A DNA stretch of 64,000 nt, taken from contig NC_086386.1 of NCBI RefSeq assembly GCF_036588685.1, positions 51,584,001 through 51,648,000 of the forward strand, given 5' to 3'. Origin of the DNA: Mytilus trossulus. Taxonomy: Eukaryota. Made by a program: the position numbers and the translations under genes. The notes under the pieces were generated by a model. The model searched no databases. It was not told where the DNA came from and worked only from the letters and a program-made list of their open reading frames with translations. Of the stretch, positions 1-64,000 are shown one piece after another; position 1 is the first letter of the stretch, and each line of letters begins with the position of its first letter.

Positions 1-1430
1 CAAATTGGTCTGCCTTTAGTAATTGCTAAGTTTATGATTCGTCCAGCAAAATTATGTGTACAAATACAGTGAGTGATAGCAATTATAAGACAAGTTCAAT
101 AGTTTCTAAAGGTGTTCGAAAATCTGTTGGTAATAAATGGGTAGACTCTATAGGCAGTCTAAAAATATCTATTTCGCGTTTGGAAAAGAAGAAAAACATT
201 GAGGTGCATAATTGTATGATAACGATTGAGAGAAATGTAATCAATTACTGAGGATAAGAGACTCAGAAACTGATTTGCACTCTAGTTGCGTAAAACATAA
301 TGATAAGTTCAAACAAAAATGTAATGTGTTTTCAAAGAACAAATGGAATATACAAAATGAATTTAATCTAACGTTTTGCTTATTTCATCAAATGGGCTTA
401 ATTTTTAATTTGTTTTTATTGTTGTTTTGATAAAATGCAATAACACACACTTATGTATGTTAAAAGAGCTGACGACCTACACATGCTTCAATTAAATAAT
501 GAGCTACGCGTTTTTTTCTAATTTTAAACGAATCTTTTTGTAAGTATTTTGTAGAATAGTTATTTTAATTTGCATAATATCTATATCACTACTTCCATAT
601 TCTTAAAACAAAAAATCTCTTTACTTTCGTTCTTCATTTCCATTAACCAACTGGTTTACAATAACTGTAGTTTATCTCATAAATAATTATATTTACTTTT
701 TAATGTTCAGTAAGGTTATTCTAAATATAGCATTATCTAACCCAACCGGCCTTCAGTCGACATATTGATCATAGAGGAATCTAATCCACAAGACTTTGGA
801 AAACAGGTAAATAAAAAGTGTATTCAATCATTTCGGATTGAAAATCGTTTCATTCGTCCAACATTTGTATCGTTCTGTCACAAGTGTTGTTATAATGTTT
901 TTTGTATGAACAATTCAAATCTAGATTGCAAAGGTTCAATGTATCCCAGTCTATTATTTTCGATTAGTATAAATTGAAGACAAATCATCGAATATTTTGC
1001 TAGATACAAATGAATTTTCAAGGAAAGCTTTATACCATTGTTTACGTGAAGCATACTTTCATGTAGGCAATATGTATGAATCCGAAAGTATTATAAATTA
1101 TATAACCGTATGTCAGTCAAAATAATCAGATAAAAGGAAAGTGGTCACCGACAAAAATGCAATTATTTATTATATCTACCTGTAGCAATTTGTATTACAC
1201 CTTAAAAATAGATAACGATTAAATCTAAAAATAAAGACTGAAAGTCTACATTTGGGCTTTAAATGTACTTGGTGACACATTCAATCCAATTGTTTTAGAT
1301 TTAGTGTAATGATCTGCATAAAACGACATTTTTTTTATGAATAGGTAACAAGGTGCATACCAATGACATTTATTCATACGCAATAAGATGATGAAATTAT
1401 TTCAGAATAAGATACGCATTCATTGGATTC

Positions 1431-1493
1431 ATGAATAACACAAGAAACTTTGTAATTTAGTTTTGTAACTGCTACCAACACTTCATATTTGAG
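1431..1493 (+). CDS. Candidate first coding (signal-peptide) exon of the receptor-STAND gene; contains an in-frame TAG
   Basis: Acceptor tttcag ends at 1405, ATG at 1431, donor GAG|gtatgt in phase 0 matches exon 4852. Reads MNNTRNFVI*FCNCYQHFIFE with TAG at 1458-1460. Confidence 0.35.
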
Positions 1494-1599
1494 GTATGTC
1501 TAAAAATACACACATATATTTCGACCAAACTATTTAACAAACCTTTGAGTGCAATTTATCTGATATAACCAATATGGTCCGAGTTGTTGTTCCTTTTCG

Positions 1600-1960
1600 T
1601 TGTTCACGAATATAGTCCCAAGTGTTGACAGTGGGTTACATTTGTACTTGCCAATGTTTTTATACCCCTTCCAAATTTATTTCTCTATGATTTATGCCTC
1701 AAATTGCAATTAGGGGGATGACATAACACTGTTAAAAAATTTGGGTCCCGATTTTTTTTTAAAAGTAATGATTTGGTCCAGCTGAAAAAGGTTCAAAATT
1801 AGCACTCTGGAAGCTGTCAAAAGATTTCAAGAAAAAACACAAAATTGTCCATATTTTAAGTTAGAGTAAATGAGGTTTTCTATAATTTTGATATAATTTG
1901 TCCCAAAAGTAGAACAACACACTGTAAAAATATCAATGAGAACATTCATAATCGGTGAGT
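1600..1960. repeat. Interspersed repeat (MITE/DNA-transposon-like); inverted homolog at ~61125-61390
   Basis: Shared blocks ccttccaaatttatt, cagctgaaaaaggtt and aaaattgtccatat in reverse complement. Confidence 0.65.
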
Positions 1961-1964
1961 GTGT

Positions 1965-2190
1965 AAAAGTAAAAACACAAAAATACTTAACTCCGAGGAA
2001 AATTCAAAAAGGAAAATCAAAAATCAAAAGGCAAAATCAAAAGTCCAAACACATAAAACGAATGGAAAACAACTATCATATTCCTGACTTGGTACAGGCA
2101 TTTTCTTATTTAGAAAATGGTGGATTGAACCTGGTTTTATAGCTAGCTAAACCTCTCACTTTTATGACAGTCGCATCATATTCCATTACA
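1965..2190 (-). repeat. SINE-like interspersed repeat carrying the tgcctgtaccaagtcagg core (Nin/Deu-domain-like)
   Basis: Related copies at ~11600-11960, 24530-24960, 28560-29040, 31810-32050, 33560-33750, 36810-36900, 46083-46280 and 63130-63500. Family name assigned from memory of the motif. Confidence 0.6.
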
Positions 2191-2812
2191 TTTTCAACGA
2201 TGAATGAACAAAACAAACATACTCAAAGAGTAAAAATGTCAAATAGGGGTACAACAGTCAATAATGTGTTATCATCTTAATATCACTGTAAAAACATCAA
2301 ACAAACGAAGAAGCACAAAATGCATACATCAAATTTAACATACTAATTTTGTTTTTCTAATACAACTTAATGTATTTTCAGTACTGGTGTAAAATTGCGC
2401 GCTTGAAATTCGCACAGGTAGACATAAAAATAATAAAGACAGCTTTACTTATGTAATACTAAGTAGATATTACAATTCTAATCTACAAAGCTTGTGTTGG
2501 ATCATTTTGACATTGATAATTTCGGCAATATAATATGTTTAAACTAATCAAATCTCCCCAATAAAATGTTTAATAGCACATTATTGATGGCTTGTAATCA
2601 AATATGTCTCAAATTTCATATTGTACAACCTTCTTGAAAACTCTCTTAATTTTAGGAAGTGTTCATTTAAAAAAATGTAATAGTATTTTGATAGACCTTT
2701 TTTGCTTTGTGTCTTGGTGTTACTACCTGTAAATTTTTTCATCACATGGTTTGAGATTGAGGCTTGGGTATAAACCTTTCCTAAGCCGTGAAAAAGTGTT
2801 AATACAACACGA

Positions 2813-3075
2813 AATAGTTATCAAAGGTACAAAGCGTATAATTTAATATGCAAGACGCGTGTTTCGTTTACAAAGGCTTATCAGTGCCGCTCAGATCAAA
2901 ATAGTTTAAAAGCCAAACAAGTACAAAGTTGAAGCGCATTGACGACCCGAATTTCCAAAAAAGTGGTGCCAAATACGGCGAAGGTAATGTATGCTTGGGA
3001 TAAGAAAATCCTTAGTATTTCAGAAGAAAAAAACATATGTGCTTTTGTAAACAGGAAATTTATATTATAAAAATC
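2813..3075 (-). repeat. Degenerate retrozyme copy (hammerhead core mutated); similar relics at ~25070-25340 and ~32790-32990
   Basis: Aligns by eye to the 43517 unit; the core reads CTGATAA. Confidence 0.75.
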
Positions 3076-3979
3076 AATGACTTCCCATAAAAATTCTTTA
3101 AAAAATGTATGCCATGTATTTAGCTTGACTGATTTTGTCATTCGTATTCTATGAAAGGATTTTTTATCCCTATTGTTAAGTCTATTTTTTTAGGACATGT
3201 ACAATTTTATTCCTAAATATTTCCTGTGTACAATAACCTTAATCGTCAAGAACCAGACCTAGGGTCCCTGTTTACAAAATGAAACCATCTATCCAGGGGA
3301 AATAGAAGGAAATAAGAAAAAAAGTCCACTTTTAACCTTGGATTCACAATTAGTTTAACAAATATATCAATATAATGTTAGAAGCATCTAACATGTCTTA
3401 CAATTCTATACTTTAATTTCAAAATAGTAAGTAAATAATGATAAGATACCCATATACAAGATGTGCATTTACTACAATAAACATGATAGGCTTATACTTT
3501 TTATCAATTTTTTTTATCTTTGTATAAATTGATAAAATCAATATTCTAATACTATAAGTCATAACACAAAATGAACTTTGACTCAAGCTATATTATACTA
3601 TTATAATAACTGTATAAATTTTCATTATAACAGACTCTAATTTTGTCTTATCAAAAAAAGAACAAACATTTGTTTCCAGACTTGATACATATCTTGCACA
3701 ATATTTAATTTACTGAATATTGTGCAAGGTTCTCCATAGGATTTTTTTTACTTTATTTTCAATTTTTAAATATTTTATCCTGAACACATATTTTCTCAAG
3801 ATATATGTGTTCCAAATATTTCCTGCCATCTAATTTGACATTTTGTTTATTTAAAACAGTACGAATATGATTAAGTTTTAACTTTGATGGTTTGAATTTT
3901 GGTTGTTTAAGTTAATTAAGCTTTGGATTATAGCTCTGTATCTTTTATATAAGCTTTGGATTTCAAATATTTTGGCCAC

Positions 3980-4025
3980 GAGCATCACTAAAGAGACACG
4001 TATTGTCGAAATGCGCATCTGGTGC
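3980..4025 (+). ncRNA. Hammerhead of a second retrozyme subfamily, core mutated
   Basis: gagcatca CTAAAGA gaca cgtat tgtc GAAAT gcgc ATC tggtgc. Stems co-vary relative to the main family, but CUGANGA has become CUAAAGA. Confidence 0.65.
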
Positions 4026-4851
4026 AAAAAAATGGTACCGTTAATTTTATGAATGTGATTAACATTGTATTGTAAAAAAAAGAAATTTAAAACCATTGAA
4101 TTTGCCAATTTTTTTTTCAGAGAATGTCACTTATAGCGATTGTCTATATTGTTCTTGTTGTAAGTATGGGTCAATGAAATTGTTAATTTCACAAAATATA
4201 ACGTTGTGATATCGATTTTTTTCGGTGACGATTTTAATTACCGAAATTTGTGTTTCTTTGAAGAACATACCACTTCCCAAACTTGCATTGTTTTGCGACC
4301 TACGTGTACCTTTTTTACGAATAAAATGTACCAATCAGTTATGTTAGATACAGAGTTACCAATTACAAAGCGAATGGAAAAGCATATTAGATTTGATTTT
4401 ATAACTTCAATGATTCTTTCTATACTGAACTGATTTTGAAATGTTAACCGACCTTACGGTAACTCTCACCATTAAATTATATCCTAAACGCGTTTATATT
4501 TGTAAACTGTCTAGCAGGAGACGGTGTGGTCGAAGTGTAAAGGACATGTTTTTCATCAATATGGAAAAGGTGTTAAAACTAAGTACAGATAATTTAAAAA
4601 AAAACAGGGATGTTTAAAATTATTATTGTTGATTATTGATCAGTTGATTATTATAAAAAAAAATGTACTTTTTATTATGTTTACGGAAAAAACAGGTAGA
4701 TGCTTTGAAATAGCCTTTTACGTTTGTTCATATACAAAAGTATGTCGATTATAAATTAAGATTTTGTTTTCTTTCTTCAAACTTATTAAACTGTTATCGA
4801 CATTTCTTTCAAGCTTTTAACGTTAGATCATCTATCATTTCATTTTTACAG

Positions 4852-5020
4852 AAATTGTACCTAACAGCAGCATTTCAAATTAGGTGCCCTGTTCCCTTAG
4901 AAAGACATTTTAGAAGTATGGCATTATGTGCAGATGCTTCAAACTACACATGCTTGTTTGATGAAGACCAAATGTCTTATAATGAGAGCTGTTCGATTAA
5001 ATTTGACTTTCAAAGACCAG
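4852..5020 (+). CDS. Exon, N-terminal Cys-rich ectodomain
   Basis: tttacag|...CCAG|gtgag; KLYLTAAFQIRCPVPLERHFRSMALCADASNYTCLFDEDQMSYNESCSIKFDFQRP(G); N-glycosylation sequons NYT and NES. Confidence 0.8.
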
Positions 5021-5841
5021 GTGAGCAGCTATACAAGGCACATCACAAATTAAAAACACGAAAAAGTGAATAACCTTATTAACAAGAATTTAAATACGCC
5101 AGAAAACTTTAGTTTTCAAAATATTACTTTGTTGATCGCTTTGATTTTTTTTTAATTTGCCAAGACTAAACACCGTTTGCAGTTGTTGTTTTCAAGCCAT
5201 GCCAATATTTTCTAAAGCAAAACACCTTTCAACTCAGTGACGTCTTTTTGAAGAGATGAAGTAACCCCTGTTGATATTCCTGTTTCACAATAGCAACCGA
5301 TGTCAACATTGACTCAACAGATAATGTGACGTTTATTATTGTCGCATTGTGATCTGTTTATCAAGAACTCTTAAGAAAAAAGCATAAATATATATATATA
5401 TACATGATATATGTATGATAAAACACAAATGAGTTTATTTGTAAATGTTTATATAGTGGCTTAAAAACACTACTACCATATTTACAATACAACTATTTAC
5501 ATTTTACGTGGACGAAGCGATAGTTTATCTGCATATCTCTTAATCAGTAACGTTGAAACGGAACTGTTTGAAATCGAAGGAATTACAAATATGCAGACAC
5601 GTGAAGAGCTATATTACCTATATGTACATTTAACGAAACGAGACATTAAAGCTATGTTAATTTTTAAAATATGAATGCGAAAAAATCATTTTGAAAATCC
5701 TTTCCGTACCGAAGTTGCTACCAGAGATCGAAAAATACCCGCTGGTGAAAACACTTTTAACTCTTGTAGTTTTGAGCCACTACATGCATTTATTGTATTA
5801 AAACGGTTTAATATATGCTTATGTTTTTCAACGTCCTTTAG

Positions 5842-6144
5842 GTTATAGAGTTACCTTTCGCACGAATCTGAACGGCATATCTTGCCCACCTGATCTGTAT
5901 CAACCACTCGTTTTTTTATCCAACGAATCCAGTAATTGTGAGCTTAAGAAATCGTTTTGCAGAAACGAGGGTCAACTATTATCATGGAATGGAACAAATA
6001 AAATGGACAGACAATGTCGATGTAATCATGTCGAAGGATATACATTTGTGGGTAACCCGAAAGATGCATGCTCTTGTATTCCAACAGAAGACGATTGTTC
6101 CTGCTATCGCAAACAATGTTCTAAGAACAGCATTATCCCTCCGG
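5842..6144 (+). CDS. Exon, TNFR-like cysteine-rich domain (missed by the ORF track)
   Basis: Open phase-1/phase-1 exon: YRVTFRTNLNGISCPPDLYQPLVFLSNESSNCELKKSFCRNEGQLLSWNGTNKMDRQCRCNHVEGYTFVGNPKDACSCIPTEDDCSCYRKQCSKNSIIPP. The C..G......GT...D..C pattern resembles a TNFR CRD. A clear paralog lies at 37189-37485. Confidence 0.85.
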
Positions 6145-6894
6145 GTTGGTATATAAACTAAACTCCTCATCAAAATTACTCTTTTTATTGATAGATATTG
6201 GTCAAACGAGGCAGTTTAATTGAATAATTGCTGCTTCCAATAACAAGTTACTTTAGCTTAATATCTGTTTGTAATATAATTACGAATACGGATAGTGTGT
6301 TATTGAAATTGGCTATTACTATCGTGACTGAATTACGGATTTTGTTTTTAAATTAATTAATATATCTTCCATATTAAATGCTCAGTTTTAATTTTACCGT
6401 TTTGCTTTTTTTTGCATTTGTTTGGGTCGCATTGGTATTGTTAGTTCTTTAATTTCAAAAACATTTAAGAATTGTGGACATGAAACATCCATGATCTGTT
6501 TTCGACAAGTGAATTGTGTACCGTTAATGTTATGATTATATGCTAAATATTTTTGTCCAATCAAGGCGTCAAACTAGTAAAGGATCGTCAGTGAAGTAAG
6601 AATTATAAAAAAATCAAAATCATTAAACCAACGTTGAAGAACTTGGATGTTGATTAAATCAAACGTAAAAAAATAAACAAATGCATAGACATGAGGGACC
6701 TCGACAAATAAGAAAACAATAGATTTTCATGATAAACGGTTGATTTTGATTTAGAGTTAAACCATAAAAACGAATCCCTTATAGTATTGTGAGAAAAGGA
6801 TATTATAAACCTGTAAGTTGCACCAAAAATATCAAAAGGTTTAGTACCACTGATGGATCTTTTGAAGATGAATAGAACACTCGTATTATAAACA

Positions 6895-9075
6895 TGATAA
6901 AGTTATTTGTCCGCATCAAACTGACCATTTTAGCATGTAATTATGTAAATGTATATAGCCGCATAGTAAATGAGTTATATTTTTATGTATAGATGGATAG
7001 TATAAAACGAATCATAGCAATTTTGGAACATAATGAATAACAAATTTTGTTTGCAACACTTTATAGTACCAGCATGTTCTCTTTTATTCAAACTAACAAA
7101 TTTCAGTAGTTTTTATACCTCATACTGTCTCGTATAACACAATTATTTGTCCGCATCAACTAGAACTGGCCATATTTGAACTTACTTAAGTGAATCTTAT
7201 AGTCGCATAGTAAATCAGTAATATTTTCTGTAATGATGGATTTGATGGATTGTATAAAAAAAGATATCAATATTGGAACATAATAACTACAAAAAAAAAT
7301 TCTGAGTAAAATAAATAAGTTTTATTTTTATGTACAGAAGGATTGTATAAAGCTAATCATAGCAATTATGGAACATACTGACTAACAAATTTTGTTTGCA
7401 TCAATTAAGTGTGTCAGCATGTCCTCTTTTATTCAAACTATTGAATCCTAAACAAATTTCAGTAGTTTTTATACCTCAGACTGACTCGTATAACACAATT
7501 ATTTGTCCGCATCAACTAGAACTGACCATATTTGAACTTAATTAGGTGAATCTTATAGTCGCATAGTAAATCAGTAATATTTTCTGTAATGATGGATTTG
7601 ATGGATTGTATAAAACTAATCATAGCAATTTTGAAACATAATGAGTATTCTAACCCATTTTGTTGGCATCAATTAAAAGTGCCAGCATGTCCTCTTTTTA
7701 TTCAAACTATTAAATCGTAAACAAATTGCGGTGGTTCTCGTACCTATTATATTGATATTTGAACATGATGACTACAAAACAATTTCTGATTCAATTAAGA
7801 GTACCAGACTAGTATTTCCTTTTGTTATTCAAAATATTGAATTGTAAACAATTTTCAGTAGTTTTTATACCTTAGAATGACTCGTATCATAACATTATTT
7901 GTCAGCATCAACCTAAACTGACCATTTTAGGATTTTATTATGTAAATCTATATAGCCGCATAGTAAATAAGTAATATTTTTATGTAAGGATGGATTGTAA
8001 AAAACTAATCATAGCAATTTTGGAACATAATGACTAACAAATTTTGTTTGCATCATCTATGAGTGGAAGCTTGTCCTCTTTTTATTCAAACTATAGAATC
8101 GTAAACAAATTTCAGTTGTTCTCATACCTCAGACTGACTCGCAAAGTAAATCAGGAACATTTTCTGTAATGATGGATTTCATGGATTGTATAAAACTAAT
8201 CATAGCGTAGCAATATTGAAACATATTAACAACAAAACAAAATCTGCATCAATTTAGAATGCCACTATGTCCTCTTTTTATTCAAAATATTGAGTCGTAC
8301 ACAAATTTTAGTAGTTTGCATACCTCAGACTGACTCGTAAAACTAAATTGTTTGTTCGCATCAACCAAAACTGACCATATTTTGCACAGTGACTTTATTA
8401 TGTAATCTTTGTAGTAGCATAGTAAATCAGAATAGTTTTCTTCGTAAGGATGGATATTAAAAAAAAAGTAAAGCAATATTGGAACATAATGATTACAAAA
8501 CAATTTCTGCATCAACTTAAAGTACCAGCATATTCTATTTTTATTCAAAATATTTAATCGTTAACAATTTTCAGTAGTTTTCATACCTAATAATGTATTT
8601 TAATATAATTATTTATCCGCATCAACTAAATCTGATCATATTAGCACTTCATCATGCATATCTATATAGCCACATAGCAAATCAGTTATATTTTCATGTA
8701 AGGATGGATTGTATAATACAAAAAATAGCAATATTGGAACAACATGACTAAAACAGTTTGTTTGCATCAATGTAGAGTGCATACAAGACCTTTCTATTCA
8801 AACTATTGAATCGTAAACAAATTTCAGCAGTTTTTATACCTCAGACTGATTCGTTTAACAAAATCATTTGTCCGCATCAACCATAAGTGACCATATTTGA
8901 ACTTTATTATGATAATCTCATGTGTTTTATTGTTTGTCTTTTTGTCTTCTTTCGTTTTTAGCCAGGTGTTGTCAGTTTATTTTCGATTTCTGAGTTTGAC
9001 TGTCCCCTTGGTATCTTTCGTCCCTCTTTTATTGTCGCATAGTAAATCTGTTATATATTCTGTAATGACGGATAT
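6895..9075. repeat. Degenerate intronic tandem repeat/satellite, ~240-260 bp unit with partial units
   Basis: Motif atttgtccgcatcaa recurs near 6905, 7145, 7501, 7896, 8350, 8611 and 8866, together with gatggattgtataaaa and ttattcaaacta blocks. Confidence 0.85.
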
Positions 9076-9732
9076 ATTAGATGATATGATCTAATAAGTT
9101 TAGTTACAACCACTTTGTCGATTCCACTTGTGGTGGAGTTTTTTTCCTCGAAGATTGTCCCAGCTCAGTGGTCGGCACTGTGCGTTTGCATGAATTATCA
9201 TTGGTTAGGTCTTATTCATAAATCAACTGTTTTGAAACAAAAAAATAAAAAATCTCGAAAATATATTTTTTCTTCTTCTCAGGAATAGATAAAAATTTGA
9301 AATTGAAACAAATATACATGTTTTTCAATGAGATATTATGTGAACGTAATATATAACATGATATGTATCATAAAATACCAACTTTAATTGAAAGTGAAAC
9401 ATTGGATTTTGAAAAAAAGGACTTTGGCATATAAGCTGACAGGGAAATAGAAAGTAATATACATATACACAGTTTGATCGACGTGGATCTACCATGCCAG
9501 TAATCACTTTGAAGTATTAAGCTGAAGTAACAACAGCAGGACTAGCTTCTATAGAGTCGTGCGTGCATGAAGATGTGTTCTGCCTCATTATATCAGTTCA
9601 CGAGAAGAAGGGTGGAGTTTAGACTTCATTATAGCTTTACAACCCCATCATTTATCATAATACCAAATTCACTCTGTTTTTTTTATATACATTATGAAAA
9701 CATATAACACATTTCAATTCGTTATCTTGTAG

Positions 9733-9832
9733 ATTATCAATGTATTGACAAATTTACGTCGTCAGAGAATTTTACTTGTTCATTGATTCCTGATCTACCG
9801 CAAGATATTATAACTGTCGTCTATAAAATACA
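9733..9832 (+). CDS. Exon, end of Cys-rich region and stalk
   Basis: ttgtag|AT TAT CAA TGT...CA|gtaagt; (D)YQCIDKFTSSENFTCSLIPDLPQDIITVVYKI. Same phases (1 to 2) and YQC start as paralog exon 38504-38573. Confidence 0.75.
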
Positions 9833-11987
9833 GTAAGTTGAAGGTGTTAAAAAAAGCCCGATAAGGGTAAGTTACATTTTTTTCTTTCAAGTTATAGATG
9901 AAACTCTTTTAACGAAAGAACTCTTACTTAAATGTTTTATACTGATGTTATATATCCAAGATAGAAATAGTAATCGATTTTAAAAATTTGACATACATTG
10001 TGGTTCCAATTTTACGTTTTGATCAGAATAGATTGACTTCAAACAACTGTTTATGGCAGGATGTTGCTACAATTTCTCATTTCCAACGTTTCTCTTCCCT
10101 GTTCCAACTGCACACTTCCCTTTTGAAAGTTGTCATATATACAAGAGTTGCAGCTGAGAATTGTCAACGTAGAACTGATTAATGGCAAGTCTGGCAAAGC
10201 AATTTTGACTTGCTTGGAATAAAATAAATTGAATATAAACAAGATGTAGTATGAATGTCAATGAGACAACTCTCCATGAAATGCCCAATGTATTAAAAGT
10301 AAACAATAATAGGATAAAGTCTTCAACACAGAGCCTTTGCCAACAAACAAACAACAACCGCTAAACAACAGGAAAATGAAGTTGAAACTAATTAATATCA
10401 ATTTGGAACTGATTAATATCAATATCCAACTGATTAATGTCAACATGGTCAAGCTGGAACTAAGGAACGCGAAAATTGAATGGAGAAATGTAAACCAGGA
10501 AGTTATGAATGTCGTAATAAAAACCTAACTTAATTTAAGGTTATCAACTGTTTGTGAAAATTTGAATATATATGGTAACTTATATGCATGTAACTACATA
10601 TCTTTTTTATGTGTAATGTCGATATTTGTCGATGTTTTTACAGAGTATCCAATGTGACTGTTTCCAGTAATAATACATACACTAATAATATACATAGAGG
10701 CAAGTACAATGTATATACATGCTTGATCTTGTTGAATTGGTATTTTAACATAAGGATAAGTTTTAATATGCTCCCGCACTGACCGATTTTTAAAATTTTT
10801 TATATGAAGCATTATTCATATGAAACCTCTTTATTTCAAACTTTTAGAAAATTCTGTTCTTTTACGTTAAGATATATTAGTCAAGTCCAAAATGAAAAGA
10901 AAATGAAAAGAAATGAAAATCAACTCATTATAAGCATACAAGTATTTCATTGTGTAGAAAAGGGTAGATTTAACCGTTTCATAGATAACTACACATCTTA
11001 CCCGTATGAATGTCTTAAAAAATGTCTTTCATATTTGCAACAATGAAGTAACAAAGCACACAGATATAACGTTGTCTTCTTTCTTTGGTAGTTGGAACAT
11101 ATGTATTTTAGTATTTTAATTTAGTATTTCTTATATGAAATTTTCTAAAAGTAAAACAACTTGAAAGTTGCTGGAAAATTTTGTTTAAACTATTAACAGA
11201 AAATGTAGTTAAGGCATTCAAAAGTAATCAACAATTCGACCTTTAGCTTTAAAGATTTAAATCATTTTATTTATAAAACAAAAACGATTTTTAAACAGTA
11301 ACAGAAGGGCCACAACAATTCTAAAAAGAGAAAATATACAGGGAAATAGATGATACATTAAATGACGTCTTTCTTCTAAACCAATAAGATTTTGAATGTA
11401 TACAGCTTGATATTTTAGCCTGAATTGCATTACATGTTCTATAATTTTTTATTGGCTTTAAATTGGTGCGAATTCTCTCAGATCTGTACAACTTGATTTT
11501 TGGTATGGGGGTATATTAGTACTTTTCCACGTCCACTTTTGGTTTTTGTAAGATGTATTTCTCTTTGTATCCATCTGATTAGTAAAGCGGCCTTTTAATC
11601 TGTTTTTATTTTATAGTTTGTTCTTCTGTTGTATTGTTATATCGCTGTACATGTTAGATGGAGTATTAAAGCCTTCAAACAAGTTTAACGCCACCATATT
11701 TGGAAATGCTTGTCTCATTTCAGGTGTTGTCATTTCTTGTTGTAAACATGTTTGTGTTCTTTATTATGTAAAGAAACTAGGCCATTAGTTTTCTTGTTTA
11801 ACTTGTGTTACATTTGTCTTTTGGGGGCCTTTTAAGCTGACTATGTGGTATGGTTTTTGTTCATTGTAGAAGGCCATCCTGTGACCTATTTGTTAAACTC
11901 TGTGTCATTTTGGTGTCTTGTGGAGTGTTATCGCATTTGCAAACATACCACATTTTCTTATTTGTGTGTTCAAACACTGAAAACAAG

Positions 11988-12073
11988 GTCACAAAATGAT
12001 GAACTTGTGACAATCCAGTATGCAGATAGTGTTTCTCATCAACTGAACATTGATGCAGACTCTGTTTTCTCTT
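11988..12073 (+). CDS. Candidate stalk linker exon
   Basis: The only phase-2 to phase-1 open segment I noticed: SQNDELVTIQYADSVSHQLNIDADSVFS, donor gtatgt. The acceptor (aacaag) is weak and lies next to a SINE-like tail. Confidence 0.3.
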
Positions 12074-13432
12074 GTATGTTTTATTAAGAGAAATTTATTA
12101 CCGTATATAGACTGTGATTTAATGTCAATTTAGTGTACCTTTACTGTTTTATTTCAATGAATATTTAGTGTAACTCAATATTCAGTGCTTTGTACAAATG
12201 ACAATTTACAACTATTTTAATAAGTTTATATTTCAATTTTCAATTGATATAATTTTCTTGTATATGTTCATGTTTTTTCATCTAAATAGTTTCAAATGAT
12301 AAGAAATAGCACTTCAAACGATTTTTGTGTTTTTGAATATTATTAACTTAAAATTCACTCTTTGATTATTTTATCAAATATTGCAACTGAAATTAATCTT
12401 TTTTTTATTTTCAAAAAGATTAACATGGATTCACCCTGATTCGTTAGTTAAGTGTTGGTATAACATAATCTTGAATATTCCCGATATTTACATAAAAATT
12501 CGGGGAACACGTACCTCACATTTCACTGTTTTACATGTACCTATATAATTTAAAATGTAGAAATGGCCAGAATGAACCGATAAAACAGGTTATAACTCTG
12601 CTCGGTTTATATTTACGGAGAACAAAGTCCGGGTGTCAATATCATCTTACAGGTCCATGTTTAACGCATTGACTGAGTAAAAGTCCTAAATTTCTATACT
12701 AGTATAACATAATTATGTAAATAATGTATTAGAAAAATTACGTTCGATGGTCTCTCTGTGTAATTTTTAATTGTATTTTACAAGAATTTTCTTTTCTGAT
12801 GCGTCGCCTTCTCCGTGGTTGTTATGTATGACGTCACGACGTCATAAATCTAAATAAAGTTACATTTTCATAATAACAATCAATATACGTATTAATAGAA
12901 ACATATCGTCAATATATAATAAGAATAAAAAAAATGCGTAAGGTACGTAAACTAACCTTTAAACACCTGGTCGTCAAATCCAATGAAAGCTACACCATAT
13001 ATAATATTGTGTAATAAGCACTATAAACAAAACAAGTTGTATCAACAAAGAAAACAAAATGGTAAATAGACGCTCATGATAAAAAATAAAACACACAAAT
13101 CCCCAAAAAAAGACCATAGCACAACACCACCACAACGTTATGTTCAAATACCGAGCCATGCACAAAGGATATAATCCAAATTGACAAAACAGTACAAGTT
13201 AAAAGTTAAAACTATATTAAGACGCCTATAGAGAACATCATTACATGTATAATGACAAACAACGTTGATAATTATAATCAATACCATTGTGTATCATTGG
13301 TGAAGTTAATTCAGAAGATTTATCAACAAAGACTTGTATCTCCCTATAATTTGTTTTGAAAATAACACATGTTCTTTGACATGATCTTGGTTCATCAACT
13401 TCATGCCCATACACTTGTGACGTTTTGTGAAG

Positions 13433-13838
13433 TTGAAATCATCCATTCGTAAATTTTACGGACGCCATCACGAGTTGGTTGACCGTTATGGAATAACCGT
13501 TTCACAAATGATATCGGATATGTTTCTTACGTCGTAACTACACTCCCCTTCCCTTTCATGAATTTGACCTACCGAATTAGACTATTTACCGGATTTGTAA
13601 TCACATAAGCAACACGACGGGTACCGCATGTGGAGCAGGATCTGCTTACCCTTCCGGAGCACCTGAGATCACCCCTAGTTTTTGGTGGGGTTCGTGTTGT
13701 TTATTCTTTAGTTTTCTATGTTGTGTCATGTGTACTATTGTTTTTTTGTTTGTCTTTTTCATTTTTAGCCATGGCGTTGTCAGTTTGTTTTAGATTTACG
13801 AGTTTGACTGTCCCTTTGGTATCTTTCGTCCCTCTTTT
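13433..13838 (+). mobile_element. 3' end of a Penelope-like (Naiad-type) element: RT C-terminus plus 3' repeat
   Basis: Encodes LKSSIRKFYGRHHELVDRYGITVSQMISDMF, homologous to 39575-39700. It is followed by a repeat ending gagtttgactgtccc..ggtatctttcgtccctctttt, also seen at ~8915-9030, 25434-25800, 26895-27310, 30781-30972 and 48860-49045. Confidence 0.8.
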
Positions 13839-14039
13839 GTAACGTCTGAGTGGCATTTGCAAGCTATTGACTACCAACTTAGTTTAAAAATGTGTATCCC
13901 TTTGAGTAGGTGAATGTATTATATTGCTGCTAGGGTTTGGTACATTAATAATTTCAATATTAAAGTATTATACTATGTCATAAATTTTGTTATTGGAATT
14001 GAGACAACCGCTATTATCGACTTAAATGTGTTTCTTAGA

Positions 14040-14200
14040 AAAAACACGAGGCAATGTTGTTTCATTAATTCCTAGATGTGCAAGCATTTATAGAAACCAT
14101 TCAGCAAAGTTTGAACTGTTGTTGGAAAGTACATGATCAATATATTTTAATGTAAAATAAAATGATCTAGCTTCTTTCAACTTTTTATTGTTGAAAAATC
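14040..14200 (-). mobile_element. Highly degenerate Penelope-like RT fragment
   Basis: ARSFYFTLKYIDHVLSNNSSNFAEW resembles FNFTFRYIDDVLSLNN at ~40030. Confidence 0.55.
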
Positions 14201-15382
14201 TCCAACTCATGTAAACATTGGAAAAAACGATAAAACATATTACAACCTTATTTAGTAGGAGTACACAAAAATGTACCTGTTTCGGAATATTATGCATTTA
14301 AATTGACAATAAATAACCTAAAAGATGAAAAGCATAAGTCAGTATTGATCAACTAACGTATATTATCAGATTATTACATCTTATATTACAGAGTTTTTGT
14401 CAATAGATATGTGTATCGCAACCTCGTTTACATTATGTACCATTCTTTGTTTAATAGATAAGGCTTGATACAAATACTCATCAGATGAACCAGCTTTTAA
14501 ATATTTCGAAACATATTCAAAAATCCAAATGATAAAAAGACAAACATTTGATGGAAAATAAATGAATTCTAAACAGAGGACAGTCAAATATTGATTGAAA
14601 TCATTTCCAACTTCACCTTTAGATGTTATATTGGTATGGGCTTTCTTGGCCTCACGGTCATAAAACTTTCGAGCATGATTTTTGAACTCAGACTCGAAAA
14701 TCAACCAATCAAATTGCTGGATTTTGTGCTTCGATCATGATTTTTGTGCTCCAAGCAGTTAGCAAAGTTTTATGCCTTCAAGGCTTGGATACGGTAAATT
14801 TAACAAAAAAAATTCGGCTACTACAATATAAAGCGTTATTTCTTTGCATACGATCATATTAAGAGAATAACTAAACCGAAAGGAATTGCAATTTTGTGTT
14901 TAAATAGAAAGAATATAACGAGAGGCCGCCATATAAATGTGCACTGATTTATTTCTACCTTATAACAATAAAATATATGTGTTTTAGTCTTTTTTTAAAG
15001 TGTTAAATGTACAGCCATAATTATCACATAACTGGATAAAGTAAATGATAAAAGCTTTGAAAGAGAGAATGCTACTGGTAAAGAATGGAGAGGCCGGATT
15101 AAAAATGTTGACGTACTATGATTTTTGTTTTTTTCCGATTGCCTATCCAAATATCTTCAAGTAGATATCGAGATATGAAACATCACTCTTAGTCGAAATA
15201 TTTGACTTCTTACGTCAAATTAATTAAATTATATTTTAATCTTAATCTTTTTTCTAAACAATATTCTACAACATCTGTTTATTGACGTATCATTATGTAT
15301 GTATCTAATATGTATTTGCAATGTCAATTTTATTGACTGGCTACATGTATCTCGAAATGCCAATTACTCGTAATAATTTCAG

Positions 15383-15499
15383 GTGTTGAAAGAAAAGAGA
15401 AGGTAGCCTTTAGAATCCTGTTATGTTTGATAACTTTTGTTATTATGCTGTCGGTGATATTTTCAAGTATTGCCATTATCAAAAACGACAATAGTACAG
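15383..15499 (+). CDS. Transmembrane exon
   Basis: tttcag|GT...ACAG|gtatgt; VERKEKVAFRILLCLITFVIMLSVIFSSIAIIKNDNST, with a ~22-aa hydrophobic run; phase 1 to 1. Confidence 0.75.
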
Positions 15500-16849
15500 G
15501 TATGTATTTTCTTTTTCTTTCCCTTTAACTGAAGACAACGGATATTCCAATTGTTGAAGATCAATCGTATTATTGCCTGCAATTGCTTTAATTCACTTCA
15601 CTTTTGAATTTAGGTTGGTAGACTATTGTAGATATCTCATTTGCAATGACTTTATATATTCTCGCTTTTATGAGCCGTGTTTTTTTTATATATAAAGATA
15701 TGAACAAGCGTTGAACTTTCTCCAGCTGATTAAGATTTAAATGTGTGTAACGGTAAAGATATATCTGTCATAGATACAGACTTAGAACGACTGATGAACT
15801 ATGACAAATTGCCACCTATTAAGTTAAAGTTATCAAATCAATTAAGAATCACTTATAGTTATTATATATAATTGCACAGGCTTGTATTCAAGACATAATA
15901 TATATACAAAAGAAATTAAAAAAAAATAATATAATAAAAAATACAAAATATAAAATTGGCGTTACTGGCAACATGCTAGCAATTGATATGTATTTAAAAA
16001 ATAAAAAAAAAAGAATACATATCTCAATTAAATGCACATATTCGAACATTTATCGCGGCACTTGGTTCCTTGACTTCAAATAACTTACACAATATACTTT
16101 AAGGAGAAAGTCACGAGACACTTTAGTATAATCAAACAGAAACATAACTCGTAGAGTATTGAATGAAACCTCAAACATTGTGAACCTAATAGCAAAGTGA
16201 GCCTTTGAAAAAGAGAGTATTTACAAGAGCTCGAAGCATACTTCAAAGAACAATATGTTACTTCAAAATACCTCTATACGAGTGGCATGTTGAGCGCTGG
16301 CCCATTCCATGTCAAACATATGTTATTCAAGTATACCCACCCTTTTAGTCTATCTAATTAATTTTAATACCTGCAAGTTGAGCGCTAGCCAAGCCCATGC
16401 TTAGATGGTATTGACTCACTTTGCAACCAGAGACGGATAACCTCGAGTGAAAAAAACATTTGCACACTATAACATGTATCCAAAAGAACTGTCAAATGGA
16501 AAAACAAATGAATCTGTCACCCGACGAGAGGGCTGCCTAATTATCCATTTTATTCAGGGCTGCCTGAGAACTCAGGTAATAATTTTGTGAGAAATAAAGA
16601 AATGATGAAATTCATTATTACATTGCCCAAACAAAATGCTACACATGCTGCCCTTGTAACGCATTGAGTATCCCCAAAAATTTTCCGAGACAGTGGTTGT
16701 GCCAAATTGAAAATTGTCACTAATTTACATGTTTTCAAATAATAAGGGCAAAATTTACAAAAATACGCAGAAATCGATAGTCTACTTAAATATATAAGAA
16801 TAAAAATAACGAATCACTAATTTTTCTTCTTACAAAGTTTGAATCATAA

Positions 16850-17760
16850 TTATTTACACATTTTCAACAGAGCTTTACGAATGTCAACTTCAGATGTTCT
16901 TATATAACGACTGTAGCAGTCAGATTTCCAACGTCCTAAAGTTTGAATTATATGATATTGGATACCATTATAACTGCAAGTTGTGGCTGCTCCTATTTGG
17001 AAAGAATGTCCACTATATTTATCGGCATTTAAACCCAAGTGTGAAAGAATTGTTTTCAATTTGTCTATAAATAACGATCGGGGTAAAGCTAAATTACTAC
17101 TGTCTACCAATAGCGGATTATTATCTGTTGCACCGTTCATTTTTCTGGATGTTATATATTTTGACAACTGAACATATGGACAAATATTTTTATAAGTTTT
17201 AAATAGTTTAATGATTACTCCATGATGCCTTCAAAATTAACTTGACAATCAGAACAAATACTACATCATCCAAAGTTAAATTCAAAGCTGAATCGGATGA
17301 CTGTTTGCATGTAAATTCAGAACAACGCAGGAAACCGAAAAAACCTATAACAGCTGCAGTCAAAATCTAAATGCGGATCGAAAATACTTTTCTGTAAACG
17401 TTGGTAAATCTGTTGAAGCACACTATAGGTAATCGGTAGTTTTTGTCGCACACTTTTGTTTTCAGTTTTCCTTATACCATTCAGAATATTTTGTAAACGT
17501 ATCAAAGACTTACCTACATTATCTACCAAAGGATTGACACTACAATTGCAATAGAAAAATGACCTACTCCAGCCAGATATAACTTGATAGTAGAATATTT
17601 CAAACCTAACACTGACTGACAATATGATACAAAGCAAGTTGATATATCCTCGGAAATATTAGACATTTCATTTCCAACATTTTTTCCTTCGAATTGAGAG
17701 GTACGAAATTTAAGAAAACACTTATACCGAGATGTGTATACATCTCTTGTAGCACTATTA
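16850..17760 (-). pseudogene. DIRS tyrosine recombinase, fragmented
   Basis: STIKLYLAGV, KLPIT, FFGFLRCSEFT, YSGHSFQIGAAT (HxxR changed to HxxQ), LGRWKSDCYSRYIR. Confidence 0.9.
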
Positions 17761-17859
17761 ATGATTTTACTCCACAAATTATTAATCACAGAAGTCAATT
17801 CCACAGAATTTCTGAGTGGGACGGGCAGTGACAAGGTTCCACTGATGCTGTCGGACACA

Positions 17860-19150
17860 GTTGATGAAAACGATCCATCTGAAATCCAGAGAGAGCATCA
17901 GCTATAGTATTACAATTTCCGGCTACATGAGTACCGTGAATAATAAAATTATATTTTGCGGAACATTAATCTCATAATTTCTAATGATTTTGATCTTCCT
18001 TTCTTTATAATTAAAACTGTAGCCATATTATCATAGCAAAATAGGATACGCTTCCCTTGCCACTCAATACCCCATATAATAGCAGCAATTACAATCGCAT
18101 ATGATTTCATGTAAGCCAAAGACATTGATAATTCCTTATCTAATTTCATTTCTACGGGCCATAAAGCTTGAAACCATCGATTTTTGAAATAAGCCCCAAA
18201 TCCCGCGGTGGACGCAGCGTCAGTATATAAATCAAAATCAGACGCATTTACTATATTATCATCAATAAAGAAAGAAATTCCATTCCACTGATCTAAGAAC
18301 GTATGCCACAATGATAAATCATTTCTACAACTAGCATTTTAAAGTGACATGGTGATGAAGTACTTTAACAGAGTGAGCTATGTTAAGTAGATAAGATATA
18401 AACGATCTCACAGGAATAATATAATGACTCTCATTGCTAAATTCAAATGACCCAATAAACTTAACATCTCACGTTTTGTACATGTTTTGTGACTAAGGAA
18501 AAACAATAGGAATTCCTTAATTCGACAAAATTTATCTTCGGGTAATCTAGCTTCAATACGAATAGTGTCCAATATTTTACCCAAGTATTCGTTGCATATT
18601 GCTTGAATGACACCCAAATGCTAATCTAGTGTAAAAGTAATACATATTTTCCCATCTGAATCAATATAAATGCCATAAACTCGGATGAATAGGGATTATT
18701 TTAAATGCATTAGATACGTCCAATTTACAACATCTTAAGGCAAAACCGTATTCTTTGATAAATTTAATGGCATCATCGATTTAACTATACGAAAGCAAAA
18801 AATCTTCTTTGTTGATGATGTCGTTGACACTACTACGCTCATCACTATTGTGAGGTGCAGATAAATCAAGTATAAGTCTGTTCTTTTTAGAATATTCACC
18901 TTTAACAATGCCAACAGGACTAACCCTGTATATATGGGCATATAACACAATTATTGTCTAACTCTGATTTGACTAATCCGGAAACGTCATCTTGACATTT
19001 TGTAGTAGAAAGCAGGTTTTTACATTCTAAAATCTTTTCCGGTAGAGATGTCAATTGACCCCTTAAGGAGTTACGTAACCCGTTAATTAATGAATTTACG
19101 AAATATCTATCAGGATGTCAACTTATCTACATTGATTGGTGTTGTGGCAT
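17860..19150 (-). pseudogene. DIRS reverse transcriptase/RNase H, fragmented
   Basis: YLGKILDT..EARLPEDK, LSLLGHLN, WNGISFF, LYTDAASTAGFG, DNMATV..IKKGRSKS, HVAGNCNTIADALS. Confidence 0.9.
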
Positions 19151-19175
19151 GCATTAACAAATTATCATTATCTAG

Positions 19176-20380
19176 TCATATATTTGCTTGTTTGGTTGTT
19201 TTTGGTACACTTGTAGAGGATTTAATATGAGTTGACGATTTCATATTCATGTCAACATGAGCATAGCGGCACGCGGATCCCCTGTAGCATTTACCAGCGA
19301 GATAATAGTTGCAAAGTATTTTCACTTTGTGGAATAGCTTTGGTCTTCCGTATGGGTCAATATCGGCTGATTGTGGTTCAGAATACGGTGTTGTAGGATT
19401 GCGCTTTTGTACGGAATGGTTGTTTTTGCCCTGCGAAGTATCAGATAAATAACACATTTCAGTGCTATGCAATGAACGTCCACATACGCCACATGTAAAA
19501 ATGTATTGATAACTCTCCCTAAGAAAACTGAAAAAAAAAAGTTTCTAATCTTTAATTGACCAGTCAAAGGTCAAACCTTTTGTTAATTTAATTGCCGCAA
19601 CTTTCTGAGCGAAGGCCTTATGATATTCATAAAAAATGTTACCTTTAAAATTCGTCACCATTTTTATGATATCTTGCAAAAACATGTCAAGTTCTACTCG
19701 ACGATCTTCGAATTCGCACACACTGTTTTTGTGAATGTTAAATGCCTCTATGTATTCATGGATTGATTGGTCACGCTGCAGGCGATGATCTTTTGGCTTA
19801 AGAAGGAGTAGAGATCCATCTGCCTCTATTTGCTGAATATCACTTTGATTTTCATTTACAGGAATAAGCAATGAAACTAAATTAATATACTTGCCTTCTT
19901 TTATATTTTATCGCTGGGTTTGTGACACTGTTTGTATGTGCGGAAACATACCAGCAGACATTTTCCCGGAAGCACTATATCCCTGTCTTTCGATTAATTG
20001 AGATGACGATTGAATTTGAGTACCAGTATGCAATATACCATTCCCGGTAGCATTCTTTTGAAGATCCATTACTGTTTTAAGAATTAATTTCTCCTTTACT
20101 TTTAACTGTTTCGGTCAGCGATTTAACATTGGCAGATAGTTTACGAATAGTGTTCTTTGATATGATATCATTGACTTCCTCTGTGTCAACAGTTGTTTGC
20201 ACATTAGCAGCAGACATAGGTTGACGATTAGAATGTAACAAAGCTTGTAATTGTGTTAGCTAAATGAAACAGGAGCATTAACTTCAATCACATTTAGTTC
20301 TGCTATTAATTCCTCTTTTAATTTTTGCTAGAATCATTTGAATCGACAACATAAGCGGATTTTCGTTTTGGCGAAGCCAT
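19176..20380 (-). pseudogene. DIRS gag-like region with C-x8-C-x5-C-x3-H zinc finger
   Basis: KPKDHRLQRD..I.EYIEAF..FYEYHKAF..DWSIKD and CNYYLAGKCYRGSACRYAH; ATG near 20380. Confidence 0.75.
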
Positions 20381-21583
20381 TTTCAATAATTACAAATAAA
20401 AATATTACATAAAACAAACATGTTTATCTAATCCAAATAAAAATTACAAATGCAACTTAAATACATTTCTAATGTACCCTAGACAAGTAAGAGAGTGGTT
20501 ACTTAAGATTGACATGCCTTAAGCTTATATCAAACACGATAGACTATTAACTTGCGGTCAGACAATTCCCAGACATCCAAAAATAAGTCAAGACTAAGAG
20601 ATAAAGTAAACAAATGACATCTGCAAGGAATTAAACACTTACATAAACTTGAGTTAATGAACATTAATACGCATATATGAAAGGATTAAACGTTACGCAA
20701 AGAGTATATTCTAATGTTATTGTTATCTAATTATTAAAACAGTGCATGCAAACTCATCAAGCTGAGTCCTGTATGCATAATTTTTAAGCAAAACAGTAAC
20801 AGTGCTTGACCGTATTTCCGATAAAAACAACATTTTATTTCGTTATTATTGTTCACAAGCTAACTAGCTTTTGGGTGAGTTGCCGAAATTTATCGAGTTG
20901 TGGCATTAATAAACAATCAACATAGACCATACGAAGAACGTGATGAAAAGGTAAATGAATTGATCTATGATATTTTATATTTGTTCCATGATTCCCATTG
21001 GATGATAGAACATTTCCTAAACAGTTGTTTTGATTATTTAAAGTCTGTTATTTTAGAACTATTATTGAATCTCCATTGGTTGTTCAGTTGTTTTCTATTA
21101 TCGCATTTACCCCCACTTTTACAGCGTGTGGTGCATTATGGTGATAGAGGTTCTGTTGAAAGTTCACGTTGTTAAGATCGCGGAATATGGATCATTATCT
21201 TCGAAATAGTATAAAGAAAGACAATAATTAAATAGTAGCACATTAAAGGGGCACTAGCTGCCAAATTCATGTTCACCGATTATAATCAATATGATTTATA
21301 AAAATGTAAAATACTTATCCAAACTATTAAAAGTCTAAATAAAACAATAAACAAGGCACAGGCAAGCAAATACGTAGCTTAGTTTCGTGTGAATTTGAGT
21401 CTAGGCGCCATCTAACTATTCATCGAGTTGGCCTCTATAGTCATTGGATGACCATATAAGCGATGTTAACATAAATATACATATAAATAGATTTAACAAA
21501 CACGCGATGTTGAATTTATCCTAACACTACTATATTAAGAATATCAACGTTGTGTTTGTCTAAACAAAGAAATTTATTTTCAG

Positions 21584-22770
21584 GATTTGGTAATAACAAA
21601 ATGATAATAACAGAACAGGTAGAACGGGACAACAAAACAGAACTACCTGCAGAAACTAACATTATAACAAAAGCAATTGAAAAACTAGATGCAACAAATT
21701 TTGTGCTACTGTGGGGAAAACCAGGTTGTGGTAAAACAAGAACCCTGTGCAAAATTGCCGAGTATTACCAAACAAGTCTTGGATATCGACTTATTACTTG
21801 CCATAAACCGTCTGACATATTTGCTCAAGAATGTGTTACAGAGAAAATAATATTCGTCATCGATGACATTTTTGGTAGATTTGTCTTTTCTCACGAAAAA
21901 GTCCTAATATTGAAAAAATTAGGAAAACGAATTCAACAGTTCATCAAGGAAAATCCTGTGAAACTAATAATGACATGCTCCTCTGTCGCATTCAGAAATG
22001 ACTGTCTACAAGAACTCGATTTATTTACTAATAATACATTTGAATTACCTGAAACTAGTTTGATAGACAATAAAAACATGGATTCAGGTGAAATTTTAGG
22101 TATGGTAGAACATAACAGGAATTCTAATTATGAAGCATATTGTTCTCTTTTTATCTTAATACTTAAACAAGGATGCATTCATGAATCAGATTTGACGAGT
22201 GATGACGATAATATGTTAAATAAACTGATAGGCAATGTATGTTATCAGTTGAACATTGAAGTCTCAGGACAGTGGTTTACGAAAAATTTAAATTCATTAA
22301 TGGGAACTTTCATTAAGAAAGAAAATATGTTATTTGCAATTACACAAACTTCGGTTTTTGAAGTGCTTGCTGTCTATTTTGGACAGGAACTTCAACCATT
22401 ACTGCTTCAATTTGCGGACCCAGATTTAATTACACAGCATTGTTGTTTTACATCATGTTCCGATCTTGATAGAAATGGAACGTTTCGTATACAGGTAGAC
22501 AAAGAAAATGAAGAATTGTATTTTCTCAGAATAAAAGATAAACTACAACGTAAAGACCTGACCGAAGTATTTTCTGTCCCACAGATGAAATCAGCATCCT
22601 ATCGCAAGAAGTTTGATGTTTTCTTAAAAAATCTTGAACCAGATTTATTGAAAGAAATTAATAATTCAACATGCAGATTAAGAACCGACTATGATGCAAC
22701 TGCTTTAATATTGACAAGTAGATATGTCAATATTTCCAAAATATTTATTGAAGCCAAAAACTTAAATTAA
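21584..22770 (+). CDS. Terminal exon: STAND-class P-loop NTPase (nSTAND3-like) with helical region and a partial ankyrin-like tail
   Basis: Longest ORF in the window (21550..22770). Acceptor ttttcag ends at 21583, phase 1. Walker A GKPGCGKT, Walker B IFVIDDIFG, PSDI motif, YCSL helix motif. AATAAA at 22792. Confidence 0.85.
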
Positions 22771-25433
22771 CATTCATTAATGCTAAAATATAATAAAGTT
22801 AATCAAACACTGTTCTATTTGTGAAATGTATGGTTAACAAAAGATCGGCGTCAACATACGCATTCAAGCTATCTTTTTTTCTATTTTTTATTGCATTTGT
22901 CAATGTCAAGTCGTGTGTTGGGGGTCTGTTTATGTTAGCTTTATGGTAATTAGAGGTTTATTCAAAGTTCTCTAAAATAAAAGTGCTATACAGATATCGT
23001 GAGACCTTATTCCTATGTATAATATTCATTTTTTCTTATATTTAACTTGTTTAACCTTTTAGCAATAAATGTAAATAATACAGAAACCGGGAAAATGGGA
23101 TTCAGTATAAAATACTATTAAATAAAATTCGACTCCAGTTAAAAATTTAATATATATCATGTATATGGAGGAGTGAAAATGGTTTTAGTACCACATTGTT
23201 GAAAATTGACATACATAAGAACTACTCATTAGGCTGAATTCGGTCTGATTATTTCATAAGATGGATCACCCATTCCCACTTTGTCAAGTACATACATGTA
23301 ATCGAATGTAATCTAATATTGTTATTGGTTGTAATTGTTTCACAATTTATTATGGTCATACATTAATAATTTATAAAAAAAAACATGCTTCTATAAAGTG
23401 AATGTTCTATCAAAAATTGTATTGATTACATAATATATAATTTCCAAATGTCTATAAGTAAGTTATTTATACATTCACATTTGTTCTTCTAGTATATATC
23501 ATAGCAATTTTTTACTTGGAGCAAAAACAACGATAAGTATAGTTTACATGCATTATATGGTCAAATTGGTTTTATTTTTCTCTTTAAAGCTTAGTGCATA
23601 CAACTGATATGAAGATATCAGCTAAATGCAAATTGGAAAATGTCAACATCATATAAACAAATTGGTCAAGCATAATGTTAAATAAACAGGATTTCTTATA
23701 CTCATTTGACCAATCCTGGTTTGTTAAACTCTATATAATGCACCCAAAAGCCGAAGCATCCATTGATAAATCATCTTTAGCAAGCTACCCATAATTTAAA
23801 CAAGAAAAGATTAAATCTAAAAACAGTCGCACTGTGAAATATGATTAATTTTTGGTGTTCTAGACTAAACATGTGTCGTTTCAAATTACAAAGATGGACA
23901 GAATCAAATGGTATGTGTTGTTTTTTAAACAACACTTAATTAACCTAAATTTATTTATAAAAACTACATAAGTTTTATGATTGTAAATACATTGCATTAC
24001 TTAACCTTATATCAGAAATATATATAATATATATTCCATATAAAAATAAAACAAATGATAAGGAATAAACTATAAAAATAAAACAAATGATAAGGAATAA
24101 ACTATAAAAAAAACATTGTACGTCCAGCCTCAAAATCTCTAATCAAAACGACCACACAAGTTGGTTAGAATGTTTTAAATCTTAAATTACATAAAATTAT
24201 ATAAAAAATAAAAATAAAAAACATCTTGTAAAACGTAAGCCATTTGATTTCACTATATGATTAGCAAACGTGTTGAAGAAATAAAGGGTTTTCTTTTTAC
24301 CTGTAAAACACAATCAGATCTCAGGTAATTAAACCTTATTTAGTTGCTTCTAATACGCAATGTTTTTAATGTTGACAAAATTTGATTAATCAGCCTAAAT
24401 TTTTACTCAAAGTTTGGACCATTTTTTTAATAAAAAGTTATACCAATGATTGCTGTTGAAGCTCTTTTGTATTACAATTTATCAAGAAAAAATAATAAGT
24501 TATTAAATTTTCACGACTGACAAAAATAAAGGCAACAGTAGTACACTGCTGTTCAAAACTCATAAATCCATGGACAAAAAACAAAATTGGGGTAACAAAC
24601 TAAAATTGAGGGAAACGCATTTAGTATAAGAGGAGAACAACGACACAACATTAAAATGTAACACACACAGAAACAGACTAAGCATTAAACACAATCATAT
24701 GAGAATAACAAATATTACATCAAAACCAAATACATGATTTTGAGATAGATAAGTACCGTTACATGTCTTATGGTAATGTGAGTTCACACTCAAAAATAGA
24801 AGAAAACAAACGACACAACGGAAACACATGTGACACACACAGACACGAACTATAATATAACAATGGCCATATTCCTGAATTGGTACAGGACATTTTTAAA
24901 GGAACAAAATGGTGGGTTGAACCTGGTTTTATGGCATGCCAAACCTCCCTTTTTTACGGCCATGTGAAATATAACATTAAAATGACAAAACAACATTACA
25001 GGACTACAATATAAATAAATAGGAGAACACAATTGACCAAGAAACACACAAAAAAATAGCTAACAAAAGGCAACAAGTTTAAAATTTCAATACATCATAA
25101 GTGCATTTTTTCCACACTAGACTTATCAGTGACGTCCAGATACAAAAGTTTGAAAGCGGAAACAAGTTCAAAGTTGAACAGCATCGAGGAGCAAAAGTTT
25201 AAAAAAAAAACGGTCATTGTTTTCTGTTAGGTACCAGAACATCCCTATTATTTAGAATAATTTATACTTTCGCAAACAGTTAATTTTATAAAATGACTAT
25301 ACAAAAGATATATGATAACACTGAAGTATTAACTAATTACAGGAAACAACCGAAATGCATTACATAACCATGATAACCCGACAAAATGTGCAAAAAACAT
25401 AAACAATATATAGATTGATATTTCGTCTGTAAA

Positions 25434-26360
25434 AGAGAGGCGAAAGATACCAGAGGGACAGTCAAACTCATAGATCGAAAATATAACAACGCCATGGCTA
25501 ACAAAGACAAAAACAAACAAATACTAGTATACAAGACACAACATAGAAAATTTAATAATCAACTACCATAAACTGGGTTTGGTGGTGATCTCAGGTGCTC
25601 CAGAAAGATAAGCAAATCCCGCTACACATGTGGCACCCGTCATGTTGCTCATGTTATCACAAACCCATGTACAGTCGTATTCAGTAGGTCACAGTAGGTA
25701 AAAAAGGAAAGGGATAGTGTAGTTACGACAGAATAAACATATTTTATATCATCTGTGAAACGGTTGTTCCATAACAGACAACTAAATCATGATGGCTTCT
25801 GTAAATATCTACAATGCATGAAATTTACGAAGGGATTATTTCATCTTCACCATTTTGAAAACTTGATTTAATGGCTTCTGTGTGAGAAGCAACCATTTAT
25901 CTAGGACATGAAAGGAAATACAAGCCCGGGGATATAGTATCAATTGGGGGATATATAATCCGAGAGCAGGATCTGCAATAATATCTTTACATTGAAATGG
26001 AAAGTCCATCATTTGGAAGCTAAAATCATGTATTTGGTTGTTAAGTGTTGTTTTCAGCCTACCCTGAAATTTCAATTATTAGATGTTAGTCAAGATATGA
26101 AGCATTCTTTGTTGTTTCTTTTTGTATTCGTTATCTCTAGATAGATGTGATAGATGCGTCCAATATAGTCAACAAATTTTGAATTCATTCATGAGAGAAC
26201 ATCATCTATCTAACGGAAAGTAAAGTTAAAGGATGCTTCTAAATTATAATCTTTCTTCCTAAGAGGTTTCTATATAAAGTTAGTCTCGTAATGATAAAGC
26301 ACAAAGTCGGCAAGAAGAGGAACACAATTAGTTTCCATTCAAATGCCAATAGTCTGTTTA
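25434..26360 (-). mobile_element. Degenerate Penelope-like (Naiad-type) RT fragment plus 3' repeat
   Basis: Remnants of TNCVPLLADF, FNFTFR.IDDVL and DFPF..PALGLYIPQLI, followed by the reverse copy of the repeat at 13600-13838. Confidence 0.75.
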
Positions 26361-27677
26361 TGATCATCATGAAATTGACGTTTTAAGTTAACAATTTTGC
26401 AGTGTCTGAATTGCATAGGAAATACCACAATATCAAATGAAGGAAAAAAGACATCAAAAGGGTGTATTATACGAACAATAGCAACACTTCTTGATAAAGA
26501 ACAAAACAAAACATGATTCTGAAGAAAAAAAATACTGAAGTAATAATATGTTTTGTTTTGTTCTTGACCTTTACTTGAGAGGTGGTCATTCGTACTATTG
26601 ATATTTTGTGTGTTACTATTATATACGATTACAGTATACCCTGCCTTATCTTACACCTGAGAATTCCAACATTCAGCTTTAGCCGACATATTTTCATGTT
26701 CCCAAAACATTCCTATCCTTGCAGAAAAAAACACGAGTATTCAGACATCCTGCTTAATCGAACATTTTTTTCGAGTCTTCCAATGTGTCGAATAACACCG
26801 GTTACACTTTATATTAAACAGTCCTAGTATAATAAATATTAATTTTCTCACTTACTATTTTATGTTTAGATATCACTCTTCTAAAACACGTATAAGAGAG
26901 CGGTAAGATACCAAAAGGACATTCAAACTCTAAACAAGTCGAAAATAAACTGACAACGTTATGACTGAAAATGAAAAAGACCATCATACAATTAATACGA
27001 CAACAAAAACACAACAAAATCATATAAAGCCGCGGCAACAGAAACTCAACCAAAACTAGAGGATCTCACTTCTTCAATATAATAAAAAGATGCTTATCCA
27101 CATATGTCACCAGTCGTTGTACCCGTGTTGGTAAAAACCCGGTAATAAAATCTATTTTCGGTGGATCACATTAAGGAACAGTGGCTAGGATGGGAGGGGC
27201 AATGGTTATGTAGTGATGACTATATAAACATATCCTCTTTCATCTGAACTACGAGGTTACCATAACGGTCTACCAACTCATGATGACGTTTGTAAACTTC
27301 ACGAAGGAATGATAAAACTCAATCACTTGGAACTCGGAGTTCAATAGCTTCCATTTGAGTAAAAACCCTATATCAAGAAAATCATTCAGGTGCAGCTTGA
27401 ATGTTGAAACAAAGCGACGGAAAGTTCATAATCTCTTTTGCCATTATAATTTAATTTTAAACTGATATGAGGGATACTTAGCTGTATCTTGTGTATTCTT
27501 AATTTTAAGTTAGATGATACAGAGTCGTTCAACATAATCTTTATATTCTAAAACAAATGAAATACATTTATCGAAAGAAATTTCAAATGTGATTATCATA
27601 TCATTTTATTAGCTGGTATTTAATTTTAATTGCTTAATAAGGCTGCACTCCCAGTTATCAACTTGTTAAGCACACTA

Positions 27678-27968
27678 CACTAGTAGAACGATTTCAGTCT
27701 AAAACGGTCATTTTGGTCTGATCGCATCCTGATTGACTGGATTAACCGCTAGAGAAAATCGTCAAGATATTTAAGATCGTTAAGTCGTCGTTCAGATCGA
27801 TAGCCTCGTCAGGTATATCAGTTCGTTAAGGCATGTCAAGACGTAAAAGACTAAATCGTCTAGCGGGTTGTTTAGCGATCTTAAATGTCTTGACGATTTT
27901 CTCTAGCGGTAAATCCAGATGTGATCAGACCAAAATGACCGTTTCAGACTGAAATCGTGCTACTAGTG
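27678..27968. mobile_element. Non-autonomous CACTA/EnSpm (CMC) MITE
   Basis: Starts CACTAGTAG and ends CTACTAGTG; ~100-bp inverted arms; 3-bp TSD CTA at 27675-27677 and 27969-27971. Confidence 0.85.
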
Positions 27969-29198
27969 CTACTTCCTTAAGACATTTATTGATAAAAAAA
28001 AAACATTAAACATTGCCGTTGCAAATTTGTTTAAGAAAATAAACTGCGAAATTACACTTATTTGGAGTTAACAAAATATGTAAAAACCAAGAGCAGTACA
28101 ATATATATATATTTCTAATGAGCCATTTTGGTTTTATAAGAGCATCATTCTTTTTGTAACTTGAACACATAATTCATGCTAGGTAGTTTTGTTATGCTGT
28201 CAACTTCTCCAAACTGTTTTCTTGCATTTCACATGTTTAATGCTTTTGGCTTTCAACTAGCTGTCAGTAACGGCGAGTACTCTCAAAGTGTATGTTCTTG
28301 TTTATTCGACCTGTTGATACTGTTTATAATGTTTTTTTGTTATTTTATATTTATATGGATCCTGACTATATACCAGCTTTGATTATTTGGAATATTCTAA
28401 TTTTCACTCACTTCGTCTTACTACATTTGTATCAACTTTAAGATTTACCGTTTTTTTTCTTTCTAAATTGAATATTTTCGATGGGTTTAATATTTCGCAG
28501 TGGTGTCTTGTCATGGCTTCATTTGGACTTGTTTGTTTGCTTTTTGGACATGAATGTTTGTCCCTAATATTCTATTAGCTGTGCATTTGCATTCAGATAT
28601 CGCAGATCAAATGTATTCGTTCATAGTGTATTAATTTACGTTTTTTATTGAGTTAAGCCTTCTAATTGGTATTGTACCGTGTGTTATTTATGTTGTGATG
28701 TTGGCTTATGTTTCAGAAAAAGGGAGAAGGTTTGGATCCATTAAAATGTTTAATCCCACTGCAAATGTTTTCACCTGTCCTAAGTCAGGAATCTGATGTA
28801 CAGTAGTTGTCGTTAGTTTATTTAATTCATCCGTGTTTCTCGTTTATCTTTTTTTATACAGATCAGACCGTTGGTTTTCCCGTTTCAATGGTTTTACGCT
28901 AGTAATTTTGGGGCCCTTCATCGCTTGTCGTTCGATGTGAGCCAAGACTACGTGTTGAAGGCCGTACAATGTTTTTTAAATTGTTATTTAGATGGAGAGT
29001 TGTCTCATTGGCACTCACACCACATTTTCCTATATCTATGATGTCTATTAATGTACATTTACATTTTATTCATATTTTATTCTAAATGATATTGTACACA
29101 CTTTCATTATCGAAATCACCGAATATTCATGACGTAGTTGGATATTCTACACATGCTGTTGCTCTCTCTGATTTGCAAAATGGTGCCTTGTTACATAC

Positions 29199-29286
29199 TT
29201 TTGATGCATCCGTTGGCATACAGCTAAAACTGTCAGCATAAGTGTCAATGCACCGGTACAAACAACATACAACGATAGATAGTGTT
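29199..29286 (-). CDS. Transmembrane exon (HYLSLYVVCTGALTLMLTVLAVCQRMHQ)
   Basis: ttgtag|...|gtatgt; phase 1 is compatible with exon 32474. Confidence 0.6.
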
Positions 29287-30663
29287 CTACAACAAATGCA
29301 AACAAATGAAAATTTATATCATTTATATAAAAATGCTTCATTCATAACCCTAAAAAAAAGTGTCCTCCTCCTTCTCCATCATCATGATGGGTAAGGTTAT
29401 CCTACGAGAACACATTCGGTGCTTGTTATTCTGTTCTGGCTGGTCCTGGCTGGTGTTTTTGTAAAGCTCCGCCCACTCCCCGGGCTACATTGCTGTTTTA
29501 TGAACCTGCGTGACCTCATAATGTGTATTGCAATCGCATTCAAATGACGTTTTGATTGACCAAAGATTACCTCTATACGTTCTGTTTGTTTTCAAACATT
29601 TCTTTAAGCATTCAATTTACTGCTAAGAGACAAAAATGAACAGCATATTTTTTTTACGACACCATTCATCGATTTTAAAACTTGCATGTGTCATTGTGTA
29701 ACAAATTCAACCATGTTAATTTCAGCATGCACGTCAAATGCATGTCAAGTTTAGTTCACGATTCGGAAGCGTAGGACAACAATGTTTACTATTGAAATTA
29801 GTTGTTATGTAATTATTCACCTTGATTGATTCATTATTGTTGACCATTGGAGATTACTTTTTGCGAACGCGCCTTCAGCTGAATGTGTGATTTTTATATT
29901 ACTACGCGGGCCGCAAGGGATTTCAAATCGAAAATAAATTAAAAAAAGTGTTCAAAATATGTTAAAAACTGATATTTGTTAAATGATATACTTAGTATGT
30001 ACAGGTGTTTCTCTGCAGCTAAATGCATTACTGGTAATAGAGAGGGACCAAATTGTAAATCCTGCAAGCATTTAATAAGCGCCAAACTTTCTAGTAATAA
30101 TGAAAATTCATGGCTTTTTAGCTTATATTATGGACTACACATTTGAGAATTAATCAATAAAAGAGATTAGGTCACATAACATACATAGAGATGTATAATT
30201 TATACCTACTCGATAGAGGTGTCGATGTGGAAAAGAAACAGGTATATTGTCCAAATGTGTTGTCAAATCTGCTACAAGAAACAAGAACATAAACATTAAA
30301 TATGATTCAAAAACTGAATTACTGCACACGAAATATACTGTTTAAAATGTTTAAGGTCTTTGTAGAGATGAATGAAACAGTAAACGCTAACGTACATTTG
30401 CATGATCAATGGTGTGGAAAGCTATAAAATAAAAACATATGTTTTTCTTAAATATTCAATGGCTTCGAAGATTGCAAATCAAATCAAACAATGCACAATT
30501 GAATATTGTCAATTGTTATGACATTCTTTTTACCAAATTACAATAAAAATAACGTCTATTATAAGAATAACACTAATAGCAGCAAGAAATGTTATACTAG
30601 ATGACACGCCAGCTCAACAGTCAAATAAACTCATTATAGATACCAGGACTAAAATAAGTATAT

Positions 30664-30709
30664 ACGCCAGACGCGTGTTTCGTCTACAATAGACTCATCA
30701 GTGACGCTC
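30664..30709 (-). ncRNA. Type I hammerhead ribozyme, solo retrozyme fragment (~30625-30750)
   Basis: Core intact; loop 3 is ACGC instead of the palindromic GCGC. Confidence 0.75.
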
Positions 30710-32473
30710 GAATCCAAAAAGAAATTAAAAAGGTCAAATAAAGTACGAAATACACACTTTATACTTATTTAATGATCATGAGGAGCCGGGTCTGCTTACC
30801 CATCCGGAGCCCCTGATATCACCCAACGTTTTTGTTGGGGTTCCTGTTCCTTATTTTTTAGTTTTCTATGTTATGTCTTCTGTACTATTGTTGTCTTTTT
30901 TTTTATTTTTGGCCATGGTATTGTCAATCTATGAGTTTGACTGTCCATCTTGTGTCTTTCGTCCCTCTTTTCTGAAATACTTACCATAAGTTATGAATAA
31001 CAAAGAGTAATTAAGACTTCAATCGACAAACTTTGGACGTTAATTGTCCAATAACAAGATATAACAAGAAAACAGAAAAGGTTACAATTTGATATTGACT
31101 ATGTATTTGCCACCCTCCTTTCAAGACAAAAACCAAAACAAAAAACAAACAGATGTAGAAAGTAACTGAACATAAATATAGCAAATCCACTAAACTTAAA
31201 AATCTGAAGAGTCCATGGTTAAACTGAAAAACATGGGGACTGAACAAAATAATTTCATTGAAGCGATTATATAACAGAGATGCAGTATATACTATTACTG
31301 CATGGTAAACATTCAGAGAAACAGAAGAAGAAAAACAAATAAAACTTTTCATCAGAATAGTGTTATTTTTCTATTTTTCCTAATTTATTGATTATTTTTA
31401 CAGATTAAATATAAAGTATTTAAAATCAATTGAAATGTTAATGAAATTCCTGTATCTTTTAAAAAATCAAAAGAAAAAACGCATGTCAAATACGTAATAT
31501 CTGAAATCATGTATATGGTATAATACCATAAAAAAGAAGATGCTGTTTCCTCACACCTTCGAACATTTGTTGGCAAAGTAGTAGATAAAAGAATAAAAGA
31601 TAAAACACAAAAACAAAAATTTCCACTAAAGCGATAGACTTGTTTGCTTTTCCCCCCAGAAAATTCGTTACTTAAATACTACTTATAGTAAATACACATT
31701 TTTTCACAGATTTAAGTTTGATTATCATATTTTTTAATATAATTTTCATCTTCCACTTGTATGAACCATTTTGAAAATAGTTCCGGATCAAAATGTCAAC
31801 GCGACTGAAACAAAAAGTTAAAATCACAAAAATACTTCATTCAGAGGAAAATCAAAAACTGAATGTCCCTTTTTCAATGGCAAAATCAAAAGGTTGAACA
31901 CATCAAACGAATGGAGAACAACTGTTATATTCCTGATTCAGTATAGGCATTTTCTTATGTAGAAAATGGTGGACTGAACCTGGATTTATATCTAACTAGA
32001 TACATCGAATTCCGTTAAATTCTAAATAAGAAAATGCCTGTACCAAGTTCAGTATTTGTGTGATTTTTCTATTTATTTAACTCAATATACATCATAATAA
32101 ATTATGCCTTCTAATCAAACAGCAACTGATTTGATAATTTTGACTTGATTAAGATTTAAAAATGTGCCGTATCGAATGACATTTTATCTAGTCACAACGT
32201 TGGTTACTAGGAATGCACATTGTTTATACTCAGAATAGAAAACCGTAGCATAATGTAAAAGAAATGAAGAAAACATAATGAATTTAAAACCCACAATCAA
32301 TTATGGCAATATGTCTTTTAACGTTAGTTGTATGTGGTGTTTTACAACGTTTTATAGTAGTAAACGTATTTAGGTAGACACTTGATACCTAATTATTTTT
32401 TGTTCTCATTTTTATAGTTGACATATATGTTATAATGTTATTTTTAAAAAGAAATTCCTTTTACAATACTTAC

Positions 32474-32520
32474 CGTTTGTAACAGGTTCCGAAACACAAC
32501 CACCTGTAATACTATCGCAT
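32474..32520 (-). CDS. EGF-completing exon (CDSITGGCVSEPVTN) of copy B or a third paralog
   Basis: ttttag|...|gtaagt, phase 2 to 1; equivalent to 54726-54778. Confidence 0.7.
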
Positions 32521-34149
32521 CTAAAAACACATGGAACTATTTCAATATAAAGTAATGTTGATATTATGTAAAAAGTAAGTGAACATAAATATAGATATAT
32601 AGTTAGCAAAGGTACCAGGATTCATATGTATTGTAGATATTAAGCTTTATGTTTAGGTGAGTTGTTATTCTGTATAATAATATTCAAAGCATTCATTTAT
32701 TTGTTTTATTAAAATAAATTCACCAGAAAACATCACTTGACCTTATAGAATTCGTTATTGATATTTCAATTCGACAGATTTTTACATTTAAAATAAACTC
32801 ATAATATATAATTGGTTTTTATTACTACGTCAAACTCGCGTTTTGTTTATAGAACTCATACATGGTGATACAATAAAAAGTTGGAAGACAAAATCAAAAA
32901 TGAAGTTATAAAGCAATGAAATTTAAAACAAAATCTAACAGTTATGCCGAATTCGGCATAGCCTTAAATGTTTTGCGGTACATAACCTTGCGTTATCGAA
33001 CGTCAACTTGACCTTCATATTTTTTTTCCATGAACACATGTTTAGTAAAAATATTTTTATACCTATAAAAGTACGGAAATATTGCAACAATGGGGAAACA
33101 AAACGTGTTATACTAAATCACGACGAGATAATCACATATACTTCCCGAAAAAATCATTAATGTCTATAGATAAACAGTTGACATATTATATTAAACGTTA
33201 AACGTGGACATATTACGCTAGCACTTGTACCATTCAAACTGTGCGATGAAAATACATGTACATGTATTCAAATATAAAAAAGGAAACGTGGTATGATTGC
33301 TAATGAGACAACTCTCCCCAAGAGACCAAATGGCACTGAAAATAAACAACTAAGGATCATCGTGCGGTTTTCAACAATGAGCACAGCCAACAAAATGTAC
33401 ACCGCATAGTCATCTAGTAAATGCCCATAAAAGCCCCTTTTTGTTCCTTACTATAGTAATTATATAACCGATCTGTCATATGAGCTTTATTTCGTGTTTT
33501 TAAGGGAAAAGTTAAAGCTAAATAGAAAGCTTCTTTATTTAAAATAAACATCCTGTCGTTTGTAAGTGAGAGGGTTAGCGCTATAGAACCAGGTTTAATA
33601 TACCATTTTCTACATTTGAAAATGCCTGTACCAAGTCAGGAATATGACAGTTCTTGTCCATTCGTTTTTCATGCGTTTTGTTTTTGTAATGTATTATGGA
33701 CTTTCCTAATTGATTTTCCTATGAGTTCAGTATTTTTGTGATTTTACTTTTTTGGATATTTTCACATTCCAGAAATCAAGAATAGTCCAACCAAAGATTA
33801 AAAACTTAGGGAGTTCTTATCATTCACTAATTAAAGGTTTTACCTTTCTGAACTGATACAACTACAATTTTCTGCCGTTTTTTCCGAATTTTCCATGGCG
33901 ACATTTTGCACACTTTATGCCTTTAGAGAAGTGACCGACTGGACATTCTGAAATCATACAGCTTTTCATCGTTAGAAATATAGTATAAGTTATTGATGTT
34001 AGATGTGCTTGCATATAAAAAAAATGTAGCGTAAATTAATTGAATAAAATTGAGAATAGAAATGGGGAATGTGTCAAAGATACAACAACCCGACCATAGA
34101 ACAGCAGAAGGTCACTAACAGGTATTTTTTCTATTCCCAGAATTTGGTC

Positions 34150-35190
34150 ATATCCACATGCAGAACGGTTTCGTGAGTGCATTACAATCTCTGTTATTTC
34201 CTCTATAGTTATATTGTAATTATCTGATCATTTTGCGAGTATAATGGGTCTTCCATGTTTTGTTCAAGTAACTGTTTGTGTATTATAGCCTGATCATAAT
34301 ATTCTTTGTTGAATTCGTCACCATTGCTTACATTGTAGAGATTCTGGAAATCTGAACGCCATTTCTTAAGGACATCGGATTCCGTTCCAACTGGATTTCC
34401 GTTTTCATTATTTCCATCGGTATTGTGGTATGTTTTGTCGGACTTAGTTTTTTTATTTTCTCCCAGAACTCACTTGTTGACATTGTTTCTATATCTACAG
34501 CTTTTAATCGTCTGTATTAGATTTTTCAAAGTTTTGTCGAATGTATCTCTTGCTTGTATGTATTCTTGTCGAACAGCCGTTTTTCTGTGTTTCTGTACAC
34601 GCAAGAAAATCATTTGCACGCATGCGCATATCATTCCATAAGTATTTAAGAGTGTCATTCCAGTAGGGTTTCTTATGCTTATAACGTCTGTTGGATTTAT
34701 TAGAACTTGTTTTTGGAATTTTGTCATCCATCTCTACGATAATTAAGTTGCATAAATTGTCATATATGTTGTCAACGTTTTCTTGAGTTTCTATACTATG
34801 CTAAATTTGACCAATAAGATTCAATAAAGTTTGTTGCATTCAATGACTTGACATAAAATCTAACGGAATCCTATCTAGTCTGTGTCTGGAGCGAGTATTT
34901 GATCGATTTGATGTTTCAGTATTGTTGACAAGATTACAAAGCGTAATTTTAAATTCGCAGGTGATTACTGAATGGTCCGGTAGCTTTGATTTATCGGCAA
35001 TTAACCCTTGTGAGTTGTTATTGTCAACAATGTCTTGAGTTGTTAGCACTTTAAAATTCGGAAGTCATTGAAGGAATCTTGTGGTGCACATATGTCTACA
35101 ACGGCTTTTCCTTTGCGTGATATCGAAGTGAAATTGTCGTTCAATGCAAATCGTCCATTCAAAACACAGAACTTTGCTTCATTTATGTAT
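34150..35190 (-). mobile_element. Decayed non-LTR retrotransposon (LINE) ORF2 fragment: APE endonuclease C-terminal half plus linker
   Basis: VLNGRF..DNFTSISRKGKAVVD, LPDHSVI and KKPYWNDTL in broken frames. Confidence 0.75.
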
Positions 35191-37188
35191 GTTCTAACTC
35201 TTCTTATCATTTGTTTTTCCTTTTGAAAGGTAAACACAAAGTTACCTTGGTTTAACATTTTTTCAAGAATAAAAGTGATGTTCTGATCCATTAATAAAGA
35301 ATTAATCATTTAATGTTGCATTAAGGATTGATTAATTTCTTCACATATGCGTGCACATTTGATAAAATGTATGTTTAAGTGGATTAATACGTTTTTTGGT
35401 CAACCAATAGACCATCAGCATATACGAAACCTTCGATTGCAATTGAATGGTAAATGTGCTGCAGAATATAGTTGTTTTATAAAATCCAAAGCGCAATTTT
35501 TAATGATTCCGGAACTTCAATTTACCTAGGTTTAAAATGATAGAAAGAGGAAACATGTACAACATTTAATTGAACATCAAGGTAAAATCTTGTTTGCAGT
35601 GAATTTGCACACAATATAGATTTGTTTTGTAGATATGATGCTTTAACAGGAGTGATCAGTACGGAATCACTTTCATAATACAATTGCACTTCTTTCTTAA
35701 ATTGTCATTCAAATTCAAAATGTCAGATATTAATGTCATAGTTCTGTTTTCTGGATCAAAACATTTTAATGTCAGCCCGAATGAGTCAATAACACTATGT
35801 TTGTGACACCATATAAACTTCACAACAGACGTTTCTGAACAGGAGTGTCCAGATTTTATCATACATCAGCATATTTATCGTAGTACAGTTAACATAACTT
35901 ATGAGAATCATACAAGACAAGTTTCTTTTTGTTAAGTAAGGAGCCTATAACATGTGATACTTTTTATTTCGTGATCAGATTTTAATTTCAGTGTATGCAG
36001 AGTGCTCTCGATTAAATGTGACAGAAACTAGATTAAAAGTCAATCGACCAATCAAGCGAATTTTTCTATGATTGATTTAAATCTATTGATTGAAATCAAT
36101 CAACCTAAATGACGTTATTGAACAATATATCATTACTGTGGTAAAGACCCATACACATTTTGAGATAGGACATGCACCATTTCAAACGTCCTGTATACAT
36201 CAATGAAAATGAGTTTTCCAGATATGAAAAATTAAGTTTTACTGCTGATGTTACATATGAGCCTTCTAATAATCGGATTTCAATTCTAAAGTCAGTTGCG
36301 TAACATTAAATTAAATTGGAAGCCACCTATCAGTTTTATATTACAATCATGTCTTGAAAACAAATAATATCATCATATTGATTCATATTTGCATTTAAAA
36401 CGTGTGGCATTCCCGTACGGTTTGGAGGTTTCAATGCCGCCGTACACTTTTATGATTATGTCACCGAACAATTTTTATAAACTCTTACATAAAAACAACT
36501 AGTGTTCTGGTGGTCTAATGACCTATATTGACCTGAATAATAATTTTAAGACTCAGTTCGCTAATGCGTAGAGTGTCAATGTATGTCTTACGTCATTTTT
36601 TCACATAAGTGCTATCATTTATTTGTTTCAGTGAAAAACATCGATGAAACATTGTTTTTCCCATCACTCACGGTATCACAGAAGCAACGGACGGTGGTAC
36701 ACATTGTGAATGTGTGACCTCGGCTTAAAATATTTAAGATTATCACAAATCACAGGACCTTGATCATTGTTGATTACACTTTTTAACAAATTTACAAACG
36801 TAAAAGAATGCCGTTTTGTTTTTTTATTTTGCCATGTGATTATGGACTTTCCAAATTGATTTTCCTCTGAGTTCAGTATTTTTGTGATTTTACTTTTTGC
36901 TTGACTAAGGTTTGATAGAAATGTCTTAAAATTGATACACGTTGACACATGTACTATAATTCTTTTTTCTCTAAGTTGTTTTTAATCTTTTGTGTCTTAG
37001 AGATGTCATGTTTCGAACGCGAGCCGTAATCGGCAATGTGTGAACGCAGTATTACATATAAAAAATCCGTTACCACGACAACTATCAGATATCGGCAAAT
37101 AAGCCTCTTGTTTTTCGCCGAATTCGTTTTATTTTATTTTGCATCAACAGTATATGCAAATGTAAAAAGTACACCACATTTTTTGCAG

Positions 37189-37485
37189 GGTATAAGGTTG
37201 TGGTTAGGGGTCATTTTGACATTAGAGTGTGTGTCTTAAACCGTTACCAGCCATTTTTGTTTCGGACAAACGGAAGCAGTGAATGTACATTTCAAAAATC
37301 ATTGTGCAGCGGAGAGGGTCAAATAACTGACCAATTTACCAGGAAAGATTCTACTTGCCGCTGTGATTATAGGAGAGGGTACTCCTTTATTATACAACCT
37401 AAGAATATCGCGCATTGTGTGCCTTCTGAGGAAGACTGTTCATGTTACAATAAACGTTGTGTTGGTGGATATATACTAAATGCAG
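37189..37485 (+). CDS. Exon of a second TNFR-like Cys-rich ectodomain paralog
   Basis: tttgcag|GG...GCAG|gtacat; YKVVVRGHFDIRVCVLNRYQPFLFRTNGSSECTFQKSLCSGEGQ..KDSTCRCDYRRGYSF..PKN...CVPSEEDCSCYNKRC. Cys spacing is collinear with 5842-6144. Confidence 0.8.
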
Positions 37486-37974
37486 GTACATCACCATAAA
37501 CATACAAATAGTTGAAACTTAGAACGCTAATGAGATAATTAAGAAACGTTAATGAAAAAAAATAAAAAATAAAAATGAATGTTTGCATTTTATATCCGGT
37601 TATTGATTATTTAATGAAAGAGTCGTTATTTCAATTTAGCGTTGTTGTAAATTCATTGGAAACATTGCCCACCAATACCCATCGCTCAATACAGTCATTT
37701 GGATTCTGATTAAAACAACTGTATTTACATTTTACTATACTTATGTTTTTCCAAATCATTTTGAAATACATGCACTTGAGAAACATGCTGCAGACAAGGA
37801 CAAGCAAACAAGACTTAAAATGGAGATGTCACCCGTTTCTCAGAAACTCATAACGCCATTCAGAAAACAAAAGAAGAAAAGTAAAAGAAATTGCTATATG
37901 CATAAGATGACTCGTCAAAGTATATATCCTTTCTCAAACTGTTTGTGTTAACAATTAAATACACCATGATTATA

Positions 37975-38395
37975 ACCGTAAGGATGACTTGGAAATTGAA
38001 GTATGGTCACTATTGGTCTTCCTCCAACCGGCAGTAAAACCCTCGCCACAGTGTTGCATTCATTTGGCTGTGCGGATATACTAATTTGCATCTACGTCCA
38101 GTCATAATTGGGACGTTTGGGATGCCTCGTGATGAAAGAATGCCACAACCTATGAACGTAAGACAGGTTTGCAACAACTATTTGAGCGGCCCGTAGGTTA
38201 TCTGTTACAATGCTAAATGTCCGTCCTAATCAAACATACTCATTTCACGTGGTAGTCTGAATTTCGTCGACCTTTATGCTGGACACCTCTATTACAGAAC
38301 CTACCTTCTGTATTTAATATTACATTTTTCTCGTCCTAAATATGCATGCATTTTTTTGAAACTGGATGTTAAGCAACAAACAATCAATCAAAAAT
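37975..38395 (+). repeat. SINE-like element with (AATC)n tail
   Basis: GC-richer block ending ctggatgttaagcaacaaacaatcaatcaa. Confidence 0.45.
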
Positions 38396-38503
38396 CATTA
38401 ATCAATTTTCATTCTCCATTCTGAAGTCGATTTCAAAATGCTATTTATCAAAAGTGTAAAGTTTTGATCTTATCTGCATTTCATAAAAATCTATTTTTTA
38501 CAG

Positions 38504-38573
38504 GTTATCAATGCGTAACAGGTAGTTCAAGTCACAATGGAAGCACAACAAACAACCCTAGCATCCCTTCAAA
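38504..38573 (+). CDS. Following exon of the paralog (YQC plus Ser/Thr stalk)
   Basis: tttacag|GT TAT CAA TGC...AA|gtaagt; GYQCVTGSSSHNGSTTNNPSIPS; phases match 9733-9832. Confidence 0.7.
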
Positions 38574-39574
38574 GTAAGTTGATATGTTCAAATATCATAA
38601 TTGTTAAAACTTTTATGAGGTCGAAATAAGACAGCTAGTCGTTGTTATCATTTTAGCTTCTTTTTTTTTTTATTATATATAATTTTGTTATGTGATGATT
38701 CGCTCAACAAAAATAGAACCAATACTAGTATATCATTCGGATATTCAATATTACATATGATATTAAGCATATATAACATGGTGAGTCAATCTATGACTAA
38801 ATTGTACAAACAGAACAAGCAACACATAACTAACACGTTGTTGCAGCTTTTTAATGCATCTGTAAGTAGGAGGGTGGCCTTTATTAAAACATGCAAGGTC
38901 ACAATTCGTTACAAGTGCAATGTAGACTCTGGCATGGCTTTTATTTGAATTAAATTATTTGCTGGGTGATGATAACACTACATCTCTAACTATAATCTTA
39001 GATGCAGGTAATATCAACAAGTTAATGTACGATGGCGAAAAGGCAAATGTTATGCTACATTTGAATTTATAAAAGTTAGAAACAGCATGACGTCACACAT
39101 GAATCCTGGTACTTTTGATCACTATGAAAAACTATAATTTAAAAGTGAGCTAGAATTAGGATTGCTTTAAGATTATATTAAAACTAAATACTGATAATTC
39201 TTTATAACAAAATGCATATTGCAATACTTATTAATAACAATTAACTGTAATATATATATGTCCAGTTTGTTATGAATCCAATTTCAAACGTAATTAATCG
39301 TACAAAATTAAATATAATTAATAAAGGCGGTGATTAATTTTTCTATCCGTAACACCTAAATATAATAAAAAGACTTCAACACATTTGACAAAACGAGAAG
39401 ATGAGAATTACAAATATAACATTAAACATATAAACTAAATACATGAATTTGGGATAAACAAGTACAGAAACACGTCTTATAGTAATACGAATTCACATAC
39501 AGCAAATCAGTCACAATCGGGAATAAGTCACGTTTGGTAATTAAAGATAAGACGACATAATGACAAACCACAAT

Positions 39575-40280
39575 CTACCATGTGGTAAAAATGTCCTTAG
39601 CTAGTTTGGTTAAAGAGACATCATATGGATCCACCAATTCGTGATGGTGTCCATAAAATTTACGAAGTGTCAATTTTAATCTGTCCTCCTCATAACTTTG
39701 TTGGAGCAGTTTCTGCGTAAGGAGCACACTCCTGTATATGAAGTCCGTATAGTGTGAACAAGCACGTGCATAACGTATCAATTGTGATATGTAAACACCA
39801 TACGAAGGGGCAGAGGGTATGGTACTGCTAAGAAATGGGAAATTGATAATTGTGAAGTTGAAATCGTCCCGTTTATCATAGATTTTGTGTGAAGTCGTCC
39901 ATCTACGTCAATATTTAGGAAAAGATCAAGGTATGAAGCAGTCCTTCTAGTATCAGTAGTATCCTTAATTTCAAGTTCACTAGGATATATGAGATGTAAG
40001 TATTGGCTGAAGTATGGGTTGTTCAATGATAAAACATCATCAATATATCGGAAAGTAAAATTAAAGAATTTCGCAAGGTGCTTTTTCTTTTTGTCTTTTA
40101 GAAGGTTTTGAATAAATTCTGCTTCATACGAATACAAAAACAAATCAGCCAGCAGGGGTGCACAATTAGTACCCATTAGAATACCGACTGTCTGTTGAAA
40201 CATAAATCCTCCAAACTCAACAAATATATTGTCGATCAAAAAGTCCAGCATTTTAATAATATCATCTTCAGTATATGTTC
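39575..40280 (-). mobile_element. 5'-truncated Penelope-like element RT (Naiad-type: RT is C-terminal, no downstream GIY-YIG)
   Basis: DNIFVEFGG..QQTVGILMGTNCAPLLADLFLYSYE..FRYIDDVLS..SYLDL. A 1-nt frameshift near 39883 joins it to IRYARACS..RKFYGHHHELV..W*. Confidence 0.9.
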
Positions 40281-40867
40281 GTTAAAAGGCTTCTGGACAC
40301 AATCAATGTTTATTTTAATATCTTAATTCGAACTTTGACTGTCCTTTAATCTAAGTATTTGTTTCAGTTAACTTTTAGATTAAATGCATTTTTGCTAATT
40401 TTATTAGGATTTATAATCATTGATGACAGATAATGTTGCGCTTCATACTTAATATTTGAGCACGGTCAACGATTTGACAACTGTTAACATTAATTTACGA
40501 AAACGATTTTACAATTTTTGTGATCAAATTTTACAGCCTTTACAACCCCGTGATTAGGAGAAAATATTAGCCAATAAAAACATCTGTATTGTTTCCAAGC
40601 CGTCTAGGAGAGCGCATGTAGTCAGAGATGTTGCATTTCATAATGAAAGAACATATTTTGGAATTCCCTGACAGATACATACGAATTGTATCACACTTAT
40701 ATGCCATTTATGAATAGTTCGGCTCTGCTTTTGATACTTTTCTTTCTTTTTGGTTTTTAACGTCTTCATGTTACTATAAACAATAATTTTTATAACTGGT
40801 TCAAACGTCAATGAGATTTTTAGTCTCTTAAAAATTAAAAAAAAATAAATCTTTTTTCCTATTATTC

Positions 40868-40913
40868 GAGCGTCACTGATGAGTCTTTTGTAGACGAAAC
40901 GCGCGTCTGGCGT
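40868..40913 (+). ncRNA. Type I hammerhead ribozyme, solo retrozyme fragment
   Basis: gagcgtcaCTGATGAgtcttttgtagacGAAACgcgcGTCtggcgt; predicted cleavage after 40907. Confidence 0.85.
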
Positions 40914-43066
40914 TTATACTAAATTTAGTCCTGGTATCTATGATGAGTTTATTTGACACCATTAAACATTAAACTAAAGAACATATTTTTTTAATGATGT
41001 AGATAAAAAGGTAGAAAACTACCATTCAAACATGAAATGCTAAAAAAAACCCACCAATGGCAATGAGTTCTGGATCACCTTTACTGACTAAAGGACCTTG
41101 TGGCATCATTTAGAGAAAACAAACTTTGACGCTTTGGGAAATTAGATTTGAACATATCAGGAAAATAATGAAGTAATATGGTTTTAGTGCTGAGTCATTG
41201 ATACAGAGTTTGTACTTACTGTTTGTGTTTGGGTTTTTTTTCCAATATAAAAGGCACTATTCTAGAAGATATGATCTGAACATCAATCCGAGTACAAGCT
41301 TATGCTAATAGATAATCTACATTAACACAGAGATAGTACTTAGATAGTGACAGACTGTTAACACAATGATTTCTGATAGCGTCTGCTATTGATGACGGGC
41401 ATTTTGTAGGCTAGGGAGAGAAACCAATAAATAGTTGTGATAAAAAATTATGTCAACTCGTCCTAGGAATACTCGTCCCATACGGAATATTAAGGGTTTT
41501 TCCTTATATAATTAATACAAATTTTATAGAGACAGTACTCCTTTAGCTATTATACATTAAAGGAATGCACAAATAGTCTGTAGGAGGTTTTGTAAGGGAA
41601 AAATGAATTTTGTCCCAACACTCTACTTTTTTCGAGATCCTTGTTAGCCAACTTGTGGACAAATTTAGAAAATTTAAAACGGTCGAATTCGATAAAATTT
41701 TGTGATTTTAAAGATTAATAACCAATAAATGTTTTAACATTTTTTTTAAGGATTCAAAATTCATTTTTAACGACTAATTTTTTTTCTTGCTAAATTTGAA
41801 AAAAAACATGTGTAATCTGAACTGACCAGACATGCGCCGTATCAATGATTAAATACCGTTTGTTTTATGTTCAGTCTATTTATATTACCATGATGTTTCA
41901 GATTTCCTTAGTGATATGCTTCTTCTATGCAATTTAACAGTCAGGGGTATTTCTAATGACAACATGTGCAAAAACACTCAATGATTTTTACCTACTAGTT
42001 CGACCGTTTTTTAGGGTACCCAAAAACTGGTCATATTCAATATACCCTAAACATAAAATGAAACAGTCAATTTTCTTAAGGCTTAGGCAAATGATGCACG
42101 GACCCCTACCTTTTCAATGATGTAAATATAAGACAAAATTAAAAGAGATGAAAATTTTGGTGTTACCAAGGCCTCCCGCCTTAATTTGTGCAAAAATGTA
42201 TCATTTACATTCAATCCAGATAACTCGAGTTGGCATGTTTAATGGACAAGACTTAAACTTTCCAATTTTTAACAACATGTAAATTAAAATTAAAAGCCAC
42301 TGTAAATCGTGTATAGAACGACATGTTTCGTTAGTGTATAATAACTTTTTGTTTGTAACCAAAGACATTGCCGTTTTGTAATGATTCCAAATATATGATG
42401 GTTACTCTTCGTAGTTGTATAAACACTGCGACACTGTCTTTTCGAAAGGAAAATATGACTTCCTACACTGCAACAAGTGTGTTACGATATTTATCCACTC
42501 GAGACAGTTATATTTTATTATTCAAGACGCGAGGCTTGCCGAGCTTTTCAAATAATCAAAATGTAACTGTTAAGAGTGAATGAATATCGTTATACACGAT
42601 TTAAAGTGTCGGAATTTGTTTCTCTAAGATTTGTATCCTTCTTTTTTTAAAGATTTTGAGATAGTTGTGTTCTTTATATGTGGCGTCATATGGCATGGTC
42701 GCCGTAATCATGACGTCACAATTGGACAATTCAGAAGGAACCACGAAATTTTGACGTTATAATCAAATTCGGACTAACAATTTGCTATTTAAAAACAGAC
42801 ATTTCACTAGTGAGGATCAATATTTTTCTGACACAGATCAAGTAATGTAAAAATAGCACCAAAATTAACAAAACAATAAGTATCTATATGCAGTAAAATG
42901 CAAATACAAGTAGTGCTAGCTGTTTTGAGGAACCTACTTCACAGTAACGACTACGTTGCTTACCAAACACAAAGTTACCTTTTTTATCAGAGACGCAACC
43001 ATTTTCATGATGGCACCTGAAAAAAAAAGAAAACTCCATATCTATTCAATTAAATAAAAAGTCGAA

Positions 43067-43449
43067 TCACGTTTGTTTTTCATAAGTTAGCCATGCTTTT
43101 GATTTAACACCATAGCTTATCAAGGAGTTGGCGTGAAGTATAATCTTTGATTCGTTGCCATATTTTGTGAGGGTGTTTGCTCTACACCAAAGAGCTTGAA
43201 AGCTAAAGTCAGCATCATGTGATTTATTTATTGCATTTTTTTCGTCGCCAATGTTGCCACTGTTAATGGTTTTTCTTTGCTTTTTTTTCTTTTGAATGTA
43301 TGATCTTGAACTATTTTGTCGTCTAAGGCGATTCTTACGTTTTGCACAACTTGTCATACGATAGACAACTTTTGAGTAATGTCCTTCACCGGAAATGTTT
43401 GTCAACTTTGCGCTTCTATATGACGACATGTAACTGATAATAGCGTCTT
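43067..43449 (-). CDS. Orphan terminal-exon-like ORF (possible cytoplasmic tail)
   Basis: Open for ~127 codons after a tgtag acceptor (phase 1); hydrophilic, with an EGHYSKV Tyr motif; upstream partner exon not identified. Confidence 0.4.
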
Positions 43450-43551
43450 CTACAGTATATATGATGACAAGGAGAGGATACAGCTCCATATTTAACACGG
43501 GGTTTTCGGAAACATTAATAGTTATCAAAAGTACCAGGATTATAATTTTAT

Positions 43552-43597
43552 ACGCCAGACGCGCGTTTCGTCTACATAAGACTCATCAGTGACGCTC
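43552..43597 (-). ncRNA. Type I hammerhead ribozyme
   Basis: CUGAUGA and GAAA core; stem II GUC/GAC; stem I GCGUCA/UGGCGU; minimal stem III AC-GCGC-GU; GUC cleavage triplet. Confidence 0.9.
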
Positions 43598-43905
43598 AGA
43601 TCAAAATAGTTAAAAAGCCAAATAAATACAAAGTTGAAGAGCATTGAGGATCCAAAATTCCAAAAAGTTGTGCCAAATACGGCTAAGGTAATCTACTCCT
43701 GGGGTAAGAAAATCCTTAGTTTTTCGAAAAATTCAAAGTTTTGTAAACAGAAAATTTATAAAAATGACCATATAATTGATATTCATGTCAACACCGAAGT
43801 GCTAACTACTGGGCTGGTGATACCCTCGGGACGAAACGTCCACCAGCAGTGGCATCGACCCAGTGGTGTAAATAGTTATCAAAAGTACCAGGATTATAAT
43901 TTTAT

Positions 43906-43951
43906 ACGCCAGACGCGCGTTTCGTCTACATAAGACTCATCAGTGACGCTC
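43906..43951 (-). ncRNA. Type I hammerhead ribozyme
   Basis: Identical to 43552-43597. Confidence 0.9.
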
Positions 43952-44260
43952 AGATCAAAATAGTTAAAAAGCCAAACAAATACAAAGTTGAAGAGCATTG
44001 AGGATCCAAAATTCCAAAAAGTTGTGCCAAATACGGCTAAGGTAATCTACTCCTTGGGTAAGAAAATCCTTAGTTTTTCGAAAAATTCAAAGTTTTGTAA
44101 ACAGAAAATTTATAAAAATGACCATATAATTGATATTCATGTCAACACCGAAGTGCTAACTACTGGGCTGGTGATACCCTCGGGGACGAAACGTCCACCA
44201 GCAGTGGCATCGACCCAGTGGTGTAAATAGTTATCAAAAGTACCAGGATTATAATTTTAT

Positions 44261-44306
44261 ACGCCAGACGCGCGTTTCGTCTACATAAGACTCATCAGTG
44301 ACGCTC
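44261..44306 (-). ncRNA. Type I hammerhead ribozyme
   Basis: Identical to 43552-43597. Confidence 0.9.
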
Positions 44307-44965
44307 AGATCAAAATAGTTAAAAAGCCAAATAAATACAAAGTTGAAGAGCATTGAGGATCCAAAATTCCAAAAAGTTGTGCCAAATACGGTTAAGGTAA
44401 TATACTCCTGGGGTAAGAAAATCCTTAGTTTTTCGAAAAATTCAAAGTTTTGTAAACAGAAAATTTATAGAAATGACCATATAATTGATATTCATGTCAA
44501 CACCGAAGTGCTAACTACTTAAATGTCATTTAAAATGCTCATGCAAATGTAATTTGTTGTATGATACTTTTCATTATTTAAGGAATTGAAAGACAATTAC
44601 ATATTGTTACATGTGATTGTTGTAAGAATATGTTCCCGTTACACTGCGTTGTTTAAGGACAAGCTTATCATTTCCAAGTTCGCATTTATCAGTTTGAAGA
44701 TTTGAGAAAAACATGTCAAAATAAAAATAAGAAATATGAAGTTAAAAGGAAAAACATGTAAACTTGAAATATAAAAAAATATAAAAAAACCATCAGAATG
44801 TCATTTCTATTCTTTCTTATTTTTACATCCATACACACACAAAGAAATATGTTTGCTTGTCATGCAAACCGTACTTTAACTGTAAATTAACTGTTAACTG
44901 TACTTTGATTTATTTTTTTTTTTTTTTTTTATTTTTTTTTTAAAGATAGAAACAGATACACTTAC

Positions 44966-45071
44966 CTTTCACTATTGTTACAGAAACATGTTTCTCCACA
45001 TTTTTCGCCATATTTGTCGTTAGGACAAGGTTCACATTTTGAGCCATCGGATGTGAATCCGAACTCACACC
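44966..45071 (-). CDS. Copy B exon, EGF-like
   Basis: CEFGFTSDGSKCEPCPNDKYGEKCGETCFCNNSER; canonical splice sites. Confidence 0.85.
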
Positions 45072-45627
45072 CTGAAAACATGTAATTAATATATTGACAA
45101 AGACAAAGATTTTTACTCGTTGTTACATTTTAACAACTTAAAGATAAAAAGTATAATATTTAAAAAAAAAAAGAAAAGAAAAAAAGTGCACATATGTATA
45201 AAAGGAAGGTTGTGGCGTGATGGTTAGTTTGCACAGAATTCCGCTTCAATGATCGTCTTCAACTTGCAGTGATGCAATAGTTTTTGCTCCATGTTGAAGG
45301 TCTCATTGGTAATTTGAGATAGAGAACAACAACAAAAGCACTGTTCCTTTGCCTTTTTTGATTTTTGTGTGCACATACCGATTTGGTGTCAAACATTATG
45401 GATACCCTATATCCTTTCTTTTCCTTCATATATAAACATTTAAGGTACATTGCCGTATCAATAACTAGAAACTAAATAAAGTCATTATTTGATGAACTAT
45501 TTCGCCGCTGTTTTAACTTCAATTTCGATGTCAAACAACAGCCTTATACCATAAAAGAAAACATCATAAATTTCTTATCCGAAAATAAATTCTAACTGTT
45601 GTTGGTGGTATATAATAAGTAACATAC

Positions 45628-45716
45628 CTTTGCATGTGTTATTTGTCCCTATTGGTTCAAAGTTGCGACAACAGAAGCTTGTTGTGACGGAAATGTTGAC
45701 TCCACTAGAAGACGTA
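45628..45716 (-). CDS. Copy B exon, EMI-like CC motif
   Basis: TSSSGVNISVTTSFCCRNFEPIGTNNTCK; in-frame 9-nt length difference from copy A. Confidence 0.8.
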
Positions 45717-46888
45717 CTGGAGAAAAAAAGTAACGATTTATTCAACAAAACCATATTATTAACATGCCTTAAACAGTTACAAACTAACTGTCTGTTCATG
45801 GGAAATAAAACACTAATTCATAGCCACATGTTTACTATCTTAATTGTGCAAATTAAAGCATTAGTAGATATTTTTTCTTTTAAGTTAAATCAGTAAAATT
45901 ATTATAAACGTTTACATAATCTTTGTTCGTGCTGCTAAACTTGAAATAGCTTTAACTGCAACTATGAAGTCACTTGTTCCTGGAAGTTTGGTAGTCAGTA
46001 ATATGCAATGCTGATTTGAACAACAGGTAAATTATAATACTCAAATTCTTCTATTTGTTCTCAAACAAAAGTAACTTTCAACAAAAAGTAAAATCACATA
46101 AATACTGAACTTTGAGGAATATTCAAAAAGGAAAGTCCCTAATCAAATAGGAAAATCAAAAGCTTAAACAAATCAAACGAATGGATAAAATAATTCTGAC
46201 TTGGAACAGGCATTTTCTTATGTGGAAATTTGGGATTAAACCTGGTTTGAAAGCTAGCTGAACGTCTCACATGTATAACATTTTGACAGTTTGACTTTTA
46301 AGCTCGCCCTTTTAAAGCCCCTTTATAGTGTTGTGGCTTAAAGTAGTAAGCAATCTGCAAGTAATCACTCTACTTTTTGACAAATTATTCCTTTATCTTG
46401 CATTGGGGGTGCATGTACTCCAACATTTTTTTATTATCTGATTTGCAATGTTATAGTTATGCGTGGGACTTTTTTTTTGTCGGATATGTAATCTCCTCAA
46501 TTGCATGTTCTTTTTAATAGGGCCATAATTAATGGTTCTAGACACATTTAACATAATCCGACTGGCTTCTCAGAATTTGCTTTATTGATTAAAACAATAA
46601 TAGAACTTCTATGAAATCAAGTCTTACACTGATAATTAAACTCTTTTAAAAAGTCAATTCAAATCTGTCACTTATAGTTCCATGGTGGTCCCTAGTCCAT
46701 TTGTTTTTTATCCGATACGGCATTACCGTAACACTTTTGTCCAAAACAGCTACGCGTTTTAATTCTTTTAATCTTCTTTCAGATCGGGCCCGAATTAGTG
46801 GTTATATACCTATAGCAGTAAGAGTGAGAATTTGAATTGTTATGCACATCGTGTAACAATAAGAGTAAAAAAGACAATATTAACTTAC

Positions 46889-46939
46889 CTTATGTTTCGG
46901 AAGCATTGTCCGTTGGTTGACAGCTGACAATTGCACATT
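46889..46939 (-). CDS. Copy B exon MCNCQLSTNGQCFRNI
   Basis: ttttcag|...|gtaagt, phase 2 to 2. Confidence 0.8.
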
Positions 46940-47769
46940 CTGAAAACAGAAACTAAAATCAAGCGCATGACATTTTTAGAATTTTCCATTATAAATGTCA
47001 GAAATATTGAATTCTATTATAAGAGAATAAGGACGGAAGTGATTCAATACAAAATGATGTTTTTTTTATAATTTAATATAACGGGGTTTAAAAACCAATA
47101 TTTTATTAGTTCATTACAAATATTGTGTGTTTCCATATAAAGACAAAGTTATGTTTTACACATGTACTTGAACACCAATAATCTAAACTCAATGTGCATA
47201 ACGTTTCAATAATACTAGTAGTTTGTGTATAAGTGGTAGAAAGTTTTGTACATACAAATTCACGTAAGATGTTCCGTTGCTAGATGAACTCAATTTGCAT
47301 TAGCAAAGTCATTGTAAATGCATATGCTTATAGGTTCTGTAAAAAAGCACATGCAATTTCCTATGGGAACTCCTATGACGGTTAAAACTGTGCCCTTTTT
47401 ATTATGAGGTCTCGGGGACAAAAATCCTAAATTGAAAAGTTGATATGCACTACTTATTTTTCTAAAGGTCTTAACTTAGGGCTGTGCGGCATATTCTTAT
47501 CATGTATTTGACCGAACTTCTGAGACTTTGAACTTATATTAATTATTCCGTACTACCACTTCCTTCACTTTTGTCCTACCTCATAATTAAAAATTCGCCA
47601 CAACCATGTTTATATGTACAGGGTAACATTCCAAAGTAATGTATCTACGAGATTAAACATAGAGATCATGACGCAGTTCTAGTACGTTAACAAAACGAAA
47701 TATCTATGCATATTATATATCTTCTGAAAAGAGTTTGTGAAACAGCTATATTTGCAAAGTGAAACCTAC

Positions 47770-47819
47770 GTGTACAAAATGTAATAGATTGTGCATTGAC
47801 AATGCTTTATGTAATTCAT
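47770..47819 (-). CDS. Copy B candidate start/signal exon (MNYIKHCQCTIYYILYT)
   Basis: ATG at 47819; donor gtaggt in phase 2 matches exon 46939. Confidence 0.5.
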
Positions 47820-48041
47820 GTAATTTTGTTTATCAATTATGATAATATTGTTTGAAGTTATTGCATTTACAACTGCCCGAGATTTCTTAATTTTTGCCTT
47901 TGAGATTGGGAATTATAAATATATGTTCAAGAAGAGTGACATGTCTTCCCGAAGGCTATTACCAGGTAGGGAACTTGTTCGTTAAAATGCATTATGCTCT
48001 TTAACTTTGTACTTGTTTGGGTTTATAAATATTTTTGATTT

Positions 48042-48087
48042 GAGCGTCACTGATGAGTCTTATGTAGACGAAACGCGCGTATGGCGT
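48042..48087 (+). ncRNA. Type I hammerhead ribozyme (GUA triplet)
   Basis: gagcgtcaCTGATGAgtcttatgtagacGAAACgcgcGTAtggcgt. Confidence 0.85.
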
Positions 48088-48395
48088 ACTAAATTATAAT
48101 CCTGGTACCTTTGATAACCATTTACACCACTGGGTCGATGCCACTGCTGGTGGACGTTTCGTCCCCGAGGGTATCACCAGCCCAGTAGTCAACACTTCGG
48201 TGGTGACATGAATATCAATAATGTGGTCTTTTTATAAATTTACTGTATACAAAACTTTGAACCTTTTAAAAAAAAAAGGATTTTCTTATCCCAGGCATAG
48301 ATTACCTTAGCCGTATTTGGCACAACTTTTTGAATTTTGGATCCTCAATGCTCTTCAACTTTGTACTTGTTTGGGTTTATAAATGTTTTTGATTT

Positions 48396-48441
48396 GAGCG
48401 TCACTGATGAGTCTTATGTAGACGAAACGCGCGTATGGCGT
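48396..48441 (+). ncRNA. Type I hammerhead ribozyme (GUA triplet)
   Basis: Same sequence as 48042-48087. Confidence 0.85.
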
Positions 48442-51145
48442 ACTAAATTATAAATCTGGTACCTTTGATAACCAATTAGACATATTACGCAGTATTCATA
48501 TTCATAAAGTCTTTATACTGTCTACTTCTCAATTTGCATTTGAGTTTCAGCTTCATTTTTTACAATAACCTGATACATTAAAACACATTTTATATTATAA
48601 CTCACCAGATTTCATCAAGCAACGCATTTGCTTCCCATAGAGCTTTTTTTTTATTGATATAAATAGCATTTATTGGCTTCGGACATTTCATGTGTAACAA
48701 AACTGTATTTCAAAATAGTATTTGTTTTCTGCATGTTAGCTATTTTTTTCTTCAGAGCTTGAATTTAGTTTTTTAATCAATAGACTATCTCTTTATCAGT
48801 GCACTACATTATTTTATTTTAAGTTGTCATGCTTTGTTTTCAGCTAAGTACTATTTTTACCCTTCCGGATCAACTGATATCGACCCCAAATTTTAGAAGG
48901 ATTTGGGTTGCTCAGTCATCAGTTTCCTATTTTGTGTTTTGAGTACTGCTGTTTGTCTGTTGGTCTTTTAACGTTTTAGCCATGACGTTGTCCGTTTAAA
49001 TTTCGACTCATGATTTTGATTGTCCCTCTGATATCTTTCGCATCTTATTCACATTCTTTTGAAATTACCGAACATATTTGCTAACGGGCTTATACAGCTA
49101 AAAAGATCTTCTATATTTAAAATGTCATTCTTTGAAAATGTAGTGTGCATTGCATTGCATAATCTTTTGCGTTTAATTGGTCAGGCAAAATTTATTTATG
49201 CTGATTTTGTCAGTGAACCAAAACATTCCAGGTCGCCAACTGCAGGCTTACTATACATATTGAAATAGCTTTTTTCTGTCTACCAAATTGATTGCAAATT
49301 TGCCTCAGCCAAGTCGCCATTGACCAAAGTAAATAGTCCGAGTAGATAGTGTTGGCTTTAAGTAAACATATAGCTTAGAGTAAGTATTATATTTATTAAT
49401 AATAAAACATAAATCAACATAAATATCTTGGTCACGGGAAAAACACTCAGCTTGCACAAGAATTTTGGGATCTAACATACGAAAGTCATTTTACAATCTT
49501 CAGCGAGAAGCAGAACCTACCTGGCGACCAACAATAAATTCATCTCCAATGCAGCTTGGCAAGTGCAATTTCTGCGGGGGAAATCCAACTTTTTATTTCA
49601 AGTAGAAAGTATCTTTAAGTTTTATAAGCGCAGAAAAAAGAACAGGTTTGAAGGTTAGAAAGGAAGCCCTAACTTTTTGGGGGGAATTGTAAAGAAGCAT
49701 GTCGTATCAAGCAAATATATATTCTTAAAAACATACAATTTTGTATAAAAAAATTGAATTTTGCTTACTGATATTTAAAAGATATTAACCTTTATTGTTT
49801 GTCGTAACTAGAGGTTTAGTTAATCTATATATACTTAGATTTCACTTTAAAAATTAAGAATGGAAATTGGGAATGTATTTAGGTAAAAAAACAACCTGAT
49901 GCACCTCCCCATTGATAATAGTGTCACCAGTATTCTTGGGGAATTTAAATTTTTTGGATAACACCAGTGATACACATTTATCAATGGTCTTAAACTAACA
50001 CATATAGCTGAGTGCCCAACATATATATATGAGAGTTTCTGCATGTGTGGTTGCAACTTTAATTTGCATATTTATTTTTATAATGCTAAGAAGTAAGTGT
50101 TCAACGTTTGCAGTTTCGGCATAATCAATTATTGAGATATAATGGAAACATAATCAACCGATAAATACGACTGCAACTAATTGCTACAATGTACGACGTC
50201 ATTAACGATAAGGAAAAAACTAATGTGAATTGTATTTATAATGTTTATCTCTTATCAAGTGTAAAAAATAAAATAGAAAATATACCGAACTCCGAGAGAA
50301 AGATTCACTGAAAGGATATGTACAGTTTTACAGAAGGTGTGTATATATAAGTTTTTAACTCCTTGATTTATTTCAAATTGTTTTGTTGATCAGCAAAATA
50401 ATCCAAAAGAATTAAGCTATTGTGAATTAAGTATCACAAATACATAATTAATTCTGCTATAAATATGCACTTGAACTTATAGAATTTCCCCCACAATATG
50501 CATGTTTTAATGTTATAATGAAAACCATCAGTCAAATTACACATACATAAAACGATGTAATAATTTTTGATACAGGGATTAATCATAATAACTGTTGTTT
50601 TAACTGACGATTTGAAGTTATCAAACAATGTTATTTGAATTAAAATTTTAAGAAATTCAGAATTTCTTTCAATTAAACCTTATTCCCTGGCCGACACGGG
50701 AAAATAGAATTGATAAAACAACAAAATCATAGTACTTATTTTACATTTGTTATTTCAGCCTATCACCATCATAATAATAATCCCAAACTGCTTTACATCT
50801 CCTATTGTAATTCATTAGTCTTTCAATATGTGAAGGTTATTGGAATATTCGATTAATACCAATGAAGGATGTACGATTGAAATATAAACAATAAGTGTTG
50901 TTAATGAAAACTAGAATCAACAAATATTCCGAAATCTAATGACTGACTATATAGTTTTACTATTTGTAAAAAATGCTGATTAAGGATGCCGATTCACTGT
51001 TTCGTGGTAAATTGGATTATCTACAACTTTGATTCTCCTTGCCTGACTTCTAACATCTTTCAACGTTAGTTTGTTATTGCTCATTGATCTACCGAAACCA
51101 ATCAAGGTAGATTCTTTGGAAAAAGAATACTCATTCTGAATACCT

Positions 51146-51633
51146 TCATTGCTTTGCAACGAGCTTTCCCGATGAAAAAGACGTTGAACATATGTGAACA
51201 TCTAAGCATTCACTTTCTTCTGGACTGTGTCGGTCAGTTGTGTGCTCTTTTAATTTATTTCGAGTTTTTTGTTGCACGGGTTGTGATTTAGAGCTTAATT
51301 GTGTGGAACAAAAACTGATTGGTGTGCTACATGTATTTCCTTGTGTACTCACTTTGCTACTACATGTAAGAATGTTTGGTAATTCTAAGTACGAGTGGTG
51401 AAATGATGTTCTGGAAGTTATTGTGTTCATAGCTAATTCGTCTATTTCATTGTATACACTTTCGATACCCTCTTCATCTTTGGGTTGGGCATATTCCGTT
51501 TCTTTTGTCTTTCTGGCATTGCCTTTAAGTGGATTGACGGACATATTACAACACGTATGCAACACACCAAATAAAACTAACAAACCGAGAAGTATGATAA
51601 TAACAATTAACATCTGTTCCCACGATGTTATAG
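51146..51633 (-). CDS. Copy A terminal exon: TM plus cytoplasmic tail with Tyr motifs
   Basis: Phase-1 acceptor tttcag; MLIVIIILLGLLVLFGVL TM; EYAQP, VYNEI, SYLEL. An alternative frame continues to 50980 with DNPIY. Confidence 0.8.
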
Positions 51634-54316
51634 CTGAAAGTTGACAAAAACAAAATAGTCAATATATACATGATATAATTTCCGATGTAACCATGCCTAC
51701 ATTAAATGCTTTATTTGGTCAAGAATTAAATCTTATTCCATGCAGTCATATTTTGATTTGATTCTAAACTAGCCATTATCCGAATTCCTATAGTTGAACT
51801 GTTTTGATATCAAAATGTTGCAATTAACATTCGAAGAGGACTATTTTGATATTGTAGTATAACATGAAAGAAGAAATACTCAATACACTATTTATTTTTG
51901 CAATATTTCTGTGTGATGAATACCCCTTATAGAAAAGTTACTAGACAATTTATAAGTATTCAAAGATAAGAATAACATGCTCCTGTTCATATCATTCTTG
52001 TAAACTTCAATGGCATTTAACTTTTTGCCTCTCACATATCATATTATTCGAAAAGTACCTGTATCTGTCACAATTGTTTTTATTTTACCCATTTATTTTA
52101 ATTTATATTTTCATTTATTCATGCACTCAACGACCGTACACAAGTATCTTCACATGTGTCGAACACTGCAGCAAGGATTTGACAAAGATAATAGCAAGAT
52201 CATCAATCACAAAAATTATCGAAACTAAAGATTTATCATAAAACCAGTGTAGTGAATATCCTTAATAAATACAATATTGTTTTCTAACGATAAGCTTTCT
52301 AACTAAGGACAGACACATGAACATATGAAAATCAGAAAACGCCCTGAATGTACATCAAAACATGGATGAAAAGTACACACTAGAAAATACATTTATTTTA
52401 TTTTAAAAGAACATGTATTTCTAATAATGGTAACATAAACAACTAAAAATGAGGTTTAAACACTACGTTAAAGCACACATTATGATACCTCATCACCAAA
52501 TATCAAAGTCATGACACACAAATATTTTAAATATGGATGTACAAGTCTTCTGATTGGCTAAAATTTTGTTGTTGATCAGCTCATTGACATAATTTTGGCA
52601 TGTGATAATGACGTCATCAACGTTGTTCGATGATTTTAAAAATGAGTTAAAAGGAATAGTTGTACTATGTTTTCTATTTATTCGAAATAACCTCATTAAC
52701 TAGTAGCGGGCGTGGGTGCAAACGTTAAAATAATGCGTTAAGCGAGTTATTTACTGTGCACCAAAATTGTATATGTTGCTTCTCCATAGACACGTCTTAT
52801 TATTATTACAAATATGATTTACACAAGACATTTTTTTTTTATAAATCTTACTGTTAACTATTATAATGATAACTCGTTCTTAAATATTCGGTTTTTACAT
52901 TATATCAACATTTCACTGTAAAGTTGTATTGCCTATACTTTAGTATTCTACTTTGTTAAAATTATCTCCCCATTACGCCAGTTCATTTTAACAATGGTAG
53001 AAACGCAATCTATTGTAGGGATGACGCGCTGCCAATTTTGCTCTTGGAAACATATAAATTTATCCACATTGCACCATTACGATCCTAATATGTCTGTTGT
53101 ATTTTAAAAGACAAATGTATCAACATGCTAATGAGCATCAGTTAATGATCTTGCCAGAACTGAGTCAACTTAAAACTATTGTCTGATCGGTTGTCAGGTG
53201 GAATTTTCGAAAATTCATAAACATTTAAAAAATAATTCTAATTAAATATTACGTTGAAAAGCAGACAAGATTTTTTTAGTGGTTGAAGACTGTAAACCCT
53301 AGTTATCAAACACAACAAATTATAATTTTTCGAAGATATGCATTTTCATCATCCAACTTGAAAGACTATCGTAAAGTACTTTTAGTACAAAATAGTTATT
53401 AGAACACACCTACTCTGTTTTTGTGATTCATTGGATAGGTATTACACTAGACCCATATAGTTCATCTTATAGTACTGTGATTTCTTTTGGTTATAAAGTC
53501 AACCTGTGCATGTAGCTTTGATATATAAAAATGATAGAATCTGAACCGAGACGATGTATGAAATATTCTTGCATTGGACGATATCAAGACAAAATAATAA
53601 ACACAAACACGCCCTTACATAAAAAAGTGCACTCAATTTTCTCTTTTCGATACAACAGTTACCCTTTTTGGGAAATTTTTCTTGAGTCATATCAACGAAG
53701 GGCAGACACGAAAATTCCTGAACTAATAGATTGCTATGTTTCCGTCCGTGGTAATTTTTTTTTAAATCTGAGGTTATTCATTTTCTACATCCAACTTGAA
53801 AGATACCCATGTCGTCGACTTGATTTCTAATTGTTCTGCTCAACTTTGTAGTAGATAATTTGAAAACTTATGCAAATGGTGTTTTTAAAATAAAACATCT
53901 CGTAAATGAAAAAAAAAATGTCATTTTATTTGTTTCTATTAATTTTTAAAATTTTGGTCACTATAGCATGTATAGTAAACATTACAGTAAGCATTCATCG
54001 CCTTCTCTAACAAAGAGCTTCGATTCTTTTGTTTTATTTCAACCGGGTTTCCGCCTGTATTGTTGGTGTATAATACGATATATACTATATTGAAAAAACA
54101 AACGCTTGATAACTTTTTACATCACTAATTTATTATTTAAGCATGTGTCATACAAAACTTAAGTTGATATCATTTAGAGCTATTTATTACAAGTACAAAC
54201 GTCGTAAAGCTGTTTAGTTTCTTTAATATTGCAAGTTGTTACTTGTAGAGTATATTAATTTCGCTTTTGTCAACAGAGTTGTTTTATTTACTTAAACACT
54301 GTTTTGGTAAACTTGC

Positions 54317-54364
54317 CTTCTTTTGCCAAATTGTGAATGGTAGTTGTAAATATTGTAGTAATAC
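54317..54364 (-). CDS. Copy A Thr-rich stalk exon with a GC donor
   Basis: ttgcag|GT ATT ACT..GAA G|gcaagt; ITTIFTTTIHNLAKE. Confidence 0.55.
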
Positions 54365-54725
54365 CTGCAATTGAAGAAAACAGTTTAAATAATTAAAAAT
54401 ATAACATTCAATTCAATTTAATGATCTGCTACATTTAATTCAGTAAAAGATCAAGGTATTTTAGTGAAATAAATTTGTGTTTTCTTCAATAAATGTCTGG
54501 TTTGCGTATTTTTAACTAATAATGCCATGTTAGTTATGGTCCAGTTTTAATCCAAACAATAATAATAATGGGTGTCATTTGCACTCATTTAAACATGTCA
54601 AAACAGTCATGAAGAGTCTTTCGATTGGATAAATAAAGTAGTTGTGTACAGGAAAATGCTAATACAAATTATATGGTGGTTGTTGCTTTAGTGGACTATT
54701 ACATAGTTATAACTTATATGCTTAC

Positions 54726-54778
54726 CAGTTACATGTGTTCCTTCTCTATCAGAGATGCAACCGTATATATGATGACAC
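54726..54778 (-). CDS. Copy A exon (CHHIYGCISDREGTHVT)
   Basis: ttgcag|...|gtaagc, phase 2 to 1; completes the EGF-like unit. Confidence 0.75.
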
Positions 54779-55676
54779 CTGCAAGAGAAAATGAACAACC
54801 TATAAAACATTTGATAGCTAAAATAGTATTAAACCACAAATTATACAATCTTATGTAATCAATTAAATAAAAAATTGCATTAATATTTCAGAATTAAGCG
54901 ATGCTCTAGATTTAAGATTGGTTGCTAAACAAGAGTTGTTTAGTTTATTCTTTAATTCTTAGGCGATTTTGTTGCGGCTTACCTCATAGGAAATGGCATG
55001 TATGCTAAAGTCTGCATCATACGAAATGGCATCTATGCTAAAGTCTGCATCATACGCTTACATTATCGCGATTTTTGTCGTCGATAATGCCAATGGTTTC
55101 TTTTCTTTCTTTTTTGTATTTAATATCTTTAATCTTGTCTAGCATTTTAATTTCTATTTCGAATCTCCTGTTCCTAATTACTTGACTACGTGTGAATAAT
55201 GTCCTTAACAGAAAAAAAAGTTCGTCAATTATGCGCGCCTTTATGACATTGATTACCAGATAGAGGGGATTATCTGTGTTCCTGCACTATCAAAGCTCAA
55301 CAAGCGTCTTTGTGATAATCATTATGTAGAATTATGGTCAACAAATGTGTATGACCTAACATTTTCCCTTCTACCTACCGTGCAAAGGCTTACTAGCCAA
55401 TTAAGGTCGTTAAAAATCACCAGCTAATTAGTAATTAGAACTTGATCCTAATGAATATGAATCAAAAGGGAAGAAAGTAACGATTCCATCACATGCACGA
55501 ATGATGTTTTCATTTCAACCAAAGTTTTTGACAGAAATGCAACGAAATGAAAGAAATTATGTGAATGAAAAATTTACACTTTGAAAAATTTAAAATGAAA
55601 TGCCCATTCAAGTCTCCAATTTTAAAATTTTAAAAGGTTTTTTTAATTGATTTTTCTTGATTTTTTTTAGACTTAC

Positions 55677-55782
55677 CTTTCATTATCGTTACAGAAACAC
55701 GTCTCTCCACATTTTTCGCCATATTTGCTGTTACGACATGGTTGACATTTAGAACCATCGGATGTAAATCCGAACTCACACA
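55677..55782 (-). CDS. Copy A exon, EGF/laminin-EGF-like (CEFGFTSDGSKCQPCRNSKYGEKCGETCFCNDNER)
   Basis: C...YG.KC...C.C pattern; canonical splice sites; paralog at 44966-45071. Confidence 0.85.
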
Positions 55783-56362
55783 CTGAAAACACAGAGTTTC
55801 ATTAATTATAGAACAACTTTTACTTTTTTTTTTTATCGTTGCTGTATTTTAAAAAAAATTAAGATAAGGCAAGTCTAATATCTAAAGAGAAACGTTCATA
55901 CATTTGGTAAGTGGTTGCGTAATCGTTAGTTAGCCCACAATTCAACCCTTATTGCTGTTTCTTTTTCGTTTAATTGTGCATGTGCTGACGTCCATGATCA
56001 TGAATGCCCAATATCTTTTCTAGTTAAACAAGTAAGGAATACTACACCATTGAGGATCTAAAAACGGAACCAAATGCTAATTTCCAGAAAATCTCCTTTC
56101 TAACTTATGTGAGAGGGTTTTTTTGGAAAAGGGAGAAGGGGGGGGGGGGGGTTTAAATTCAATTTTGATTGATGACTTATAAGTAATGCTAGACAATTTT
56201 CAACAATATTTTAGACAATTGAAAATGAATAAAAGGATTAACGAATTAAGTACATATAACTTTCTTTCATCTATTTTTGAATTTCCTGTTCTTTGACGAT
56301 GATCACATAGCTTTATGATATGTGATTCCTAGATTGTTTGTGATAGAAAATATTTCACATAC

Positions 56363-56442
56363 CTTTACATGTGTTATTTGTGCCTTTTGGTTCAAAGTTG
56401 CGACAACAGAATACTGTTTGAACGGAATTGCCCTCTGACGTA
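56363..56442 (-). CDS. Copy A exon, EMI-like CC motif (TSEGNSVQTVFCCRNFEPKGTNNTCK)
   Basis: ctccag|...|gtatgt, phase 2 to 1; paralog at 45628-45716. Confidence 0.8.
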
Positions 56443-56661
56443 CTGGAGAATAAAATAACGAATTGTTTCAAAAATCATTCTTCCAACCTCAGTAAAATAA
56501 CTCCACACTGATGTTTTACAGCCATTTGCAAATAATATATTAAATTCTGCAATTCACCGATTTGAAAAGTTATTGCTTCGTGTTATTTTTTTTTATGAAA
56601 ATATGTACTTCTTCATTGTCTATAAACTCATCACAGATACCAGGATTAAAATTATATGTTT

Positions 56662-56707
56662 ACGCCAGACGCGCGTTTCGTCTACAGAAGACTCATCAGT
56701 GACGCTC
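56662..56707 (-). ncRNA. Type I hammerhead ribozyme, solo retrozyme fragment (~56620-56790)
   Basis: Intact core and stems on the - strand. Confidence 0.85.
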
Positions 56708-57512
56708 GAATCAAAAAATGTTAAAAGGTCAAATAAAGAAACGAAGTTGAATAACAGTTAGGACCAAAAATTCCTAAACGTTTTGTCAAATGTATCTTAT
56801 TTTTAGCAGGACAAGATTTTGTGGTGATCTTATTTCAAACAGTAACTCAGTCCGATTGGAATAAACTTTGCTTTTAATAATTCGAACACTACTAGTTTAC
56901 CTTTGCAATCAAGCATTGCACTGGTATTAAACACATCCTAGATGATAACATACATGCTGTATGCGTTATACATATAATAAAGCATATGATTAATATGCAC
57001 ATGTTCAATTAACAATAGTATGTTCTTAACGTCTTTATTTGTCACAGAATATATGTAATATAAACATTTATAGAAGTCCATACATAAGTGCAATGGATAA
57101 TTGTTTTCCAAACAATTGTTTCACGTAGTTTATCGTTGCTTCTTTGTATTCAAATATGAAAACATAATAATGGATTTACAACATAATTTTTTATGTAAAA
57201 AAAATTATCATAAACATTTGTAGTACAAACACGAGTGCAGCGGATTTGAGTAACTGTTTTACTTGTTTATTTTTTTTTTTCATTTAGAAGAAACTTTCAC
57301 TTAGTGTTCTTCAACTGTTCCTTGTCTTTAAGGTTTGGAAAATTACCCAAACAGCATTTTTGCACAAAGTAAAAGCTATGAAAACTGTTGTGTAAGGTCT
57401 TTGTATCAGGCCCGAATTAATGATTACATACCTAGTGCATTTAGTTTGTAGATTTAATTTTGTTATGCACAACCAAATTACAATAGAAAAAAAAAGTACA
57501 ATTAGATCTTAC

Positions 57513-57563
57513 CTTCTGTTTCGAAAGCATTGTCCGTTGGTAGATAGCTGACATTTGCATATT
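57513..57563 (-). CDS. Copy A exon ICKCQLSTNGQCFRNR
   Basis: Paralog of 46889-46939; donor gtaag is intact, acceptor mutated. Confidence 0.65.
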
Positions 57564-59674
57564 TTGAAAAAAGAAACTAGAAAAAAGCAAAAAGCGACCT
57601 CATTATACATGTCAGAATTTCCGAATATCCTGTTTTAAGTAAGTACGGATGGAAGTGATGAATGTAAAATTGTGCTTGTTTTATCTAATCAATATAAAAA
57701 AGTTGGAAATTCTATTGAATTAGGTCATTTCTACCAAATTTTCGTTTTCATAAAAAGGCAAATTATAGAGATTTACATATTATCCCAACAACAACAATCA
57801 TCCACAACGACTACTTCGATAAAGAAAAGAAAGACCAACAAACAACATTGATAAAAAAAGGCATACATTTGTATCAATTACAAAATGTCTAACTATGTCA
57901 CTGTCTGTTTTCGTGTTGTGCCTTTAAACCATTTTTCTCAGATTAAGGGAGTAATTAATCAATAACAAATCAAACATGTTTGTCCCGCCTTTTTGCAGTT
58001 AATGTTTGTAATGTGTTGTGATTTCGTTGATTTGTTAAACCTTATGCTTACGGGGCTAAATGTAAGTGATAAACTCACCAATGACGACTGCACGCCTGAA
58101 ATTGCTTGTATCTACCATGTCTACATCACAAACAATTTAGTTCTGTTTACAAATTGCCTTACCTTAATATTTTTCAAAACCAGTGTCCGTCTGACTAAAT
58201 TTGACAACTACAAACAATGAAAATATGTACCAAATGATATTGGCGGACGTAACATGGTTTAGTTTTACTTTTAGTTTGTAACCTGAATTTGTTTTTTTCT
58301 CTATCGATTTACAAATTTTGAACAGCGGTATAATACTTTTGCCTTTATTTATAGTGCCATGCATCTGAAAAAAGATACATAATACAAAATATCAATTATG
58401 AAACTAGTCCTTGACAACAATTTTGTGACTGCAAATCAAAGGATAAAGTTACTGTTTGTGTGAATATAAAGCTTTGCAAATTTTTGATGAACTTGCGGGG
58501 GTCATAATCATTTCAATAAAACAGTCTTAACTTGTAAGTTTATCGTTCTAACTATAACTGAATTGTTATTTTGCATTTGATCATTTATTTCCAAATCACT
58601 TTTCGTTTAATTTAACATTAAAGTGTTTTTGTATTCTGAAATACAATCCTCTTTGTAACTAGTGATGGCTGCAGATTTTCAAAGTGTGTACACTTGATGA
58701 CCTGCTCCTCATCCGTATGTGTATTATTGCCGGGTGGAGAAAAGGTAAAAAAGTCGACCAGAATTTGACACACCAGTTGCATACTATTATATTATGTTCG
58801 GAATAGCATATTTATATATACAAGTAATGTTCTTAATTATTTGAAATCAAAAGTTGCCAAACAAAACGAAAAAAAAAATGTGGTATGATTGCCAATGAGA
58901 AAACTCTCTACAAGAAACCATCTGTTTTCCTATGATGATCAATTGCAATCGGGTGATGATAAAAATAACGTTACTTATTTGATCGTGCTGTTTATAAATA
59001 TTAAAGGAGATGTTTATAATTTGGAGCACCAGTAAACACAATTACACTGTGGTTTTGATTGGGTTTTCAAATCTGATTACCATTCATATTTCATAATTTT
59101 ATAATTGCAAAAACATAAACATGCAAAGTCAGAATATCATATATTGAAGGCTGTGTTTTAAGTTAATTCATAAGTGTAGTTAATACTCATTGATGCCATC
59201 ATCATTATGTACTTTTTCTTCATTTTGATAATACATTGATCAACCAATAACTATCTAACATTTGTAGATAATTCAGTTAAGCATTACTGCTGAATTGATA
59301 ACAGTTACTATAACATGCATTAGTTATTTAATTTATGCCAACTGGTCCGAGCACACAGTCATTTCATATTGCATTTCTTTTAGACATTACATGAAGATTT
59401 TAAAAAATATCAACCAGAGTTTTCTAAATGATATTTTTCAAGTGTGTTGCACTACTTTTGGGACAAATTAGTATAGGTCAGTGCTAAGCCGGTCCATCAT
59501 ATGATATGGGTTTGAGATTGTTACACAAGTTTCTACGGATCTACATAAACATTTTCTGTGGTATATGAAAATAAAAGATTTTACATGTAGGTAGTTGAAA
59601 TAAATGTCATTTTGTTAATTTTCATATATAAGAAGAAGTTGCCAAATATTTATAACAATGAATTTCATTGTTTT

Positions 59675-60900
59675 TCTTATGCACAGAATGCTTGACCCGT
59701 ATTTGGGGATTTCCCAAACCAGGTTATTTTTAGAAATGTAAACAAGGTACAATGTTTTTACAACAACTCGTCGTCAGAACATAGGGAATAATTCATAGTT
59801 TGCTTTTTTTTCTCATTTTATATTCTACTAATATTTTTATTATAGTATATACAGTTTTCATCATTTAGAAAAATAATCATAATAAAGATATCTTTACTTT
59901 CAACATTAGCGATCTCAAAGTTCTTCTTGTTATAGTTAACATGTTTCAGAAAATGAAAGTGATTTTCAAACCTCTCAAATATCCACTTGGCGTCTGTTAA
60001 TACTTGTAATTTTACTATAACCAAACAGATTGAAATTACAATTGTCAGCTATTACGAAAATAATAATTTGCTATCTGACGCTTTATGATTTTTAGTTGTA
60101 GTAAGAAGCAGTGTTATAGTATGTCGTATACCCAATGAACACATGAAGGGGATATGGAGTAAATGTACATTAGACAATAGTAATACGAAAACATGATAAA
60201 ACCCAAATATGGAACGTTTTAATTGTTGTACCTTATATTTATATCCCCATGAGGCATTCGACAATGATCAATATTTCTCATGACTGATAGAAGGTTCACG
60301 TGACCTTTGAATTGGTTTGAGCAGAATTCATTGTTAAATAGCAAACAAAGCTACATTCATATTGTTATGACTGTTATTAGTAGTTGATACTTCACCAAAA
60401 GCGCATACAAATGAAAACATTATGTCTAGGATTTCTAAACCTTTACTAAAAGGGATATTTTGAAATGTGTGTGCCTTAAAGATTTTAATATCTTTTGTCA
60501 AACGAAGTTGGGACAGGGATTTAGTGTTCCATCTGTCCATCGTAGAGTTAAGGTCCATCTATCTAGCGTAAACATATTTATTTTTAGTTTATTTGGAAAC
60601 AAGTTATTTCAATCATATAAATGCCTTTCCACTTTGCGGAAGCGAATGCTGCCAAAAAAAGGAGTTGGCCTTCTTGTTTTCCAAATCTACAAGGGTGTCC
60701 TTTGCGTGCAAAAGATGTTGATCTCTTTTAACACGGTTCAACCATTTATCGTCCCCTTCCGATGGACTATCATCGTTTCGCAAGACCCCACTATAAATAG
60801 TGTCAAGGGAGAGCTGGAACGGGAAGTGGTCCTGATAATATTAATAAGGTTATTTCGACTTACTGATTACATTTTGCGTTAGAGTCCATATTTGAAATAA
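59675..60900 (-). pseudogene. Probable Toll-like receptor pseudogene (LRR - TM - TIR remnants)
   Basis: Broken frames give LRR-like DTLVDLENKKANSFF..GKAFI*LK*L and LSQLRLT..HTFQN..LEILDI..FVC, a hydrophobic LGFIMFSYYYCLMYI, then TIR-like FNLFGYS..DAKWIFERFE..KNFEIANVESKDI..LVWE. Confidence 0.5.
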
Positions 60901-63129
60901 AACTCGTGGGGATATAATATGTTGTCAGTAGATGGGTCTGTAATATTGAGAACCGAGGGTCCTAAAATATGTCATTTTGACAAAAACTTCATTGATGGGA
61001 AAATGAGATGAAAGTCCATATATGAAATGCACCTTTATTTACACAAAAAAACATCCACATTTCCGGCCCGAAAATTTGGTGCGTGCACCAGTTTAATCTC
61101 TTGTATCAACATGTTATCGACTATAACTCCTCATATGGACAATTTTGAGTGACGGCAGTCTTGAAAACGTTTACACCTTCCGAAGTGCTTATTTTTAACC
61201 TTTTTCAGCTGGACAAAAACACTACTTTACTTTAAAATTCATGACCGAAAATTGTTGGCAGTATCATTTTACCGCCCTAAATGCTATTTTAGGCATAACA
61301 CATGGAAAAATAAATTTGGAAGGGTAATAAAAAAAAATGACAAGAAACACACTATTCACATTAGGACTATATTCGTGGAAAACGGGACAACGAAAATCAA
61401 AATGCCGATAATTGTGTACTTGGACTAACTTGTTACGAAGTCTATATTTTCCATTTTTTCACATTTTGGTTTAACGAAATTTATATAAGGAAGTATCCAA
61501 ATTAATTTATTCTAAGTTATAAAAAACATTTTTGAGTTGCTTATCGTTTAAGTACCTCTACAATTAAGTTTCTGGATATCCTTTAACATTAAAGGAATTG
61601 TTGTGGTCTTGAACTATATAATTATGAAGTTCCACCAGAATGGAGGATATCTTAATATACAAGGACCTTCTGAAATAATTGACCAGTTATTAATCTTAAT
61701 ATCTTGAAATGTTTAAGGGCGACCTTAAATATGTTACTTTTTAAATCGACAACCTATACGTTATCTAACCGACTTTTCGACAAAAAATGTTGGTATGCAC
61801 ACACATACATGACCTTTAAAAAGTGTAGCCTACCTTTTACCTGTAATTTAAACGTTAGAATATTCATAAGCGGGAAGAAGATAAAGGTATGGCGCTATCA
61901 TGTCTATCTATTATGTTAAAGGGGATTGTTACTAAATATATTTACACATCCATATATACACATATTTATATAGTTTACACCTATCTAATAATAGACTTAT
62001 ATAATTCAAACAGATACTATCTTGTTGTAAATATTTAAATGTAATTGATTGAACTTAATCATTTGACGTATCATTGTGTTCAACTAAGTGCAGATAGGTG
62101 AAACGGCAATCTTGTCAGTTTTTAAATCGATATCTTTTAACACTTTCACAATATTCTATATTTTTCATTACATACTACATTTTAAGTGATACGTTTTAAG
62201 TTACTGTATACGTTTTGCGCTAGACTATATACAAACCTTCGTTATTGTTTACAGGTCATATGTAAACAACAACATAATATATAGTGTCGTTGCATCAAGA
62301 TCAAACGAATATTCATTGTTGAACATACTCAAACTCACGAATCTCTGTTCGTTTCAAAAGTTTTTTTATGAGAATTGAAATCAGTGAAATTAAGACTTTT
62401 TTTTCGGAACTCATGCACTTTCGTTCCAGAAAAACAATGCAAATCTAGCAATAAATACTTCTTGTAATAAATATTCCCTTATATGAATATACTATATGTT
62501 TTAAAAGCAATATTTTCTACACCGACTTATTTAAGTAATGTAAATGAAATACTTTCAAATAACGTACGACAAATTCAAGAAGAAATCGATGAACACATAT
62601 TCATATTTCATTTAGAGGTTAAGACGATGAATATATATACATTATATAGCCACACTTTGATTATAAGCCCTACTCTGAAATCTTTTTAAGTAAATTCGTA
62701 TTATCCCCTCACATAAGAAAACCTCATCATGTATATATCAAGCTTAATAATTTGGTATGCCGGTCTATTCAATTCAAAAACTGTCATAAATTAAACTGAC
62801 TCATCAAAATGAAACTATTGAAGAAGGCTAGATTTCATATACATACATTAAATACTTGCGACAAATCACAGAATATACATAATGGTATTTGTGTCGTTGG
62901 CTGTTGTCTCTCTGTCTGTTAATGTATTTTATTTAAAGTCATAATTGGTTGTACGAGCCGACAGCGTATATGTGATGGGAATTGTGTGAAGTATTGAATT
63001 GATGTTTTCGAGAAATTTCCGATATACATTTTATGTATTAAACTATTATTAATCAAATAATAAAACAACAAAGAAAAACATAAACATGCTGGTTAAATAA
63101 ATGTGAAAATAAAAGACACAGACTCTCTT

Positions 63130-63505
63130 TAAAATTAAATACATTTTAATGTGCGTATTGTTGTGCGTTTACATTGGCTATAGGTAAAGGGGAGGGTTGA
63201 GATATCATCAACATGTTTAACCCCGCCACAATTTTACGCCTGTCCCAACATATGCCCAAGTCAGGAGCCTCTGGCCTTTGTTAGTCTTGTATGATTTTTA
63301 ATTTTAGTTTTTTGTGTATAATTCGGAGTTAAGTATGACGTCTATTATCACTGTACTAGTATACATATTTTGAGGGGCCAGCTGAATGACATCTACGGGT
63401 GCTGGAATTGCTATATTGAGGACCAATTGATGGCCCTCGGCTGCTGTCTGCTCAATGGTTGTGTTGTTGTCGCTTTGACACATTCCCCATTTTCTTTCTA
63501 AATTT
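63130..63505 (+). repeat. SINE-like repeat (Nin/Deu-like core)
   Basis: tttaaccccgccaca..cctgtcccaa..gtcaggagcct; tail ctttgacacattccccatt shared with ~34050-34100 and ~49850. Confidence 0.65.
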
Positions 63506-64000
63506 AACATACATGTTCACGCATCCAAAATATTACTTGATTTGTATTGCAACTTGAATAGATACGGCTTTTATATGTTCTGTACAGTCTGTTTTTTATC
63601 ATCATTACGAAGGTAAAATGGTAGTCTCGTTCATTAAAAACAGCACAACAAAATAATACGTGATTGGTATTTTGGACAGTTAATTCATTGCACATCGTAA
63701 GAAATAAAAACATAAAGAATGATCACGATCTTGAAAGTTATTTGCATGACCTTCTGTCTTAAGTCATCTGAAATGTCGAAACAAAGTCTTTACGTGTTGC
63801 AATCATTAACAAGTTTCTATTAACGAATTAAGAGAGAATGTGGAACACACATCGCGATGATATCAACGTAAAGATTGAAATCAAAATGTGAATAATTGTT
63901 TTCTCAATCAATGTTTTTTTCAAAAATATGTACATCTCTTTTCTTCCAGCATGACTTCTAGACTTTTGCAGACAGTTCTGTTGGTATGTCTATATGTTTT

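Follow-up and report, generated by a model that had tools for sequence, protein, structure and literature searches.

The textbook STAND/NLR switch is a sensor in the cytosol, and receptors of the TNFR type rely on Death-fold or TRAF adaptors for signalling. A locus on the chromosome-scale contig C14 of Mytilus trossulus raises the question of whether the two kinds of protein can be joined in one gene, as a preliminary description of this DNA had proposed: a TNFR-like ectodomain and a single transmembrane (TM) helix, fused to a cytoplasmic nSTAND3-like NTPase. Here, we analysed the whole 64-kb stretch of DNA that contains the locus (the window), and all coordinates refer to it unless marked C14. 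We consider it probable (about 0.62) that the locus is a seven-coding-exon gene for a type I membrane protein of ~655 aa that acts as an outside-in switch.

Gene structure and homologues

The seven coding exons (Table 1) add up to 1968 nt, that is, 655 codons and a stop, with consistent phases and no internal stops, and the splice sites are canonical throughout except for one conserved GC donor. The predicted protein consists, in order, of a signal peptide, a Cys-rich ectodomain of ~165 aa for which a TNFR-like disulfide-ladder fold is predicted, a short stalk predicted to be N-glycosylated, a TM helix, a 37-aa linker, and an nSTAND3 NTPase with helical/winged-helix domains. The features named in the preliminary description were all found where it had placed them, but it had overlooked the start exon and the stalk exon (exon D). 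Directly before the start exon lies an acceptor, ttttttttttcag, which implies a non-coding exon further upstream. Exon D is needed because the end of exon C (9832, phase 2) cannot join the start of the TM exon (15383, phase 1) directly; the exons that had been called phase-compatible are mismatched at this junction and become compatible once the 56-nt exon bridges it.

Table 1. Coding exons of the locus and motifs of the NTPase exon (window coordinates)
Feature	Position	Strand	Description
First coding exon	4121..4159	+	39 nt; ATG at 4124; encodes MSLIAIVYIVLV, first half of the signal peptide; donor GTAAGT, phase 0
Exon A	4852..5020	+	Signal peptide end and first Cys-rich module, with 4 Cys and 2 sequons; phase 0 to 1
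Exon B	5842..6144	+	Core of the Cys-rich ectodomain, with 10 Cys and 2 sequons; TNFR-like fold predicted; phase 1-1; donor G|GTTGGT
Exon C	9733..9832	+	Last Cys pair (DYQCID...FTC) and stalk start; phase 1 to 2; donor CA|GTAAGT
Exon D	10644..10699	+	Stalk exon of 56 nt encoding VSNVTVSSNNT... with 2 sequons; phase 2 to 1; GC-AG intron, donor GAG|GCAAGT
TM exon	15383..15499	+	117 nt; phase 1-1; ag/gtatgt sites; 26-residue hydrophobic helix FRILLCLITFVIMLSVIFSSIAII; end ...NDNSTG
NTPase exon	21584..22770	+	1187 nt, 394 codons; phase 1 acceptor ttattttcag|GA; stop 22768-22770
Walker A	21715..21738	+	Motif GKPGCGKT; fits GxxxxGK[ST]
Walker B	21847..21867	+	Motif, strand IIFVIDD; fits hhhhDD

The same chain recurs in homologues. 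A 41%-identical paralogue 230 kb upstream (C14:51365623-51377141) has exons A, B, C, D (56 nt, GC donor), TM, and NTPase in this order. The homologue P0005 is a single 673-aa ORF on a 2307-nt Logan contig, with a signal peptide, the ectodomain, a TM segment (216-234), and nSTAND3; this contig must be spliced, because the genomic homologues are interrupted by introns at these points. P0163 (M. californianus XP_052076994.1, 1379 aa), a full-length homologue entered in RefSeq as an “uncharacterized protein”, has a signal peptide, the same ectodomain (HMM E 8e-81), a TM segment, nSTAND3, and ankyrin (ANK) repeats. In P0151 (M. coruscus) and P0157 (M. galloprovincialis), the ectodomain exons are joined to the orthologous NTPase exon, and these proteins end at the same point without ANK repeats. 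A membrane STAND layout in one polypeptide is predicted from the exon phases at this locus and is present as one ORF or gene model in P0005 and P0163. The domains and the exon chain are present and conserved, and the full architecture occurs in homologous mRNAs or gene models. The predicted order of signal peptide, Cys-rich ectodomain, one TM helix, and cytoplasmic nSTAND3 is therefore well supported by the conserved exon structure and by these homologues.

Ectodomain and stalk

A Cys-rich glycosylated region had been predicted upstream of the helix, and its three exons (A, B, and C) proved to be real, with 16 Cys in total and, when exon D is included, seven N-x-S/T sequons. The start-exon residues MSLIAIVYIVLV are identical at 8 of 12 positions to MALNAYVNIVLV, found at the N-termini of P0151 and P0157. 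In tblastn comparisons, exon A was 73% identical to P0151 and 56% identical to P0005, and its copy in the paralogue was 66% identical. Exon C shares 82% identity with residues 170-203 of P0151, and a homologous exon is present in the paralogue. The position equivalent to exon D is occupied in the paralogue by a 56-nt exon with a CAG|GCAAGT donor, and the V(T/S)VSSN motif of this exon is common to P0157 and P0163. Exon B belongs to a family with at least 150 open copies in the M. trossulus genome; an alignment of 52 of these has 12 invariant positions, eight of which are Cys.

The claim that this ectodomain is TNFR-like held at most for the predicted fold, not for sequence profiles. The AF2 model of exon B (pLDDT 74.5) had only TNFRSF ectodomains or family receptors among the best Foldseek matches listed, with modest E-values (0.026-0.5), probabilities of 0.99-1.0, and TM scores of about 0.5. 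With VIA-align, TNFRSF chains took the top 21 ranks, at Z scores of 5.6-3.4, a range that the tool flags as possibly a mere common arrangement. Superposed on two consecutive TNFR CRDs, the predicted fold matched over 78 columns (rmsd 3.0 Å, TM 0.51, 20-23% identity). Meanwhile, exons A, B, C, and D matched no Pfam family, TNFR_c6 included, at E ≤ 10, the ectodomains of P0005, P0151, P0154, P0155, and P0163 likewise matched none, and a PDB sequence search with a profile of the 52 exon B copies gave no match at E ≤ 10. The term “TNFR-like” therefore applies, at most, at the level of the predicted fold.

TM exon

When the 10.9 kb from exon D to the NTPase exon was scanned without bias, the TM exon was the sole splice-flanked hydrophobic exon of the right phase. 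The single hydrophobic helix of the preliminary description is encoded by a real exon. Its equivalent in the paralogue lies at C14:51371816-51371926, and the TM segments of P0005 and P0163 likewise end in N-x-T-(x)-G. Three observations weigh against a receptor: the charged residues flanking the helix, RKEK..R on its N-terminal side and a single K on the other, depart from the positive-inside rule, a degenerate retroelement of ~3 kb lies at 16850-19871 within the intron between the TM and NTPase exons, and the closest annotated homologues, P0151 and P0157, lack the TM exon.

The last observation would also fit a main product in which the TM exon is skipped, giving a soluble protein with a signal peptide, whose NTPase would be lumenal or secreted. 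Exon D can be joined to the NTPase exon in frame, as the 1-1 phase of the TM exon permits; exactly this exon chain occurs in P0157, and P0090 also lacks a TM segment. However, a 117-nt exon is easily missed by automatic models, this gene and the 41%-identical paralogue both keep the exon open with good sites, P0005 and P0163 contain it, and an ATP-dependent STAND switch has no functional rationale within the secretory lumen. We regard routine skipping as highly improbable.

NTPase exon

The NTPase exon encodes the 37-residue linker, an nSTAND3 P-loop NTPase, and a helical/winged-helix part. Pfam nSTAND3 (PF20720) matched over profile positions 3-126 of 155 with 67.4 bits and E 1.6e-18, the cut-off being 27.2 bits, and one open frame (21514-22767) spans both Walker motifs. 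The exon is 68% identical to P0151 across 99% of its length. In the AF2 model of the homologue P0005 (42-45% identical), the cytoplasmic part had a pLDDT of about 90, and the top Foldseek matches were Avs5, Avs4, SAMD9, NOD2, Dark, and NLRP3 (400-465 columns, E 3e-7 to 4e-4). The model of this homologue thus predicts the domain order of Apaf-1, NLR, and Avs proteins, in which helical and winged-helix domains come after the NTPase core.

No C-terminal sensor repeats follow: the ORF ends at 22770, and ANK similarity was absent downstream in the 64-kb window. Such repeats are typical of the STAND class but not obligatory. Furthermore, the predicted protein contains no Death-fold, TIR, or HEPN effector.

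The gene might instead be the decaying pseudogene of an ankyrin-bearing receptor-STAND gene that has lost its sensor repeats, taken up a retroelement in its largest intron, and ceased to be expressed. Most paralogues do have ANK repeats, the retroelement is degenerate, and the protein collection, in which the M. trossulus RefSeq set is represented, contains no protein of 217-690 aa identical to the NTPase exon; the gene may therefore lack annotation, be expressed at a low level, or have been classed as a pseudogene. Nevertheless, all seven exons are open and their splice sites intact in a genome of 31% GC with frequent stops, and the window lacks ANK remnants downstream. P0151, P0152, P0153/P0157, and P0001 from other mussels (55-69% identity) have an ANK-less C-terminus at the same position, which points to a conserved subfamily form. 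Decay is thus distinctly unlikely.

Gene family and annotation

At no fewer than 19 loci, an nSTAND3 exon is preceded on the same strand, at a distance of 6-29 kb, by exon B, compared with ~1 expected if the two were independent, and about twenty such genes are present in the M. trossulus genome. The gene sits in a 1.3-Mb tandem array, where at least 14 of its neighbours share its layout, most of them with an ankyrin tail; ANK arrays are found in paralogues as in P0163.

The expectation that ORF-based annotation would show the NTPase part alone was borne out by the paralogue, whose M. trossulus RefSeq model (P0161, XP_063416209.1, 748 aa) opens with a juxtamembrane exon and has neither ectodomain nor TM segment. 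Such models also allow for two separate products: a decoy-like receptor with a short tail, since a transcript that reads through the 15499 donor meets a stop after nine codons, and a cytosolic STAND protein made mainly from an internal promoter or alternative first exon, with the fused mRNA rare or absent here. The M. californianus gene LOC127715008 has a cytosolic RefSeq isoform, X2 (P0173), that starts from a separate first exon and contains neither ectodomain nor TM segment, which makes a TM-less product plausible for the M. trossulus gene too. An in-frame ATG lies six codons inside the NTPase exon, P0161 begins downstream of the TM exon, and tandem duplication of a two-gene unit could explain the repeated collinearity. 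Against this, both halves lie in one ORF in P0005 and P0163, all junction phases match, and the NTPase exon starts at a good acceptor, 70 nt downstream of an in-frame stop. P0161 also retains the upstream juxtamembrane exon, so that the NTPase exon of the paralogue is not a first exon. We therefore judge two separate products unlikely and retain the fused membrane protein as the preferred reading.

Possible function

The fused protein may act as an outside-in STAND switch. An extracellular and probably multivalent ligand, such as a TNF-like trimer or a microbial surface, would cluster the ectodomains and so raise the local concentration of NTPase domains, and crowding might then drive nucleotide-dependent oligomerisation at the inner face of the membrane. 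Lacking an effector domain of its own, this copy would depend for its output on co-assembly with nSTAND3 paralogues that carry effectors (HEPN, CARD, or ankyrin forms) or with adaptors; alternatively, the protein could be a regulator or decoy towards ankyrin-bearing paralogues.

More tentatively, the gene may belong to a modular mussel receptor family in which the TNFR-like cassette (at least 150 copies) and a single TM helix are combined with cytoplasmic switches that can be exchanged for one another: nSTAND3, ankyrin-bearing or not (at least 19 loci), Ig with Roc-COR, and B-box with propeller-like domains. In the nSTAND3 forms, the sensor role would pass to the extracellular domain, so that clustering by ligand outside would directly nucleate an NLR-type oligomer inside. 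These forms would amount to an “outside-in NLR” without a Death-fold adaptor, with the ankyrin-less copy as the minimal form; we hold this wider scheme to be possible, although doubtful.

A sizeable, tandemly expanding mussel family in which a TNFR-like ectodomain is joined directly to a STAND NTPase would be a natural system for asking whether extracellular clustering alone is enough for STAND oligomerisation, and it would illustrate how domain shuffling diversifies surface recognition in invertebrates, which have no adaptive immunity. In current annotations, such genes are split or truncated and go by “ankyrin repeat domain-containing protein 50-like”, “DAPK”, “uncharacterized”, and similar names, so that the class is missed in counts of bivalve immune repertoires.

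Comparison with known systems

The protein shares its NTPase clade (PF20720) with cytosolic mollusc nSTAND3-ankyrin proteins and bacterial Avs/AVAST STAND NTPases; Avs5 and Avs4 are the best solved structural matches, and a similar oligomerisation-switch logic may be expected. Those proteins, however, are soluble and carry their effector at the N-terminus and their sensor at the C-terminus, whereas the predicted mussel protein has an N-terminal membrane anchor and ectodomain and lacks both effector and repeats. It resembles the TNFRSF members HVEM, CD40, Fas, 4-1BB, and TNFR1/2 in its predicted type I topology and its Cys-rich, putatively glycosylated ectodomain, and the predicted fold of exon B aligns with theirs at modest scores. 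It differs from them in the absence of a sequence-profile match, in a Cys spacing with repeated C-x-C pairs that are atypical for TNFR_c6, and in a cytoplasmic part without a death domain or TRAF motif, in which Pfam found no Death domain and only nSTAND3.

Membrane-bound STAND proteins are known from other marine invertebrates. Anthozoan NLRs with three to five N-terminal TM helices are likewise predicted to be membrane-bound, but they are multi-pass, lack a folded ectodomain, and carry a NACHT NTPase (PMC5094078). A receptor-like TRADD-N expansion of the oyster Crassostrea virginica has been described in silico (Kaur, Iyer, Burroughs, and Aravind 2021, eLife; PMC8195603), with a Cys-rich ectodomain, a TM segment, DED, TRADD-N, and a variable part that can be a STAND NTPase. 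Both are lineage-specific bivalve expansions, the oyster proteins being predicted to sense external stimuli, and both combine a constant Cys-rich ectodomain (compared by description) and TM segment with variable intracellular immune modules such as STAND NTPases, ankyrins, and B-boxes (PMC8195603). The oyster proteins, however, carry a DED and an NCOA6-type TRADD-N between the TM segment and the variable part (PMC8195603), whereas just 37 residues separate the TM helix from the NTPase in the mussel protein, and Pfam found neither domain in the window exons, P0005, P0151, P0157, or P0163. As summarised in PMC13133943, AjNLRC4 of the sea cucumber Apostichopus japonicus is an experimentally studied, membrane-localised NLR with extracellular Ig, TM, and intracellular NACHT domains. 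It resembles the predicted mussel protein in that a single pass through the membrane links an extracellular binding domain to a cytoplasmic NTPase of the STAND class, in an invertebrate immune context; it differs in having NACHT rather than nSTAND3 and Ig rather than a TNFR-like Cys-rich ectodomain, and in its phylum.

Given AjNLRC4, together with the oyster proteins and XP_052076994.1, the statement in the preliminary description that no characterised protein of this architecture was known was too strong. The mussel gene family is most likely an uncharacterised variant of the membrane-bound NLR-like receptors of other marine invertebrates, a kind that has itself already been described.

Gene model and splice sites

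The candidate receptor-STAND gene was delimited, in an assembly of 1.3 Gb and 31% GC, by homology to three related proteins (P0005, P0151, and P0157) and by inspection of the splice sites. All acceptors are AG and all donors GT, with the sole exception of exon D, whose donor GAG|GCAAGT follows the GC-AG intron consensus. By phase arithmetic on exons handled singly, the seven-exon chain is frame-consistent: the phases run 0, 1, 1, 2, 1, 1, every exon is free of stops, and the total coding length of 1968 nt corresponds to 655 aa plus the stop codon. The preliminary description lacked e1 and D, and its direct junction between exon C and the transmembrane (TM) exon is out of frame when D is left out. 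In that direct splice (9832 to 15383), phase 2 meets phase 1 and a stop follows immediately. An alternative acceptor at 15393 was abandoned once exon D had been found and seen to be conserved, and a start codon mutated to CAA at 4810, which had emerged from tblastn extension, was ruled out by the separate start exon.

Coordinates of the exons of the candidate gene and of related features (window positions unless stated otherwise)
Feature	Position	Strand	Remark
e1	4121-4159	+	ATG at 4124
Exon A	4852-5020	+	
Exon B	5842-6144	+	
Exon C	9733-9832	+	
Exon D	10644-10699	+	56-nt stalk exon, GC donor
TM exon	15383-15499	+	117 nt, phase 1-1
NTPase exon	21584-22770	+	
Paralogue juxtamembrane exon	C14:51372514-51372621 (par 24514-24621)		108 nt
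Hydrophobic pseudo-ORF copies	8891-9091, 13581-13842, 30729-30986 (+)		Probable dispersed repeat
Hydrophobic pseudo-ORF copy	C9 locus, locC 18947-19135		Probable dispersed repeat

When the 10.9 kb between exon D and the NTPase exon was scanned for splice-flanked hydrophobic exons of any phase, two candidates were obtained, and only the TM exon has the required 1-1 phase. The scan gave one candidate in a third locus (C9) and, with the same filters, none in two further members of the array. False TM-exon candidates arise from a hydrophobic pseudo-ORF (...WGSCCL...FRF.SLTVPLVSFVPLL...), which recurs in introns and intergenic DNA and is probably a dispersed repeat. A run of broken ORFs on the minus strand (16850-19871), inside the intron between the TM and NTPase exons, resembles a degenerate retroelement of the tyrosine-recombinase (DIRS/Ngaro-like) type. 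One of its ORFs matches a CCCH zinc finger (Pfam E 1.5e-5), Phage_integrase is matched weakly (E 0.11; motif ...GRWKS...Y...), and the local GC rises to 0.34.

A related gene 230 kb upstream (C14:51365623-51377141; C14 is the contig holding the window, at 51584001-51648000) has the same exon order and strand, and shares 41% identity with the locus in the NTPase, 58% in exon B, and 66% in exon A. Its exon D is likewise 56 nt long, with the donor CAG|GCAAGT, and is followed by a phase 1-1 TM exon, an additional juxtamembrane exon, and an NTPase exon continuing into ankyrin repeats (ANK). No counterpart of the juxtamembrane exon was found in the TM-to-NTPase intron of the window. The shared non-canonical donor and the equal length of exon D can hardly be accounted for unless the exons are spliced as proposed. 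The GC-AG intron behind the stalk exon (window 10700; C14:51369214) has been kept between paralogues that are approximately 41–58% identical in protein, and it offers a useful annotation marker for the receptor family. The RefSeq model of the paralogue (P0161, XP_063416209.1, M. trossulus), which is 100% identical to a neighbouring exon, places its ATG at the end of the 108-nt juxtamembrane exon and skips part of the NTPase exon; it thereby conceals the ectodomain and TM helix as well as a portion of the NTPase.

The NTPase exon and its ANK-less form

The open frame at 21514-22767 contains both GKPGCGKT and IIFVIDD and matched Pfam nSTAND3 with 67.4 bits (E 1.6e-18; cut-off 27.2), which bears out the initial reading of an nSTAND3-like NTPase with Walker motifs; other P-loop families scored weakly on the same frame. 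The acceptor at 21584 (ttattttcag|GA) is a good phase 1 site, preceded by an in-frame stop at a distance of 70 nt. In the AlphaFold (AF2) model of the homologue P0005, pLDDT is about 90 across the cytoplasmic part, for which the top matching solved structures were STAND proteins (Avs5, Avs4, SAMD9, NOD2, Dark, and NLRP3).

The nearest proteins to the NTPase exon are those of other mussels, namely P0152 (69% identity), P0151 of M. coruscus (68%), and P0153/P0157 of M. galloprovincialis (56%), and all of these terminate at the same point as the window ORF, without ankyrin repeats. Remoter paralogues, such as P0002 and P0163, extend into long ANK arrays. Because the ORF end is shared among the mussel relatives and no ANK remnant was found downstream of the NTPase ORF in the window, the ANK-less form is a conserved state of a subfamily rather than the product of recent decay.

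Predicted fold of the ectodomain

Sequence searches with the ectodomain returned no Pfam family at E ≤ 10 for its exons and no match in a PDB sequence-profile search, and the ESM Atlas yielded only uncharacterised mollusc clusters. An initial AF2 model of whole P0005 (26 rows), in which exon B had a pLDDT of 30–50, was superseded by a model of exon B alone based on 52 genomic copies; its pLDDT is 74.5, reaching 81–88 at residues 30–90. The top Foldseek matches among those listed were ectodomains of the TNF receptor superfamily (TNFRSF), including HVEM, CD40, TNFR1/2, 4-1BB, RANK, and DcR3, the best having E 0.026, probability 1.0, TM 0.51, and an rmsd of 3.0 Å over 78 columns. In VIA-align, which is independent of Foldseek, ranks 1–21 were all TNFRSF ectodomains (Z 5.6–3.4), among them Fas, HVEM, 4-1BB, OX40, CrmE, CD27, TNFR1/2, DR5, RANK, OPG, DR6, and EDAR. 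The label "TNFR-like" in the preliminary description therefore probably holds for the predicted fold, but not for the sequence. Given the modest scores and the chance that AF2 is drawn towards disulfide-rich folds already known, we use the label for fold and not for homology.

Full-length homologues and isoforms

P0005, encoded by a Logan contig of 2307 nt as a 673-aa ORF, contains a signal peptide, the ectodomain, the stalk, a TM segment (216–234), a linker, and nSTAND3. As the genomic homologues are interrupted at the same points, its contig must come from spliced RNA or, less probably, from a retrocopy. The M. californianus protein P0163 (XP_052076994.1; LOC127715008 isoform X1, 1379 aa) has a signal peptide, the same ectodomain (family HMM E 8e-81), and a VTVSSN stalk, followed by a TM segment with a ...GNNTG end, nSTAND3, and ANK. 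Isoform X2 (P0173) starts instead with a short alternative first exon and has none of the X1 sequence before the juxtamembrane region, from which point the two isoforms are identical; P0173 is modelled as cytosolic and P0163 as a receptor, and the two forms may coexist. In P0157 and P0151, the ectodomain exons are joined to the NTPase exon without a TM exon. Since the junction of D to the NTPase exon is also in frame, this is either an annotation miss of the 117-nt exon or a real skip.

Family size and a possible receptor cassette

Open copies of exon B number at least 150 genome-wide, many of them on C14, and in an alignment of 52 copies, 8 of the 12 invariant positions are Cys. When exon B and nSTAND3 exon positions were matched against each other, at least 19 loci were obtained with exon B 6–29 kb upstream of an nSTAND3 exon on the same strand (15 on the plus strand of C14, three on its minus strand near 15 Mb, and one on C9); about one pair is expected by chance under independent placement, and the paired loci are non-independent events owing to tandem duplication. 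Among 19 plus-strand copies at 51.37–52.63 Mb, 14 are paired. Exons A, B, and nSTAND3-ANK were collinear in the three further loci inspected. A second open exon B copy in the window (37161-37493, +) is 40–53% identical to family members, which indicates that a neighbouring receptor gene starts inside the window; between this copy and the window end there is no nSTAND3 exon. A further copy lies at C14:51649798, 1.8 kb past the window end.

Three proteins from M. edulis and M. californianus carry this ectodomain and TM helix in front of a B-box-like zinc finger and repeat region (P0154), a long low-complexity tail (P0155), or an Ig and Roc-COR GTPase (P0156), and these diverse cytoplasmic parts suggest that the ectodomain and TM helix form a shuffled receptor cassette. 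Two M. californianus RefSeq models join other ectodomains to TM, nSTAND3, and ANK: a Cys-loop receptor ligand-binding domain in P0059 (XP_052075396.1, named "ankyrin-2-like") and a signal peptide with a short ectodomain in P0033 (XP_052073626.1, named "PP6 regulatory ankyrin repeat subunit B-like"). Membrane-anchored nSTAND3 proteins thus use several unrelated ectodomains.

Possible mechanism and comparison with known systems

In the proposed mechanism, a ligand that clusters the ectodomains would seed oligomers of the NTPase at the membrane in a nucleotide-dependent manner, and the output would arise through co-assembly with effector-bearing nSTAND3 paralogues or with adaptors. Weak points of this mechanism are that an effector is absent and that the TM flanks break the positive-inside rule.

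Our literature search found no paper on this mussel receptor-STAND family. A membrane-tethered STAND receptor as such is not new, given precedents in oyster, sea cucumber, and anthozoans. The oyster expansion comprises a Cys-rich ectodomain, a TM helix, and DED and TRADD-N modules, with STAND NTPases among the variable parts, and a role in sensing external stimuli has been proposed (Kaur et al. 2021; PMC8195603). The sea cucumber AjNLRC4, which has been the subject of experimental work, is a membrane NLR with extracellular Ig and intracellular NACHT (PMC13133943), and NLRs bearing TM helices at the N-terminus have been reported from anthozoans (PMC5094078). What is new is the variant: TNFR-like, TM, and nSTAND3 parts are joined directly, with no Death-fold adaptor between them, the family is of notable size, and it includes a minimal form that lacks ANK.
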